Assembly (NCBI GenBank): GCA_965203905.1
Contig: CBDBDQ010000005.1
Location: 6,272,001-6,336,000, forward strand
DNA: 64,000 bases
Direction: 5' to 3'
Source of the DNA: Spirochaetia bacterium
Lineage (GTDB): Bacteria; Spirochaetota; Spirochaetia; SZUA-6; Bin103
The translations under genes and the position numbers were made by a program. Shown here piece by piece: positions 1-64,000 of this stretch (the stretch's first letter is position 1; the number at the start of each line of letters is the position of its first letter). The notes beneath the pieces are model-generated. The model was not told the DNA's origin, made no database searches, and saw only the letters and a list, made by a program, of their open reading frames with translations.

Positions 1-459
1 GTCGTTGGCGTAGGGCATATAACCATGAAACGGACGCGGGTCATCGTCGAACACCATGTGCAGGAAGTAGCGGTCGCCCTCCCACAGCGGCAGCGACTCG
101 ATGGCGTCGATGGGGTGCCACTCCAGGTCCCCCTCGGGATTGCGTGTGCGCGGCTCGCCGTCGAAGTGGTCGATGCGAAAGATGAAGCCGAGCCAGTCCT
201 CCCCGCGCGGCCCGAAGCCGGTCCAGTTGATAGTGCCGCGCAGCGTCATGGCGCGGCACTCGATTCCGGCCTCTTCCCGGATCTCCCGACGCATGCAGGT
301 GGCGACGTCCTCGCGCGGCTCCATCTTGCCGCCGAGGCCGTTGTACTTTCCCAGGTGATCGTCATCCTCACGCGCGTTGCGGTGCACCAGCAGCGTCTTG
401 CGGCGGTCGGGCGAGACCACGTAGCCCAGGGTCCCCACGATCGGTGTATACACGCTCAC
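1..459 (-). CDS. NUDIX hydrolase (8-oxo-dGTP diphosphatase-like), runs off the left edge
   Basis: Manual translation from GTG at 459: VSVYTPIVGTLGYVV...GKYNGLGGKMEPREDVATCMRREIREEAGI, containing a Nudix box. Not in the ORF track because the stop is outside the window. Confidence 0.85.
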   Translation of the reverse strand, partial: MSVYTPIVGTLGYVVSPDRRKTLLVHRNAREDDDHLGKYNGLGGKMEPREDVATCMRREIREEAGIECRAMTLRGTINWTGFGPRGEDWLGFIFRIDHFDGEPRTRNPEGDLEWHPIDAIESLPLWEGDRYFLHMVFDDDPRPFHGYMPYAND

Positions 460-559
460 GCGGCATGCATACGGCGTGACGGGCGCCACGTCAACCGCAC
501 CCGCGCAATCGTGCGGCCGGCACCGCCCGCAGCGCCCCGCGCGCTCCCCTCCCCCGTCC

Positions 560-991
560 ATGGCGCCGGCTGCTGAGACCGCGGGCACGGCGCCCGACCC
601 CGGCCGGCGCCGGTTCCTCTCCTGGCTGCCGCTGAAGCTGCTGGACCTGGTGGCCCTGCTGTTCTCGGTGGGCGTCGCCGGCGCCATTACCCGCTGGGTG
701 CTCGGCGCGCAACGCGGGCGGCCGATCATCAGGGTGACCTCCGCCGATGCCGCCTGGCTGCTGCGTCCCGACACCGACCAGGTGCTGGAAGTCGCCGGCC
801 CGTTGGGCAACAACCGCATCGTGGTGCGAGACGGCAGCGTGTTCGTGGAGTCCGCCCCCTGCGCCAACCAGATCTGCGTCAAGAGCGGCCGCGTGTCGCG
901 TCCTGGCCAGTGGATCGCGTGCCTGCCCAACCGCGTGTTCGTGGCGGTGGAAGGCGGACCCGACGAGCAGATCGACGCCCGCAGCTATTAG
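560..991 (+). CDS. NusG domain II-containing protein
   Basis: TM segment, then GPLGNNRI...CANQICVKSG...QWIACLPNRV signature. Confidence 0.85.
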   Translation: MAPAAETAGTAPDPGRRRFLSWLPLKLLDLVALLFSVGVAGAITRWVLGAQRGRPIIRVTSADAAWLLRPDTDQVLEVAGPLGNNRIVVRDGSVFVESAPCANQICVKSGRVSRPGQWIACLPNRVFVAVEGGPDEQIDARSY

Positions 992-1050
992 CATGGAGCA
1001 TGAGGAAGCATGGTCGGGAAGCTTGCCCGACAGCGCGCCAAGCCCATAGG

Positions 1051-1773
1051 ATGGGGCCGATGAGCGATCGGGAACAACGCGAGTTCTTCCAGCGCCACGG
1101 GTACGTGATCGTCGAAGGCCATCTGCCTCCGGCGCGCCTCGCGGCGCTGCGCACGGCGGTGGAGGAGCTCTACGCCGCCGAGGGGGCACGCGCCGGTTGG
1201 GAGCAGCCGGCGGTGGCGCCGTTCGTGCGCCGCCTGTGCAACCTGTTCAGCAAGGGGGACCTGTTCGTGGAGCTGGCCACCGACCCGCTGGTGCTGGAAT
1301 ACGCCGAGCTGGTGATCGGCCGTCCGGTGCGCTGGCACGCCATGAACGCGCACGATCCCCTTGCCGGCCACCGTCATCCCCACCAAGCGATCCACGCCGA
1401 CCGCCAGCACTGGCCGCAGATGCCCGCGTACTTCAACGTGCTGTGGGCGCTGGACGACATCACCGCCGAGAACGGGGCGACGCGGCTGGTGCCGGACTCC
1501 CACCGGCGGCCGTTTCCCGCCGCCGTGCTGGATAATCCGCTGGCCGCGGTGGAAGGCGAAGTGCTGGCCATCTGTCCCGCGGGCTCCGCGATCATGGTGC
1601 ACGGCGACACCTGGCACGGCGCCCGCGCCAACCGCAGCGCCGGCCACCGGCGCATGCTGCACCTCGGATACGCCGCGTCGGGCAGCCCCACGCAGTACGC
1701 GATCGGCCCCACGCTGGCGCCGGAGCTGCGCCGCAGGCTGGCGCCGCTGTCCGACCGGCTGGAGCTGCCCTGA
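1051..1773 (+). CDS. Phytanoyl-CoA dioxygenase family Fe/2OG oxygenase
   Basis: FFQRHGYVIV, HAD, WALDDITAENGAT, TWHG motifs. Confidence 0.85.
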   Translation: MGPMSDREQREFFQRHGYVIVEGHLPPARLAALRTAVEELYAAEGARAGWEQPAVAPFVRRLCNLFSKGDLFVELATDPLVLEYAELVIGRPVRWHAMNAHDPLAGHRHPHQAIHADRQHWPQMPAYFNVLWALDDITAENGATRLVPDSHRRPFPAAVLDNPLAAVEGEVLAICPAGSAIMVHGDTWHGARANRSAGHRRMLHLGYAASGSPTQYAIGPTLAPELRRRLAPLSDRLELP

Positions 1774-1781
1774 CGGCCGCC

Positions 1782-2861
1782 ATGCGACTGGTTACCCTGA
1801 TCCTTGCCGGCGGCAGCGGCACGCGGCTGTGGCCCGCCTCGCGCACCGCCACCCCCAAGCAGTACCTGAGCTTCGACGGCGGTCCCAGCTACCTGCAGCA
1901 GGCCCTGCTGCGCGCCCGGGCGGTCGCCTCCGACCTGGTCGTGGTGGTGACCGCGGAGGACCAGGTGGAAGCGGTGGCAACGCAGCACGCCGCGCTGGGC
2001 GCGGCCACCGGTGGCGAGTCATGCTGCATCGTCGGGGAACCGGCGGCGCGCAACACCGCCCCCGCCATAGCCCTGGGCGCCCGCGTCGCGGCCCGGCTCA
2101 GCGGCTCCGCCGCCGCCGACCTGGCGCTGCTGGTGCTGTCGTCGGACCACGCCATCGAGCCGGAGCAGGCGTTCGTCAACGACGTGCGCGCCGCTCAGCG
2201 GCTGGCGCAGCAGGGCTGGCTGACCACCTTCGGCATCCGGCCGACGCGCCCGGAGACCGGCTACGGCTACCTGGAGCTGGGGGAGGAGCTGAGCGACGGC
2301 TTCCAGGTCGCGGCGTTCCGCGAGAAGCCGGACCACGAGACCGCCACCCGCTTTCTTGCCGCGGGAGGGTTCCTGTGGAACGCCGGCATCTTCCTGTTTC
2401 CCCTAACACTGCTAAATACCGAGCTGCAGCGCCACGCAGCGGAGGTCGCGACCGCGTTGCAGCGGACGGAAGTGCCGCTGCCGGCCGCGGGCCGGGCGCC
2501 GGCGATCGTGGCGCCCACCCCCGCGCTGCGCGCCGCCTACCGGGATCTCGAGGCCATCTCGATCGACTACGCGCTGATGGAGCGGAGCAACCGGGTGGCG
2601 GCGGTGCGCGCCTCGTTTCGCTGGAGCGACGTCGGGAGCTGGGACGAGCTGGCCCGGATCGCCACCGGCGACGCCCCGGTCGCGCAGACCGAGGCGCACG
2701 GCAACACCGTGTTCAGCGATCTCCCGGTGGTGCTGGCGGGGGTCGACGACCTGGTGGTGGTGGTCAAGAACGGCGCCGTGCTGGTGACCCGCAAGGGGCG
2801 TACGCAGCTGGTACGCGACGCCGTGGAGGGGCTGCGCGAGCGGCGCCCCGACCTGCTGTAA
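1782..2861 (+). CDS. manC: Mannose-1-phosphate guanylyltransferase
   Basis: ILAGGSGTRLWPASR, EPAARNTAPA, PETGYGY, SIDYALME, WSDVGSW. Confidence 0.9.
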   Translation: MRLVTLILAGGSGTRLWPASRTATPKQYLSFDGGPSYLQQALLRARAVASDLVVVVTAEDQVEAVATQHAALGAATGGESCCIVGEPAARNTAPAIALGARVAARLSGSAAADLALLVLSSDHAIEPEQAFVNDVRAAQRLAQQGWLTTFGIRPTRPETGYGYLELGEELSDGFQVAAFREKPDHETATRFLAAGGFLWNAGIFLFPLTLLNTELQRHAAEVATALQRTEVPLPAAGRAPAIVAPTPALRAAYRDLEAISIDYALMERSNRVAAVRASFRWSDVGSWDELARIATGDAPVAQTEAHGNTVFSDLPVVLAGVDDLVVVVKNGAVLVTRKGRTQLVRDAVEGLRERRPDLL

Positions 2862-2946
2862 CAGCCCCGAGGACCCGTGACCGACTGGGTGCGCGTGATT
2901 CGCGGCGCCGCTCGCTGAGCCTGAGCGCCGGGTGCGCCGCGGGCTG

Positions 2947-3237
2947 TTAGACCCAGGAAATGTGCTCGATCTCGCGCGCCAGGGCGATGTCCTTGGCAGT
3001 TACCCTGTTGCCGGCATCGTGCGTGGCCAGCGTTATCCGTACCCGGCTGTAGACGTTCCACAACTCTGGGTGATGGTTCGCCGCCTCCGCGGCGAAGGCG
3101 ATGCGCACGATGAAGGACACCGCCTCCCGGAAGTTGGAGAAGGCGTAGGTCTTGGTGATCGTGTCGCCATCCGCTTCCCACCCCGGCAGTTCCGCCAGCG
3201 CAGCGCTCAATTGTTGGGTATCCAGGGGCTCAGCCAT
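2947..3237 (-). CDS. Pterin-4-alpha-carbinolamine dehydratase
   Basis: AEAANHHPEL...THDAG...KDIALA motif. Confidence 0.9.
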   Translation of the reverse strand: MAEPLDTQQLSAALAELPGWEADGDTITKTYAFSNFREAVSFIVRIAFAAEAANHHPELWNVYSRVRITLATHDAGNRVTAKDIALAREIEHISWV

Positions 3238-3733
3238 CGGTTCCTCCTTCGGCAGCCACGACCGAACGTGGCTCCTGACCCTCGATCAGCATACGTACTT
3301 CGCGCAGGCCGGGAAAGTTGTAGTGAATGGCGTCGGCCAGTGCCTGCAGCCGCTCGCCACCGCTGCTGGGAACCGGAGTCGGTTCGAACCACGCGTGGCG
3401 CGACAGGTTCAGGTACGCCGTGGCATCGTGGACGTGGGCGGAGATCACCTCCGCTGCACGTGGCAGGATACGGTGCGCCCGGTGATCCGCCGGCCCCAGA
3501 ATGGTCTCCTCCACCAGCACCCGCAGGTCGCCGCCGGCATCTGCTCGGTACGGCACGTATCGCACCTCACCCATCAGCCGCAATGGCCCGCCGGTTCCGG
3601 ACAGCTCGGGAAAAAACAGGACGCGGCGCTCTCTACCGGAAGTGGACGGCTGCACCATGAACACGCTGTAGCCGAGCACCGCCACCCACAACAGGGCGGC
3701 AACACGGGCTAACGCTCGGCTGCCGCCGCTCAT
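3230..3733 (-). CDS. GerMN-domain membrane protein
   Basis: N-terminal TM, LVEETILGP, AYLNLS, VRMLIEG; coupled to the amidase gene. Confidence 0.65.
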   Translation of the reverse strand: MSGGSRALARVAALLWVAVLGYSVFMVQPSTSGRERRVLFFPELSGTGGPLRLMGEVRYVPYRADAGGDLRVLVEETILGPADHRAHRILPRAAEVISAHVHDATAYLNLSRHAWFEPTPVPSSGGERLQALADAIHYNFPGLREVRMLIEGQEPRSVVAAEGGTDG

Positions 3734-4791
3734 TCAGAGTCGCTCTCCTCGTACATGGTCACGAACGCCGCTACCGCACTGTAGATCGCCTCCGCGAGCG
3801 TGTGCAAGTAGTCGGAGTCGAGCAGCAGCGCGGCTTCCCGCTTGTTGGTGGCAAAGCCGAGCTCGATCAACACCGCCGGCATCTTGGCGTTGCGCACCAC
3901 GAACCACGACTCTTCGCGCACCCCGCGATTGATGCTGCGGTCGCCGACCCGGTGCTGGAAGTGGTCCACGATGGTCTGCGCCAGGAGCTGCGAGTCGCGG
4001 GAGAACTCCTCCTCCTGCACGGTATTGAGGATAGGCTTCAGTTGCGGCGACTTGGCCGCGGAGCTGCCGGGGAGAATCACGTCGCGCCGAAAGTCCTCGG
4101 GCAGGTACCACACCTCGAAGCCGCGGGCGACCTTGCTGAGCGACGCGTTGGCGTGGACGGATATGAAGATGACCGCTTCACCGGTCTCCCGGAGCAGGTT
4201 GTTGGCCAGCTCGGTGCGCTGCTCCAGGGTCAGGTAGCGGTCGTCGCTCCGGGTGAGGACCACGCGCTTGTCCGGATAGCGCGCACTCAGCAGACGGTGC
4301 AACGCCAGGCTGGTCTCCAGCACGATCTCCTTCTCGCGCAGGTGGACCTTGCGATCCCCGAAGTAGTGGGTTCCACTGCCGCCGGGATCCTTGCCCCCGT
4401 GTCCGGGATCGATCAGGATGGCGCCGATCTTGTGCACCGGAGCCGTGTCGGCACCCCTCAGGAGCAGGCGCAACTGCTCGGCCCCGGGTGCCGTCAACAG
4501 CACCGCACCCGAGCTGCGCACGATGTCGCCGACGAACAGCGGCCTGGCGCGATCGACCAGCACCCAGGGCGTACCCACCCGCAGCGCCACCTGGTGGTGC
4601 TCGGAGGCCAGCACCCCCATCTGCCGGATCGGGTTCCACTCCAGCACCGCCCCGAGCTCCTGCGTCAGGGCGAGCAGGTCAACGTGCTCATCCTGCGAGG
4701 AGGTCCCCGGCGCTGCGACGGCTCCGCTGCCGGCCACCAGTACGCCAAGGAACGCCACCAGACCTGCCGCCCACCACGCTCGCCGCATCAT
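3730..4791 (-). CDS. N-acetylmuramoyl-L-alanine amidase (Amidase_3)
   Basis: Signal peptide; IDPGHGGKDPG, FISVHANAS, MPAVLIELGF. Confidence 0.9.
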   Translation of the reverse strand: MMRRAWWAAGLVAFLGVLVAGSGAVAAPGTSSQDEHVDLLALTQELGAVLEWNPIRQMGVLASEHHQVALRVGTPWVLVDRARPLFVGDIVRSSGAVLLTAPGAEQLRLLLRGADTAPVHKIGAILIDPGHGGKDPGGSGTHYFGDRKVHLREKEIVLETSLALHRLLSARYPDKRVVLTRSDDRYLTLEQRTELANNLLRETGEAVIFISVHANASLSKVARGFEVWYLPEDFRRDVILPGSSAAKSPQLKPILNTVQEEEFSRDSQLLAQTIVDHFQHRVGDRSINRGVREESWFVVRNAKMPAVLIELGFATNKREAALLLDSDYLHTLAEAIYSAVAAFVTMYEESDSE

Positions 4792-4901
4792 GCGCCGGGA
4801 CCTGCCGCAACCCGGTTGTCCATCATCGTCATTATCGTCCGGTTGGCGGGCTCCCCTGAGAAGCGCCCGTACGGCGCTTGTGTCGAGCCGGGGGCGCGTC
4901 T

Positions 4902-6209
4902 ATGCTCGCCGACGTGAGGTCATGGCCGCAGGGTCCCAGGCAGTCCGCGGTCGCCGGCGAGCGGCGGGCGTTCACCGTCTCCGAGCTCACGCGCCGCATC
5001 CGCGGCCTGCTCGAGGGCCGGTTCCCCAACGTCGTGGTGGAGGGAGAGGTAAGCGGGTTCCGGCCCTCCAGCACCGGGCACTACTACTTCAACCTGGTAG
5101 ACCGGGAAGCGACCCTGGGAGTGGCCCTGTTCAAGAATCGCCACTACCTCCTGACCTTCATCCCGGCCGACGGCATGCTGGTGCGCGTCCGCGGCGCCAT
5201 CTCCGTGTACGGCCCCCGCGGGAGCTACCAGCTCATCGCCGAGAGCATCGAGCGCGCCGGCTCCGGTGACCTGCTGGCCATTCTCGAGGAACGCAAGCGC
5301 GCCCTTGCCGCGGCAGGTCTGTTCGACAGCGCGCGCAAGCGTCGGCTGCCGCTGTTGCCGCGCCGGGTGGCCGTGGTCACCTCCCCCACCGGTGCGGCGG
5401 TGCGCGATCTGCTGCGGGTGCTGGGGCGCCGCAATGCCGGCGTCGACGTGGTGATCGTGCCGACACCGGTGCAGGGTCCCGATGCCGCCGCGCGCATCGC
5501 CCGCGGGGTGCGCACCGCCGACCGCTGGCGCCTTGGCGACGTGATCATCGTCACCCGCGGCGGTGGCTCGCTGGAGGATCTGCTGCCGTTCTCGGATGAA
5601 CGGGTGGTGCGCGCCATCGCGGCCGCCACCACCCCCGTAATCTCGGCGGTCGGCCACGAAGTCGACAGCGCCCTCAGCGACTACGCCGCCGATCACCGCG
5701 CCCCTACCCCTTCCGCAGCCGCCGAGGTGGTGGCGGCATCGCGCAACGAGCTGCAGCGCCGGGTCGCGGCGTTGCGCGCCAACCTCGGGGTGGCGCTGGA
5801 AGCGCGCGCGCAGCGCCATCGCGCCCTGCTGGAGCGGTTCCGCCCCGACAGCCTGGAGCGCAGCCTGCGGCTGGCCCTGCACCCCGTGCAGCAGCGCGTA
5901 GACGAAGCGCGCGCCGTGCTGTGCCACGCAACGGCCGAGCGCGTCCGGACGCTGCGTCACCGGCTGGAGCTGGCGGCGCACGGCGTGGAGGTGGCCTCAC
6001 CACGCGCCGTCCTGCGGCGCGGGTATGCCGTGGTCACCGATGTAGCCACAGGTAGCTACGTAACCGCGGCGAGCCAGGTGCGGCCGGCGCGGGAGGTACG
6101 GGTCCAGCTTCATCGGAGCGCCTTTCGCGCCACGGTAACGGCGATCGACGCCGCCGGCACGGCGACCGAGCCGGAGACGGCGGGGGAGAGCACGAATGGC
6201 GACCTTTGA
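4902..6209 (+). CDS. xseA: Exodeoxyribonuclease VII large subunit
   Basis: TVSELT, GHYYFNL, VVTSPTGAAVRD, RGGGSLEDL, SAVGHE, APTPSAAAE. Confidence 0.95.
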   Translation: MLADVRSWPQGPRQSAVAGERRAFTVSELTRRIRGLLEGRFPNVVVEGEVSGFRPSSTGHYYFNLVDREATLGVALFKNRHYLLTFIPADGMLVRVRGAISVYGPRGSYQLIAESIERAGSGDLLAILEERKRALAAAGLFDSARKRRLPLLPRRVAVVTSPTGAAVRDLLRVLGRRNAGVDVVIVPTPVQGPDAAARIARGVRTADRWRLGDVIIVTRGGGSLEDLLPFSDERVVRAIAAATTPVISAVGHEVDSALSDYAADHRAPTPSAAAEVVAASRNELQRRVAALRANLGVALEARAQRHRALLERFRPDSLERSLRLALHPVQQRVDEARAVLCHATAERVRTLRHRLELAAHGVEVASPRAVLRRGYAVVTDVATGSYVTAASQVRPAREVRVQLHRSAFRATVTAIDAAGTATEPETAGESTNGDL

Positions 6210-6456
6210 GGAGCGTCTGCAACGCCTGGAGCAACTGGGCAACGAGTTACGCCAGGGCAACCTGCCGATCGATCAGGCGATGGCCCGGTTCGAGGAGGGC
6301 ATCACGCTGGCGCGAGCACTGGAACGTGACCTGTCGAAGATCGAGCGCCGGATCGAGATCCTGGTCAACCAGCCCGAGCACAGCGGCGCCACGCCCACCC
6401 TGGAACCGTTCCCCGGCGTGGACGCCGCCGAGCCGGACCGACCGCTCCCGCAGTGA
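6196..6456 (+). CDS. xseB: Exodeoxyribonuclease VII small subunit
   Basis: TFEERLQRLEQ...FEEGITL; overlaps the xseA end. Confidence 0.9.
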   Translation: MATFEERLQRLEQLGNELRQGNLPIDQAMARFEEGITLARALERDLSKIERRIEILVNQPEHSGATPTLEPFPGVDAAEPDRPLPQ

Positions 6457-6470
6457 CGGCCAAATCGCGG

Positions 6471-6911
6471 TCAACGCAGCCTGGCGGGTAGCTCCACCAG
6501 GTCTCCCACCGCCACTCCGGCCCGTTCGAAGGCTCCCTGGTTCACCTCCAGGGCGAAGCGCGCCGGGACCTGCGACGAGACCGGCACCTCGGAGAAGGGA
6601 ACCATGTCGGTGATTTGCACGATCACGCCACGCGCATCGATGAACGCGATGGAGAGCGGCAGCGGCGTATTGCGCATCCAGAAGGTGAGCACCTTCTCCT
6701 GGTCGAACACGAACAGCATCCCCTCACGCTCGCCGAGCCGGTCGCGGTACATCAACCCCTCGCGGCGTTGGTCCGGAGTAACCGCCAGCTCGACGTCGAA
6801 CTGCTCCCCGGCGACGGTGAGCCGGATGCGTCCTTCGTCGGTGCTGCAGGCGGCGGCCACGACGCCCAGCCACGCCACCAGGAGCAGGACCGGAATACGG
6901 CAACGGAGCAC
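6471..6911 (-). CDS. DUF192 family protein (start uncertain)
   Basis: GLMYR, GMLFVF, FWMRNTPLPLSIAFID, ALEVNQG. Confidence 0.9.
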   Translation of the reverse strand: MLRCRIPVLLLVAWLGVVAAACSTDEGRIRLTVAGEQFDVELAVTPDQRREGLMYRDRLGEREGMLFVFDQEKVLTFWMRNTPLPLSIAFIDARGVIVQITDMVPFSEVPVSSQVPARFALEVNQGAFERAGVAVGDLVELPARLR

Positions 6912-6954
6912 CGCGGCACCGCGCCATCTGTTATGCTGGATGGGACTCCCTACC

Positions 6955-7875
6955 ATGTACAAGCTGGTTTCGCTTTCATTCCTGGTACTGCTGCTGGGCG
7001 CCGGCGGCGCCGCCGGTCAGCACGCTTCGCGGCAGTGCGGACCGATCTACGATGTAACCGTCGCCGGCCTGCAACACTACGCTGCCGGCGACATCGCGCG
7101 GATGGCGCCGGCGACGGTGACCCGACACGTGGATGGCGACACGTTCTGGGTCCGCTTCGCGTGCCCGCCGCCGGGTCCCGAAGCCACCGAGAAGGTGCGC
7201 CTGATGGGGATCGATACGCCCGAGTTGGGACAGCCGGGAGCGGCGGAGGCCTTGCGCTACGTGCAGCGCCGGATCGGCGCGGCCCCCGTGTACCTGGCCT
7301 TCGACTTCCGCCGCCGGGACCGGTTCGACCGGCTGCTCGCCTACGTCTACCTGGCCGACGGCACGCTGCTCAACGCCCGCCTCATCGAGTGCCGGCTGGC
7401 ACAGCCCTACCGCGGAGACAGCAATCACTTCTCGAACCACTTCGAGCGCCTCGCCGTGGGGCCGCGGCCATCCGACTGTCCGGAGGATGCTCCGGATCCA
7501 CCGCCGCCCCCGCCCGGCGCGGTGGAGATCGAAACCATCGCCAACGCCCGCGGGGGCCGTGAACACCTCCTGATCCGCAACGACTCGGACGCGGAGATAG
7601 ACGTCAGCGGATGGCGGATCCGGGACGACGACGGCACCGAACTGCTGATCCCGCACACCGAACCGCTGGCCGCCAACGGCGGCACTCTGGCAATCTGCAG
7701 TGGAACTGGGGGATGCGTCGGCAACCCCGGCCCAAGCGTCACGTTGGTCAACCGGAACATCTGGGGCAACGACGGCGACGCCGCCGTGCTCTGCGCTGCC
7801 GGTGGCACAGAGGTAGACAGCTATTGCTACAAAGACGGCTGCTCCGGTGCTAAACCCGCTCCACGGTGCGCTTGA
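6955..7875 (+). CDS. Secreted thermonuclease (SNase) with C-terminal lamin-tail-like domain
   Basis: Signal peptide; VDGDT, VRLMGIDTPE, DRFDRLLAYVY; Pro linker; IRN...IDVSGWRIRD...WGNDGD. Confidence 0.8.
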   Translation: MYKLVSLSFLVLLLGAGGAAGQHASRQCGPIYDVTVAGLQHYAAGDIARMAPATVTRHVDGDTFWVRFACPPPGPEATEKVRLMGIDTPELGQPGAAEALRYVQRRIGAAPVYLAFDFRRRDRFDRLLAYVYLADGTLLNARLIECRLAQPYRGDSNHFSNHFERLAVGPRPSDCPEDAPDPPPPPPGAVEIETIANARGGREHLLIRNDSDAEIDVSGWRIRDDDGTELLIPHTEPLAANGGTLAICSGTGGCVGNPGPSVTLVNRNIWGNDGDAAVLCAAGGTEVDSYCYKDGCSGAKPAPRCA

Positions 7876-8644
7876 AGCGCTTGTAGACGGCGTACAGCGG
7901 CAGGTCCAGCTTCTTGGTGTCGGACCAGCGCCGCAGTGAGTCGCCGCGATCGGAGGCGGCGCGCGACGCGTAGCTGCGCAGCACCTTCTCCTCCCGGCGC
8001 AGGCGCTTGAAGCGATACTTCTCCTCCAGAAGCTGGACGAACTGTGCCGCCTCGGCGCGGTCCTCTGCGGCGAGCTGCGGGTTGGCCTGTTCCGAGCCGC
8101 CGTTCGGCTCCAGAATGGAACGCACCGCTTCCTCGAAGTTGCCGCTCTCCGTGCGTCGCAACTCCTGTTCCACCCGTGTCAGGAAGCCGCTGGGAACGAA
8201 CTTGATCTGATCCACCGCGTTGCGCAGCGCTATGCGCTTCTTCATGGCGGCGTCCGACCCCATGTCGCGCCGGCCCAGGAACAGGTAGGCGCCGATGCCG
8301 GCGGCGACCGCCACCAGCAACTCGTCCACGATCAGGATCGGATCGGGGACCGCGTAGGAGAGGATCATGAAGCTGGCAAAGAAGGCGCCGGCGGAAATGA
8401 GAAACCGCGGCACGAAGCGGGCGTCGGAGAGGAACCGCCGTACGGCGACCTCCACGTTCCGATACAAGTCGTTGCGAAACGAGGTGAGCAGCGCCACCGG
8501 CGGTTCCGCGCCGTAGCGGCCCTCGATTTCCTGCGTCTCGAGGGCGGATCGCAAGCGGTCGGAGTTCGCGAACGGATGGAGGATCAGCGACTGACCGTCA
8601 GTCCGGTAGAGGTGGAAGATGTACCTGCGTTCGTTCTTCCCCAT
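7850..8644 (-). CDS. Hypothetical protein with two TM helices
   Basis: Clean 264-aa ORF with a hydrophobic hairpin (VPDPILIVDELL). Confidence 0.7.
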   Translation of the reverse strand: MGKNERRYIFHLYRTDGQSLILHPFANSDRLRSALETQEIEGRYGAEPPVALLTSFRNDLYRNVEVAVRRFLSDARFVPRFLISAGAFFASFMILSYAVPDPILIVDELLVAVAAGIGAYLFLGRRDMGSDAAMKKRIALRNAVDQIKFVPSGFLTRVEQELRRTESGNFEEAVRSILEPNGGSEQANPQLAAEDRAEAAQFVQLLEEKYRFKRLRREEKVLRSYASRAASDRGDSLRRWSDTKKLDLPLYAVYKRFKRTVERV

Positions 8645-8707
8645 TACGGTACATAGTAAAGCGCCCAGACGCGCTCAGGTCAACGCGGCCGGGCGCAGTA
8701 CTCCCGG

Positions 8708-9559
8708 CTAGACTCCGGCCGCCTTGCTCAGCGCCTTGGCGGCGTACACGGTCGCCAGGTGACGGCGGTATTCGGCGCCCGCGAACGCGTCACTGAGCAC
8801 CTCCGCGTTCTGAGCCGCCACCGCGGCAGCAGCCGCGATGGCGTCGGCACTGGCCGGCCGGCCGCTCAGCGCGGCCTCCACCGCGCCATCCCGGAACGCC
8901 GCGTTGGCAACACCGGTGAACGCCACCCGCACGTCGCTGCAGGTGCCCCCGGAGGTGGCGACCACGGCCGCACAGCCCACCACGGCGAAACGCGAGGCGG
9001 GGTGCGGGAACTTCAGGTAGCAGGCCCCGCTCCCCGCGGCAGCCGCGGGCACCCGGATCTCGGTGATGATCTCGTCCGCCTGCAGGCCGGTCAGGAACAG
9101 GTCGACGAAGAAGTCGCCGGCGTCGATGACCCGTTCGCCTCCGGGCCCGCGGGCGACGATCTGCGCCTCGGCGGCCAGCACCGCCGCCGGATAGTCGGCC
9201 GCCGGATCGGCGTGTGCCAGACTGCCGCCGATGGTGCCCACGTTGCGCACCTGCACGTCGCCGATCACCGCCGCGGCCTGCGCCAGCAGCGGCGCCTGCC
9301 GCGCCACCAGGTCGCTGCTCGCGATGGTGTGGTGGGTGGTAGCGGCGCCGATGGCAACCGTTCCGTCCTGCTCCCTGACGTAGTTGAGCTCGCCGAGGTG
9401 GCCGATGTCGATCAGCGCGCCCGGCGAGGCCAGGCGCAGCTTCATGGAGGGGATCAGGCTGTGGCCCCCGGCCAGCAGCTTGGCGTCCCCGTGGCGCGCG
9501 AGCTGCGCCACGGCGTCGTCGACCGAGGCTGCGCGGTGGTAATCGAATGCACTACTCAT
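8708..9559 (-). CDS. coxM: CoxM/CutM-like FAD-binding subunit
   Basis: LLAGGHSLIP, VRNVGTIGGSLAHADPAAD. Confidence 0.9.
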   Translation of the reverse strand: MSSAFDYHRAASVDDAVAQLARHGDAKLLAGGHSLIPSMKLRLASPGALIDIGHLGELNYVREQDGTVAIGAATTHHTIASSDLVARQAPLLAQAAAVIGDVQVRNVGTIGGSLAHADPAADYPAAVLAAEAQIVARGPGGERVIDAGDFFVDLFLTGLQADEIITEIRVPAAAAGSGACYLKFPHPASRFAVVGCAAVVATSGGTCSDVRVAFTGVANAAFRDGAVEAALSGRPASADAIAAAAAVAAQNAEVLSDAFAGAEYRRHLATVYAAKALSKAAGV

Positions 9560-9583
9560 CTCAATCTCTCCTTGGCCGTAGCC

Positions 9584-11956
9584 TTAGCTCGTGGCCTCTT
9601 GGATCGCCTGCCATACGTTCTGCGGCGTCAGCGGCATCGCCAGATCGCGCACCCCCAGGTGCCACAGGGCGTCGACCGCCGCGTTGACCACCGCCGGCGT
9701 GGCGCCGATGGTGCCCGCCTCGCCGGCGCCCTTCACCCCCAGCGCGTTGTGCGGACACGGGGTAACGGTGCGGTCCAGCTCGAACGAGGGCAGGTCATCC
9801 GCCCGCGGCATCGCGTAGTCCATGTAGGAGCCGTTGAGGAGCTGGCCGTCGGCGTCGTAGATCGCCCCCTCCAGCAGCGCCTGGCCGATGCCGTGGCAGA
9901 CGCCGCCGTGCACCTGCCCGTCGACGATCTGCGGGTTCACCACGTTGCCCACGTCGTCGACCGCAACGAATCTCTTCAAAGTTACCCTGCCGGTGTCGCC
10001 GCACACCTCGACGATGCAAAGATGGGCGCCGAAGGGAAAGGTGAAGTTGGCCGGATCGTAGAAGCTGGTGAAGTCCAGCCCCGGCTCCAGCCCCTCGGGA
10101 TAGTTGTGCGGCACGTAGGCGGTGAGCGCCACGTCGCCGAAGCCCACCGACTGGTCGGTGCCGCGCACCGTCCACTTGCCGCCGGCGTACTCCAGGTCCT
10201 CCTCGGCCGCCTCCAGCAGGTGGGCGGCAATCTTGGCGCCCTTCTCCTTCACCTTCTCCAGGCTGCGCACGATGGCGCTGCCGCCGACCGCCAGGCTGCG
10301 CGAGCCGTAGGTGCCCATCCCGAACGGCACCTGGTCGGTGTCGCCGTGGATGATGTCGACATCCTCCATCGGAATCCCGAGGTGATCGGCCACCACCTGG
10401 GCGAAGGTGGTCTCGTGCCCCTGTCCATGGGTGTGACTGCCCACGAACACCGACACCTTCCCCGTAGGTTGCACCCGCACGATGGCACTTTCAAAAAGAC
10501 CGGCGCGGGCGCCCAGCGATCCGACCACCGCCGAGGGAGCGATGCCGCACGCCTCGATGTAGGTGGAGAAGCCGATGCCGAGGTAGCGGCCCTCGGCGCG
10601 CGCCGCCTCCTGCTGGCGCCGAAAGTCCTCGTAGCCCACCATCTCCAGGGCCCGGTCGAGCGTTCCCTGGTAGTTGCCGCTGTCGTACTGCAGCGCGACC
10701 TGGGTCTGGTAACCGGGCTGCTCCACGCCGTCGAACGGCGGAATGAAGTTCCTGCTGCGCAGCTCGGCCGGATCGATGCCCAGCTCGTGGGCGGCGGTGT
10801 CCACCAGCCGCTCCAGCAGGTAGGTCGCCTCCGGCCGTCCGGCGCCGCGCAGGGCGTCCACGGGCACGGTGTTGGTGAACACCGCGGTCACGTCGACGTA
10901 GATCGCCGGCGTGGTGTACAGCCCCTGCAGCAGCGTGCCGTAGAGGTAGGTCGGCACGCAGGTGGAGAAGGTCGAGAGGTAGGCGCCCATGTTGGCGTGG
11001 GTGGAGACGCGCAGACCGACGAAACGGCCGTCGGCGTCCAGTCCCAGCTTTGCCGTGGTCACGTGATCGCGGCCCTGGGCGTCCGACACGAAGCTCTCGC
11101 TGCGCTCGGCGGTCCACTTCACCGGGCGCCCGATCTGGCGCGAGCACCAAGTCGCCAGGACCTCCTCGGCGTAGTGGAAGATCTTGCTGCCGAAACCGCC
11201 GCCGACATCCGGCGAGACCACTCGCACCTTGTGCTCGGGCAGTCCCAACACGAAAGCGGTCAGCAACAGGCGAATCACGTGCGGGTTCTGGGATGAGGTG
11301 TACAGGGTGTGGTGGTCGCGCGCCGCGTCGTAGTCGCCGATCGCGCAGCGCGGCTCGATGGCGTTGGTCACCAGCCGTTGGTTGGTGATCTCCAGGGTGG
11401 TGACGTGAGCGGCGCCCGCCAGTGCAGCATCCGTGGCTTCCTCATCGCCCAGGCCCCAGTCGAAGGGGACGTTGCGCGCCACGTCATCGTGCACCAGGGG
11501 AGCCCCGTCGCCGGTGGCGGCCACCATGTCGACCGCGGCCGGTAGCACGCCGTAGTCCACCGCGACCAGCTCGGCGGCATCCTTGGCCTGGTCCCTGGTC
11601 TCGGCGATCACGATCGCCACCGGGTCGCCCACGTGGCGCACCTTGCCCACCGCCAGCACCGGGTGCGGCGGCTCCTTCATGGTGTCGCCGTTCTTGAAGT
11701 CCACCTGCCAGCCGCACGGCAGTCCGCCGACTCCGGCCGCTTCCAGGTCCTGGCCCACGTACGCGGCCACCACCCCCGGAGCCGCCAGCGCCGCGGAGGT
11801 ATCCACGCTGTTGATGGTGGCGTGGGCGTGCGGGCTGCGCACGATTGCGGCGTGCGTCATGCCCGGCAGCTTGATGTCGTCGGTGTAGCGCGCCTTGCCG
11901 GTGATGAAGCGCTGGTCCTCGACCCGCTTGACCGCCTGGCCGATGTAGTTTGCCAT
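9584..11956 (-). CDS. coxL: Form II CoxL-like molybdopterin subunit (xanthine dehydrogenase family)
   Basis: DVGGGFGSK, active-site loop ALRGAGRPEA, HGQGHET, KGAGEAG. Confidence 0.85.
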   Translation of the reverse strand: MANYIGQAVKRVEDQRFITGKARYTDDIKLPGMTHAAIVRSPHAHATINSVDTSAALAAPGVVAAYVGQDLEAAGVGGLPCGWQVDFKNGDTMKEPPHPVLAVGKVRHVGDPVAIVIAETRDQAKDAAELVAVDYGVLPAAVDMVAATGDGAPLVHDDVARNVPFDWGLGDEEATDAALAGAAHVTTLEITNQRLVTNAIEPRCAIGDYDAARDHHTLYTSSQNPHVIRLLLTAFVLGLPEHKVRVVSPDVGGGFGSKIFHYAEEVLATWCSRQIGRPVKWTAERSESFVSDAQGRDHVTTAKLGLDADGRFVGLRVSTHANMGAYLSTFSTCVPTYLYGTLLQGLYTTPAIYVDVTAVFTNTVPVDALRGAGRPEATYLLERLVDTAAHELGIDPAELRSRNFIPPFDGVEQPGYQTQVALQYDSGNYQGTLDRALEMVGYEDFRRQQEAARAEGRYLGIGFSTYIEACGIAPSAVVGSLGARAGLFESAIVRVQPTGKVSVFVGSHTHGQGHETTFAQVVADHLGIPMEDVDIIHGDTDQVPFGMGTYGSRSLAVGGSAIVRSLEKVKEKGAKIAAHLLEAAEEDLEYAGGKWTVRGTDQSVGFGDVALTAYVPHNYPEGLEPGLDFTSFYDPANFTFPFGAHLCIVEVCGDTGRVTLKRFVAVDDVGNVVNPQIVDGQVHGGVCHGIGQALLEGAIYDADGQLLNGSYMDYAMPRADDLPSFELDRTVTPCPHNALGVKGAGEAGTIGATPAVVNAAVDALWHLGVRDLAMPLTPQNVWQAIQEATS

Positions 11957-11970
11957 CTCCCGTTCCTCCC

Positions 11971-12438
11971 CTAAGCCTTGGCGGCGGCCGCGTGGCGCAC
12001 CGACCGGACGATGTTCTCATACCCCGTGCAGCGGCAGAAGTTGCCCTCCAGGGCATGGCGGATCTCCGCGTCGCTGGGATCGGGGTTGCGCTCCAGGAGC
12101 TGCCAGGCGGCCATGATCATGCCCGGCGTGCAGAACCCGCACTGCAGGCCATGCTCCTCGTGGAACCCCTGCTGCAGCGGATGCAGCTCGCCGTTGCTTG
12201 CCAGCCCCTCGATGGTGGTGACGGTGGCGCCGTCTGCCTGCACCGCCAGCAGGGTGCAGCTCTTCACCGCGTTGCCGTTGACGGCGATGGTGCAGGCGCC
12301 GCAGCCGCTGGTGTCGCAGCCGACGTGGGTTCCCGTCAGCCCCAGCACGTCGCGCAGGAAGTCCACCAGCAACAGCCGCGGCTCCACCTCTTCCTGGTAG
12401 TTCCGGCCGTTGACGGTGACGCTGATAGACACGCTCAT
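11971..12438 (-). CDS. coxS: CoxS-like 2Fe-2S subunit
   Basis: [27 protein letters not shown]. Confidence 0.9.
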
Positions 12439-12923
12439 GAATCCCCCTCCTGTGGCGCCGCCGGTACCGGCGTAGCGCTCCGTAGTTCTCGTTCCAGTGC
12501 TTGAAAGAATTGCTTGGTGAGCAGGCGGCCGACGCCGCTGAGGACGCGCTGGCCCATGCGTACCAGGAGCCCGGTGAGCCTGGCGTCCGCGGCGAACGTG
12601 ACCCGCGTCTGCTCCGGGTCGCTGCCCGCCACCGGAGTGGCGGTGACGGTGGCCTCCGCGGCCGTCGAACCGGCGTTGCCGGCGATGTCGATCAGCAGCC
12701 GGAAGCGCTCCGGCGCCACCCGGTCCGCCACCCGCAGCGTACCGCTGAAGGTGCTGTTGATCGGTCCCATCTTGATGGCGAACAGCGCGCGGTAGGTGTC
12801 CTCGCCCTGCGCCTGCAGCTCCTGCAGCCCCGGCGTGATGCGGGCCAGCACGTCGGCATCGTTCAACAGCTCCCAGACATGCCTTCGAGTGGCGGAAAAG
12901 GTGTGCTCGCCTTCCAGATGCAT
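12435..12923 (-). CDS. coxG: CoxG/SRPBCC family protein
   Basis: MHLEGEHTF...VWELLND...LARITPG; upstream of coxS. Confidence 0.8.
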
Positions 12924-13182
12924 TGCCAGGCCCCGCACCCCGACTATAGCCGTTGATCGTATTCCCGTCAAAGCGCTCGCCGCGGAACTGCTTGCAGGTC
13001 AATTAATTAATCTACATTTACTCAAGTTATTCCAATTAATACATCGCCCGGCGGCACGGCACTGGACGAACCCGGCGCCGAACCTGCCACGGCGGCCGGC
13101 CGCGGTTGACTTTCCGTGGGGATGGCTTAGGCTGACGCTAGGTGGGCTCCGACCAACCAGCCCGCCGACGAAGGAGAGCACG

Positions 13183-15203
13183 ATGGGAAGACGGGTACTG
13201 GTCGCGGCGCTGCTTGCGCTCGTGGCGGGGATTCCGGCGGTTGCCGGAAGCACTTCCGAAACTGTGGCGGCGGGGCGGCGCCCGTGGAGCTGGGGCCGGG
13301 ACCGCTGACCGCCGCGGCACGCTGGCAGTCGCCGGGCGCATACGAGGCGGCCACCGGCAACTCGATCAGCAGCTTCAGCGAGGCGCCGGTGCTGGCGGCG
13401 ATGGTGAGCGCGGGAACGCTGCCTCCGGTCGCAGAGCGGGTGTCGGACGAGCCGCTGGTGGTGCAGCCGCTGGAGCGCATCGGCAAGTTCGGCGGCCAGC
13501 TCAACGTGACGATGCGCCAGGAGGACTTCTGGGGGCCGCAATCCTACATGCACCTGGAGCCGATTCTGGTCAAGGCACGGCCCGACCTGGTCCAGGTGAT
13601 CCCCAACATCGCCAAGGAGCTGGAGCAGAGCGCCGACGCGAAGCGCTACACGCTGCATCTGCGCAAGGGCATGAGCTGGTCCGACGGGGCGCCGTTCACG
13701 GCCGACGACTTCGTCTTCTGGTACGAGGACATCCTGCAGAACCAGGAGGTGATGGCGCGGGTCAGGGACCCCTGGAAGGCCGGCGGCGAGTTCGTGAAGG
13801 TGACCAAGATCGACGACACCACGGTGCAGTTCGACTTCGCCGTCACGGTGCCTGGCTTCGCGCACGCCCTGTCCAAGAGATCGGCGGGTTCCGGGGTTCA
13901 GACCGGCGGCCCGTTCTACCCGGCGCACTACACCAGGCAGTTCCACATCAAGTACAACCCGGACGCCGGCAAGCTGGCCAAGGAAGCGGGCTTCGACGAG
14001 TGGTACCAGCTCCTGGCGGCCAGGAACATCTACGGAGACAACCGCTACGCCGAAGGACTGCCGGTGCTGGACGCCTGGATCGCAGAGACGGTGGCCCTGG
14101 ACCACGTGCTCCTGACCCGCAACCCCTACTACTGGAAGGTCGACACCGCGGGCAACCAGCTGCCCTACATCGACCGGGTCCTGGGACAGTACGCCGGCAA
14201 CCCGGAACTGGTCGCCGCCAAGGCGATCAGCGGCGAGCAGGATGTCGGGCTGGGCATCTACGGCGGCAGCATGCAGATCGCCAAGGTCCCGGTGTTCATG
14301 CAGAACGCCGAGAAGAACAACTACCGCGTGTCGCTGCAGCGCACCATCGACTGGGCGGCGACGGAAGTGGCCTTGTTTCCCAACCACACCGTGGAGGACC
14401 CGGTGCTGCGCGAGCTGTTCCACACGCCCAAGTTCAAGCAGGCCCTCTCCCACGCCATCAACCGCGACGAGGTCAATGAGCTGATATTCCTGGACATGGG
14501 AGTGCCGCGCGGCGCGGTTATCCAGGACCAGGCGGCCTTCAACGGGACGCAGTGGGAGGACCTGTACATCGACTACGACCCGGAGCTGGCCAAGCGGCTG
14601 CTCGACGAGGTCGGTGTCACCGCCAACGCCGACGGCGTGCGCATGCGCTCCGACGGCAAGCCACTGGAGCTGATCCTCTCGGTGGCCTCGCGGCGGGCGT
14701 CACACCCCGGCGCCGGGGAGCTGATTGCCGACCACTGGAGCGACATCGGCATCAAGACGATCGTCGACGACCAGGGCCCGGGCAGGGACCTGTTCACCAC
14801 CGTCGGCGGCAACAAGGGCCAGATATACATGTGGTCGATCGAGGGCAGCTTCATGTCCAACATCCTGGAGAAGCCGCAGTGGTGGGGCCGCGGCGCCTGG
14901 TGGGGCCGGAGCTGGGAGGCCTGGTACGCCAGCGGCGGCAAGGAGGGCGAGGAGCCGACTGGGGAAGCCCGTGCGTTCATCGAAGCGTGGCGCACCCTCC
15001 TGGTCACGCCCGACGAGGCCGAACGGCTGGAGCTGGGCCACCAGGCGCTGGAGAACCTGAGCAGGAACCTCTGGTTCATCGGTGTCGTCGGCCCGGGACC
15101 GGACGTCCGCTTCGCCCGCAACAACCTCAAGAACATCGACCTGGACCGGCTGCCGCACCTGCAGTACGCATTCAGCGGCTCCTTCCAGTGGTACCTCGAG
15201 TAG
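13183..15203 (+). pseudogene. ABC substrate-binding protein (family 5), frameshifted after the signal peptide (or a sequencing indel)
   Basis: AAGGAG RBS and ATG 13183 encode a signal peptide; the mature domain continues in another frame; one extra G in the GGGG run at 13272-13275 restores the ORF. Confidence 0.75.
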
Positions 15204-15246
15204 CGACCGGCGCGCCGACCCGGCGTAGTTACCGCCCGCAGTGAAT

Positions 15247-15289
15247 CGGGAGCCGCGGTCCGGGGACGGGCCCCGGCTCCCGTTTTCTT
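15247..15289 (+). terminator. Stem-loop plus T-tract between SBP and permease
   Basis: CGGGAGCCG...CGGCTCCCG followed by TTTTCTT. Confidence 0.55.
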
Positions 15290-15293
15290 GGTA

Positions 15294-16289
15294 ATGGCTG
15301 GCTACATCTTCCGGCGACTTGCGTACATGCTCTTGCTCCTGCTGGTGCTCTCGGTGTGTGCCTTCGCCATCATCCAGCTGCCGCCGGGCGACTACATCAC
15401 CGACTACATCGCCGAGCTGCAGATGCGCGGCACGGACGTGAGCGAGGCGGAAATCGAGAATCTGCGCCACCAGTACGGCCTCGACAAGCCGCTCTACGTC
15501 CAGTATTTCCTCTGGATGGGCAAGATGGTGCGCGGCAACATGGGTTGGTCGTTCGCGCACCACCGCCCGGTGAGCGAATTGTTGTGGGAACGGCTGCCGA
15601 TGACGGCGCTGATTTCGCTGCTCTCCCTGGTGTTCGTCTACTTGGTGGCGGTACCCATCGGGATCTACTCGGCGACCCACCAGTACTCGTTCGCCGACTA
15701 CAGCTTTACCGTGGTCGGCTTCGTCGGTCTTGCCACGCCCAACTTCCTGCTGGCGCTGGTGCTGATGATCGTGTTCTTCCAGCTCTTCGGCCTCAAGATC
15801 GGTGGGCTGTTCTCCATCGCCTACGTCAACGCCCCGTGGAGCTTCGCCAAGGTCCTGGACCTCCTGCGCCATCTGCCGGTGCCGATCATCGTGATCGGTA
15901 CCGCGGGGACGGCCGGGCTGATTCGCGTCCTCCGCGGGTCGCTGCTCGACGAGCTGCGCAAGCAGTACGTGATCACGGCTCGCGCCAAGGGCATGGACGA
16001 GCGGCCGCTCCTGTTCAAGTACCCGGTGCGCGTGGCGGTGAACCCGCTGGTGAGCACCGTGGGCTGGCTGCTTCCCGAGATCGTATCCGGGGAGACGATC
16101 GTTGCCATCGTGCTGGGACTGCCGACGATCGGGCCGCTGGTGTTCTTTTCGTTGCTGCAGCAGGACATGTTCCTCGCCGGCAGCACCATCATGCTGCTCA
16201 GTTTTCTGACGGTAATCGGCACTCTGATATCCGATCTGATGCTGGTGTGGGTGGATCCGCGTATTCGCTTCGAGGCCGTGCAGAGGTAA
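15294..16289 (+). CDS. ABC permease (OppB/DppB-like)
   Basis: YVITARAKG EAA loop, DPRIR C-terminus. Confidence 0.9.
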   Translation: MAGYIFRRLAYMLLLLLVLSVCAFAIIQLPPGDYITDYIAELQMRGTDVSEAEIENLRHQYGLDKPLYVQYFLWMGKMVRGNMGWSFAHHRPVSELLWERLPMTALISLLSLVFVYLVAVPIGIYSATHQYSFADYSFTVVGFVGLATPNFLLALVLMIVFFQLFGLKIGGLFSIAYVNAPWSFAKVLDLLRHLPVPIIVIGTAGTAGLIRVLRGSLLDELRKQYVITARAKGMDERPLLFKYPVRVAVNPLVSTVGWLLPEIVSGETIVAIVLGLPTIGPLVFFSLLQQDMFLAGSTIMLLSFLTVIGTLISDLMLVWVDPRIRFEAVQR

Positions 16290-16290
16290 C

Positions 16291-17433
16291 GTGCGCATGC
16301 GGGAGATGATGGCACCGCGTCGTCAGGGACTGGCCGACGCTCGCGGCGAGTTGACCGAGCGGTACTTCGTGGCGACGCAGTGGCAGTTGATGTGGCGCAA
16401 GTTCCGGCGCCATCGGCTGGCGCTGGTCGGGGCCGCGGTGCTTGCGGTCTTCTACCTGGGCGCGTTGTTCGCCGAGTTCCTGTCCCCGAGCGTACCGTCC
16501 GAGCGTTATGCAAAGATGGCATTTGCCCCGCCGCAACGGGTGCGCCTGTTGCACCAGGGCCGGCTGCGCGGTCCGTTCGTATACGGCTACCAGCGCACGA
16601 CGGACCCCGTGACGCTGCAGAAGAACTACCTCGCGGACGAGGCTCAACTGGTGCCGATCGGTCTGTTGGTACGCGGCCCCGAGTACAAGCTGTGGGGACT
16701 GTTCGCAGGTGACCGCCACCTGTTCGGCAGCGCCGAGGGTGCGCCGGTCATGTTGCTCGGGGCGGACAGTTTCGGGCGCGACCTGCTGACGCGCAACATC
16801 TACGCGGCGCGGGTGTCGCTCTCGGTCGGGCTGGCCGCGGTGCTGGTGAGCTTCGTGCTCGGCGTCATCCTGGGCGGCATCTCCGGCTACTTCGGGGGCT
16901 CGGTCGACCTCGCCATCCAACGCTTCATCGAGTTTCTGATGTCGCTGCCGACGATTCCGGTGTGGATGGGCCTGTCGGCGGCGCTGCCCCTCGAATGGTC
17001 TTCGATCAAGATATACTTCGTGGTCACGCTGATCCTGTCGATCATCGGCTGGACCGGCCTGGCTCGCGTCGTGCGCGGCAAGTTCCTGGAGTTGCGCGAA
17101 GGCGACTTCGTGACGGCGGCGCGGATCTCCGGGGCGCGCGAGGCAAGCATCATCGCAGCGCACCTGGTGCCCGCGTTCATGAGCTACCTCATCGTGCACC
17201 TGACCCTGGCGATCCCGCGCATCATTCTCGGCGAGACGGCGCTCAGTTTCCTGGGCCTCGGCATCCGCTCCCCGGCGGTGAGCTGGGGCACCCTGCTGAA
17301 GGACGCCCAAAACGTCGAGACCGTGGTGCTCTACCCGTGGCTGATGCTGCCCGCGCTGTTCGTGGTCGCGGCCGTGCTGATGTTCAACTTTCTCGGCGAC
17401 GGCCTGCGAGATGCCGCGGATCCATACGGGTAA
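16291..17433 (+). CDS. ABC permease (OppC/DppC-like)
   Basis: LGADSFGRD, ETALSFLGLG, SWG, GDGLRDAADP. Confidence 0.9.
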   Translation: MRMREMMAPRRQGLADARGELTERYFVATQWQLMWRKFRRHRLALVGAAVLAVFYLGALFAEFLSPSVPSERYAKMAFAPPQRVRLLHQGRLRGPFVYGYQRTTDPVTLQKNYLADEAQLVPIGLLVRGPEYKLWGLFAGDRHLFGSAEGAPVMLLGADSFGRDLLTRNIYAARVSLSVGLAAVLVSFVLGVILGGISGYFGGSVDLAIQRFIEFLMSLPTIPVWMGLSAALPLEWSSIKIYFVVTLILSIIGWTGLARVVRGKFLELREGDFVTAARISGAREASIIAAHLVPAFMSYLIVHLTLAIPRIILGETALSFLGLGIRSPAVSWGTLLKDAQNVETVVLYPWLMLPALFVVAAVLMFNFLGDGLRDAADPYG

Positions 17434-17462
17434 CGGCGGGTAACGCACCGAGGAGCGAATTG

Positions 17463-19163
17463 ATGAGTTCCGACACCCTCCACAATGGAATAGCGCTGCC
17501 GGCGGAATGGCCGCCGCGCACCATGGACCCGGCGGCGCGCGAGCCGATGCCGGTTCCCTACCTGGACTCCCCGCCCCCGGTGATACCGATTGACGTGGGC
17601 CGGCAACTGTTCGTCGATTCGTTTCTGATCGAGAGGACCGATCTGAAACGGGTGTTTCACGCGGCGCGGAAGTACGACGGGAACCCGATCCTGGTGCCGG
17701 AGACGGACGCCGAGCAGGAGTCGGGCGCGGCCACGGCCTGTCCCTTCGACGATGGAGTCGCCTACGATCCGGTCACGAGGAAATTCCTGCTGTGGTACGT
17801 GGCTTCCTTCCGCTGGGATCCACTCCACTACCTCGGCCCGGGACACACGGCAGTGGCGGTCAGCGACGATGGTCTGCATTGGGAGCGGCCGGACCTGGAC
17901 GTTGTGCCCGGCACCAACCTGGTCCTCCCCCACGAGTCACCGCGGCGCTCGCGCGACAGCTTCTGCCCGCTGCTGGACCACGCGGCGGAGGACCCGTCAG
18001 AGCGCTTCAAGGCCTACCTCTTCATGCGCCTCGCGGACCCCGGCCGCAGCCGCAGGCAGCCGAACGAGAACTGGCTCCTGACGTCGGGCGATGGTATCCA
18101 CTGGACCAACGTGGGACGGTTCCCTGCGCGCGGGGCCGACGGCACGACCCTCCACTACAATCCCTTCAGGCGGAAGTGGGTGCTGAACCTCAAGCGCGGC
18201 TATGCCGGCATGCGCGGCCGCACCTATATCGAGCGGGATCGGTTTGGGGAGTTCCTGCGCCTGCGCGAGGCCACGGCGGCCGAGGCCGCGCGCCAGGTCA
18301 GGCGCCGCGACCAGCCGCCTCCGGGGTTGTCCGAGGGGGAGGTGCTGTGGGTAGGCGCGGACCGACTCGACCTGCCGGATCCGGACTGGGTCGTGCAGGA
18401 GCCGACGCAGCTCTACATGCTGGAGGTGGTGCCCTACGAGAGCATCATGCTGGGCCTGTTCGCGATCCACTACGGTCCGCACAACGACGTGTGCACGCAG
18501 GGGAAGTTCCCGAAGCTGACGCAGATCAAGCTGGGCTACAGCCGCGACGGCTTCCACTGGCATCGCCCCGACCGGGAGCTGTTCATCGGAGCCACCAAGC
18601 GGGACGGAGACTGGGATCGGGCCTACCTGAGACCGGCTTCAGGCTGTGTGATTCTCCGCGACCGGCTGCACTTCTACTACTCGGGGTTCTCCGGCATCAC
18701 CCCCTCCGGAGTGCGCCACCTCTATGCCGGCGGCAGCACCCACGTCGCCTCGATCCGCCGCGACGGTTTCGTCTCCATGGATGCCGGTGAGGCGACCGGG
18801 GAGTTGGTCACCCGACCGCTCACCTTCACGGGGCGGCACCTTTTCGTCAACCTGGAGGCCCCGAAAGGCGAACTGCGGGTCGAAGTTCTCGGCCCTGACG
18901 GTCGGGCAATCGAGCCCTTCTCCATCGAGAGATGCATACCTTCACACGGCGACGCGACCCGCATCCGCGTCCGCTGGCGGGGAGCCGCGGACCTCTCGGC
19001 TGCAAGCCGGAGGCACGGAACGCGCGGGACGCCGACCCGGTTTCGATTCCAACTGGCGAACGGCAGCCTTTACTCCTTCTGGGTCACCTCCGACCCCAAC
19101 GGCAAGAGCCACGGCTACGTCGCCTCCGGCGGACCCGGGTTCGAAGGCCCGAGAGACATGTGA
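17463..19163 (+). CDS. Putative five-bladed beta-propeller glycoside hydrolase (GH32/43-like)
   Basis: GAGGAG RBS; Asp-box-like SDDGLHW, SGDGIHW, SRDGFHW; IRRDGFVSM C-terminal module. Confidence 0.65.
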   Translation: MSSDTLHNGIALPAEWPPRTMDPAAREPMPVPYLDSPPPVIPIDVGRQLFVDSFLIERTDLKRVFHAARKYDGNPILVPETDAEQESGAATACPFDDGVAYDPVTRKFLLWYVASFRWDPLHYLGPGHTAVAVSDDGLHWERPDLDVVPGTNLVLPHESPRRSRDSFCPLLDHAAEDPSERFKAYLFMRLADPGRSRRQPNENWLLTSGDGIHWTNVGRFPARGADGTTLHYNPFRRKWVLNLKRGYAGMRGRTYIERDRFGEFLRLREATAAEAARQVRRRDQPPPGLSEGEVLWVGADRLDLPDPDWVVQEPTQLYMLEVVPYESIMLGLFAIHYGPHNDVCTQGKFPKLTQIKLGYSRDGFHWHRPDRELFIGATKRDGDWDRAYLRPASGCVILRDRLHFYYSGFSGITPSGVRHLYAGGSTHVASIRRDGFVSMDAGEATGELVTRPLTFTGRHLFVNLEAPKGELRVEVLGPDGRAIEPFSIERCIPSHGDATRIRVRWRGAADLSAASRRHGTRGTPTRFRFQLANGSLYSFWVTSDPNGKSHGYVASGGPGFEGPRDM

Positions 19164-19340
19164 GCAGCCGCACCGCCTGGAACGCGAACAAGCGATCCTG
19201 CTCGACACCACGCGGTCGTCACGTTACATCACGTAGGCGAACGAAACAGCGACCACGACGACGGTTTCCTGGCCACGGTATGTTTCGGTCTTGAAGTCTC
19301 TCAGCGCTCTCGGTGTATCGAATGGCAGGCGGAGACGGGC

Positions 19341-19883
19341 TCAATTAGTTCCGAGCTTTCTCAAGACATCGTCGCCCGGAACGCGCTTGCCGGTATCGGC
19401 GAGTTGCTGCTCAAGTACGGCGCGCGCATCGTCTGAGTGCTGTTCGATTGTGGTCACCAAGTCGAGCCGTCTGCCGCGCCTGCCCTGCTGGGCCTTTGTC
19501 ATGGGCGGCGTGGCATACACATAGTCCAGCAAACTCGCGAGATCCATCCTTGAGAACCGGCGGACGATATACGTCACGACGTTCTCCACGTCGGCATCGC
19601 CTTCTTGCGGGGGCTCAGCCATCGTGTACAGCGCGTAGTGGTGTCCGTCCCTCGTAGTGCCGTACTTCACGGTCACCGCATGCTTGTCGACCAGATCCAA
19701 CAACGCCGTCGCAAGGGCGTCGCAGTATGGGCCTCGAAGGTGCCAGATGTACGGGAGGGAGGTGAGCGGCCTCCCGGTGAGTTGCACCCAAGCCAGATCG
19801 ACGAGATAGACCAACTTCATGAGCTTGGTCGTTGGCAGTGGCCCGTGTTTGAGGATGTGCAAGATCAGGTCCGAGGCTTGCAT
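19341..19883 (-). CDS. Panacea/DUF4065 (SocA-like) antitoxin-domain protein
   Basis: TKLMKLVYLVD...YIWHLRGPY...LLDYVYATPPM. Confidence 0.75.
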   Translation of the reverse strand: MQASDLILHILKHGPLPTTKLMKLVYLVDLAWVQLTGRPLTSLPYIWHLRGPYCDALATALLDLVDKHAVTVKYGTTRDGHHYALYTMAEPPQEGDADVENVVTYIVRRFSRMDLASLLDYVYATPPMTKAQQGRRGRRLDLVTTIEQHSDDARAVLEQQLADTGKRVPGDDVLRKLGTN

Positions 19884-19952
19884 CGCTGGCTGAACAGGTA
19901 ATCGCACGGTGACCTGACCGTCAAGTCAAGGCCCGTCGCCGACGTCGAGCGA

Positions 19953-19968
19953 TTCTCAATCTTGAGAA
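19953..19968. promoter_or_regulatory. Perfect palindrome upstream of the Panacea gene (candidate operator)
   Basis: TTCTCAA-TC-TTGAGAA. Confidence 0.45.
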
Positions 19969-20013
19969 CTCGTTGCCACTGAGAATGGAGTGAGTATCAC
20001 CGGAGATAGCCAT

Positions 20014-21123
20014 CTACTTGTAGGGATCGGCGGCGTCGCGCAGGCCGTCTCCAAGAAAGTTGAACATCAACACCGCGCCCACCACGAACAGAGCCGGAAA
20101 CATCAGCCAGGGGTAGAGCACCACGGTCTGAATGTTTTGCGCGTCCTGCAGCAGGGTTCCCCAACTGACGGCCGGCGGCCGGATCCCCATGCCCAGAAAG
20201 CTCAACGCGGTTTCGCCGAGGATCATGCGCGGGATCGCCAGGGTCAGGTGCACGATCAGGTAGCTCATGAACGACGGAATCAGGTGCGCCACGATCACCC
20301 GCCGCTGGCGCGCGCCCGAGACCCGCGCCGCCATCACGAAGTCGGCCTCGCGCAGCTCCAGCAGCTTGCCGCGCACGACCCGCGCCAACCCGGTCCAACC
20401 GATAATGGACAGGATCATGGTTACCGCGAAATAGACCTTGATCGAGCCCCAGTCGTGCGGCAGTGCCGCCGCCAGCCCCATCCACACCGGGATGGTCGGC
20501 AACGAGATCAGGAAATCGATGACGCGCTGAATGATGTTGTCGATGGTGCCGCCGTAGTAACCCGAAACCCCGCCCAGGATAAGGCCCAGCAGGAAGCTCA
20601 CGACGACGCCCACCAGCCCCACGGAGAGCGACACCCGTGCCGCGTAGAGGTTGCGCGTGAGCAGGTCGCGACCGAAGTTGTCCGCGCCCAGCAGCATCAC
20701 CGGCCCGGCCTTGGAACCGAACAGGTGCAGGTTCCCCGGAATCAGTCCCCACAACCGGTACTCGGCGCCACGTACCAGCAGGCGCAGCGGCACCACCTGT
20801 TCCCGGTCGACGGTGTAGAGCTTCTGCAGGGTCAACTGGTCGATCGACTGCCGGTACGCGTACACGAACGGAGTGCGGATCCGACCCTCGTGGATGAAGC
20901 GAATGCGCTGCGGCGGCGAGTACGCCAGCAGCCGCACGCGTTCCCAGGGCACGCTGGGCGCGAAGAATTCCGGAAACAGGCCGGTAACGTAGAACAGCGC
21001 CAGCACGGCGCCTCCCACCACCGCCAGGTGATGACGCTTGAACTTGCGCCACATGAGCTGCCACTGGGTGGCAACGAAGTACTGCTCCTGACGCGCCTCG
21101 AGCAGCTCGGCGGCAGAACTCAT
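20014..21123 (-). CDS. ABC permease (OppC-like), paralog of 16291..17433
   Basis: YFVATQWQLMWRKF...GDGLRDAADPY. Confidence 0.9.
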   Translation of the reverse strand: MSSAAELLEARQEQYFVATQWQLMWRKFKRHHLAVVGGAVLALFYVTGLFPEFFAPSVPWERVRLLAYSPPQRIRFIHEGRIRTPFVYAYRQSIDQLTLQKLYTVDREQVVPLRLLVRGAEYRLWGLIPGNLHLFGSKAGPVMLLGADNFGRDLLTRNLYAARVSLSVGLVGVVVSFLLGLILGGVSGYYGGTIDNIIQRVIDFLISLPTIPVWMGLAAALPHDWGSIKVYFAVTMILSIIGWTGLARVVRGKLLELREADFVMAARVSGARQRRVIVAHLIPSFMSYLIVHLTLAIPRMILGETALSFLGMGIRPPAVSWGTLLQDAQNIQTVVLYPWLMFPALFVVGAVLMFNFLGDGLRDAADPYK

Positions 21124-22115
21124 GCCTGCACCGCCTCGAAGCGGATGCGGGGATCGACCCACACCAGCAGCAGATCCGAAATCAGGGTACCGATAACCGT
21201 CAGGAAACTGAGCAGCATGATGGTGCTCCCGGCGAGGAACATGTCCTGCGACAGCAGCGAGTTGAACACCAGGGGGCCGATGGTGGGCAGCCCCAGCACG
21301 ATGGCGACTATGGTCTCCCCCGAGACGATCTCCGGCAGCAGCCATCCCACGGTGCTGATGATCGGGTTCACCGCCACCCGTACCGGATACTTGAACAGCA
21401 GGCGCTGCTCCGCCAGTCCCTTGGCGCGGGCGGTGATGACGTACTGCCTGCTCAACTCGTCGAGCAGCGATCCGCGCAGCACGCGGATGAGCCCGGCGGT
21501 GCCCGCGGTGCCCAGCACAATGATCGGTACCGGCAGATGCCCAAGCAGGTCGAGGAATTTGGCGAAGCTCCACGGCGCGTTGACGTACTGGATCGAGAAC
21601 AGTCCGCCGATGTTGAGGTCGAACAGGTAGAAGAACAGCATCATCAGCACCAGCGCCAGCAGGAAATTCGGCGTCGCCAGGCCGAAGAAGCCGAACACCG
21701 TGAACCCGTAGTCGGCAACCGAGTATTGATGGGTGGCCGAGTAGATCCCGATCGGCACGGCAACGACGTAGACGAACAGCAGCGACAGCACCGAGATCAG
21801 GACGGTCATCGGCAGCCGCTCCTGCAGCAGATCACTCACCGGGCGCCGGTAGGAGAACGACCAACCCATGTCTCCGCGGACGATCTTGCCCATCCAGCGC
21901 AGGTACTGGGCGTAGAGCGGGCGGTCGAGGCCGTACTGGTGGCGCAACGCCTCGACCTCAGCCTGATCGACCGAGGTTCCGCGCATCTGCAGCGCCGCGA
22001 TGTAATCGGTCAGAAAGTCGCCGGGCGGAAGCTGAATGATGGCGAATCCACACACGGAGACCGCAACCAGCACCAGGATCATCACGGCTATGCGCCGCAG
22101 CACGTATTCAAGCAT
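21120..22115 (-). CDS. ABC permease (OppB-like), paralog of 15294..16289
   Basis: IIQLPPGD, YVITARAKG, DPRIRFEAV. Confidence 0.9.
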   Translation of the reverse strand: MLEYVLRRIAVMILVLVAVSVCGFAIIQLPPGDFLTDYIAALQMRGTSVDQAEVEALRHQYGLDRPLYAQYLRWMGKIVRGDMGWSFSYRRPVSDLLQERLPMTVLISVLSLLFVYVVAVPIGIYSATHQYSVADYGFTVFGFFGLATPNFLLALVLMMLFFYLFDLNIGGLFSIQYVNAPWSFAKFLDLLGHLPVPIIVLGTAGTAGLIRVLRGSLLDELSRQYVITARAKGLAEQRLLFKYPVRVAVNPIISTVGWLLPEIVSGETIVAIVLGLPTIGPLVFNSLLSQDMFLAGSTIMLLSFLTVIGTLISDLLLVWVDPRIRFEAVQA

Positions 22116-22127
22116 GGAATGTTAGAG

Positions 22128-22160
22128 GAGGGCTGCGTTCCATGGGGACGCGCAGCCCTC
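22128..22160 (-). terminator. Stem-loop between SBP and permease
   Basis: GAGGGCTGCG...CGCAGCCCTC. Confidence 0.5.
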
Positions 22161-22181
22161 CGACAGGATGCGGGGACTACC

Positions 22182-24212
22182 CTACTCGAGGTACCACTGG
22201 AAGGCGCCGCTGAAGGCGTAGTACAGGTGCGGCAGCCGGTCCAGGTCGATGTTCTTCAGGTTGTTGCGCGCAAAGCGTACGTCGGGTCCCGGCGCGATGA
22301 CGCCAATGAACCAGAGGTTCTCGCCCAGGTTGGCCAGCGCGTCGTGACCGAGGCGCTGCCGTTCCGCATCATCCGCGGTCACCGGGATGGTACGCCACGC
22401 CTCGATGAACGCCTTGGCCTCGGGCGACGGCTCCTCTCCCTCCTCGCCGCCGGTGGAGTACCATTGGTGCCACAGGCGGGCCCAGAACCAGCCGCCGGAC
22501 CACCATTGCGGCCCGACCTCCGTGAGAAAGTACTCGCTCTCGTCGATGCCCCACACGGAGATCTGTGACTCGTTGGCGCGGAACTGGTCCCACAGGCCGG
22601 AGCGCGGGCCGGCGTCGTTGATCGACGCCTTGATGCCGACATCCCCCCAGTGGGAGATGACCAGCTCCATGGTGGGCGGGATGGACGCGCGCCGGTTGCC
22701 GGCGATGGTGATGATCAGTTCCAGCGGCGTCCCGTCGGGGCGCAGCCGCATGCCGTCGGCGTCGACCGGAATGCCGAGCTCATCCAGCAGACGCTTGGCG
22801 AGTTCCGGATCGTGGGCGATGTAGTTCTCCTGGTAGTCGAGCGCGCCATAGGCGGCCTGCGCCTGGATCGCCGCCCCACGCGGCGTGCCCACGCCCTGGA
22901 ACACCAGGTCGTTGATCTCGTCGCGGTTGATGGCGTGCGACAGGGCGTGCTTGAACTTCGGCGTGTTGAACAGCTCACGCAGAACCGGGTCCTCCACCGT
23001 GTGGTTGAGCAGGATCGTCACCTCGGTGGCGAACGGGTCGGTCACCGTGCGCTCCAGCGACACGCGATAGTCGTTGCGGTTGGCGTTCTGCATGAACACG
23101 GGGAACTTGTTGATGGTCATGCTGCCGCCGTAGATGCCGGCGCCCACGTCCTGCTCGCCGCTGATCGCCTTGGCCGCTACCAGCTCGGTGCTGCCGGCGA
23201 GCTGCCCCAGCACGTGATCGAGGTAGGGAAGCTGGTTGCCGGCGGTATCGATCTTCCAGTAGTAGGGGTTGCGAGTGATCAGCACGTGGTCCAGGGCCAC
23301 GGTCTCGGCATACCAGGGGTCCACCACCGGCAGTCCCTCGGCGTAGGCGTCGTCACTGTAGCGGCGCTTGGACGCATACAGCTGGTACCACTCCTCGAAG
23401 CCCGCCTCCTTGGCCATTTCGCCGGCCTTGTCGTTGTGGTCGATGTGGAACTGCTTGACGTAGTGGCTGGGTTCGAACGGGCCGTTCTTCTGGGTCCCGG
23501 TGCCCGCGCGGTCGGAGAGCAGGTGCACGAATCCCGGCACCGGGGCAGAGAATTCGAAGTGCACGGTGGTGTCGTCGATCTTGCGCAGGCGCACGACTTC
23601 GCCGCCGGGCCGCCAGACGCTGCGTATCCGCGGGGTGAGGTCCTCGTTGTGCAGAACATCCTCGTACCAGAACATGAAGTCGTCGGCACCGAAGGGGGCG
23701 CCATCCGACCACTTCATGCCGGAACGGAGGTACAGCGTGAAGCTGCGGGCGTCGCTGGCCGCCTCCAGCCCCTTGGCGACGTTGGGCAGCACCTGCACCA
23801 GGTCCGGTCGCGCCTTGGCCAGCAGCTCCTCCAGGTGCATGTAGGACTGCGGACCCCAGAAGTCATCCGAACGCATCGTCACGTTGAGCTGACCACCCAG
23901 CTTGCCGATCCCTTCCAGCGGCTGCACCACCAGGGGTTCGTCGGAAATGCGCTCCTCCACCGGTGGCAGGTCGCCGGCGCTCACCATCGCGGCCAGCATC
24001 GGTGCCTCGCCGAAACTCGTGATCTGGTTGCCCGTGGCCGATTCGTAGTCGGCAAGCGTGGTCCAGCGTCCTTCTGCGGACAGCGGTCCGGCGCCCATCA
24101 TCGCGGTGCCGGCGGTAGTGCTGGTTCCGGCGCCCTCGCCCTCGCCGGCGGCGAAGGCCGGCAGCCCGGCCAGCGCGGCGATCAGCGCCGCGATCAGTAA
24201 CCGTTGTGACAT
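22182..24212 (-). CDS. ABC substrate-binding protein (family 5), paralog of 13183..15203
   Basis: Signal peptide; LPPVEERI, WSDGAPF, RNPYYWKIDTAGNQLPY; shared C-terminus FQWYLE. Confidence 0.9.
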   Translation of the reverse strand: MSQRLLIAALIAALAGLPAFAAGEGEGAGTSTTAGTAMMGAGPLSAEGRWTTLADYESATGNQITSFGEAPMLAAMVSAGDLPPVEERISDEPLVVQPLEGIGKLGGQLNVTMRSDDFWGPQSYMHLEELLAKARPDLVQVLPNVAKGLEAASDARSFTLYLRSGMKWSDGAPFGADDFMFWYEDVLHNEDLTPRIRSVWRPGGEVVRLRKIDDTTVHFEFSAPVPGFVHLLSDRAGTGTQKNGPFEPSHYVKQFHIDHNDKAGEMAKEAGFEEWYQLYASKRRYSDDAYAEGLPVVDPWYAETVALDHVLITRNPYYWKIDTAGNQLPYLDHVLGQLAGSTELVAAKAISGEQDVGAGIYGGSMTINKFPVFMQNANRNDYRVSLERTVTDPFATEVTILLNHTVEDPVLRELFNTPKFKHALSHAINRDEINDLVFQGVGTPRGAAIQAQAAYGALDYQENYIAHDPELAKRLLDELGIPVDADGMRLRPDGTPLELIITIAGNRRASIPPTMELVISHWGDVGIKASINDAGPRSGLWDQFRANESQISVWGIDESEYFLTEVGPQWWSGGWFWARLWHQWYSTGGEEGEEPSPEAKAFIEAWRTIPVTADDAERQRLGHDALANLGENLWFIGVIAPGPDVRFARNNLKNIDLDRLPHLYYAFSGAFQWYLE

Positions 24213-24229
24213 CGTCTCTACCCTCCTAG

Positions 24230-26090
24230 GAGTCTGTCGGAATCAGCTTCATGGGGTGAGGACCTGCTGATCCACGGGGAGCGACGCTGGCTGCCGGCTG
24301 GGGGCGCGAGCGCTTGGTTGCGCTCTCAGTAGTGCCCAAGCGGGCCCTCCGAGAGTGATTGAGGCCCTTCGGCAGTGATCGGGACTCCAGAACTGCTCGC
24401 CAGGGTGGCCTGGACGCTCTCTCGGGCTCCACTGTTGGTTGGTCGCGACCCACTTATCTCCCCTATCCTCCTACCAGGACATACAGCCGCTTCAGATTCC
24501 ACGCCGTGCACACCAGAGACCATTCGCCCTCGGCGCCGCGTAATCCGCGCAGCTGGAAGCGCCGGAATCCCAACACCTCCTTGATCACCCCGAATACCGT
24601 CTCCACCGTGGCCTTGCGCTTGCCATAGATCGCCTTGCCTTCAGGCGTCTGCATACGATGCTGCATCGCCGTCACCGCATCCGCATCCGCAGGACATTCC
24701 GGGGGCGCCTTCATACGTTCTTCCAGTGTCTGGTTGTGGCGTTCTCGGCTTCCCGCGATATATGGGTCAATGCCCTCCTCCACGCACTTCTCCACGTTTT
24801 CTTTGCTGTGGTACCCGGCGTCCGCTACCAGCGCCTCCGGCTTCCCCAGTATATCTTCCACTTTCCCCAACTCGGTCAACGCTGGCTCCACTTCCTGCTT
24901 GTCGTTGGTCGCTTGGCTGACGTGGTTCCCTACTACCATATGGCTGCCATGATCTACCACCGCTTGCGCGTTGTAGCCCTGCACGAATTCCCCGTTCGCA
25001 CCCGGCATGATCCGCGATTCTTCATCCGTGAAGTTCACTTGATCTTTCTCTTTCGGTCCTGCTTCCGGTTCTTTCGGCGGTCGCCCTCCCATCTTCTTGC
25101 CGGTCTTTGCCTCTCGCTCCTGGCGCCGCTTCAGCTTCTCTTCATACTCCGCTCGCTCCCTCTCGTGGCGCTCTTGGGCGCGCTCGGTGATCTTCTCCTG
25201 CGCTTCCCGTATCCCCGCCAGACGCTCCTCCCGGCGCTTCAATTCCTCCGGGATATCCAGCTCCTGCTGCTCCTGTTCCGTGTTCTCGTCCGCTTCCTCC
25301 GCCCGTTTCAGCAGCTTCTCCACCTCTCCCTGCAACTGCCGCTCCAGCTTGTTCGCATGCCCCCAGCTCATCGCTTTGTGCTTGCTCGCGTTCCCCTGCA
25401 TCTTGCTGCCGTCCAGGCTCACCGTCCCCACCCGGAGCGCTCCCAGCTCCGCCGCCAACTCCAGTATCTGCTTGAACAGTTCTTGCAACTGCGACAGAAA
25501 CCGTTTCCGAAAGTTCGCTATCGTGGCATGGTCAGGATGCTCGTCTCCAGTGATGTAACGAACCGCTACCGAGTCGTACGTGGCCTGCTCCAGCTTACGG
25601 CTGGAGAACACCCCGGTGGCGTAGCCGTAGAACAACAGGGCCACCAGCAGGGCCGGATGATAGGCTCGCTTGCCGCCACTACCGGCGTACTGACTGGTTA
25701 TTTCACCGAGATCGAGTTGGTCTACGATATCCACTACAAAACGCGCCAGATGCTGTTCCGGTAGCCACTCCTGAATGGACGCCGGCAGGAACATCGGCGT
25801 GTCTCGATCAAGTGGGCGAAAGTCGTCTGCCATGAGCACCCCAGATACTGATTATGGAGCTCCAAGACTATCCGAAATCAGAAGCCGATGTCCAGCCAAA
25901 ACTGCAGGAGATCAGCCAACCAATGTTCGCCTCTTGATGAGTGCCCACTACTTCCCCGTGGCCATGTTCTCTGGCACTGGGTAGCACCATCCAACGATCT
26001 GTGACAGCATGGGTTCATGCAGCCGCTATCCACTCCCGGAACCGTCCCAGCACCCCGTCGCCTGCTCCGCGCGGCCAATCCGACAGACTC
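24230..26090 (-). mobile_element. IS1182-family insertion sequence
   Basis: TIRs GAGTCTGTCGGAAT (24230) / AATCCGACAGACTC (26077-26090); CTAG on both sides (24226-24229, 26091-26094). Confidence 0.85.
24463..25833 (-). CDS. IS1182-family transposase
   Basis: EWLPEQHLARFV, FSSRKLEQ, PDHATIANFR, GYNAQ, ADAGY, VETVFGVIK. Confidence 0.9.
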   Translation of the reverse strand: MADDFRPLDRDTPMFLPASIQEWLPEQHLARFVVDIVDQLDLGEITSQYAGSGGKRAYHPALLVALLFYGYATGVFSSRKLEQATYDSVAVRYITGDEHPDHATIANFRKRFLSQLQELFKQILELAAELGALRVGTVSLDGSKMQGNASKHKAMSWGHANKLERQLQGEVEKLLKRAEEADENTEQEQQELDIPEELKRREERLAGIREAQEKITERAQERHERERAEYEEKLKRRQEREAKTGKKMGGRPPKEPEAGPKEKDQVNFTDEESRIMPGANGEFVQGYNAQAVVDHGSHMVVGNHVSQATNDKQEVEPALTELGKVEDILGKPEALVADAGYHSKENVEKCVEEGIDPYIAGSRERHNQTLEERMKAPPECPADADAVTAMQHRMQTPEGKAIYGKRKATVETVFGVIKEVLGFRRFQLRGLRGAEGEWSLVCTAWNLKRLYVLVGG

Positions 26091-26260
26091 CTAGGGATTG
26101 GAAGTACCCGCCAGGATACTCCGCTCACGCCGGATGTCAAACCACGCGGCGGTGTATGCCTCACGGCACCGACCCAGTCGCTTCCCCCTACGGGCCCCGC
26201 ACGTGGTTCGCGGGACGTTTGTCCCGGGTGCCGCCTGCGCGTCCTCACGAAGGGCGCTTA

Positions 26261-28149
26261 GGGCCGGCGCAAATATAAATCCCTGTAGATAGACGTAATC
26301 AAGCCGTTACGTATAGGCTGAATGGTTAGATGGACGGCTTTGGAGGCGTTATCCGTTGGATGTGGCTGCCCTTTATGGCACTATTACGATTATAGTATTC
26401 GTAATGGTGTCAGAATGAGACCTGCCCAGTACTCCAGCACCGCGCTCATCGACCTGTTCCATCAGCAGACCGTCACCACGCTGCCCGAGGTGATGGCGGC
26501 TCTCGGCACGCACGCCCGGCGCACCGCGTTCCGCAAGCTCAAGGAACTCCCCTACCGCTCCAGCTACTCCCATCGTGGCCGCTACTACACCCTCGACGAG
26601 TTCATCGACTTCGACCAACACGGGCTGTGGTCGTTCCACGACGTGCGCTTCTCGACCGCCGGCACGCTGCTCGCCACCATCGAAGCGAAGGTCAACGACG
26701 CTACGGCTGGACAGTTCAGCGAGGAGTTGGACCACCTGCTGCACGTCGGCACCCACGATGCCCTGCGCAAGCTGGTCCAGGAACGCAAGCTGAGCCGCCG
26801 GAAGGTTGCCGGTCAGTTCCTGTATTGCGCCGCCGATCGGACCCGCAAAGGGCAACAACTGAGCGCTCGGCGCGCCCTGCTGGCCGCCCCCGGACTGGTC
26901 GGACCGATACCGGATGGCGACCTCGTGCCCGCAGAACTGCGCGCCGCCATTGTGCTGTTCGCCAGCTTGCTCGACGAACGCCAGCGCCGCCTGTATGCCG
27001 GCCTGGAATCGCTGAAGTGCGGTTGGGGCGGCGACACCCGCATCGCAGCGCTGCTCGGTATCGACGCCGGTACCGTGGCCCGAGGACGCCAGCAACTGCT
27101 CTCCGGGGAGGTCGAGCGCCACCGCGTGCGCCGCCCCGGTGGCGGGCGCCATGCGGTGGAAAAAAACGCCCGAGGTGATCGCCGCGATCGAAACGATATT
27201 GCAACACGATGTCGCCGGCGATCCCATCACCGGGGTCCGTTGGACGCACCGTACCACCAACAAGATCGCCGACGAACTCGCCGCCGCCGGCATCCAGGTA
27301 TGTCCCAGAACCGTGGCTCGCATCCTCCACGGTCTCGGCTATCGGCTGCGCCTCAACCAGAAGCGGGTAGCGACCGGGTCCGGCCCGGACCGTGACCAGC
27401 AGTTCATCCATATCTCCGAACAGCGCACCAGGTTCGCCCAGTGCGACCTGCCAATCGTCAGCATCGATACCAAGAAGCGGGAACTGGTCGGCAACTTCAA
27501 GAATCCCGGTCGCGGCTGGACGAAAACTCCGCACGCCGTCAACGACCACGACTTCCGCTCCCAGGCCGACGGCATCGCCATCCCCTACGGCGTCTACGAC
27601 CTGCGCGCCAACCGCGGCTTCGTGGTGCTGGGAACCTCCCACGACACCCCCGACTTCGCCGCAGACAACCTGGTCAGATGGTGGCAACACGACGGGCTCG
27701 AACGCTACCCCGACGCTTCCGAGTTGCTGGTGCTCGCCGACTCAGGCGGCAGCAACGCACCCCGCATCCGTGCGTTCAAGTATGCCCTCCAGACCCGCCT
27801 CGCCGACCCCTACGGCCTCAAGGTCACCATCTGTCACTACCCCAGCGGCGCTTCCAAGTGGAACCCTATCGACCATCGCCTGTTCAGCGAGATCAGCAAG
27901 AACTGGGCCGGCCATCCGCTCCGCTGCTACGAAACGATTCTCAACCACATCCGCACCACCACCACTGCCACCGGGCTGCAGGTGAGCGCACTGCTGGTCG
28001 ACCAGGAGTACCCGCGCGGCGTCAAGATCACCGATGCCGAGTTCGCTTCCATCGCGCTTGAGCGTCACGACACCCAACCACTGCGCAACTACACCATCTG
28101 TCCGCGGTCTTGAACCGTCAGAAATCGGTATTTATTCTTGCGCCAGCCC
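26261..28149 (+). mobile_element. ISAzo13-family insertion sequence
   Basis: TIRs GGGCCGGCGCAAATATAAAT / ATTTATTCTTGCGCCAGCCC; TTA duplication at 26258-26260 and 28150-28152. Confidence 0.85.
26415..28113 (+). CDS. ISAzo13 transposase in two overlapping frames joined at an A7 slippery site
   Basis: ORF1 ...LDERQRRLYAG...RRPGGGR; AAAAAAA at 27160-27166; ORF2 AGDP...SIDTKKRE...DHDF...DSGGSN...SKWNPIDHRLF. Confidence 0.85.
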
Positions 28150-28556
28150 TTAGCGAACTCAGCAAGGGACCTGTCACTCTCTCTGGGTCTTCCCAGTTTG
28201 GTCCACTCGAGCATCGCACGCAAGAGCTCTGGAGTCGAATAGTCCTGGATGTCCTCTTCGGAAAAGCCAGCCGTGCGTTGGCTTTCGTAGTGCCATTCCT
28301 GAAAATCTTCGTATTCCGCTAATATGCGAGTGGCCCCGAGTCTCTCGAATCCGCCTATCCCAGTGATCCAGTTCCGTACCTTCCTTACGGCGGTTTCATG
28401 GTTTCCGTGATGTGCTTGAATGTCACTTCGCTCGGTCGCAATACGGGGTTGTAGTCCGAATCGAATCAGGCAGAAAAGGACAGCCTGAAGGATTGGTTCG
28501 TACTCTGAGTCAAACGGACAATTAATGAATACGTTTCGATTGAAATTTGGCGTCAA
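28150..28556 (-). pseudogene. 'NVFINCPFD' family protein (TIR/NDT-like fold, inferred) with an apparent internal in-frame deletion; frame runs into the IS
   Basis: NVFINCPFD...PRIATERSD is joined directly to IQAHHG...VRNW; the central HDLSR/NMPFELG segment I recall for this family is absent. Confidence 0.55.
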
Positions 28557-28568
28557 TCAGGGTACGGT

Positions 28569-28793
28569 CTATCCTTTTGGCGGAGACGCATCTTCCCCAT
28601 AGGAGTCCCGCTCACGGATGCGACCGTCCTTCCCATGTATGTACAATTCCGTACCCTGTCGCCGCGCAGTTTCCCGTGCGGCTTCTATAGCTTCGCGCTG
28701 CGTGTCGTAATGCCGTGTTACGCGATCTGCTCCGGACTTGCGTACCGCCCACTTACCATCTCGTGGCACGACGTGTTGTGCTTTGCCGCTCAT
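28569..28793 (-). CDS. DUF2188 family protein
   Basis: HVVP..GKWAV...TQREAI..AR...ELYIHGKDGRIRERDSYG. Confidence 0.9.
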   Translation of the reverse strand: MSGKAQHVVPRDGKWAVRKSGADRVTRHYDTQREAIEAARETARRQGTELYIHGKDGRIRERDSYGEDASPPKG

Positions 28794-28923
28794 TGGCCCT
28801 CCCGAACGATTACAGTTGGAGATTATATTACCCGTTATACGAAGGAATCTCCAGTACGCGTCGGCGTCTGCGGTGTCTGGTGGCGCCCACGGCCCGTGCG
28901 CGTCGCCGAGGTCTGTACTACCG

Positions 28924-30192
28924 CTACAGGCCGAGTGCCTGGTTCGCGGGGCGTTGGTAGGCGTCCAGGGTGCCGTCGATCACCTCGCTTAGGGTGACCG
29001 GCCGGCCGGCAGCCGACGACTCGTGGCAGGCGAGCACCAGCGCCACCGCGGACAGTCCCACCTCAGGGCCTACCTCCACCTCCGGCCCGCCGTCGGCGGC
29101 GTCCAGCAGCTCGGCGAGCTCCAGGGCCAGCAGCTTCAGGTCGGCGCCGCCGCCGAGACCGCCCTCGGCGTTGTCGTAGCGCGCCAGCCGCTCGCCGCCG
29201 AACAGGCGCGCCGTGCGCTCGTCGAGGGCGAAGTCGGGCACCAGCGCCAGCAGGTCGGCGTCGGCGAGTGTGCCCTCGTGGTCGTCACGGTACACCTGCA
29301 GCGGCCGGCCGCTGCGCACTCCCGGCAAGTCGATCTGCCCCTCGCTGCCGAACAGGGAGAAGCGGCGCACCCCCGGGCCGTGCACGGAATCGTCGTAGAG
29401 CCACTGGCCGAGTGCGCCGCTTGCGTGCTCCACCGTGGCCAGCAGCAGGTCGGGGGCGTCGGCCGGCGCCACTTCGGGGTTGGTGTGGGCGTAGTGGTCG
29501 TGGAACGCCTTCAGCGGAACGTCGCGGTACACCCGTTGCGGCTCGTTGAGCCGTACCCGTCCGCTCACCCGCGTGGCCGCCCCGGCCAGGTACTGCTGCA
29601 TGTCCGCGTTGTGCACCCCCGCCTCGAGGATGGGACCGCCCTCGGTACGCCGGTAGCGCCACGGCCCGGCATGGCCCGCGCTCCCACCGCCGCTGGCGGA
29701 GAGATCCACCAGCGAGCGCAGCTCACCGATGGCGCCGGCGGCAACCAGGGCCTGCGCCAGCCGGCTGATCGGGTCGCGGCGGTAGTTCTCGGCCACCGAC
29801 AGCACGCGGCCGCCCTGCGCGGCGGCGCGCTGCATGGCGCGGCAGGCCGCCACCGTGGGAGCCATCGGCTTCTCGCACAGCGCGTGCATACCGGCAGCCG
29901 CGGCCGCCTGTGCGATGCGGTGGTGCGCGGACGCCGCCGCCACGATGTCCACGACCTCCAGCTCCGGCACCGCCGCGGCGGCTTCCTCCACGGAACCGAA
30001 CGCCGCCGGCCTGCACCCAAGGAGCTGCTCCGCCTCGGCGGCCACGAACTCGGCGCGCTCCGGCTCGGGGTCGACCACCGCGGCCAGCTCCACGCGCCCC
30101 GGCTCCGCCTCGGCGAGCACCCGGTAACTGCGCAGGTGCCGGCGCCCCATGCCGCCGCAGCCGGCCAGCGCCAAGCGATGTAGTTTCGGCAT
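28924..30192 (-). CDS. Gfo/Idh/MocA oxidoreductase
   Basis: GCGGMG, LCEKPMA, AENYR. Confidence 0.85.
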   Translation of the reverse strand: MPKLHRLALAGCGGMGRRHLRSYRVLAEAEPGRVELAAVVDPEPERAEFVAAEAEQLLGCRPAAFGSVEEAAAAVPELEVVDIVAAASAHHRIAQAAAAAGMHALCEKPMAPTVAACRAMQRAAAQGGRVLSVAENYRRDPISRLAQALVAAGAIGELRSLVDLSASGGGSAGHAGPWRYRRTEGGPILEAGVHNADMQQYLAGAATRVSGRVRLNEPQRVYRDVPLKAFHDHYAHTNPEVAPADAPDLLLATVEHASGALGQWLYDDSVHGPGVRRFSLFGSEGQIDLPGVRSGRPLQVYRDDHEGTLADADLLALVPDFALDERTARLFGGERLARYDNAEGGLGGGADLKLLALELAELLDAADGGPEVEVGPEVGLSAVALVLACHESSAAGRPVTLSEVIDGTLDAYQRPANQALGL

Positions 30193-30389
30193 CTATCCCT
30201 CCTCGGCGCAGGGGCGAATCGAACTTGGCCGAGCCGTCCGCCGCAGCGCCCCTCATCGTACCTCGAACCGGGCAGCGGACGAACCCGGCGCCGAACCCTG
30301 TGGGATCGGCCGCCCGCGGGCTACGCTGCCCAGGTACCCGGCATCGGTCCCCTGACTTGCCTACCCACGAATTCTGCGGTAGGGTTCTA

Positions 30390-30417
30390 ATTGACCATAG
30401 TCATGTCCATGGTCAAT
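30390..30417. promoter_or_regulatory. Inverted repeat upstream of phd-vapC (candidate autoregulatory operator)
   Basis: ATTGACCAT-N10-ATGGTCAAT. Confidence 0.55.
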
Positions 30418-30442
30418 AAAGAGCATTCCAAGGTTACGCGCG

Positions 30443-30727
30443 ATGAGCACCAACGAACAACCAGCGGGCGAAGGACCGACGGTCGTCAAGGCGTCCGAAT
30501 TCAAGGCTACGTGTCTTCAGCTCATGGATCGAGTAGCGGAAACCGGCGCAGAGATCGTGATTACCAAGAACGGGCGCCCGGTGTCGCGGCTGGTCCCGTA
30601 CCGCACCAGGCCGCGCACCCTGTTCGGCATCGATCGCGGTAGAATCGAACTGGTTGGCGACATCATCGAGCCGGTAGACGTGGAGTGGGAAGCCCAACAC
30701 GGCCCACCGGGGAACGCGGGCCAGTGA
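30443..30727 (+). CDS. Phd/YefM antitoxin
   Basis: ASEFKATCLQLMDRV...IVITKNGRPV. Confidence 0.9.
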   Translation: MSTNEQPAGEGPTVVKASEFKATCLQLMDRVAETGAEIVITKNGRPVSRLVPYRTRPRTLFGIDRGRIELVGDIIEPVDVEWEAQHGPPGNAGQ

Positions 30728-31122
30728 TCCTGCTCGACACCCACGTGATGCTCTGGCTGAGGCTGGGTGAACCGGAGCTTGGCACCCGAGCACGCGGCGA
30801 GATCGACCGCGCGTGGCAGTCAGGCGAGGTGGCCGTGTCGGCAATCTCGTTCTGGGAGGTCGCCATGCTGAAAGCCAAGGGCCGAATAAAATTCGCCGGG
30901 GATATCGCGCCGTGGCGCAGGGAGCAGTTGGCCCAGGGCATGGTCGAGATCGCCGTCGATGGCGAAGTCGGCATCCAGGCCGTCGCTCTGGCGGACTTCC
31001 ATGCCGATCCGGCGGACCGCCTCATCGTGGCTACGGCGCTGCGCGGACACGTTCTCGCAACCGCCGACAAGAAGATTCTCGACTGGACGGGCGACGTCAA
31101 TGTGCTCGATGCACGACGTTAG
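30724..31122 (+). CDS. vapC: VapC/PIN toxin
   Basis: ILLDTHV, SAISFWE, HADPADRLIVATA, TAD; GTGA overlap with the antitoxin. Confidence 0.9.
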   Translation: MILLDTHVMLWLRLGEPELGTRARGEIDRAWQSGEVAVSAISFWEVAMLKAKGRIKFAGDIAPWRREQLAQGMVEIAVDGEVGIQAVALADFHADPADRLIVATALRGHVLATADKKILDWTGDVNVLDARR

Positions 31123-31231
31123 GAGCTGTCGGTCACCGCGGCCCGCAACGGCATAGGCAAACGGGCGCCGATCACGTAAGCTGTAGCGAGCGTTGCCCTG
31201 GTACCGGCAGCGGCACAAGGAGAGCGACACA

Positions 31232-31873
31232 GTGATTCGGACCGACCTGGGCCGGCGCATCGAGCTGGTCGCGATGGATCCGCACTTCCACGACATCACG
31301 GTAGCGCTGCACCGCGCGGCGGGCGCGGACGGTGGCCCGGCGTACGACATCAACAGCTACAGCACCAGGGATGGTGCCCGCGAACGGCTGGCGGGGATTG
31401 CCGCGGCGATGCAGGAGGTGGCCGGCATGGAGGCCTCCCCCGAGTCGCCGTTGCGGGTTCGCTTCGCCTGCGGCGAGGCGCACGAGCAGGCCACGCGGCG
31501 CGCCTTCATCGAGGCCTGCAAGCTGGACCCGGGCCAGCCGCTGGAACCGCGTCCGATGGAGTTGTACGACAAGAAGACCGACGCCACCATCCGGGTCATC
31601 GCCGAGGGTGGCGGCCGGTACCGCGCAACCGCGGATGCGGACGGGGCCAAGGTGGTGCGGCGGGTCGCCACGGTGGCCGGCGGCCTGGTGAAGCTGGCCG
31701 GCATGGAGCCGGTACCGGCCTCCATCGACCAGGTACGCTTTGCCTGCGGCTACGACCACCATCAGCTGGTGGCGATGCTGCTGAAACTGGCGCTGAACGC
31801 GCGCGGCGTGCTGCGCGAGCAGGAACTGGCGGCGGCGCGCGGCGTGCTGGCCGCCCCCAGCCAGCAACGCTGA
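31232..31873 (+). CDS. Hypothetical protein with an internal tandem domain duplication
   Basis: AAGGAG RBS; two copies of AGME-x7/8-VRFACG-x2-H. Confidence 0.75.
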   Translation: MIRTDLGRRIELVAMDPHFHDITVALHRAAGADGGPAYDINSYSTRDGARERLAGIAAAMQEVAGMEASPESPLRVRFACGEAHEQATRRAFIEACKLDPGQPLEPRPMELYDKKTDATIRVIAEGGGRYRATADADGAKVVRRVATVAGGLVKLAGMEPVPASIDQVRFACGYDHHQLVAMLLKLALNARGVLREQELAAARGVLAAPSQQR

Positions 31874-31900
31874 GCCGGCGAGGAGCGAAGAGAGGTTGCC

Positions 31901-32962
31901 ATGAAACAGATGAACGGACGCCAGCGCACGCTGGCCGCTCTGGCCGGGGAGCCGGTCGACCGTACCCCGATCTGCAACCCCACCTCCGTGGCCACCGTGG
32001 AACTGATGGACCTGGTGGACGCCCCGTTTCCGGAGGCCAATCGTGACGCCGAGCTGATGGCGCGGCTGGCCGCCACCGGCTACACCGAGCTTGGGTTCGA
32101 CACCATCATGCCGGTGTTCACCATCATCCAGGACTCCTCCGCCCTGGGCTGCAAGATCCAGTGGGAGCAGAAGGACAACTGGCCCACGGTGAAGATGCGC
32201 GAGCCGATCTGGCAGGACGCGGACGAGATCCGCATTCCGCCCGACTTCCTCACCCACCCCGACACCGCCTGCGTGATGGAGGCGATCACGCTCCTGAAGC
32301 GCGACTACGGCGACGAGGTGGCGGTCATCGGCAAGACCATGGGGCCGTGGTCGCTCGCCTACCACTGCTTCGGCGTGGAGATGTTCCTGCTCCTGTCGCT
32401 GGACGATCCCGGCAAGACCAAGCTGATTCTGGACCGCCTCAAGAAAGCCACGATCGACTTCGGGCTGGCCCAGATCGAAGCCGGGGCCGACGCCCTTACC
32501 CTGCCCGATCATGCCACCGGCGACCTGGTGAGCGGCGAGTGGTACAGCCGCTACCTGCGCGACCTGCACCAGGAGTTCGCCGTCGAGTTGCCGGTGCCCC
32601 TGATCATGCACATCTGCGGCAAGACGCTGGATCGGATGTCCGCGATCGCCGAGACCGGCTTCGCCGCCTTCCACTACGACTCCAAGAACGATCCGGCGGA
32701 GGCGATGGAGATCGTGCGCGACCGGATCGCCCTGGTCGGCAACATCAACAACCCGGAGACCCTGTTCGCGCGCGGCCCGGAAGAGGTGCGCGCCGAGGTA
32801 TTCGAGAACCTGGATGCCGGCGTGCCGCTGATCGGGCCCGAGTGCGCCATTCCACTGCAGACCCCGCTCGACAACCTGCGCGCGATTCCCGCCGCGGTGC
32901 GCGCGTGGCACGACGAACACACCAATGGCAACGGCAACGGCCGTGGCCCACAGGACGGATAA
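31901..32962 (+). CDS. MtaA/CmuA-family (URO-D fold) corrinoid methyltransferase
   Basis: GPWSLA, QIEAGAD, Zn motif MHICG and GPEC, GNINNP. Confidence 0.85.
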   Translation: MKQMNGRQRTLAALAGEPVDRTPICNPTSVATVELMDLVDAPFPEANRDAELMARLAATGYTELGFDTIMPVFTIIQDSSALGCKIQWEQKDNWPTVKMREPIWQDADEIRIPPDFLTHPDTACVMEAITLLKRDYGDEVAVIGKTMGPWSLAYHCFGVEMFLLLSLDDPGKTKLILDRLKKATIDFGLAQIEAGADALTLPDHATGDLVSGEWYSRYLRDLHQEFAVELPVPLIMHICGKTLDRMSAIAETGFAAFHYDSKNDPAEAMEIVRDRIALVGNINNPETLFARGPEEVRAEVFENLDAGVPLIGPECAIPLQTPLDNLRAIPAAVRAWHDEHTNGNGNGRGPQDG

Positions 32963-32969
32963 CCGATCG

Positions 32970-33725
32970 ATGGCAGAGCTGAGCGACGTAGGCAACGACT
33001 TCATCCGCGAAGAGATCGAGCAGTTCGTGGAACGCCCCGACGAGCGGCAGCGGATGATCGACATCTTCGCGGCGGTACGGCCGGAGCTGCAGGAAATATC
33101 CGCCGGCCTGATCGAGGGCGACGACGACGTGGTGGACACGATGACGCGGCAGCTTCTGGAGCGTGGCGTCGAAGCCACCGAGATCATGGACGACGGCCTG
33201 ATCGCCGGCATGGGCATCGTTGGCATCAAGTTTCGGGAGAACATCATCTTCGTGCCCGAGGTGCTGTCCTGCGCGCGGGCGATGAAGGCAGGCATGGCGC
33301 ACATCGAGCCGATCCTGTCGGCGTCCGGCATCGAGTCGATCGCCAAGGTGATCATGGGCACGGTGAAGGGCGACCTGCACGACATCGGCAAGAACCTGTG
33401 CATCATGATGCTGCGCGGCGCCGGCTTCGAGGTGATCGACCTGGGAGTGGATACCGCGCCCGACGAGTTTCTCGATGCGGTCGAGGAGAATGATGCCGAG
33501 TTGATGGGGATGTCCGCGCTGCTCACCACCACCATGCCCAACATGGGGCGGACCATCGAGGCGTTCATCGACGCCGGCATGCGCGACGACGTGCAGATCA
33601 TGGTGGGCGGGGCGCCCGTGACCCAGGAGTTCGCCGACGACATGGGCGCCGACGGCTACGGCAAGGACGCGGTCGCGTGCGTGGAGCTTGCCAAGCGCCT
33701 GCTGGCGGAGAGTCAGGATGACTGA
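32970..33725 (+). CDS. Corrinoid (B12-binding) protein
   Basis: GTVKGDLHDIGKNL, MSALLTTT, MVGGAPVT. Confidence 0.9.
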   Translation: MAELSDVGNDFIREEIEQFVERPDERQRMIDIFAAVRPELQEISAGLIEGDDDVVDTMTRQLLERGVEATEIMDDGLIAGMGIVGIKFRENIIFVPEVLSCARAMKAGMAHIEPILSASGIESIAKVIMGTVKGDLHDIGKNLCIMMLRGAGFEVIDLGVDTAPDEFLDAVEENDAELMGMSALLTTTMPNMGRTIEAFIDAGMRDDVQIMVGGAPVTQEFADDMGADGYGKDAVACVELAKRLLAESQDD

Positions 33726-33737
33726 GGCGGGAGCGTT

Positions 33738-34028
33738 GTGAGTGAGCACTCACCCGGTGACGCGCGCGTGGACGCCGCGGCCTGGGAGCGCCGCCGCGAA
33801 CGGCTCAGCACCATCCTCTCCGCCATGGCCGACCACGCCATGGTGCAGGCCACCTTCCGCTGCCCCTACAAGAACCGCCACGATGAATGCACCGCCAAGT
33901 TCGGCTGCCGCAACCAGCGCCGTCCGCGTCCCGGGGGCAGCCTGTTGATGTGTGGCGGCGACGACAAGCTCGACTACCGCAGCGCATGGGAGAGCGCGGA
34001 CGCGGACTCTCCCGTAGACCCGGCCTAG
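33738..34028 (+). CDS. Small Cys-rich hypothetical protein
   Basis: CPYKN-x4-CTAKFGCRNQ-x10-C; lies within the operon. Confidence 0.7.
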   Translation: MSEHSPGDARVDAAAWERRRERLSTILSAMADHAMVQATFRCPYKNRHDECTAKFGCRNQRRPRPGGSLLMCGGDDKLDYRSAWESADADSPVDPA

Positions 34029-34042
34029 ACCTTCCGCTGTCC

Positions 34043-35695
34043 ATGGGCACCATTTCCCACGACGGCGAGGTACGCGCGCTGGCGCGCGGCAAGACCGTGT
34101 TCGACTACGCCGACGAGCTGGCCGTGCGGGTGGCGACCTCCTGCGGGCGCGCCGGCACCTGCCACGAGTGCGTGGTGCAGGTCGAGGGCGGCATGGAGGC
34201 GCTGTGCGGGCGCACCGACGCCGAACGGTTTCTGAAGGATCCGTTCCGCCTGGCGTGTCAGGCCACGGTGGAGGATCCATCCATCGACGTACACTTCGCC
34301 CCGCTGCGGCGCCAACCGCGAGTGCTCACTTCGGGAATCTCCGCGCCGTCTCGGGCCGATGGACCGGCGGCGCTGGATCCCGCGGTGACGCGCCGCGGAG
34401 ACGGTGTCTACCTGGACGGCGAACGCATCGACCGCTACCACGGGCGCATCCTCGGCCTGGCCGTGGATGTCGGCACCACCACCGTGGCGATGGAGCTGGT
34501 CGACCTGGAGAGCGGGGCCACGCTGCAGGTCAGCTCGTTCGGCAATCCGCAACTGTTCGCCGGCAGCGACATCATGAACCGGGTCTCCTACGACGACGGC
34601 GAGTTTCGCGGCGAGCTGCAGGCGGCGATCGTCAGCGGCATCAACAGCGCCATCCTCGACCTCGGCAGGGAGCTGGGCACCAAGCGCCGCCAGATCTACG
34701 AGATCGCCATCGCCGGCAACTCCACGATGCGCGACCTGGTGTTCGGCTTCGACGTGCAGACGCTCGGCCAGAAACCCTACAAGTCGCAGATCGAGCACCA
34801 GTACCGGGCCGGTGAGCGGGCCACCACCGCGCTCTCCAGCCTGCCGCGGCCGTTGGGGCTGACCATCCACCCGCAGGCGCGTGTCTACGGCCTGCCGCTG
34901 ATCGCCAGCCACGTCGGGGCCGACACCGCGGCGGACCTGGCGGCGATGGACATGGCCGCCCAGAGCGGCCTGGTGATGCTGGTGGACGTGGGCACCAACA
35001 CCGAGGTGGTGGCGCGCCGCGACGGGCGCATGATCGCCGCCTCCTGCCCCGCCGGGCCGGCGTTCGAGGGTGGCCTGGTGGGCTACGGCATGCCCGCCTA
35101 CGAGGGCGCCATCGAGCGCCTGCGCTGGTGCGACGGGGGGTTTCGCTATCACACCATCGGCGACGCTCCGCCGGAGGGCATCTGCGGGTCGGGCCTGATC
35201 GACCTGCTCGCCGAGTTGCGCCGTCACGGCAAGATGACCGCCAAGGGCGTGTTCACCCACGACCGCCGCGCCAAGGAGATCGCCGTGGTGCCGGAGCACG
35301 GCATCACCTTCTCGCGCCTGGACGCCAGCAACCTGGCGCAGGCCAAGGCCGCCAACTACTGCGGCCAGCTCATCGTCACCCGCGCCCTGGGCGTGGCGCC
35401 GCACGAGGTGGACCGCCTCTACCTGGCGGGGGGCTTCGCCAACTACGTCGACTCCCAAAGCGCCATCGACATCGGCTTCCTGGCCCCGGTGGCAGAGGAA
35501 CGCATCGTCAAGCTCGGCAACGCGGCGCTGCGCGGCACCCGCGAGGTGCTGCTGTCGGTGCGCAAACGGCGCGCCCTGGAGGCCATGGTCGCCGCGATCG
35601 AGCACGTCGAGCTGGAGACCGCCCCCGACTTCTTCGAAGTATTCGTCGACGGCTGCCGCCTGGAGCCGATGGGCGCCGCCGCTCGTTCCGCCTGA
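34043..35695 (+). CDS. RamA/RACE-like corrinoid activation ATPase (ASKHA, 2Fe-2S)
   Basis: CGRAGTCHEC...RLACQ; DVGTTT; DVGTNTE; GPAFEG; GICGSG; LAGGFA. Confidence 0.85.
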   Translation: MGTISHDGEVRALARGKTVFDYADELAVRVATSCGRAGTCHECVVQVEGGMEALCGRTDAERFLKDPFRLACQATVEDPSIDVHFAPLRRQPRVLTSGISAPSRADGPAALDPAVTRRGDGVYLDGERIDRYHGRILGLAVDVGTTTVAMELVDLESGATLQVSSFGNPQLFAGSDIMNRVSYDDGEFRGELQAAIVSGINSAILDLGRELGTKRRQIYEIAIAGNSTMRDLVFGFDVQTLGQKPYKSQIEHQYRAGERATTALSSLPRPLGLTIHPQARVYGLPLIASHVGADTAADLAAMDMAAQSGLVMLVDVGTNTEVVARRDGRMIAASCPAGPAFEGGLVGYGMPAYEGAIERLRWCDGGFRYHTIGDAPPEGICGSGLIDLLAELRRHGKMTAKGVFTHDRRAKEIAVVPEHGITFSRLDASNLAQAKAANYCGQLIVTRALGVAPHEVDRLYLAGGFANYVDSQSAIDIGFLAPVAEERIVKLGNAALRGTREVLLSVRKRRALEAMVAAIEHVELETAPDFFEVFVDGCRLEPMGAAARSA

Positions 35696-35758
35696 TCTGT
35701 CGCACCGGCGGCACCGGCGCGGCGGATGAAGCGGCGCCGACCGTGCGTCGTTGACGCC

Positions 35759-36817
35759 CTACCGAAAGCTGAGAGGAGCGGCGCCTACTGAGGCGGCGGT
35801 GTCCTGCAGCGCCTGCCACACCTCGGCCGGCAGGGGGATGCCGTCGCGGGTGCGGGCCAAGCGCGTGCGCCTCTCCGGGTCACCCGGTGCCAGCACCTCG
35901 GCCACCCCCGGCGCCGGCCGCACCGCCCGCAGCGCCTCACCCAGCTCCCCCACCCCCGCCTGGTAGTCGGCCGCCGGCCGGAACAGGTCGGGCCGCAGCA
36001 ACAGCATGCACACCCCCTGGTGACCGTACACCGGGCCGCCGCGGCCCGCCTCGGCGTAGTCGTCGCCCCCCATCACCAGGCGCGTCAGCACCTCGATGAG
36101 CGTCATCAGGGCGTAGCCCTTGTGGCCGCCGAACGGCAGCAGCGCGCCCCCGGCGGCCACCTCCTCGGCGTCAGTGGTGGGGCGGCCCTCGGCATCGACG
36201 GCGAATCCCTCCGGCAGCGGCTCGCCGCGCTCGCGGGCCATCATCACCCGCGCGTTGGCGCCGGCGGTGGTCGCAAAGTCGGCCATGATGCGGCCGTCAG
36301 GTGCCGGCGCGGCGTAGGCCAGTGGATTGGTGTTGAAGATCGGATCGCGGCCGCCGAAGGGGACGGTGATCGGGCTGCCGACGCCATACCCGCCGCCGCA
36401 CACCAGGGCGATGGCGCCCTGCGCCGCGGCCAGCTCGGGGTAGTGCCCTACCCGGCCCAGGTGGTGACACTGCACCACACCCGCCAGCACCACCGCCTGC
36501 TGCTCCAGCCGTTTCAGCCCCTCGGTCACGGCGAACTCGGCAGCCACCTGGCCGAAGGTCCAGCCCCCGGCCACCAGCAGCCCGCCGGGATGCTCACGCA
36601 CCACCCGTGGCTCCGCATCCGGCAGCAGCCAACCGCGGCGGATGTCCTCCACGTAGCCGGCCACCTGGCGCGCGCCGTGGGTGTCCACCCCACACAGGCT
36701 GGCGCCCGCGATGTGGGCCGCGGCGATACGTGCGTTGGCCTCGCTCGCCCCGGCGCCGACGAGGATGCGCGCGATGAAGTCGCGCAACTCGGCAAAGCTC
36801 ACTACCCGGTCAGCCAT
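35759..36817 (-). CDS. Ldh_2 family oxidoreductase
   Basis: GVDTHG, HLGRVGHY, FNTNP, PFGGHKGYAL. Confidence 0.85.
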   Translation of the reverse strand: MADRVVSFAELRDFIARILVGAGASEANARIAAAHIAGASLCGVDTHGARQVAGYVEDIRRGWLLPDAEPRVVREHPGGLLVAGGWTFGQVAAEFAVTEGLKRLEQQAVVLAGVVQCHHLGRVGHYPELAAAQGAIALVCGGGYGVGSPITVPFGGRDPIFNTNPLAYAAPAPDGRIMADFATTAGANARVMMARERGEPLPEGFAVDAEGRPTTDAEEVAAGGALLPFGGHKGYALMTLIEVLTRLVMGGDDYAEAGRGGPVYGHQGVCMLLLRPDLFRPAADYQAGVGELGEALRAVRPAPGVAEVLAPGDPERRTRLARTRDGIPLPAEVWQALQDTAASVGAAPLSFR

Positions 36818-36927
36818 GGTGCCTCGCACGATCCCCGTAGGTGGCCACGTTCGTCAACTACTGCACGGGCGGCGCGGCGATCGCGGATCTCTTTTTTCAT
36901 CGCCGCCAGGATGGTTCAATGGAGGCG

Positions 36928-37704
36928 ATGAAACTGCACAACAAGGTTGCGCTGGTGACCGGCGCGGGGCGCGGGATCGGACGCGCCGTCGCGTTGGCGT
37001 TCGCCCGCGAGGGCGCCGACGTGGTGGTGACTGCGCGTACCACCGCCGAGATCGAACGGGTGGCCGCGGAAGTCTCCGCCCTGGGCCGGTCGGCGGTAGC
37101 GCTGGCCGTCGATCTGAGCGATCGGGCGGCGACGACCGGGCTGCCGGAGCGGGTGTCCCGCCACTTTCCGGCGCTGGACATCCTGGTGAACAACGCGGGG
37201 ATCGGCAGCAATGCGAGCCCGCACCGCATCGTGGACTACGACGACGACTTCTGGGACCTGAGCATCGCGCTCAACCTCTCGGCGCCCTACCTGCTGACCA
37301 AGGCCCTGGTGCCGGGAATGATCGAGCGCGGCTGGGGGCGGGTGATCAACATGGCCTCGGTGGTGGGAAAGCGCGGCCTGGTGGCCGCCGGCGCCTACAC
37401 GGCGACCAAGCATGGCCTGATCGGCCTTACCCGCACCGCGGCCCTGGAAACGGCCGGCACCGGCGTGACGATCAATGCCATCTGTCCCGGCGCCACGCGC
37501 ACCGTCATGCTGCAACGGCGGCTCAAGGTGGACGCCGAGCTGCGCGGCGAGTCCGTCGCCGATGTCGAGGCCAACATCAACCCGATCGGCCGTCTGCTGG
37601 AGCCCGAGGAGATCGCCGAGCTGGCGGTGTATCTCGCCTCCGACGACGCCCGCGGCATGACCGGCCAGGCCCTCAACCTATCCGGCGGCTCGACCATGCA
37701 CTGA
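36928..37704 (+). CDS. Short-chain dehydrogenase/reductase
   Basis: TGAGRGIG, NNAG, YTATK. Confidence 0.9.
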   Translation: MKLHNKVALVTGAGRGIGRAVALAFAREGADVVVTARTTAEIERVAAEVSALGRSAVALAVDLSDRAATTGLPERVSRHFPALDILVNNAGIGSNASPHRIVDYDDDFWDLSIALNLSAPYLLTKALVPGMIERGWGRVINMASVVGKRGLVAAGAYTATKHGLIGLTRTAALETAGTGVTINAICPGATRTVMLQRRLKVDAELRGESVADVEANINPIGRLLEPEEIAELAVYLASDDARGMTGQALNLSGGSTMH

Positions 37705-37813
37705 CAGGACACGACCGCCTTGCCAGATGCCGGCGGGCACCGCATCATCCGCGCATACGCGGTCGCGGTCCGCATGGCGGCGGGTTCCGTGCCCACACCC
37801 CGGAGGTGAAGCG

Positions 37814-39076
37814 ATGCGGGTGCTGTCCAGAGTCGTCGACAGCCTGATCAAGCCGGTGGCCATGCGCGCGCTGTTGGCGTGGGAGCGGCGCGAGTCGGGC
37901 GTCGCCTACGATCCCACCTCAGCGGAAGTCAGGAGCGACCCGTACGCGACCTACCGCCGGCTGCGGAGCACCGATCCGGTCCACCGCATGCGGCTGGTCA
38001 ACGCCTGGGCCCTGACCCGGTACCGCGACGTGGAGGCGGTGTTGCGCGATCACCGCCGCTTCGGCAACGCCGACCGGATCTTCGTCGAGACCGTACCGCT
38101 GAGCCTGCTCGACATCGACCCTCCCGCACACACCCGCCTGCGGCTGCTTGTCTCCAAGGCGTTCACGCCGCGGGCGGTCGCACGGCTCGACGCACGAGTG
38201 CAGGAGATCACGGCGGCTCTGCTGGACCGGGTGTCCGGGCAGGAGCGATTCGACCTGGTCGCCGCGCTCGGGTATCCGCTGCCGGTCACCGTGATCGCCG
38301 AAATGCTCGGCGTTCGGGCCGGCGATCAGGATCGGTTCGAGGAATGGTCGAACGCCCTGGCGCTCAGCGTCGATCCGATCCTCGGGGCCGATCAGGTGGA
38401 CGCCGTCAAGCAGGCCACCGACGAGGCGTACGCCTATTTCGAGACCATCATCGAGGAACGGCGGCGGGCGCCGCGGGAGGACCTGGTAAGCGCGCTGCTG
38501 GCCGCCGAGGAGGAAGGGGATCGGCTCAGCCACGAGGAGATGCTCGCAGTCATGCTGCTGATCCTGGTGGCCGGCAACGAGACCACGCGCAACCTGATCG
38601 GCAACGGCATGCTCGCGCTGCTGCGCAACCCGAGCCAGCTCCAGCGCCTCCGAGACCATCCGGATCTGCTGGACGCGGCCGTGGACGAGATGCTGCGTTA
38701 CGACAGTCCGGTGCAACTCAACGGCCGCTTCGTGCGGGAAGACGTCGAAATCGGTGGCAAGCGTTTCCGCGCCGGACAGCGGGTGATCACGATGATCGGC
38801 GCCGCCAACCGCGACCCCGAGGTATTCGATGATCCCGAGACCATGGACATCTGCCGGCCCGAGAAGAGCCATCTGTCGTTCGGGCGCGGCATCCACTACT
38901 GCCTCGGCGCAGCGCTCGCCGTGCTGGAGGCGCGGACCGCCTTTGCCGCCCTGCTCGACCGCTTCAGCGCCATCCGGCTGGCGGAAGAACCGCGGCATCG
39001 GGAAGGTATGGTCCTGCGCGGCGTCGAACGCCTCTGGATCGAGGTGGAACGTAACCCGACCCGTTCCTCACGGTAG
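37814..39076 (+). CDS. Cytochrome P450
   Basis: DPPAHTRLR, AGNETT, EMLR, FGRGIHYCLG. Confidence 0.95.
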   Translation: MRVLSRVVDSLIKPVAMRALLAWERRESGVAYDPTSAEVRSDPYATYRRLRSTDPVHRMRLVNAWALTRYRDVEAVLRDHRRFGNADRIFVETVPLSLLDIDPPAHTRLRLLVSKAFTPRAVARLDARVQEITAALLDRVSGQERFDLVAALGYPLPVTVIAEMLGVRAGDQDRFEEWSNALALSVDPILGADQVDAVKQATDEAYAYFETIIEERRRAPREDLVSALLAAEEEGDRLSHEEMLAVMLLILVAGNETTRNLIGNGMLALLRNPSQLQRLRDHPDLLDAAVDEMLRYDSPVQLNGRFVREDVEIGGKRFRAGQRVITMIGAANRDPEVFDDPETMDICRPEKSHLSFGRGIHYCLGAALAVLEARTAFAALLDRFSAIRLAEEPRHREGMVLRGVERLWIEVERNPTRSSR

Positions 39077-39184
39077 AAGGCGCCAATCTTCTTCGCCGTA
39101 GACCAGCCAGGCCGGTGGGGCTAGCGGATGCTGGGATACCCGATGCCGTTGCTCGCGTGGTTCGAGCGCAGATCACGGGCCAGT

Positions 39185-39420
39185 TTATTGCGCGGCCACC
39201 CAACTGGTGCCCGGCCCGGAAACGCGCGGTCCCGGCGGCACCAGATGGACGGCCCCGATCGCGTCGCGCACCCGCGGTTCGGCCTTGGCTTCCGCGGCCG
39301 CGATCAACTCCCCAGTCGGCGGGATCGGCGATGTCCTCGAACAGGGGGAACCGGGGGGGTAGAGCGCTCGGATCAGGCGACCGTCCTCGGCCAAAGCACG
39401 TGGCTCACAGGCGGAATCAC
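39185..39420 (-). pseudogene. RES-domain toxin remnant (frameshifted, truncated)
   Basis: GTGA overlap with the antitoxin; fragments VIPPVSHVLWPRTV / YPPVP / LFEDIADPADW / ELIAAAEAK..RVRDAIG..VSGPGTSWV in shifting frames, then stop. Confidence 0.7.
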
Positions 39421-39836
39421 CAAGCGCCGCGTTCCACATCGAGCAAAGCGCGCACGGCCGCCAAGTCCTGTATCGAGCCCGCCAGCAGCCGTTGCAGCGC
39501 CGTCTGCCCGCCAAGTGCCTCATTCGGCTTGCGGAGCCAGCGGTACCCTCGCGACGGATCTCGGAACAGGTATCGCAGGTTCTTGTGAATCCCCATCAGG
39601 ATGGAGAGGCGCTCGCGGGTGTCGCGCGAGATCCGCGACGGCACCAAGTGGCCCGCCTTCCAGCGTGCAAGGGTTCGCGCCGCCGGAGCTCCCAGGAGGA
39701 CCCGCGCCTGCCGATCGCTGAGGTCCCAGCGCTCCGCCAAGTTGAAGAACGCGCGCACCATGGCGGCTGTCTCGGCGTCGCTGATCTCTGCGGCGAGCGG
39801 ACGGACATCGTCATGCACGGCGACGGATGATGCCAC
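39417..39836 (-). CDS. Xre/MbcA/ParS antitoxin
   Basis: AFFNLAERWDL...RERLSILMGIHK...WLRKPN..LGGQTAL. Confidence 0.85.
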   Translation of the reverse strand: MASSVAVHDDVRPLAAEISDAETAAMVRAFFNLAERWDLSDRQARVLLGAPAARTLARWKAGHLVPSRISRDTRERLSILMGIHKNLRYLFRDPSRGYRWLRKPNEALGGQTALQRLLAGSIQDLAAVRALLDVERGAW

Positions 39837-39916
39837 ATGACACAGAATAGTGCTTCATAGCCTGAGGCATGCAATTCATAGGGTTAGATTCCTCGTGAGG
39901 CAATCGTGAGGCAATG

Positions 39917-40141
39917 GGGTGCATTCTTTCTCTGTGGCACCTGCGGCATCTGTGGTACGGGAAATAGAGACCCCTCCCAGAGATTCGATGATGTGGTAAG
40001 CATCTACCCCGGTGATGAGTCGTCGCTTCTGGGACGACTACGAAAGCCTGCTTCCCGCATCGCCCACCCCAGAATCCACCCAGACCCAGCCAGACCCAGC
40101 TCGAGGCGGCCTGACCGCTACCACACTGACGGAATGCACCC
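39917..40141 (+). mobile_element. Internally deleted ISKra4-like mini element (~225 bp)
   Basis: Both IRs present; the 3' part (RFWDDYE...) resembles 47995-48055. Confidence 0.65.
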
Positions 40142-40156
40142 CAGCGGCACCTTGCC

Positions 40157-40234
40157 TCACGTCACCGAGTCTCGCGGTGCGGAGTGCTGCCGGCGCTGGT
40201 GGCGGTAACGGTGGTGAGCCGCGCAGCGCTGGAC
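40157..40234 (-). pseudogene. Detached 3' end of the HNH gene that begins at 47451
   Basis: Translates VQRCAAHHRYRHQRRQHSAPRDSVT*, matching paralog end SLSCAAHHRLRHREYGSSPDGAT*. Confidence 0.85.
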
Positions 40235-40442
40235 TAATGCGAAGCGTCACATTACGCCTTTAGAACTAAACCGCTTCGCGGTAGGGGTGGCGTCGGCCGT
40301 CTCGAGGCGCGGAGCCCTTCCCACGTACAACCCCTATATGGTGTCTGACCTCTACTAACGGGAGATGGGTGGTTGCCCCCGGAGCGTAACGGCGCTCCGG
40401 GGGCTGATGGACCACGCGTCTCTACACCAGGAGGAGTCCATC

Positions 40443-41285
40443 ATGACACCACTGCGCCAGAGAATGATCGAAGACATGCGGGTGCGCAACCTGTCCCCGC
40501 ACACCATCGAGTACTACGTCCGCCAGGTCGCGTTGTTTGCGCGCTACTTCAACCGCTCTCCGGAACTGCTCGGGCTCGACGAAATACGAGCCTATCAACT
40601 GCATCTGGTGCAGGAGCGAAATCTGGGCTGGGGCAGCTTCAATCAGGCGGTCTGCGCTCTCCGCTTCCTGTACCTCAAGACCCTCGGCAAGGACTGGCAC
40701 ATCGAGTCCATCCCGTTCGCCAAGCAGCCCAAGAAGCTGCCGCTGGTCTTGAGCCAGGACCAGGTGCGCGCCGTACTCGATGCGATCACCAACCCGCAGC
40801 ACCGCGTCATTGCCATGACCCTGTATGCCGCCGGGCTGCGCGTTTCCGAGGCGGTCTCCCTGCGGATTACCGATATCGACAGCGAGCGGATGCTGCTGCA
40901 CGTCGTGCAAGGCAAGGGCCGCAAGGATCGTTTGGTGACCTTGGCGCCGCTCCTGCTGCACCACTTGCGCTGCCACTACCGACGCTATCGGCCCCGCCAC
41001 TGGCTGTTTCCCAGCAGGACCTATCGCGACCGCCACGTCACCAGGGATGCGGTGGCGCAGGCCATCGCCAAGGTGCGCCACGTCGTCGCCGGCAAGCCCG
41101 TATCCCCGCATACCTTGCGCCACTGTTTCGCCACCCACCTGCTGGAATCCGGCACCGATCTGCGCACCGTCCAGGCGCTGCTCGGACATGCCTCGATCAG
41201 GAGTACCGTGATCTATACCCACGTCACCCGCAAGCGCATCAGCGCAGTCGAGAGCCCACTGGAGTCGTTGCCACCGCTGCGCTGA
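40443..41285 (+). CDS. Tyrosine recombinase associated with an IS91-type transposase
   Basis: MTPLRQRMIEDM, AGLRVSE, GKGRKDR, HTLRHCFATHLLE, LGH, YTHV. Confidence 0.9.
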   Translation: MTPLRQRMIEDMRVRNLSPHTIEYYVRQVALFARYFNRSPELLGLDEIRAYQLHLVQERNLGWGSFNQAVCALRFLYLKTLGKDWHIESIPFAKQPKKLPLVLSQDQVRAVLDAITNPQHRVIAMTLYAAGLRVSEAVSLRITDIDSERMLLHVVQGKGRKDRLVTLAPLLLHHLRCHYRRYRPRHWLFPSRTYRDRHVTRDAVAQAIAKVRHVVAGKPVSPHTLRHCFATHLLESGTDLRTVQALLGHASIRSTVIYTHVTRKRISAVESPLESLPPLR

Positions 41286-41292
41286 GCGATCC

Positions 41293-42507
41293 GTGCACCA
41301 GCCACCCTTCGAGGTGGCCGACGTCATCCGTACCCTGGCCACTACCGACGGTCGCGTGCCAGGCTTGCGGGTGTCGCAGGCACAACAGCGCGTCATGCGC
41401 GACCTCACAGCCTGCCGTACTGCCAAGCTCGGCGGCCACGTCGATGCTTGCGACGCCTGTGGTGAACTACGCGTATCGTACAACTCCTGCCGCAATCGTC
41501 ACTGTCCGAAGTGCCAGGCGCAGCAGCGCGCCAAGTGGCTGGAGAAGCGCTGCCAAGATCTCCTGCCGGTCCCCTATTTCCACGTCGTCTTCACCCTGCC
41601 GGCGGAACTGGCGCCGCTGGCGCTGCAGAACCAACGCGAAATCTATGGCGCCCTGTTCGCTGCCACCGCCGCTACCCTCAGGACCATCGCCGCCGATCCC
41701 AAGCATCTCGGCGCTGACATCGGCTTCATCGCCGTGCTGCACACCTGGGGCCAAACGCTGCTGCACCATCCTCATATCCACTGCGTCATCCCCGGCGGTG
41801 GGTTGGCACCTGACGCGGCCACCTGGATATCCTGCCGCGACGATTTCTTCCTCCCGGTCCGAGTCCTCTCACAGCTGTTTCGCGGCAAGATGCTGGCGGC
41901 GCTCAAGCAACGCTTCGCTGCCGACCAGCTCCAGTTCCACGGTGCCCTTGCCGAGTTGGCTGATCCCGCTCGCTTCCGCGCACTGTGCCAGCAACTGCGC
42001 GCCAAGCAGTGGGTGGTGTATGCCAAGCCTCCCTTCGGCGGCCCCGAGCAGGTGCTGAAGTATCTCGCCCGCTACACCCATCGCGTCGCCATCGCCAACA
42101 GCAGAATCACCGCTGCTGACGCGGACTCGGTGAGCTTCCGCTACCGGGACTATGCCCGTGGCCGCCGGCACCGGATGATGAAACTTGATGCGGTCGAGTT
42201 TCTGCGTCGTTTCCTGCTGCACGTCCTGCCCGATCGCTTCGTCCGCATTCGTCACTACGGCTTTCTTGCCAATCGTGCACGCAAGGAAAAACTGCCGCTG
42301 TGCCGCTATCTGATTGCCCAAGCCTCCGGCCAGGACCTGATCACTGCACCTGATCTCTCAGTTTCTCTCGAACCTCCCGGCGACGATCACCAACGCTGTC
42401 CGGTGTGCCATGCAGGAACCATGCGCCGCATCCAGGACTTCTGCTCTCAACCCACCTGGGAGTATGAGTACCTGCCTGGTCGCCGCGCTCCCCCTGAGGC
42501 CGCATGA
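41293..42507 (+). CDS. IS91-family (HUH Y2) transposase with Zn-binding N-terminus
   Basis: YNSCRNRHCPKCQ, YFHVVFTLP, HPHIH, YLARYTHRVAI, RIRHYG. Confidence 0.9.
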   Translation: MHQPPFEVADVIRTLATTDGRVPGLRVSQAQQRVMRDLTACRTAKLGGHVDACDACGELRVSYNSCRNRHCPKCQAQQRAKWLEKRCQDLLPVPYFHVVFTLPAELAPLALQNQREIYGALFAATAATLRTIAADPKHLGADIGFIAVLHTWGQTLLHHPHIHCVIPGGGLAPDAATWISCRDDFFLPVRVLSQLFRGKMLAALKQRFAADQLQFHGALAELADPARFRALCQQLRAKQWVVYAKPPFGGPEQVLKYLARYTHRVAIANSRITAADADSVSFRYRDYARGRRHRMMKLDAVEFLRRFLLHVLPDRFVRIRHYGFLANRARKEKLPLCRYLIAQASGQDLITAPDLSVSLEPPGDDHQRCPVCHAGTMRRIQDFCSQPTWEYEYLPGRRAPPEAA

Positions 42508-42980
42508 CTCAATCTCCAGAACACCGTCGGTTCGATCTCATCACGCATCCCTTCGCGCCGCCGTGCCGTTGCTCCTGCGCACCCCTGCGCGGCGCCGGTC
42601 GCGATCTGCCCGTCAACCGCTCGTCGCCGCCTTGTCATGCGGCGCTGTCACCCAGCTCCCCGTTCTGCTCCGCGAGTTCCCGCCTGCCCGAGCACGCCCA
42701 GCACTCCGCCGCCACCGGAATACCGGCGTTCCAATCTCCATAGGCGCGCGGTTTAGTTCAATCAACCCTATCCGAACTGGCCCCGGCCACGGGGCAACGG
42801 CCAGCGCGCCAGCCGTTCACGCGGCCAGCTCGGATAGACTCCTTCTCATAATGTAAAGTGCGGGATTATGTGAAGTAGATGGCAGGACGGGTCCATTTGA
42901 TGGGCTCCAGGCAGCATTAGCGGGTAGTTGCGGTAGCCAGGACTTCGCATTATCGCGCTCCTTCAAGCAAGGAGGCATCC

Positions 42981-44210
42981 ATGCTTGAAGACCATCTCAA
43001 GTTGGCGAGCACTTGTCGCAGACTCCGTCGTGGGCCCGCGTGCGCGTATATAGACGGCTTCGCCGACTGGCTCCATGAGCGCGGCTATCAAGCCAAGTTT
43101 GTCCTGCGTACGTTGGCGGGATGGACCGACTGGCTCACCGCGAAATCGTTTACTGATGAGGCTTTCGTAGCCGGGTACGAGGCGTGCCGGAAGGAGTTGT
43201 CTGAGCGAGGCCGTGTCCGCTATCAGCGGGGACCCAACCGAAATTCACTGTGGGCCGCCACGGTGTTCATCCGGTTCTTGCGGGAGCAGGGCGTCGTGGC
43301 CGTCGAGCAGCGGCTGATTCTGAGCGAACGCTGGCCACTGCTGAAGCAGTTTCGGCAGTGGATGCTGCAACACCGAGGCGTGACACACAGCACCATGGAC
43401 GGCTACGAGCGCTACGTAGCCGATTTCATCGAGGCTCTGGGAGTTGTTCCGGCGCACTACAGCGCCGCTGCGGTGCGCGGCTTTGTGATCAAGCGCTGTG
43501 ACGGTCATAAGGTCAAAACGGCTCAGTCGATCACCACGGCGGTGCGTGCCTTCTTGCGGTTCCTCGCCGCCACCGGGCAGTGCTGCGACGGCCTGCGGCA
43601 CGCGGTGCCACGCTTCGCGTGCTACCAGCTCGCCGCCACGCCGCGGTTCCTTGAGCCTGAGGATCTGGAGAAGGTAGTCGCCAGTTGCACCGATGAGGAT
43701 GCAGTTGGGGCCAGAGATCGGGCGGTAGTCCTGCTGCTCGCTCGGCTAGGCCTGCGCGCCAGCGAGGTCGCCGAGCTGACCTTCGATGCGGTCGACTGGC
43801 AGCACGGGCGCATCGCCGTCTGCGGCAAGGGTCGGCGCCAACACTGGCTGCCGCTGCCGCAGCAGGTCGGCGACGCCATCGTCACCTATCTGCGCCGCGG
43901 ACGCCCGCCGTTGCCGGTGCCACAGGTGTTCATCTCGGCTGTGGCGCCGCGTCGCCCGATGACTCGACAAGCCGTGTCCGGTGTCGTGTGCAAAGCTCTC
44001 CGTCGCGCAGGCATCAAGGCGCCCCACCACGGTGCACATCTGCTGCGCCATTCGGCCGCCACCGCCATGCTGCGCAACGGGGTGTCCCTGGCCGGTATCG
44101 GCAGTGTCCTGAGGCACCGCTCCCCGCAGACCACCGCCCACTACGCCAAGATCGACTTCGAGCTGCTGGGCGAAATCGCCCAGCCGTGGCCGGAGGCACC
44201 ATCATGCTGA
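42981..44210 (+). CDS. RitA tyrosine recombinase
   Basis: LGLRASEV, GKG, HLLRHSAAT, LRHR...YAK. Confidence 0.9.
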   Translation: MLEDHLKLASTCRRLRRGPACAYIDGFADWLHERGYQAKFVLRTLAGWTDWLTAKSFTDEAFVAGYEACRKELSERGRVRYQRGPNRNSLWAATVFIRFLREQGVVAVEQRLILSERWPLLKQFRQWMLQHRGVTHSTMDGYERYVADFIEALGVVPAHYSAAAVRGFVIKRCDGHKVKTAQSITTAVRAFLRFLAATGQCCDGLRHAVPRFACYQLAATPRFLEPEDLEKVVASCTDEDAVGARDRAVVLLLARLGLRASEVAELTFDAVDWQHGRIAVCGKGRRQHWLPLPQQVGDAIVTYLRRGRPPLPVPQVFISAVAPRRPMTRQAVSGVVCKALRRAGIKAPHHGAHLLRHSAATAMLRNGVSLAGIGSVLRHRSPQTTAHYAKIDFELLGEIAQPWPEAPSC

Positions 44211-45115
44211 ACGACCACGTAGAGCGCTATCTCATGCTGCGGCGATCCCTCGGTTACAAGCTGCGGGACACAGCCCGCCATCTCCAGGCGTTCGCAGGTT
44301 TCGCCAGCGACAGGGGCGATACCCATGTCCGCGCCGCTACCGCCGTGGAGTGGGCAGCGCAGGCGTCCTCGCCGCTCATGCGCCATGTTCGACTCCATGA
44401 CGTCGTCCTGTTGGCCCGCTTCTTGTACGCCGAGGACGCGACCCACGAGATACCCCCAGCTCGCTACTTCCAGGTCCGTGTGGTGCGCCAGCCGCCCTAC
44501 ATCTACACGCCGGCTGAGATCGGCCAACTGCTGGTGGCGGCGCACCGTCTGCCCTGCTCCTACGCGCTGCGCCGGCCCGTCTATGCGACCCTGATCGGGC
44601 TCATCGCCGCCACCGGACTGCGGGTCTCGGAGGCGCTCGACCTACGCTTCGACGACCTGCTTCCCAACGCCGTTCTGCGCATCCGCCAAACCAAGTTCGC
44701 CAAGAGCCGACTGGTGCCGCTGCATGCGACCTCGGTCGACGCACTGACCGCGTACTTGCAGGAGCGGCAGCGCTTCGCCAGCGCCGACGACCATCTGTTC
44801 GTGTCAGCGAACCGCCGGCGCATCCCGACACCAATGGCCAGTACTACCTTCCAAAAAGTGATCCGGCTCGCAGGCATCGCTCCTGGCCGCCAGCGCCGCC
44901 CCCGACTGGCGGATCTGCGTCACACCTTTGCCACCAGATCCCTGCAACGCTGTGCGGTCCAGCGCGATTCGGTGGCGCGCCACTTGGTCGCGCTCTCCAC
45001 CTACCTCGGTCACGCTAGCCCCGCCTACACCTACTGGTACTTGGAGGCGACCCCGGAATTGATGGCCGACATCGCCACGGCCGGCGAGAACCTGGTTGCC
45101 GGGAGGTTGGCATGA
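44204..45115 (+). CDS. RitB tyrosine recombinase
   Basis: TGLRVSEA, TKFAKSR, DLRHTFA, STYLGH, TYWY. Confidence 0.9.
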   Translation: MLNDHVERYLMLRRSLGYKLRDTARHLQAFAGFASDRGDTHVRAATAVEWAAQASSPLMRHVRLHDVVLLARFLYAEDATHEIPPARYFQVRVVRQPPYIYTPAEIGQLLVAAHRLPCSYALRRPVYATLIGLIAATGLRVSEALDLRFDDLLPNAVLRIRQTKFAKSRLVPLHATSVDALTAYLQERQRFASADDHLFVSANRRRIPTPMASTTFQKVIRLAGIAPGRQRRPRLADLRHTFATRSLQRCAVQRDSVARHLVALSTYLGHASPAYTYWYLEATPELMADIATAGENLVAGRLA

Positions 45116-46104
45116 CTCCCATCGCACCCCTGATCACCCACTTCCTGCGCGACTACCTCCCTGTGGAGCGCGGCTATAGCCCGCATACCTGCGAGAGCTA
45201 CGCCTATGCCTTCCGTCTGTTGTTCACCTTTGCCGCCGAACGCCTCGGCGTCAGACCGTCGGCGCTTCACCTTGAACATCTCGACGCACCGCTCATCGTC
45301 GCTTTCCTGACCCACTTCGAGGTGGATCGTGGTGGCAGCCCCGCCAGCCGCAACGTCCGCCTGGCAGCAGTGAAAGCCTTCATGCGCTATGTCGAGTTCC
45401 GCCACCCGGCGGCACTGGAGCAAGCCAGGCAGATCCTCGCCATCCCCTCCAAGCGCCATGATCAGCCGCTCGTCCGCCACCTCACCATGGACCAGATCAA
45501 CGCGATTCTGGACGCTCCCGATACCTCCACCCGGTTCGGCATCCGCGACCGCGCCATGCTCCATCTGTGTTTCGCCGCTGCGCTGCGCGTGTCCGAACTG
45601 GTGACGGCGCAGGTAGCAGATCTGTCGCTGCGCGGAACTGCGAGTATCCGAGTCCTTGGCAAGGGCCGCCGTGAGCGCTGTCTCCCGCTGTGGAAGCAGA
45701 CCACCGCTGACCTGCGCGCTTGGCTCGCCGTGCGCGGAGAGGTTTCCACGCCTGAGCTGTTTCTGAACGCTACCGACAGGCCGATGGGTCGCGCCGGGTT
45801 CAAGCACCTCCTGAACAAGCATGTGCGCGCTGCCGTAGCGGACTGCCCCTCGCTGGCCGGACGCTCGATCTCGCCTCACCAGCTCCGCCACAGCTGCGCC
45901 GTCATCATGCTCCAGGCTACCGGTGATATCCGCAAGGTGGCACTGTGGTTGGGGCATGCCGATGTGCGCACCACCGAAGTCTATCTACGCGTCGATCCCA
46001 CCGAGAAGTTGGAGGCCGTCGAAGCCGTGCTGCCACCGGAACTGCGTCGCGGTCGTTTCAAAGCCCCGGACGCTCTGATCGCCGCGCTCCTGGACCCGAG
46101 ATAA
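45112..46104 (+). CDS. RitC tyrosine recombinase
   Basis: LRVSEL, GKGRRER, PHQLRHS, WLGHAD..TTEVY. Confidence 0.9.
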   Translation: MTPIAPLITHFLRDYLPVERGYSPHTCESYAYAFRLLFTFAAERLGVRPSALHLEHLDAPLIVAFLTHFEVDRGGSPASRNVRLAAVKAFMRYVEFRHPAALEQARQILAIPSKRHDQPLVRHLTMDQINAILDAPDTSTRFGIRDRAMLHLCFAAALRVSELVTAQVADLSLRGTASIRVLGKGRRERCLPLWKQTTADLRAWLAVRGEVSTPELFLNATDRPMGRAGFKHLLNKHVRAAVADCPSLAGRSISPHQLRHSCAVIMLQATGDIRKVALWLGHADVRTTEVYLRVDPTEKLEAVEAVLPPELRRGRFKAPDALIAALLDPR

Positions 46105-46185
46105 TGTGCAGCGATCTTGGACACAACTTACTTTCCTGGCAGGAGTTAAGTAGCGCTACTTTACATAATCCCGCACTTCACATTA

Positions 46186-47451
46186 CAAGACCAGGTTCCC
46201 CGGCTCCGCGCCGCCGCCCACCGCGACCGGAACGATGTGGTCCATCTCGAGGCAGAAGCGCGAGCCGCAGCGCCGCCCGCTGTCCCGGTCGACGAAGGTG
46301 CAGCAGCCCTGGTCGCGCCGCCAAACCTCTCGTTTCACCGCAGCCGGAATCGATCTGCCCGACGATCTGGCGGACTTCTCCACCGAAGTCGGCTCCCCTG
46401 CGCCGCCGGTCCTCCGTTCCGGTGTCGAACTACCGGTTGCCACGCGGGACTTCGCCGCCGAAGTCGGCTCCGCCGATCCTGCGCCCCCCGTGCTCCGCTC
46501 CGAAGTCGAATCGCCGGCTGCCACGCGCGGCTTCGCCGCCGAAGGGGACACCGCCGCCGCCGCGGACTTCCCGGGCCGGTCCGGGTTCTCCGCCGCCGCC
46601 GCGACGCGATCTGCCGTCTCCCGCCCCGCTGTCCCGGACGGACGCTCGTCACTGATAGAGTCTGACTTCCGCTTCCGGCGGCGCGGCCGGCTCGGATCGT
46701 AGCGCTCCAGTCCCTCCCGCACCAGCCGCCCGACGAGTTGCCCGACCGTCAGGTGCGGATCCACGTGCGACAGCAGCTCCCGCAGCTGCTGCAGTCCACG
46801 CTGGCACTCGGCGTCGATCACCGCCTTCAGCTCCCAGCGCCCGTCCCCCAGCGCGCGCAGCCGCTCGGCCGGCGCCGCCGCCTCGGGATCCACCTCCGCC
46901 AGCATCTGCTGCACCTGCCGCGTGCTCTTGCCCACCGCCTGCTCCACCAGCTGCTGCCGGGCGTGCGCATCCAGCACCGGCGATGGCGCACCCTGCGCCT
47001 CGCCCGCCGGCGCGGATGGAGCCGAGCCGACACGCGGCGCGGCGCTGGTGCCGGCTCCCGGCGATCCGGTGGCGGCCCGTCCGCCTGCGCTGCGGTCCCA
47101 GCGCTCGAAGGAGTTCTGCAACAGGGCCGCGTTGCTCAGGTTCAGCGAGCCGTCCTGCAGCCACGCGCGCACCCCGCGGGTCTCGCGGCACAGGCGCATG
47201 GCCTTGATACGCCGCCAAGCGGCTGCCTCGGTATAGTGCAGCTCGCGCACGGTGTAGTCGAACAAGCTGGAGTAGCCGAGGCGCAGGTACAGGCGCCGCG
47301 CCTCGATTTCGCGCAGGTGGTCGAGGACGCTGAGCTGCAGCGCCTGCTCGTGGCGGGCGAGCATTCTGGTCCGCTCCAGCAGCACCTGGTCGGGGAGCAC
47401 GGCGACCGTGGAGAGGAGCTCTTCGGAGGCTGCTTCGGTCACGTTCGTCAT
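46186..47451 (-). pseudogene. DUF222-like HNH endonuclease, copy 1, interrupted inside the HNH motif
   Basis: GYSSLFDY..RELHY.E.AAWRRI N-domain; VWRRDQGCC...DHIVP..GG...GNLV, then the RIT end; C-terminus found at 40157-40234. Confidence 0.85.
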
Positions 47452-47680
47452 GGCGTAAATATACTACTGAATTGAAAATGCCTCGAACTTACAGGTCTCG
47501 GACAGGCGTCGGAGATGGCTCAGGACGGGCGTAGCAGGGCGCTATCGAGCCAGCGGGCGCGAAGTGTTCTCTAGAAAGTCGGAAGCGCCGCTACGGCCCG
47601 TAGAGGGCCGTCATGAGCGCATCAGAATGCGTCAAGTGTTTTCTTGCGAATTTTGGGGTTTTTTGGATCGTCAGCCGGCA

Positions 47681-48055
47681 GCATCGGCCGGGACATCTGC
47701 CGCACCGCCGCCTGCTGCGATGCCGTCAGAGCCGCCTCGACGTTCACGGCAAAGACCTCCCGCCACGTCTTTCAACGAGACGGCCGACACCCACACCTCC
47801 GGCGCCAGATCCACGACGTCGCCCATGTTCTCGACGACGCCCACCGCTACAGCAAGCAGCAGTGCTACGACCTCCAGGGCGAGATCAACTACTTCACGGC
47901 CAACCAGCAGCGCATGGACTACCCGCTGTATCGGTCGTGCGGTCTGCCGATCGGCAGCGGGGTCAGTCGAGGGGGCCTGCAAGAAACGTGGTCGCCAATC
48001 CACCCAGACCCAGATCGAGGCTCACTGACCGCTACCACAGTGACGGATTGCACCC
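47681..48055 (+). pseudogene. ISKra4-family transposase 3' remnant with right IR
   Basis: INYFTANQQRMDYPLYRSCGLPIGSG / VEGACK, frameshifted and deleted. Confidence 0.75.
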
Positions 48056-48071
48056 GAGGCAATGTGTGATC

Positions 48072-49965
48072 CCAGGTGCCTCATCGAAAAATCCACTCGA
48101 GATGAAGCCGATGACTCATCCAAATATCCACTCAAAGCAGGTGGCGGTAAAGGGGGGTGGGGGTGCGGGGGCGGGGGGTGTCCTGACCTGTGGATATGTG
48201 GACAAGTCGGTACTTTGAGATGACCGGTGGAAAGCCACCGTGGACGGCGCGTAGCAGTCGACGCGGGCCTTTGTAGCGGTATTCTGAACGGGCGTTCCAT
48301 TCTCAGTGCTTCCAGAAACACTGTGTCCAAAACGTGCCGGTCCTGGGACACCCCCGGAGTCCGGCCCGTAGCGGCTTGGCACGCGGCGTTGGTCTGGCCC
48401 TGGCGGCGCCGCGGCGCGCACTCTGGCCACGGCGCGAGGCACCTCGCAGCGGGTGGTGCAGCGCGTGCCTGAGGTGCAAGCCACCCATGGTCCCGTGGTG
48501 CGGGCTGGATCGCGTACTCGCAACTTGATCGTGCCACCAGCGCAGCAACCGCGCCGTTGGCAGGCGGCTGGCCCGCTGAGCGCCCGCGGTGTGCAGCAGG
48601 TGTGGCCCACGACGATAAGCATCCCTATCAGCCGGCCTTCTTCAGCGCCGTGGAGTGCTGTGCAGCCAAGCGCAGCAAGCGGCGTTGCAGGTGCACGATC
48701 TGATCATTCACGGCGATCGGGTCGAGCGCCGCGAACTGCTGCCGCAGGCGCTGCTTGGCCGCCTCGGGTACCTCGGCACAGGCCAGTACCCGCTGATACG
48801 GAGTCTGCGGGCGATCATAGCGCCGCCTGACCCGTGCCCCATGGCGGGTCTTCTCGATCAGCTTCGCGCACGGGCGCACGAAGTTGACCATCAGCCGCAG
48901 CCGGTCATACAGTTCGTTGAGCAGTGCGACCGCCTCGGGAGTGTCGTAGCGGACGTAGCCGACATGCTTGCGCACCACGTCGAAGTTCTTCTGCTCGGTG
49001 AAATTGTTGTCGTTCTTGCGATACGCGCGCCCACGCGTGAAGTCGATCTGCTGCTCCTCGCAGTAACGGACCAGATGAGCATTTATGAACTCGCTGCCGT
49101 TATCCGAATGCACCGCCAACAGCTCGAAGGGGAGCAGGTGGCGCACTACCAGGAGTTGCTGGAACACCCATTTCTGGGCCTTGTTGGGCACCGCGCGGAA
49201 CTCCGTCCACTGGGTGCGGCGGTCCGTGGCCAGCAGCGTGTAGGCAAACTCACCGCTCGTGGTGCCGCCGTCGTGGCCGACCAGATCAAGACCCAGGGTG
49301 CCGAGCGCGACACCCTCCCACTCGCTGAAGGTACGGATCGGGATCTGCAGCATCAGGCTGCCGGTGGGCCGCTTGGTGTGACTGTGCCCGCGCAGCGTCA
49401 GCTTGCGTTTCTCGGTGCGCAGCAGCCGGTCGATGGTTGCCGGGCTGATGCGCACCAGCTTGGCGCGCACCTCGGGGGTGAGCGCGATCTTGCGCTTGCT
49501 GCGTGCCTCCCAACGCTCGTAGTTCGGTAACCACAGGCGCAGGGTAGCCGCCAAGCGTTTGCCACACAGGTAGCCGAAATGGTGCCATAGCTTGATCAGA
49601 GCGGCGACCACCTCCTGATCGTAGACGCGTGGCGTACGCCGCCGTGCACGGCGCTGACCGACCACGATCTTGACCGGCCGCCCGCCGCGCTGATCCCACA
49701 CGCTGGTACCCCAGCAGCGCAGCAGCCAAGCGGCATGGTGGCGGGTGCAGCCGGTCAGATCCATGTACTCCTTGATGAGCTGTCCCTTCTCCTTCTTCGA
49801 TGCCTTCCGATAGCGTCTCGCCTTCTCCCGAGCGACCCCTTTCTGCTCATTCATGGTGAGCCCCATCTCCTCCGACCTCCGGCCCTACAATGGCCAAGTC
49901 GTTCGAGTGGATTTTTCGATGAGGCATCAGTTTCCGTTCGAGTGGATTTTGAGTGAGGCAATTCG
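48072..49965 (-). mobile_element. ISNCY-like IS (rve-type DDE) with repeated subterminal motifs
   Basis: Ends CCAGGTGCCTCA / TGAGGCAATTCG; motif TGCCTCATCGAAAAATCCACTCGA in two copies per end; TGATC duplication at 48067-48071 and 49966-49970. Confidence 0.75.
48628..49866 (-). CDS. DDE (integrase-core) transposase
   Basis: RYRKASKKEKG, ISPATIDRLL, DLVGHDG, HSDNGSEFIN, KNDNNFTEQKN, TPYQR. Confidence 0.9.
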   Translation of the reverse strand: MGLTMNEQKGVAREKARRYRKASKKEKGQLIKEYMDLTGCTRHHAAWLLRCWGTSVWDQRGGRPVKIVVGQRRARRRTPRVYDQEVVAALIKLWHHFGYLCGKRLAATLRLWLPNYERWEARSKRKIALTPEVRAKLVRISPATIDRLLRTEKRKLTLRGHSHTKRPTGSLMLQIPIRTFSEWEGVALGTLGLDLVGHDGGTTSGEFAYTLLATDRRTQWTEFRAVPNKAQKWVFQQLLVVRHLLPFELLAVHSDNGSEFINAHLVRYCEEQQIDFTRGRAYRKNDNNFTEQKNFDVVRKHVGYVRYDTPEAVALLNELYDRLRLMVNFVRPCAKLIEKTRHGARVRRRYDRPQTPYQRVLACAEVPEAAKQRLRQQFAALDPIAVNDQIVHLQRRLLRLAAQHSTALKKAG

Positions 49966-50006
49966 TGATCTTGTAAGTTTCGGATCAAACTGATACGGTA
50001 GGTGAC

Positions 50007-50258
50007 ATGGAGCTGGATCGGTCACAGATCCTTGCCGATCTCACACTGTTCGAACGATCCGTTAAGGCGGTAATCGACCAATTCGACGACCTTATCTCTA
50101 AGTACAACAACCAGTGGATAGCCGTGCATGACGGGATCGTGGTCAGCAGCAGCCCGAGCCACCAGAGAGTACTAGAGGACGTTGACCGAAAGGGGCTCAG
50201 GCGCTCGCAGGTCAACATTCAGTACCTGACCGATACCCCGCCGGTCATGGTACTATGA
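50007..50258 (+). CDS. DUF5678-like small protein
   Basis: LISKYNNQWIAVHDGIVV. Confidence 0.65.
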   Translation: MELDRSQILADLTLFERSVKAVIDQFDDLISKYNNQWIAVHDGIVVSSSPSHQRVLEDVDRKGLRRSQVNIQYLTDTPPVMVL

Positions 50259-50329
50259 TCAGCGGTTCTATCGATCCAACTGGAATCCCGATTCTCCCAG
50301 GCTTTATCAGATCCCGCGCCTAAGTCCCC

Positions 50330-50400
50330 GGTCCAGCCGCACAAACGCCGCAGCGTCCGATCAATCGCCAGCCGCTCGATCAGCGCTCGGCAGAAAAGCG
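50330..50400 (-). pseudogene. Short transposase fragment
   Basis: RALIERLAIDRTLRRLCGW resembles an N-terminal IS5/IS1182-like transposase segment. Confidence 0.45.
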
Positions 50401-50465
50401 AGTAGCGACCGGCATCGTGGCTGACGCGGTGCGCCGGATGTGCCAATGTGGCGCCGGGAAGCAGG

Positions 50466-51147
50466 ATGAGAGCAGCGATCATGCACGGGTTCAACCGCGA
50501 GTTGACCATCGAGGAGATCGACCTGGGCGGGCCGCGCGCGGGAGAGGTGCTGGTGAACCTCAAGGCCAGCGGGGTGTGTCACTCCGACTGGCACGCGCTC
50601 AAGGGGGACTGGGGCGATTTCCCGCTGCCCCTGGTGCTCGGCCACGAGGGAGCCGGCGTCGTGGAGGAGGTGGGCGCCAAAGTCACCGCGGTGAAGCCCG
50701 GCGACCACGTCATCCTGGCGGCGCTTCGGCGCCACCCACACCGTCAACGCCGCGCGCGACGACGCGCTCGATGCGATCCTCTCACTGACCGGCGGCGCCG
50801 GCGTGCACTACGCCTTCGAGGCGATCGGGGTCGCCTCGGAGCCGTACCTGAACAGCGTGCGCTGCACCCGCCGCCGCGGTGTCACCGTGTGGGTGGGGCA
50901 CGCGCCGCTGAACACGCCGGTGCAGCTCGACGCGCGCGACCTGTTCTTCGAGAAGACGGTGATCGGCTCCTTCTACGGTAGCGCCCGCACCCACGTCGAC
51001 TTCCTGCGTATCCTCTCCCTCTACCGCGAGGGCAGGCTGCTGCTCGACGACCTGGTCAGCAAGCGCCTGCCGCTGGAACAGGTCAACGGCGCCTTCGAAT
51101 CGCTGGCGCAGGGCGACGTGGCGCGCAGCGTGCTGGTGATGGAGTAG
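50466..51147 (+). pseudogene. Zn-dependent alcohol dehydrogenase with a large internal deletion and frameshifts
   Basis: GVCHSD, GHEGAG, GDHV, then a jump to FGATHTVNA and HYAFEAIG...RSVL in other frames. Confidence 0.8.
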
Positions 51148-51182
51148 CCGGCGGGTCCCGCGGCCGGCCCGCCGCCGGCTGG

Positions 51183-52142
51183 CTACGCGGCGCGGCGGGC
51201 CACGTCGATCAGCGCACGGATGTAGCCGATGGCGTAGGCGCGCCCGCGGTGGCCCCAGTCGGTATCGTCCATCATGCGCGGCACGTGGTCGGTGATCATG
51301 AAGCCGCCGAAGCCCACCTCCAGCAGCGCCTGCACCACGGCAAAGGTGTCGACGTTGCCCTCGTCGATGAAACACTCGTTGAAGCACGGCACCTGCCCCT
51401 GCACGTCGCGGAAATGCACGTACACGATGCGGCCGCGGCCGCCGAAGTGGCGCACCGCGTCGAGCACGCCGGACGGCCCCATCTCCGACCAGCAGCCCAT
51501 GCAGAAGTCGAGGCCGTGGTGTGGGCTGTCGAAGGTGTCGATGGCGCGCTTGAAGCCGGCAAAGTTGCGAAAGATGCGCGCCACGCCACCGAGCGCCGGC
51601 ACCGGCGGGTCATCGGGATGGACCGCCAGCGTGACCCCGGCCTCCTCCGCCACCGGCAGCACCCGGCTCATGTAGTAGTCATAGTTGTCCCACATCTCCT
51701 CTTCGCCGAAGACGCGGCCATGGGTGAGCGGCGCATCGGTGTGCTCGGCCAGGTCGAACCGGGTGCCGCCGGCACCGCCGCGCAGCGGTGCCAGCCCCGG
51801 GGTACGCCACACCGCATTGGGCATCCAGTGATACCCCAGGATCGGGATCCCGGCGCGCCCCATGTTGCGGATGGTGGCCTGCATGTGCGCGATCTGCTCG
51901 TCGCGCCCGGGCAGGCCGAGCATCGCCTTGTCGTAAAAGCTCACCGGCACGTTCTCCAGGCACATCAGGCGCAACTCCGCCGCATCGGCGCGCTGCCGCA
52001 GCGCCAGCAGGTCCTCGTACTCCCAGCGCTGCTCTCCGGGCAGGTTGGGCGTGTTCATCAGGAAGTCGTCGGCGCCGAGCTGCTTGATGAAGGCCAGCTT
52101 CTCGTCCGTGAGCTCGCTGAACTGGCCGAGCCCGATCCGCAT
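51183..52142 (-). CDS. uxuA: Mannonate dehydratase family protein
   Basis: YHWMP, VHPDDPP, VHFRDV, DHVP, AYAIGYI. Confidence 0.8.
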   Translation of the reverse strand: MRIGLGQFSELTDEKLAFIKQLGADDFLMNTPNLPGEQRWEYEDLLALRQRADAAELRLMCLENVPVSFYDKAMLGLPGRDEQIAHMQATIRNMGRAGIPILGYHWMPNAVWRTPGLAPLRGGAGGTRFDLAEHTDAPLTHGRVFGEEEMWDNYDYYMSRVLPVAEEAGVTLAVHPDDPPVPALGGVARIFRNFAGFKRAIDTFDSPHHGLDFCMGCWSEMGPSGVLDAVRHFGGRGRIVYVHFRDVQGQVPCFNECFIDEGNVDTFAVVQALLEVGFGGFMITDHVPRMMDDTDWGHRGRAYAIGYIRALIDVARRAA

Positions 52143-52502
52143 CTCATTCCGGTCCCGCACGGTGCACCTCCGGCGTCCAGCGTAGCGCAGAACCGCCGCG
52201 CGAGGAAGTTGCGCTGTGGACCGACCACGCACGACATTGACACGCTCTCCAAGTGTGCGCGATGCTCATCCTTTCCGGCTGGTGACTGTCAGGACATCTG
52301 TTGCCCAAGCTGGGAGGTGTAGAGTGATGGTCAAAGTGCCGCAGGCGCGCGGCGCAAGCCGGGGTGAACCCGGCGCAGTCGTCCGCCGCGCACTCGACGA
52401 AACCTGACTGCGACTGGCCGCCCGCGTTGCGGGCGCGAGAGACGCCAGGGAGCGGCAGGGTCCCTCCGCAAGACTCTCAAAACTCAACCTGAGGAGTTTC
52501 GT

Positions 52503-54290
52503 ATGCAGATTGTACGAATGAGCATGACCTGCGCGGTGGCGTTGGTCCTGGTGCTGACCGCGACCGGCCTCTGGGCCGCTGGTGAGGACGAGGCGCCGGC
52601 CGCGGCCGACGACAAGAGGTACGTGACCGACCCGGTCACCGGCAAGGTGTACACCGCGCACGAGTACGGCGGGTCGCTGACCTTCGTCAAGGGCAACGAT
52701 GGCGGCTGGATCGACGCCTACAAGGAAAACGCGGTGTCCATGTGGAGCCTGGTTTACGAGAAGCTGGGCAAGCTGGACTGGGCGCTGGACCGGGACGCGT
52801 ATCCGTTCACCGGCGGCTACATGACACCGCTCTACGCGCTGAGAGGGGCGCTGGCGGAGAGCTGGGAACAGCCCGACGACACCACCATCGTCATCAACGT
52901 CCGTCAGGGCGTTCACTGGCACGACAAGGCGCCGATGAACGGTCGCGAGCTCACGGCCGAGGATATCGAACATGCCTTTCAACGTTATCTGGGTCTGGGC
53001 CGGTTCAGTGGCAACGACCCGTCCCCGGGCGGAGGTGAGCTGGTATCCGTGCCGTGGGAATCGGTCGAGGCGACCGACAGATATACGGTCGTTTTCAAGC
53101 TGCAGGAGCCTAGACTCCGTGCCCTCAACCTCATCCTGGACTGGTACCAGATGCTGATCCAGCCCCCCGAGGTGGTCGACGAACATGGCGGCATTACCGA
53201 CTGGCGGCAGGGAGTCGGCACCGGGCCCTACGAGATGACCGACTGGGTTCTGGGCAGTTCCTTCGAATACACCAGGAACCCCAACTACTGGGCTTTCGAC
53301 GAGAAATGGCCGGAGAACCGCCTGCCCTACATCGAAAAGATACACGGCCTGGTCATCGTGGAGCATGCAACGCGCATCGCGGGGCTGCGCTCGGGCACCA
53401 TCGACTTCATCGGTCATCCGGGCTCCACGCAGATCTTCGATATCAACCAGTCCCTGAGTCTGCAACGGACCAACCCCGAAATCAATCAGTACCCGTGGTC
53501 ACAACGATCGGACAACTGTGCCGGCATCAACACCACCGTGGCGCCCTTCGATGACGTCCGAGTGCGCCGCGCGATGCAGATGGCCCTGGACCTCGACACC
53601 ATGAACGATTCCTACTACAAGGGGCTGGGAGGAACGATTCCTCGGGGATTCGTCGGCCGCAAGTTTCCGGCCTACATGACCCCGTACGAAGACTGGTCCG
53701 AAGAGCTGAAGGGATACTACAGCTACGATCCGACCGGAGCCGAGGCGCTCCTCGATGAGGCGGGGTATCCGCGCGGCGCCGACGGCATCAGGTTCAAGAC
53801 CGAGTACATGCACTTCGACCGATTTCCGGTCAGCTGGTCGGAGTTCATGGTTTCGTACTGGCGGCAGATTGGCGTCGAGATCGACATCCTGACCCCGACT
53901 CAGGCGGAACATACGGCCAGGCGTAACGCTGGCGATTGGGCACTGACGTCGGAAGCATGCGGCACCGACGCTGATCCAATGATCATTGCACCTGGTTTTC
54001 GCTCAACAGTTGCTCGCTCGGGAGTCCACGACGCTCAATACGACGCCTGGTTCGAAACCGCTGTGAACGCCTCGACCATCGAGGAACAGCAGAGGATCAT
54101 CAAGCAGATGGACATGCGGTACATCGAGCAGCACTGGATGATCTGGGGTCCCTGGGCGCCGCAGTACAACGTGGCCCAGCCCTGGATCATGGGTTACAAC
54201 GGCGAGGGCATCATAGGCGGAAATACCACCCATACGGTCTTCTCGCGCCTCTGGATCGACAGTGAAATGAAGGAGGCAATGGGTTACTAA
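52503..54290 (+). CDS. ABC substrate-binding protein (family 5)
   Basis: Signal peptide; YGGSL, LAESWE, GTGPY, RNPNYW, PFDDVRVRRAM. Confidence 0.9.
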   Translation: MQIVRMSMTCAVALVLVLTATGLWAAGEDEAPAAADDKRYVTDPVTGKVYTAHEYGGSLTFVKGNDGGWIDAYKENAVSMWSLVYEKLGKLDWALDRDAYPFTGGYMTPLYALRGALAESWEQPDDTTIVINVRQGVHWHDKAPMNGRELTAEDIEHAFQRYLGLGRFSGNDPSPGGGELVSVPWESVEATDRYTVVFKLQEPRLRALNLILDWYQMLIQPPEVVDEHGGITDWRQGVGTGPYEMTDWVLGSSFEYTRNPNYWAFDEKWPENRLPYIEKIHGLVIVEHATRIAGLRSGTIDFIGHPGSTQIFDINQSLSLQRTNPEINQYPWSQRSDNCAGINTTVAPFDDVRVRRAMQMALDLDTMNDSYYKGLGGTIPRGFVGRKFPAYMTPYEDWSEELKGYYSYDPTGAEALLDEAGYPRGADGIRFKTEYMHFDRFPVSWSEFMVSYWRQIGVEIDILTPTQAEHTARRNAGDWALTSEACGTDADPMIIAPGFRSTVARSGVHDAQYDAWFETAVNASTIEEQQRIIKQMDMRYIEQHWMIWGPWAPQYNVAQPWIMGYNGEGIIGGNTTHTVFSRLWIDSEMKEAMGY

Positions 54291-54308
54291 GAGGTTCGCT
54301 TTCGGAGC

Positions 54309-54339
54309 GGCCCCGCAAGACCTCCGGTTTTGCGGGGCC
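54309..54339 (+). terminator. Stem-loop between SBP and permease
   Basis: GGCCCCGCAA...TTGCGGGGCC. Confidence 0.5.
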
Positions 54340-54361
54340 CTCTAAGGGAAACCGGGACTAG

Positions 54362-55366
54362 ATGAGAACCTACATCATCAGGCGACTGTTACTGATGATT
54401 CCGACCCTCCTGCTGCTGACCATCCTGGTCTTTCTGCTGGTCCGTTTCATTCCCGGGGATGTCGTCGACGCGATCGAGGCACAACTGGAATCCTTTAGCC
54501 CCGGCACCGAGGTAGACCGTGAGGTCGTCATGCGGCTGATGGGTCTGGACGTCCCCGTCTACGTGCAGTACGGACGCTGGATAGGGGTGCTGCCGACGCC
54601 CGACCCGCTTACCGGCGAGTCCGAGTTCAGAGGCCTTCTCCAGGGCAGCCTTGGCCGATCCCTGTTCGGCCACTTTCCGATAGAGGCCGAAATACTGCGC
54701 AGGCTGCCGCTCACAATCGAGCTGGGCGTCATGGCCATCATCATTGGTCTGTTAATAGCGCTGCCGGTCGGCATCTACTCGGCGATCCGTCAGGACACGG
54801 CCGTCGACTACGCCGGGCGCACCGTCGCCGTCATCGGCCTGGCGACGCCGAACTTCTGGCTCGGCATCATGGTCATGATCTACCCGGCGATCTGGTGGGG
54901 CTGGTCACCGTCGATGAAGTTTATTCCGTTCCTCGAAGACCCGCTGGGAAATGTCGGGATGTTCATCATTCCCAGTGCGATTCTGGGGACGGCCCTGTCC
55001 GCGGGCACCATGCGGATGACCCGCACCATGATGCTGGAGGTGCTCAGGCAGGACTACATCAGGACGGCCTGGTCCAAGGGCCTCAGGGAGCGGGTGGTGG
55101 TGATCAGACACGCCGTCAAGAATGCCCTCATCCCCATTGTTACCGTGGTAGGCATGCAGTTGCCGCTGGTGGTGGGCGGCTCCGTTATCATAGAGAGCAT
55201 ATTCAACTTGCCGGGGCTCGGTCGTTTCCTGCTGGATGCCCTGAACAGCCGCAACTACCCGATAGTGTCCGGAGTGAACATGTTCTTCGCCGGCGTCGTC
55301 CTGTTGAACAATCTACTCATCGACCTGATCTATCCGTACCTGGACCCTAGAGTACGTTACCAATGA
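54362..55366 (+). CDS. ABC permease (DppB-like)
   Basis: DYIRTAWSKGL, FNLPGLG, DPRVRY. Confidence 0.9.
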   Translation: MRTYIIRRLLLMIPTLLLLTILVFLLVRFIPGDVVDAIEAQLESFSPGTEVDREVVMRLMGLDVPVYVQYGRWIGVLPTPDPLTGESEFRGLLQGSLGRSLFGHFPIEAEILRRLPLTIELGVMAIIIGLLIALPVGIYSAIRQDTAVDYAGRTVAVIGLATPNFWLGIMVMIYPAIWWGWSPSMKFIPFLEDPLGNVGMFIIPSAILGTALSAGTMRMTRTMMLEVLRQDYIRTAWSKGLRERVVVIRHAVKNALIPIVTVVGMQLPLVVGGSVIIESIFNLPGLGRFLLDALNSRNYPIVSGVNMFFAGVVLLNNLLIDLIYPYLDPRVRYQ

Positions 55367-55390
55367 GCGTGAGCGGAGAAGTCCCGGGAT

Positions 55391-56338
55391 ATGAGTGATA
55401 CGACGAGAACGGCGGTCGCCCGCAGTGAGCCCAAGAGACGGGGCGCCGTGGCCGACTTCTTTGTCAGATTGTGGAGAGAGAAGCCGCTGGGCACGGCCTG
55501 CGGGATCATCATTCTGCTGTTGATCGTGGTGGCTATCTTTGCCGATGTTCTGTCGCCCTATCCATACTGGGAGGTTCATCCGGCAGACATGCTGCTCGGC
55601 TCATCAACCCGCTATCTGCTTGGGACCGATCAGTTGGGACGCGACTTTCTGAGCCGTATCATGTACGGTGCTCGTCTTTCGTTGTTTGTCGGCCTGTCGG
55701 CGACCGCGATCAACGTGGTGGTCGCTGTCCTGATCGGGGGCACCTCGGGATTCGTCGGTGGCAAGCTGGACCTGGTGGTGCAGAGATTTGTCGATGCCTG
55801 GATGGCGTTCCCGGGACTGCTCATCCTGCTGTCGGTGATGTCCATAGCGGGCAAGGGTTTGCTGCAGATAATTCTGGTCCTGGGGATATCGGGTGGCATC
55901 GGCGGCTCCAGGATAACGCGCGGCGCCGTCATCGCGGTCAAGGAGAACCTCTATTTTCAGGCGGCCCACGCGGTTGGCGCCTCGCGGTGGACCGTTCTGA
56001 TCCGCCACGTGCTGCCCAACATTGCGGCTCCGGTAATCATCCTGTTCAGCATCAACATCGGTGGGGTGATCATTGCCGAATCTTCCTTGAGCTTCCTGGG
56101 ATTCGGCCTGCCCGCCCAGATTCCAAGCTGGGGAGGTATGCTCAGCCGGGAAGGGCGGGTGTTCATGGAGACCGCGCCGTGGCTGGCGCTCTGGCCCGGC
56201 CTGTTCCTCACGGTTACCGTCTACAGCCTGAACATGTTCGGCGACGCCGTGCGCGATCTGCTCGACCCGCGGCTGCGGGGTAGCGCAACCACGCTCCTGG
56301 GTGGCGGTGCTCGGCTCGGTGCGGACCGCGTCAAGTAG
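55391..56338 (+). CDS. ABC permease (DppC-like)
   Basis: LGTDQLGRD, HVLPN, PSWGGML, GDAVRDLLDPR. Confidence 0.9.
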   Translation: MSDTTRTAVARSEPKRRGAVADFFVRLWREKPLGTACGIIILLLIVVAIFADVLSPYPYWEVHPADMLLGSSTRYLLGTDQLGRDFLSRIMYGARLSLFVGLSATAINVVVAVLIGGTSGFVGGKLDLVVQRFVDAWMAFPGLLILLSVMSIAGKGLLQIILVLGISGGIGGSRITRGAVIAVKENLYFQAAHAVGASRWTVLIRHVLPNIAAPVIILFSINIGGVIIAESSLSFLGFGLPAQIPSWGGMLSREGRVFMETAPWLALWPGLFLTVTVYSLNMFGDAVRDLLDPRLRGSATTLLGGGARLGADRVK

Positions 56339-56917
56339 CCCGACAACGTGCCGCGTGCAGATCCCGGTAGTAGTAGATACCGGTTGCCTTCAGTGCCGCG
56401 GCCGCCCGGGAGCGCTGCTCGGCGATCGGCCATCGGCAGCGCGACGCGGGCGCCCGTGAGCTGCGCCGCGTAGGGTGCGAGCACCATACTCCAGAGCGGT
56501 TTACCAGCTCGCTCGCCAGGCCATCCCACCCCTGAACGACGTCTGCATCCCGTGTGGCGGAACCTGCCAGATCGCCGCCTTCACGTGCGTCGGTTCGTTC
56601 GCTGTACGAGGTGTCCAGGAATGATCGGGAAGCCGCCCACCCGCAACGCCGGGCTGGGTGGATGCGTTGCTGCCACGTTTGGCGCCGCGGTGCTGGATTC
56701 TGCGAAAGTGCCAAAAAAATTGCGCTAGGCACTTGACGGGTCTGGCGCTGCTCGTATCGGCCTCCTGCCGCACGTTCGGGCCCCTCCGACCCTGCGAACA
56801 TCCCGCCATGCGCCCCAGGCCCTTCAGCACCCACCAGCGCCGGCCTGCACCCTTCCCGGGGCCGGTCCCGGGACTCGCCGAAACCGTTCATTTCTCATCC
56901 ATGCTTATATTTACGCC

Positions 56918-58519
56918 ATGGATACCGCGACCGCTACCGGCTTCATCTCCTCGCTCTCCGGGCTCCCCGACCAGGTGCTGCTGGCGCATACCAGGTCCCT
57001 CGTCCTGCACGAGCAGGCGCTGCAGCTCGCCGTCCTCGACCACCTGCGCGAGATCCACGCCCGCCACCTCCACCTGCGCCTCGGGTTCTCCAGCCTGTTC
57101 GACTACGCGGTGCGCGAACTGGGCTACAGCGAAGGTGCCGCCTGGCGCCGTATCAAAGCCATGCGCCTGTGCTCCGATACCGCCGGGTCACGCGAGCGGC
57201 TGCAGGACGGCTCGCTCTCCCTGAGCGCGGCGGCGCAGTTGCAGAACACCTTCGATCTCCTGCAGCGCACGGCGACCGCCGCCGCGGACCCCGGCGCGGC
57301 ACCCACGGCACCGGAGCTGCTGCCGCTCGGCACGGGGACGGCGCGGGGGCCTGGGGCTTCGGGGGCCGGGGCAGCGGCGCCGGCGCGACCGGTGCCGGCG
57401 CTGAACGCGGCGCAGCGGCAGGAGCTGGTGGCGCAGGCGAGCGGCAAGAGCACCCGCGAGGTGAAGCAGTTGTTGGCCGGGGTGGCTCCCGAGCTGGCGC
57501 GGCCGGCCGATCGCATGCGGGCGCTGGGCGCGGGCCGCTGGGAGCTGAAGGTGGTGATCGACGCGGCGTGTCAGTGCGGGATCGAGCAGCTACGGGCACT
57601 GCTGTCACACGTGGACCCGCACCTGACGCTGGGGCAGCTGGTAGAGCGGCTGGTGCAGGACGGCCTGCAGCGCTACGACCCGGGACGACCGCCGCGCGGG
57701 CGCAGAGGCGGGCGCCGGGAGGCAAGTGCGGGCCAGGCGCCGGAGCCGAAGGCGCAGCAAGGGCCAGCGGGCGGGGCGGCTTCGCCGGCGAAGCGGGACG
57801 CGCAAGAGCAACCCGTAGTGCCGACGCCGCCGGAGGGCACGAGCGGCGGTGGCAGCACCCCGGCGCCGGCAGCGCTGTCCGCAGAGGAACCCGCGCGCGG
57901 GATTGGCGGCACCGGCACCCCGGCGGTGGCAGCGCTGCCCGCGTCGCCGTCGGGGCGCGAGACTTGCGGCGGCGGCACCCCGGTGCGTGCCAAGCCAGCG
58001 GCGGCGGCGCCCGGCTCCGCTGCTTCGGCGGCGAAGTCGGTGGCAGATCGTGGGTCCCACGCCACCGTAACGACGCCACGGCCGGCGCCGCCGCCAGACC
58101 AGAGCATGCCGACCGCGCTGGCAGCGGAGGATCGCGGTCGCAGGGCTTCTTCGCCAGCGAAGCGGGCGGGGGCGGCGATGCGGGCAGGAGCGGCGCAGCT
58201 CGATGGCCGTTCGCGGCCGCAGCCCGAGGCAGCCGGCACGTCCGGAGGCAGCGCGCAGCCGCCCCACCGGGCGCCCCGGTCCCGGTATATTCCGGCACCA
58301 GTGCGGCGCGAGGTGTGGCGCCGCGACGGCGGCTGCTGCAGTTACGTCGATCCGCACAGCGGGCGGCGCTGCGGCTCCCGCTTCCTGCTGGAGCTCGACC
58401 ACATCGTTCCCTTCGCGCTTGGCGGCAGCGCCGAACCGGCGAACTTGTCCTTGTCGTGTGCTGCCCACCACCGTCTCCGGCATCGGGAGTACGGATCGTC
58501 GCCAGACGGGGCCACGTGA
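56918..58519 (+). CDS. DUF222-like HNH endonuclease, copy 2 (intact)
   Basis: GFSSLFDYAVRELGYSEGAAWRRI; low-complexity linker; VWRRDGGCC...CGS...DHIVP..GG...NL...CAAHH. Confidence 0.85.
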   Translation: MDTATATGFISSLSGLPDQVLLAHTRSLVLHEQALQLAVLDHLREIHARHLHLRLGFSSLFDYAVRELGYSEGAAWRRIKAMRLCSDTAGSRERLQDGSLSLSAAAQLQNTFDLLQRTATAAADPGAAPTAPELLPLGTGTARGPGASGAGAAAPARPVPALNAAQRQELVAQASGKSTREVKQLLAGVAPELARPADRMRALGAGRWELKVVIDAACQCGIEQLRALLSHVDPHLTLGQLVERLVQDGLQRYDPGRPPRGRRGGRREASAGQAPEPKAQQGPAGGAASPAKRDAQEQPVVPTPPEGTSGGGSTPAPAALSAEEPARGIGGTGTPAVAALPASPSGRETCGGGTPVRAKPAAAAPGSAASAAKSVADRGSHATVTTPRPAPPPDQSMPTALAAEDRGRRASSPAKRAGAAMRAGAAQLDGRSRPQPEAAGTSGGSAQPPHRAPRSRYIPAPVRREVWRRDGGCCSYVDPHSGRRCGSRFLLELDHIVPFALGGSAEPANLSLSCAAHHRLRHREYGSSPDGAT

Positions 58520-58917
58520 TCGCCGCTCGCCCGGGGTGCGAGTTGGGCGGTTGGGCGTCGATCCAAGGGCAACGGAAGTAACGATAGCAGCCGGCTTGTC
58601 GCGCAGCGTGGGATAGTCCTGGCTCGCTCGCTGCGCCAGCTTGTCATGCTTCCGCGGGTCTGCTATCATCGTGGCGAGACCAGGGAGTCTCGCCGGGACC
58701 TCTCTCCTCTCGGAGAAGCTGCCCGGAAAACACCATGCTCAATTGAGAGCATGCTCGACGGAGATGCTGGGCCGATGGACAGTCCGCGGGTCGCTCGTTG
58801 AAGCGACCGCAGCAGGTACATTTCCGATCCACTGACTCGCGCTTCCCGGCAACCGGGAACGGCGACGAGTTCGAGCTCAGCAGGTCCGGCGAGCTCCCTG
58901 ACTCCCTGCTTCGGCTC

Positions 58918-59940
58918 TTAGTGCCACACCTTCTCCCAACGACCTGATTGCGCCGAGCGGTAGATGGCCAGCGCCGTCCGCAGCTCGCCGAGCGACGCTT
59001 CCGCCGGGGCGGCCGGTTGCCTGCCGTCCAGCACCACCGCTTCGAAATCCGCCATCTCGGGCGCGAAGGACGCGGCATAGCCGTGTTCTCCCGCGATCGG
59101 CCGTCCCTCGGGATGCTCCCGGTCCACCAGCGTCATGCCGCCGTCGAAGCCGCCGTGAATGACGATCTCGCCCTCCGTGCCGGTGAGCCGCCACCATGGC
59201 CCTGCCCACAGCGGCGCGTCGCTGGTGATTGCCTGGAAGCTTGCCACCACGCCGGAGCGGAACCGCAGCAGGGCATGGGCCAGTGACTCGCCCTGCATCA
59301 CCGACAGCAGCCGGGAGGTGGTCGCTACCACCTCCTCCACCTCGCCGAGCCACATCCGCAACGGGCGGATCCAGTGCGCGCCGCCGTCCACCACGACGCC
59401 GCCACCGGTACGGGACACCTCGTAGCGCCAGGAGTCGGACGGGTACCAGAACGGATCGTGCGACGCCTCGAACGAGGCCCGCGCCGTGACCGCCTCGCCG
59501 ATCGCCCCCTGCGCGAGCAGCTCGCGGGCACGCACCACGTCGGGCCAGTACTGGGAGTTCTCGGCCACCATGAAGACGGTGCCGGCGCGGCGCGCCGCCT
59601 CCTGGATGCGCGCGCAGGCGTCCAGCGTCAGTGCCATCGGCTTCTCCAGCAGCACGTGCTTGCCGGCCGCGAACGCCCGCGTGGCCAGTTCCTCGTGCAG
59701 GTCGTGTGGCACCATGATGTCGACGGCGTCGAAGTCGCCGGCGGCGAGCGCCGGCTCCAGGGAGGCGTAGGTACGCGCCCCGGTGCGGGCGGCGATCGCC
59801 GCCGCGGCGTCGGGGTCGGGGTCCACGGCCGCGGTCACCCGGGTGCGCGGTGCCGCCTGCTCGATGCCGTCGAGATGAAAGCCTGCGATGCGGCCGCAGC
59901 CGACGAAGGCCAGCCGCAGCTCGGGCGCGTCGTTTGCCAT
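58918..59940 (-). CDS. Gfo/Idh/MocA oxidoreductase
   Basis: GCGRIA, HVLLEKPMA, DGGAHWI. Confidence 0.9.
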   Translation of the reverse strand: MANDAPELRLAFVGCGRIAGFHLDGIEQAAPRTRVTAAVDPDPDAAAAIAARTGARTYASLEPALAAGDFDAVDIMVPHDLHEELATRAFAAGKHVLLEKPMALTLDACARIQEAARRAGTVFMVAENSQYWPDVVRARELLAQGAIGEAVTARASFEASHDPFWYPSDSWRYEVSRTGGGVVVDGGAHWIRPLRMWLGEVEEVVATTSRLLSVMQGESLAHALLRFRSGVVASFQAITSDAPLWAGPWWRLTGTEGEIVIHGGFDGGMTLVDREHPEGRPIAGEHGYAASFAPEMADFEAVVLDGRQPAAPAEASLGELRTALAIYRSAQSGRWEKVWH

Positions 59941-60018
59941 GGCGGCGATTCTACGCGCGGCGCCGCGGCAGTGTCAGCCGTGGAGGTGGTATGGTGTCCC
60001 CGTACGGGAGGTGCGGTG

Positions 60019-60999
60019 ATGCAGTACCGGCTATTGGGTGCGAGTGGGGTGCGGGTGTCCGAAATCGGGATCGGGGCCTTCCCGCTGTCGGGCTACTCGG
60101 TCGACGCGGACGGCCGGCGGACCGGCTGGAGCGGGTCCAGCGATGCGCAGGCGGTGGCCCTGATCCACCGTGCCGAGGAACTGGGCATCAACCTGATCGA
60201 CAGCGCCGAGTCGTACGGCAACGGCCACAGCGAAGAGGTGGTGGGAGGCGCGCTGCGCGGACGCCGCGACCGCTGGCTGATCGCCACCAAGGTGTCCACC
60301 AACCTGGGCCTGAGCGCGGGGACGGCGGACCTTGCCGGAGCGGCGCGGCGGCGCATACATGCTGCCGCCGAAGCGAGCCGGAGGCGTCTCGGCAGCGACT
60401 TCATCGACGTGTACCAGCTCCACGCCCTGCCGCTGGCGGGTGCCGAGGCGGCGGTCATGGAGGCGCTCATGGAGCTGAAGCGGCGTGGCGTGGTGCGCCT
60501 GATCGGCATCTCCAGCAACGACGTGGCGGCGATCCGCCGTCTTGCGGCACTCGGCGACGTGGACGTGCTGCAAGTGGGCTACAACCTGATTGAGCGCCAG
60601 GGAGCGGCAACCCTCGACTACGCCCGCGGCGCGGGCATGGGCACCCTGATCCGGGTGCCCCTGGCGAAGGGCATGCTCAGCGGCAAGTACTTCACCGACT
60701 GGGAAGTGCCGGGCGACGACGTGCGCCACGAGCGGTTCTCGCACGCCGACACGGTGCGCGCCTTCCGGCGCCTGCCGGAGCTGGCGTTCCTCGCCGAGGA
60801 CCGCACCATGCCGCAGGCCGCGCTGCGCTTCACCCTCGACCACCCCGGCACGAGCTGCGTGATCGCCGGCGCCAAGACGGTCGCCCAGATCGAGGAGAAT
60901 GCCGCCGCGGCTGAGGTGCCGGCGCTCTCAGGCGCCGAGCTGCAACGCGCGTTTCCCATCGTGGAAGGTCTCTCGGTCCCCAACTGGGCGGGTAACTGA
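60019..60999 (+). CDS. Aldo/keto reductase
   Basis: VSEIGIG, IDSAESYG, IATK, IDVYQLH. Confidence 0.9.
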   Translation: MQYRLLGASGVRVSEIGIGAFPLSGYSVDADGRRTGWSGSSDAQAVALIHRAEELGINLIDSAESYGNGHSEEVVGGALRGRRDRWLIATKVSTNLGLSAGTADLAGAARRRIHAAAEASRRRLGSDFIDVYQLHALPLAGAEAAVMEALMELKRRGVVRLIGISSNDVAAIRRLAALGDVDVLQVGYNLIERQGAATLDYARGAGMGTLIRVPLAKGMLSGKYFTDWEVPGDDVRHERFSHADTVRAFRRLPELAFLAEDRTMPQAALRFTLDHPGTSCVIAGAKTVAQIEENAAAAEVPALSGAELQRAFPIVEGLSVPNWAGN

Positions 61000-61003
61000 A
61001 GCC

Positions 61004-61435
61004 GTGGTACAGGAGACGCCGCGGGGCCGGTTCGGCGTAGCCGTCAAGGCGGCGATCCTGCGCGGTCGCCGGCTCCTGGTCCTCTACAAGAGCGTCGCCG
61101 AGGCCGGCTCCGATCCCGATCCCGCTGTCAGGATCGATCTCCCCGGTGGACGGATCGAGTTCGGCGAGTCACCGGTCGAGGCGCTGCGCCGGGAGGTCGC
61201 CGAGGAAACCGGGCTGCAGGTCGAGCCGATTGCCCCGCTCCAGGTCTGGCACTACGTGAAGCAGCGATTCCAGCTCGTCGGGATCGACTACCGGTGCGAG
61301 TGCAGGTCCGGCGAGGTAGCGCTGAGCGATGAGCACGATGGGTTCGCTTGGCTGACCGAGGAGGAACTGCGCCAACTCCATCCAGAGGAGCAGCAACAAT
61401 TCGCCGCGGCCTTCCAGAGCGATCTCGGCCCCTGA
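61004..61435 (+). CDS. NUDIX hydrolase
   Basis: PGGRIEFGESPVEALRREVAEETGL. Confidence 0.85.
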   Translation: MVQETPRGRFGVAVKAAILRGRRLLVLYKSVAEAGSDPDPAVRIDLPGGRIEFGESPVEALRREVAEETGLQVEPIAPLQVWHYVKQRFQLVGIDYRCECRSGEVALSDEHDGFAWLTEEELRQLHPEEQQQFAAAFQSDLGP

Positions 61436-61442
61436 CCCCGAC

Positions 61443-62072
61443 ATGCCGAAAGGACATGCCTCCGACGAGGTTCGTTTGCTGCTGGGAAGCTCGAACCGAC
61501 ACAAGGTCCGGGAGTGGCGGGCCATGCTGCAGCATCTGGCGATCGACCTGGTGGACCCGGTGCAGTTGCGGCTCGCGGTAGACGCGGTCGAGAACGGAGC
61601 GACCGCCGAGGAGAACGCGCGCATCAAGGCACAGGCATACCTCGATGCTGCCGGCATTCCGACGTTCTCGCTCGATGCCGCCCTGCGCATAGACGGTCTG
61701 CCGCCCGAGGAACAACCCGACGTTTGGGTGCGTCGCATCTGCGGTCGCGGGGAGCAGACCACCGACGCCGAGATGGTGAGCCATTACCGCGACCTGCTGC
61801 GGCGGCTGGGCGGACGCGCGACGGGCGAATGGACCCTCGGTATCGCCCTGGCGCCGGCACCCGGACGCATCCTCTCGGCGCGGCGGGTGCACCGCACGCA
61901 GTTCGTGGCCACGCCAAGCCCAGTGCTGATCCCCGGCGCGGCGCTGCAGTCGCTGCAGGTGAATCCGGCGACCGGCCGTTACTTCTCCGAGATGACCCCG
62001 TCCGAGCATGCCGACCGGCTGCGGGAACGGGCACGCTGGATCGTCGGCTTCGTGATTCGCGGTCTGCTCTGA
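61443..62072 (+). CDS. Ham1/RdgB-like non-canonical NTP pyrophosphatase (divergent)
   Basis: GSSNRHKVRE, ENGATAEENARIKA. Confidence 0.7.
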   Translation: MPKGHASDEVRLLLGSSNRHKVREWRAMLQHLAIDLVDPVQLRLAVDAVENGATAEENARIKAQAYLDAAGIPTFSLDAALRIDGLPPEEQPDVWVRRICGRGEQTTDAEMVSHYRDLLRRLGGRATGEWTLGIALAPAPGRILSARRVHRTQFVATPSPVLIPGAALQSLQVNPATGRYFSEMTPSEHADRLRERARWIVGFVIRGLL

Positions 62073-62256
62073 TAATCGTCCTTCAACACATCTAATTTGA
62101 TTTACAATACGATATTTGTGCTATTAACTAGCAAATAAGATATATAAACGGATCAAAGTAGTTGACCGAACTCCGGCTCCTTCTCCACTATATAAACATC
62201 AATTACTGATTGCTAAGTCACTCATCAGGCGAATAAGCAATCAAAGTTGGAAGGTT

Positions 62257-62613
62257 ATGAGGATCACTCACCTTACTACCGACAGCGCAGCGATGCAGGA
62301 GTTGGGCACCCGAATCGCGCGCCAGCGCCTGAACCGCAATCTCACGCAGGCAACGCTCGCGGCCGAGGCTGGGGTTTCCGTGCCCACCGTGCAGCGCCTG
62401 GAGCAGGGCAAGTCGTGCCAGACCTCCAGCCTGATCCGGATCCTGCGCGCCCTCAAGTTACTGGAGCATCTCGACGGCCTCGTCCCCGAGCCGCCGGCGA
62501 GCCCGATGCAGCAGCTCAGAACGCGCGGCAAACTACGCCGGCGCGCCTCCTCACCGGCCGGTACTCGCATTCGCGAGCGCCCCCCGGCATGGACCTGGGG
62601 CGATGAGCCATGA
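62257..62613 (+). CDS. HipB-like HTH antitoxin
   Basis: NLTQATLAAEAGVSVPTVQRLEQG; overlaps the hipA start. Confidence 0.85.
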   Translation: MRITHLTTDSAAMQELGTRIARQRLNRNLTQATLAAEAGVSVPTVQRLEQGKSCQTSSLIRILRALKLLEHLDGLVPEPPASPMQQLRTRGKLRRRASSPAGTRIRERPPAWTWGDEP

Positions 62614-63914
62614 CGGTGGCCGAGGCAAGAATGTGGGGTACCACGATCGGGGCCGTGAGTTGGGATGACGACCGTGGCTACGCCGCCTTCGAGTACGCCC
62701 CGGCCTTCCGGCCAAGCGGTCGGGAGGTTGCCCCGCTCACGATGCCGCTGGGCGACGCGATCTACTCCTTCCCGGCACTGGCGCGGGAGACGTTCCACGG
62801 GCTTCCGGGGCTCCTTGCCGACTCGCTCCCAGACCGCTTCGGCAACGCTCTCATCGACGCCTGGCTGGCGGCGCAGGGCCGCAGTCCGGGCGATTTCAAT
62901 CCGGTGGAACGGCTCTGTTACGTCGGCGAGCGTGGCATGGGAGCCCTGGAGTTCGCGCCCGCCACCGGCCCCGACCATCGACAGTCCGCAATGGAAGTGG
63001 CGGCACTCGTCGAGCTTGCCAGTGAGATACTCACCAACCGAGGGAGACTTGCCGGCTCCTTCGAGGCACCCCGGCGACAGCAGGCACTGCAGAGCATCCT
63101 CCGGGTCGGCACCTCGGCCGGCGGCGCCCGCGCCAAGGCGATCATCGCCTGGAATCCCGCCACCGACGTGGTGCGCTCGGGGCAGATTTCCGCCGGCGAC
63201 GGATTTTCCTACTGGCTGCTCAAGTTCGACGGGGTAGCCGGCAACCGCGACCGCGAGCTCGACGATCCGCAAGGCTACGGACTGATCGAGTACGCCTACC
63301 ACCTGATGGCTCGGGCCGCGGGCATCACCATGGCCGACTCCCGCATCCTGCACGAAGGCGGGCGCAACCACTTCATGACCAGACGCTTCGACCGAACCGC
63401 GGCAGGCGACAAGATTCACCTGCTGTCGCTCGGCGCCATGGCGCATTACGACTTCAACCAGGCCGGCGCCCACTCCTACGAGCAGGCGCTCCGCGTGATC
63501 GAACAACTCGATCTCGGCAAGGATACGGTGGAAGAGCAGTTCCGCCGCATGGCGTTCAACGTCGTCGCGCGCAACCAGGACGACCACGTCAAGAACATCG
63601 CGTTCCTGATGGATCGGTCCGGGCGCTGGTCGCTCGCACCGGCATTCGACGTAACGTACAGCTACAATCCGGGGGGACGGTGGACCGGCGCCCACCAGAT
63701 GTCCCTGAACGGCAAGCGCGAAGGCTTCGTCGCCGATGACTTCGACGCCTGTGCGCGCACCGCCGCCATGAAGCGCGGCCGCGCAACCGAGATCCTCCGC
63801 CAAGTCCAGGGCGCAGTATCACACTGGCCCGAGTACGCGGCTCAAGCCGGCGTACCGGAGGAAACCACTCGCCGCATCGGCTCCACTCAGCGCACAGAAA
63901 CTCTCGTTCCCTGA
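62610..63914 (+). CDS. hipA: HipA-family kinase toxin
   Basis: ADSLPDRFG, TSAGGARAK, LKFDG, NQDDHVKN, APAFD. Confidence 0.9.
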   Translation: MTVAEARMWGTTIGAVSWDDDRGYAAFEYAPAFRPSGREVAPLTMPLGDAIYSFPALARETFHGLPGLLADSLPDRFGNALIDAWLAAQGRSPGDFNPVERLCYVGERGMGALEFAPATGPDHRQSAMEVAALVELASEILTNRGRLAGSFEAPRRQQALQSILRVGTSAGGARAKAIIAWNPATDVVRSGQISAGDGFSYWLLKFDGVAGNRDRELDDPQGYGLIEYAYHLMARAAGITMADSRILHEGGRNHFMTRRFDRTAAGDKIHLLSLGAMAHYDFNQAGAHSYEQALRVIEQLDLGKDTVEEQFRRMAFNVVARNQDDHVKNIAFLMDRSGRWSLAPAFDVTYSYNPGGRWTGAHQMSLNGKREGFVADDFDACARTAAMKRGRATEILRQVQGAVSHWPEYAAQAGVPEETTRRIGSTQRTETLVP

Positions 63915-64000
63915 TCGATTGCCCGTGCACCTCGTTACCCGATGCCTTGCCGGCGTCTTGGCGGGTAGCAGCGCAGTAGATGGTGATCGCGCCGAACCTG

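Follow-up and report, generated by a model that had tools for sequence, protein, structure and literature searches.

Genes encoding a helical domain joined to an HNH domain occur in multiple copies in thousands of bacterial genomes, and a selfish HNH element could explain the spread of this widespread, unexplained repeated gene family. One such gene, referred to as copy A (56918..58519, plus strand; 533 aa), is present in a 64-kb stretch of DNA from a high-GC Spirochaetia lineage, the host of the family, and the whole of that stretch is called the window here. Copy A occupies an intergenic site, with an ABC permease gene on one side and an oxidoreductase gene on the other. The initial annotation took it for a single-gene selfish element, which raises the question of whether copy A belongs to a mobile element and, if so, whether its HNH protein is what moves the element.

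Results

The layout initially proposed for the 533-aa protein, with a helical N-terminal domain (N-domain), a linker, and an HNH domain, was borne out by Pfam and by an AlphaFold2 model with a mean pLDDT of 70.1. The N-domain (aa 1-265; 56918..57712, plus strand) was modeled with helices at aa 18-123 and 164-253 and a beta hairpin at 199-211, and the following Ala/Pro-rich linker (aa 266-455; 57713..58282, plus strand) is predicted to be disordered, with a pLDDT below 50 for nearly all of aa 278-454. The HNH nuclease domain (aa 456-533, with the stop codon; 58283..58519, plus strand) was modeled at aa 460-525 as an HNH-like beta-beta-alpha unit and was matched at aa 484-523 by PF01844 with 23.9 bits against a cut-off of 21.4. 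The HNH assignment was also obtained from the HNH families of PHROG, from PDB sequence profile matches to HNH domains, and from Foldseek, by which this part matched HNH folds. Pfam and NCBIfam detected HNH only in the protein and no DDE, DEDD, HUH, serine recombinase, or tyrosine recombinase domain.

The N-domain gave no significant Foldseek match in the PDB (best E 0.44), where weak matches to ParB/SopB/Noc DNA-binding proteins had probabilities of 0.1-0.5, or in BFVD (best E 0.012). As a homodimer, it was predicted with a score of 0.74, compared with 0.00 for the best of three controls, and the runs agreed in at least 88% of contacts with a partner pLDDT of at least 75. In a benchmark, 20 of 30 proteins whose structures were determined as pairs of one chain attained that mark, as did 1 of 23 determined as single chains; these counts are only approximate because our own alignment was used. 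The N-domain is probably a sequence-specific DNA-binding dimer. Among 18 intact copies of a relative genome, dN/dS was lowest in the N-domain (0.29), intermediate in HNH (0.49), and highest in the linker (0.84), and the median identity among paralogs on the same contig was 91.7% for the N-domain compared with 74.6% for the linker. The N-domain is under purifying selection.

The description of the protein as DUF222-like held for a remote relation and did not hold as a direct match to PF02720, which found nothing in the window protein at E ≤ 1 (gathering score, 24.4 bits). Below its threshold, PF02720 did match 5 of 74 family members, the best of them with E 8.9e-5 and 22.4 bits, and PF01844 was carried by 44 of the 74. 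By an Atlas feature search, the second-nearest cluster (0.95, level with the first) was named DUF222 domain-containing protein, although PF02720 was present in just 12% of the members of that cluster. The clusters related to the N-domain alone numbered 6576 at E ≤ 0.001.

Three CTTCG-N4-CGAAG palindromes noted earlier in the linker-coding DNA of copy A were confirmed at 57780..57793 (CTTCGCCGGCGAAG, within a perfect 16-mer at 57779-57794), 58023..58036 (CTTCGGCGGCGAAG), and 58149..58162 (CTTCGCCAGCGAAG). The motif was observed five times in the window against an expectation of 0.05, a number reached by none of 100 shuffles, and the remaining two instances (46450 and 46531) are both in the second copy, copy B. 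Across 59 loci, 206 palindromes (2.8 per kb) were located inside ORF matches and 40 (0.06 per kb) outside, and perfect palindromes outnumbered one-mismatch variants (232 vs 59). In 38 ORFs, the codon before the motif was NCT in 159 of 174 instances, with the encoded residue varying among T, P, and A, and the Ser codon of the motif was TCG in 172 of the 174 compared with a background of 40%. Judging from this codon usage, the palindrome is under nucleotide-level selection, by which NCT-TCG is retained as the encoded residue varies. Conservation did not extend to the sequences flanking the palindromes, and palindromes were absent from distant family members; a long disordered linker with nucleotide-conserved palindromes is a feature of the closer relatives only. 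An RNA hairpin is less likely than a DNA site because the palindrome exhibited no evident compensatory changes and its one-mismatch variants exhibited no G-U bias. The earlier suggestion that the product binds internal palindromes would be compatible with this selection and with the predicted N-domain homodimer.

The conserved leader of copy A (56713..56917, plus strand), which includes an A-tract (56713-56719), a TTGCGC box, and a -35-like TTGACG (56733-56738), was likewise confirmed, being common to both window copies and to 10 copies from 6 genomes. A proximal -10-like TATATT (56906-56911) is located just 6 nt upstream of the ATG of copy A, implying a leaderless mRNA, and a -35/-10 pair abutting the ATG was present in nearly all loci. 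The spacing from TTGAC to the ATG was 185 nt in copy A and 184-186 nt in seven of eight measured loci, the exception (L040, 158 nt) being owing to a deletion. A role of the leader as a structured or guide RNA was rejected as unsupported, since Rfam returned no family for it and the consensus fold of 10 leaders by RNAalifold was weak (-6.33 kcal/mol, with a covariation term of -0.94).

The initial annotation reported no terminal inverted repeat (TIR) or target-site duplication (TSD), which turned out to be wrong, as both window copies have inverted repeats flanked by direct repeats of 9-10 bp. For copy A, the element limits initially given as 56690-58519 are, accordingly, replaced by those of a TIR-bounded unit A at 56517-58621. 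Its left TIR (56517..56541, plus strand) begins with CAGGCCATCCCACC, its right TIR is at 58597..58621 (minus strand), and a 10-bp direct repeat, GCTCGCTCGC, directly abuts them at 56507..56516 and 58622..58631 as a candidate TSD. The TIR is imperfect, in that 19 of 26 positions agree between the left end and the reverse-complemented right end (null 99th percentile, 17), and a direct repeat of at least 9 bp beside an inverted repeat as good as that of unit A was found in 2 of 3000 shuffles. Other candidates were discarded. An inverted repeat at 56633-56654 and 58529-58550 and a counterpart at a similar position in copy B had local scores (22-26) no better than those of the best chance pairs elsewhere (17-22); the 9-mer GGGTGCGAG (56473 and 58534), considered as alternative ends, had no matching right end or duplication; and the likeness of the left end to the start of an McrB-like gene at loci L001 and L004 proved to be a local alignment of the leader only.

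The diverged second copy noted nearby was also confirmed, at a distance of about 9.5 kb, and its protein shares with that of copy A 61% identity in aa 9-253 and 57% identity in aa 442-523. It belongs to unit B (39917..48055, minus strand), which is bounded by TIR-L (48035-48055) and TIR-R (39917-39937) and by a perfect 9-bp TSD, CATTGCCTC, at 48056..48064 (left side on the minus strand) and 39908..39916 (right side). The two TIRs match at 19 of 26 positions (null 99th percentile, 17), and none of 3000 shuffles reached both this and the duplication. A foreign insertion of about 6 kb of other mobile DNA (about 40229-46185) splits the ORF into a 5' part (about 46186-47451), which holds the two palindromes, and a 3' remainder (40157-40228). 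A leader is also present in unit B. A second copy of TIR-L is located internally (40121-40141), adjoining the gene, and marks off a 225-bp MITE-like piece (39917-40141), the left part of which is repeated upstream of the gene.

The ends of unit B are related to those of the relative genome (14-19 of 26 positions; null 99th percentile, 17), whereas the TIRs of unit A matched neither set beyond the null mean (10-14 of 26), without a detectable relation. Such unrelated ends, the extra internal TIR of unit B, and the absence of a transposase-like domain from the protein would each be consistent with the HNH gene being carried by non-autonomous units, which an unlinked conventional transposase mobilises in trans via the TIRs, as cargo that aids persistence, for example by DNA cutting that favours retention or gene conversion. 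IscB and TnpB nucleases help IS200/IS605 elements to persist through retention or gene conversion in this manner. The relation between the ends of unit B and those of the relative genome argues against such a passenger role, since it is found despite a protein identity of about 55-60% and is as expected if the ends and the gene travel together. Purifying selection on the protein across copies argues against it as well.

Copies of the family are numerous. At least 23 protein clusters, that of copy A and 22 at 77-88% identity, were on the same 7,785,191-bp contig among the 120 matches listed, and 35 of 63 related loci came from one 4.56-Mb Spirochaetia genome, in unrelated contexts. The copies of relative genomes share ends that are sharply defined; of 29 anchored loci, 4 had flank repeats matching at 9 of 9 positions and 3 at 8 of 9, compared with 0 and 1.8%, respectively, for mismatched flank pairs, and a 627-bp deletion derivative (L007:2290-2916) retained both ends. 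No TIR or TSD was found in three other genome lineages, in which homology among copies stops near the stop codon, and nhmmer profiles of the ends of the relative genome matched the window only weakly, in the promoter/ATG region. A program that looked in 48 loci for direct repeats beside an inverted repeat missed known cases, because chance extension of repeats shifts the register, and its output was not used as evidence for or against. A search for empty sites among the 63 loci found none, and a plasmid search gave one weak HNH-only match.

The filler that separates the TIRs from the conserved gene core depends on the lineage and includes pieces of other genes, so that the units enclosed by the TIRs could be composite vehicles. 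One such piece, upstream of the copies of the relative genome, gave no Pfam family; it may correspond to the C-terminal end of a type IIG restriction-modification enzyme. This variable filler agrees with mobilisation of the gene as cargo, as do the recurrence of the right-end motif at about -95 in the units of the relative genome and the left boundary of L058, a close relative of copy B (85% nt), where homology is lost at -313 beside an unrelated gene end and no B-type TIR was found. Two further observations speak against a passenger role. In the 64-kb window and the 63 loci of 6-14 kb, the end motifs were nearly all in HNH units, left-extended variants of them, or the deletion derivative, with one stray right-type motif. 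Furthermore, no partner transposase was identified near the copies, as none of the 63 loci had a homolog of the rve, IS91-like, or recombinase-trio proteins of the window, and their flanks, which were mostly unique, had no recurrent second gene. Taken together, mobilisation of an HNH passenger by another enzyme seems rather unlikely to us.

Spread without transposition was also considered. The protein could be a homing or gene-conversion nuclease that spreads by cutting pre-existing repeats, with break-induced conversion homogenising the copies and the palindromes serving as recognition or cleavage sites; MITE-like repeats or the paralogs of the gene itself might be the repeats targeted. Modular homing nucleases have a similar architecture, consisting of a DNA-binding module, a long tether, and HNH. 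The best structural hit for the HNH part, a weak one (E 0.11), was to a nicking endonuclease, which points in the same direction, as does the MITE-like piece of unit B. The related REP13E12 loci of mycobacteria, moreover, are reported to rank among the regions most often affected by gene conversion (PMC13061034). However, perfect 9-bp duplications of unrelated sequence are a signature of transposition, the unique flanks do not suggest pre-existing repeats, and recognition sites in its own gene would mean self-targeting. We consider this explanation improbable.

Finally, the genes could constitute an ordinary cellular family of paralogs, such as a restriction- or defence-linked HNH nuclease, which was duplicated and is immobile now or has always been so, with the end repeats being incidental. 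Vertical, syntenic inheritance was found for two locus pairs, L014/L015 and L021/L032, in which both flanks are common to two related genomes, and McrBC-like genes adjoin L001 and L004 in two genomes, in keeping with such a family. An ABC-transporter operon is also located upstream of both copy A and L042, but orthology of these two was rejected, as the nucleotide identity of L042 is higher with copy B (74.7%) than with copy A (71.8%); this synteny does not represent orthology because the operon is paralogous within L042 itself. The accumulation of 35 of the 63 loci in unrelated contexts of one genome, the TIR and TSD statistics, and the retention of both ends in the deletion derivative all oppose an immobile family, and PADLOC models gave no defence family at E ≤ 0.01. 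An immobile paralog family is very improbable.

Discussion

The explanation that we favour, albeit tentatively, is that unit A represents an insertion sequence-like selfish element of about 2.1 kb, the sole gene of which encodes an N-domain dimer joined by a disordered tether of about 190 residues to HNH. The initial description as a single-gene selfish element is supported by the copy number, the ends, and the gene content; movement driven by the HNH protein, which was part of that description, is not included in this support. It is possible, if more doubtful, that the DUF222-like/HNH protein is itself the transposase, of an undescribed class, acting as a dimer with two tethered HNH domains and with the palindromes as assembly or control sites. 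We infer for this case that the HNH protein, and not another enzyme, would do the cutting and joining and that it would bind the TIRs or the palindromes, and trans-mobilisation or composite vehicles are possible as well. We know of no HNH nuclease with demonstrated transposition activity.

If the HNH protein acts in this way, it would be expressed from its own promoter, which abuts the ATG, as a leaderless mRNA, and the dimer would bind the terminal inverted repeats of the element. The two tethered HNH domains could then cut the element ends, excising the element, and nick the target with a stagger of 9-10 bp, and gap filling and ligation by host repair would generate the duplications of 9-10 bp. 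The CTTCG-N4-CGAAG palindromes would be cis-acting sites maintained by DNA-level selection, most likely as extra dimer-binding sites for assembly, autoregulation, or interaction from copy to copy.

The family is of importance as a testable mobile element in which inverted repeats and target duplications occur together with deletion derivatives and with a cis-element selected at the DNA level. Should the HNH protein be the catalyst, transposases, of which few enzyme classes exist, would gain a new one, and a compact, dimeric nuclease of modular build with a defined DNA motif would become available for study; the same mechanism could also apply to the DUF222-HNH/13E12-type repeats of Actinobacteria. 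If it is cargo, it would be a further case, like IscB/TnpB, of a nuclease riding a transposon to the benefit of the transposon.

Of the systems known, the DUF222-HNH/REP13E12 genes of mycobacteria and other Actinobacteria are similar in joining a helical N-domain to HNH at the C-terminus and in being dispersed multicopy genes without a defined function or mobility mechanism. They differ in that the window protein has no PF02720 match and its host is a high-GC spirochete, that the closer relatives in the present family have the palindrome-bearing disordered linker, and that TIRs and TSDs of 9-10 bp are documented here, whereas we know of none described for REP13E12. Excerpts of a 2026 preprint state that the mycobacterial REP13E12 members "lack defined biological function" and give 87 gene conversion events in 10 of 14 genes (PMC13061034), and partial texts of two other reports count REP13E12 among repetitive elements (PMC10589994) and give DUF222 as a domain fused to HNH (PMC3592412). 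The mobile DNA inserted in copy B has a parallel in the prophage attachment site that the excerpted preprint places within REP13E12 (PMC13061034).

Classical insertion sequences with TIRs and duplications of 8-10 bp resemble the present element in size (about 2 kb), in having one gene, TIRs, TSDs, and many copies, and in their internally deleted derivatives and nested insertions, and differ in that the product of the present gene belongs to no recognised transposase class. A full-text literature search for phrasings of "HNH transposase" gave no match, and papers listed as combining HNH, TIR, TSD, and insertion sequence deal with IscB/ISC, casposons, Kolobok, and other systems.

IscB/ISC elements (OMEGA, IS200/IS605) are alike in carrying an HNH nuclease on mobile DNA and a conserved region upstream of the ORF. 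Unlike IscB, the present protein has no RuvC, its leader has no Rfam family or supported consensus structure, and the NCBIfam model NF040563 matches its HNH part only, with 19.9 bits against a cut-off of 175. The TIRs and TSDs of the present element are a further difference, as IS200/IS605 elements, to our knowledge, have neither. The partial text of one report describes IscB/ISC elements as thought to be non-autonomous (PMC4810608).

Modular HNH homing and nicking endonucleases, such as those of the I-HmuI type and phage HNH nickases, share the combination of an HNH beta-beta-alpha-metal unit with a separate DNA-binding module. In contrast to these, the present gene is located outside introns and inteins and not beside a cognate target gene, and its copies occupy unrelated intergenic sites with target duplications.

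Results

The HNH gene family is high-copy. Copy A, the HNH gene under study (ORF 56918..58519, plus strand; 533 aa), is the sole long ORF at its position, and the same 7,785,191-bp contig carries at least 23 clusters including copy A, among the 120 matches listed of 1429 at E ≤ 0.001. The other 22 clusters showed 77-88% identity over 430-569 aa. Within the 23, the median identity was 91.7% for the helical N-domain, 74.6% for the disordered Ala/Pro linker and 87.1% for the C-terminal HNH, and the peptide encoded by the palindrome CTTCG-N4-CGAAG was present in 1-3 copies in each, at the same three positions. A genome scan gave 63 related loci, each in a Spirochaetia or Spirochaetales MAG, with 35 of them on one 4.56-Mb chromosome (OZ241863.1); the window's own genome is not among these loci, and its further copies are therefore known as proteins only. 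For 18 intact OZ241863.1 copies (median dS about 0.11-0.16), dN/dS was 0.29 for the N-domain, 0.49 for the HNH and 0.84 for the linker. The protein is thus of importance to persisting copies, and the amino acids of its linker are hardly so.

The three palindromes that the initial annotation had reported in copy A were found exactly where it had placed them, within the linker-coding DNA. The motif occurs five times in the 64-kb window compared with 0.05 expected, a count reached by no shuffle, and the two remaining instances are within the diverged copy B on the minus strand. In 59 related loci, ORF matches contained 206 palindromes (2.8 per kb); a further 40 (0.06 per kb) were located elsewhere, mainly where the protein match ended before reaching the linker. 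Every copy was read in a single frame. Codon analysis of 174 instances from 38 intact ORFs indicated that the residue preceding Ser was T, P, A, I or S, yet its codon was NCT in 159; the Ser codon was TCG in 172, compared with a background of 40%, and the residue preceding Lys was encoded by GCG or CCG in 166. Because the NCT and TCG codons are kept while the residue changes, the bases are fixed and the peptide is free to vary. Perfect copies numbered 232 versus 59 one-mismatch variants, among which neither compensatory pairs nor a G-U bias was found, and no conservation was found in the 18 nt on either side. These features, together with the retention of bases over peptide, favor a sequence-specific site on double-stranded DNA over an RNA hairpin. 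The palindrome is present in closer relatives (roughly >55% identity) and missing from distant ones.

The initial annotation saw no terminal inverted repeat (TIR) or target-site duplication, which was wrong because units A and B, the elements containing copies A and B, each have inverted repeats and direct repeats of 10 bp and 9 bp, respectively. Unit A (56517-58621, plus strand) is bounded by imperfect inverted repeats (19/26 positions) abutted by the 10-mer GCTCGCTCGC at 56507-56516 and 58622-58631, a combination reached by 2 of 3000 shuffles. Unit B (39917-48055, minus strand) reads, in minus-strand order, CATTGCCTC, GGGTGCAATCCGTCACTGTGG (48055 downwards), the gene, ...CCACAGAGAAAGAATGCACCC (ending at 39917) and CATTGCCTC again; none of 3000 shuffles had a direct repeat of at least 9 bp adjoining an inverted repeat as good. 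When the OZ241863.1 copies were aligned, a sharp left end, GGGCGCACTTCCAATTTGTTGG..., was located up to ~345 nt 5' of the ATG and an equally sharp right end, ...TTTTGGAAATGCGCCC, ~150 nt past the stop; the two ends are inverted repeats at 19/26 positions, and the DNA beyond them is unrelated. Flanking direct repeats matched at 9/9 in four of the 29 end-anchored loci and at 8/9 in three more, compared with 0 and 1.8%, respectively, for mismatched left/right flank pairs, some of the 29 anchors being spurious, which only dilutes the signal. The B ends agreed with the OZ241863.1 ends at 14-19/26 positions (null 99th percentile, 17), and the A ends had no detectable relation to either (10-14/26, the null mean). 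Both ends and two palindromes were retained in a 627-bp internally deleted copy (L007:2290-2916). The element has been mobilized in a TIR-dependent manner that leaves 9-10 bp of target sequence duplicated. Near unit A, a 9-mer, GGGTGCGAG, similar to the first bases of the unit B TIR, was also present at 56473-56481 (44 nt outside the left end) and 58534-58542 (14 nt past the stop), and no right end matching it was found there.

Lineages differ in the DNA that separates the inverted repeats from the conserved core (leader and ORF); in unit B it includes ~290 nt of unrelated sequence. In OZ241863.1 units, the right-end motif recurs in direct orientation at about -95, and in most of them the left TIR is separated from the HNH gene by the remaining 3' part of a decayed coding gene (L038:4059-5894) with nested deletions; this gene matched no Pfam family, and its C-terminus may resemble type IIG restriction-modification enzymes. 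At another locus (L010:3766-5827), the interval from a far-left TIR motif to the HNH gene contains a tandem pair of putative endonuclease genes of the Uma2 family (PF05685). In two different genomes (L001:3056-5591 and L004:2855-5648), the HNH gene is head-to-head with McrB-like AAA and McrC-family genes (PF07728, PF10117), and the downstream flanks of the two differ from each other. A 426-bp direct repeat with 91% identity flanks the copy in L020 (5202-5600 and about 7570-8000), the right end of which is unlike the family's.

The HNH domain of copy B is broken after "...NLVL" at ~46185, and the remainder, "CAAHHRYRH...", resumes at ~40228 with a stop at 40157. The foreign insert (40229-46185) is ~5.95 kb of nested mobile DNA, in which a tyrosine recombinase is encoded at 40365-41285, an IS91-type Y2 transposase at 41293-42507 and a recombinase-in-trio layout of three tandem tyrosine recombinases at 42981-46104. 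Its junction on the minus strand is ...GGTCTTG/TAATGTG; CTTG is an IS91 target tetranucleotide. A second copy of the unit B left end, ~15 nt past the stop, forms with the right end a 225-bp MITE-like piece (39917-40141), the first ~75 nt of which recur at the true left end (48055 downwards). A 412-aa rve integrase-core protein (48628-49866, minus strand; 31.9 bits, just below the cut-off of 32.6) is encoded ~570 bp from the left end of unit B and is without homologs among the 63 related loci, and an Xre/MbcA/ParS-type antitoxin-like gene (39417-39836, minus strand) lies just past the right end.

The sole Pfam match of the copy A protein was PF01844 (HNH) at aa 484-523 (23.9 bits; cut-off, 21.4), and in NCBIfam its HNH part alone matched IscB, far below threshold (19.9 bits; cut-off, 175). 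The AlphaFold2 model, based on 66 family sequences (mean pLDDT 70.1), had confident N-domain helices at 18-123 and 164-253 with a beta hairpin at 199-211, a pLDDT below 50 for residues 278-454 (~180) and a confident HNH-type unit at 460-525. A HMMER search with the N-domain alone gave 6576 clusters at E ≤ 0.001, of which 169 were at E ≤ 1e-30, and a C-terminal HNH was present in 44 of 74 aligned family members. The earlier description as DUF222-like is fair for a remote relation and does not extend to family membership, because DUF222 matches were weak and sub-threshold in 5 of the 74, the copy A protein had none in Pfam, and a nearby cluster in a language-model atlas, named "DUF222 domain-containing protein", has PF02720 in 12% of its members. 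In a structure search against PDB and BFVD, the N-domain model (pLDDT 82) had no significant match; ParB/SopB/Noc DNA-binding domains were weak but recurring hits. Helix-turn-helix-like stretches may be present at about residues 59-85 and 176-189, as read by eye rather than called by a tool. The N-domain homodimer prediction scored 0.74 (best of three controls, 0.00), a level reached by 20 of 30 solved same-chain pairs versus 1 of 23 solved single chains, which holds only roughly because our own alignment was used; contacts agreed by at least 88% between runs, with a partner pLDDT of at least 75. The modeling supports dimerization of the N-domain; a dimeric protein would be well matched to a palindromic site and to nicking in pairs.

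A -35/-10 pair was found in nearly all copies (TTGACT-17-TATACT in OZ241863.1 copies; TATATT at 56906-56911 in copy A). Because the -10 box ends 6-7 nt ahead of the ATG, a leaderless mRNA is predicted. A ~200-nt leader, common to both window copies and to eight loci in other genomes, starts with an A-tract, followed by a TTGCGCGC box and CTTGACG, with a TTGAC-to-ATG spacing of 184-186 nt in seven of eight measured loci. It matched no Rfam family and no consensus fold was supported; we read it as probable promoter/control DNA, not guide RNA.

Discussion

The element encodes a single protein, under selection and having no known transposase domain. The most economical reading, held tentatively, is that the element is mobilized by its own product, a predicted DNA-binding dimer to which HNH nucleases are tethered. 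Less probably, the HNH nuclease is cargo and the element is mobilized in trans.

Two locus pairs have both flanks in common between OZ241863.1 and OZ241907.1, so some copies are probably old and vertically inherited, and no empty site was found among the related loci. In L058, which is 85% identical to copy B, homology stops at -313, where the end of an unrelated gene is adjacent. Inter-copy homology ends near the stop codon in three further genome lineages, in which no end repeats were found. A homing or gene-conversion role for the HNH protein is improbable in our estimation.

Two window regions, 11877-12844 and 29438-30209, are 85-86% identical to the two flanks of the HNH unit in L056 (OZ241863.1). 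They are 16.6 kb apart in the window, and the stretch between includes low-GC DNA (24-29 kb). They may mark a single site occupied by an island, or the matches may be to paralogous genes. An Opp-like ABC transporter operon lies 5' of the HNH gene both in L042 (1717-5363) and in the window (52286-55980), collinear with 65-75% identity. In L042, a second operon of this kind lies downstream of the HNH gene, which is itself closer to copy B. The element may favor the 3' ends of Opp-like operons, or the arrangement may be chance.

No paper on an "HNH transposase" was found in the literature outside subscription journals; a prior description in the latter, including Gordon et al. 1999, is possible. 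A paper retrieved for DUF222 (PMC12236494) was a false match, concerning DUF2225. The literature covered for DUF222 and REP13E12, including PMC10589994, PMC3592412 and PMC13061034, mentions them only as repeats of unknown function.
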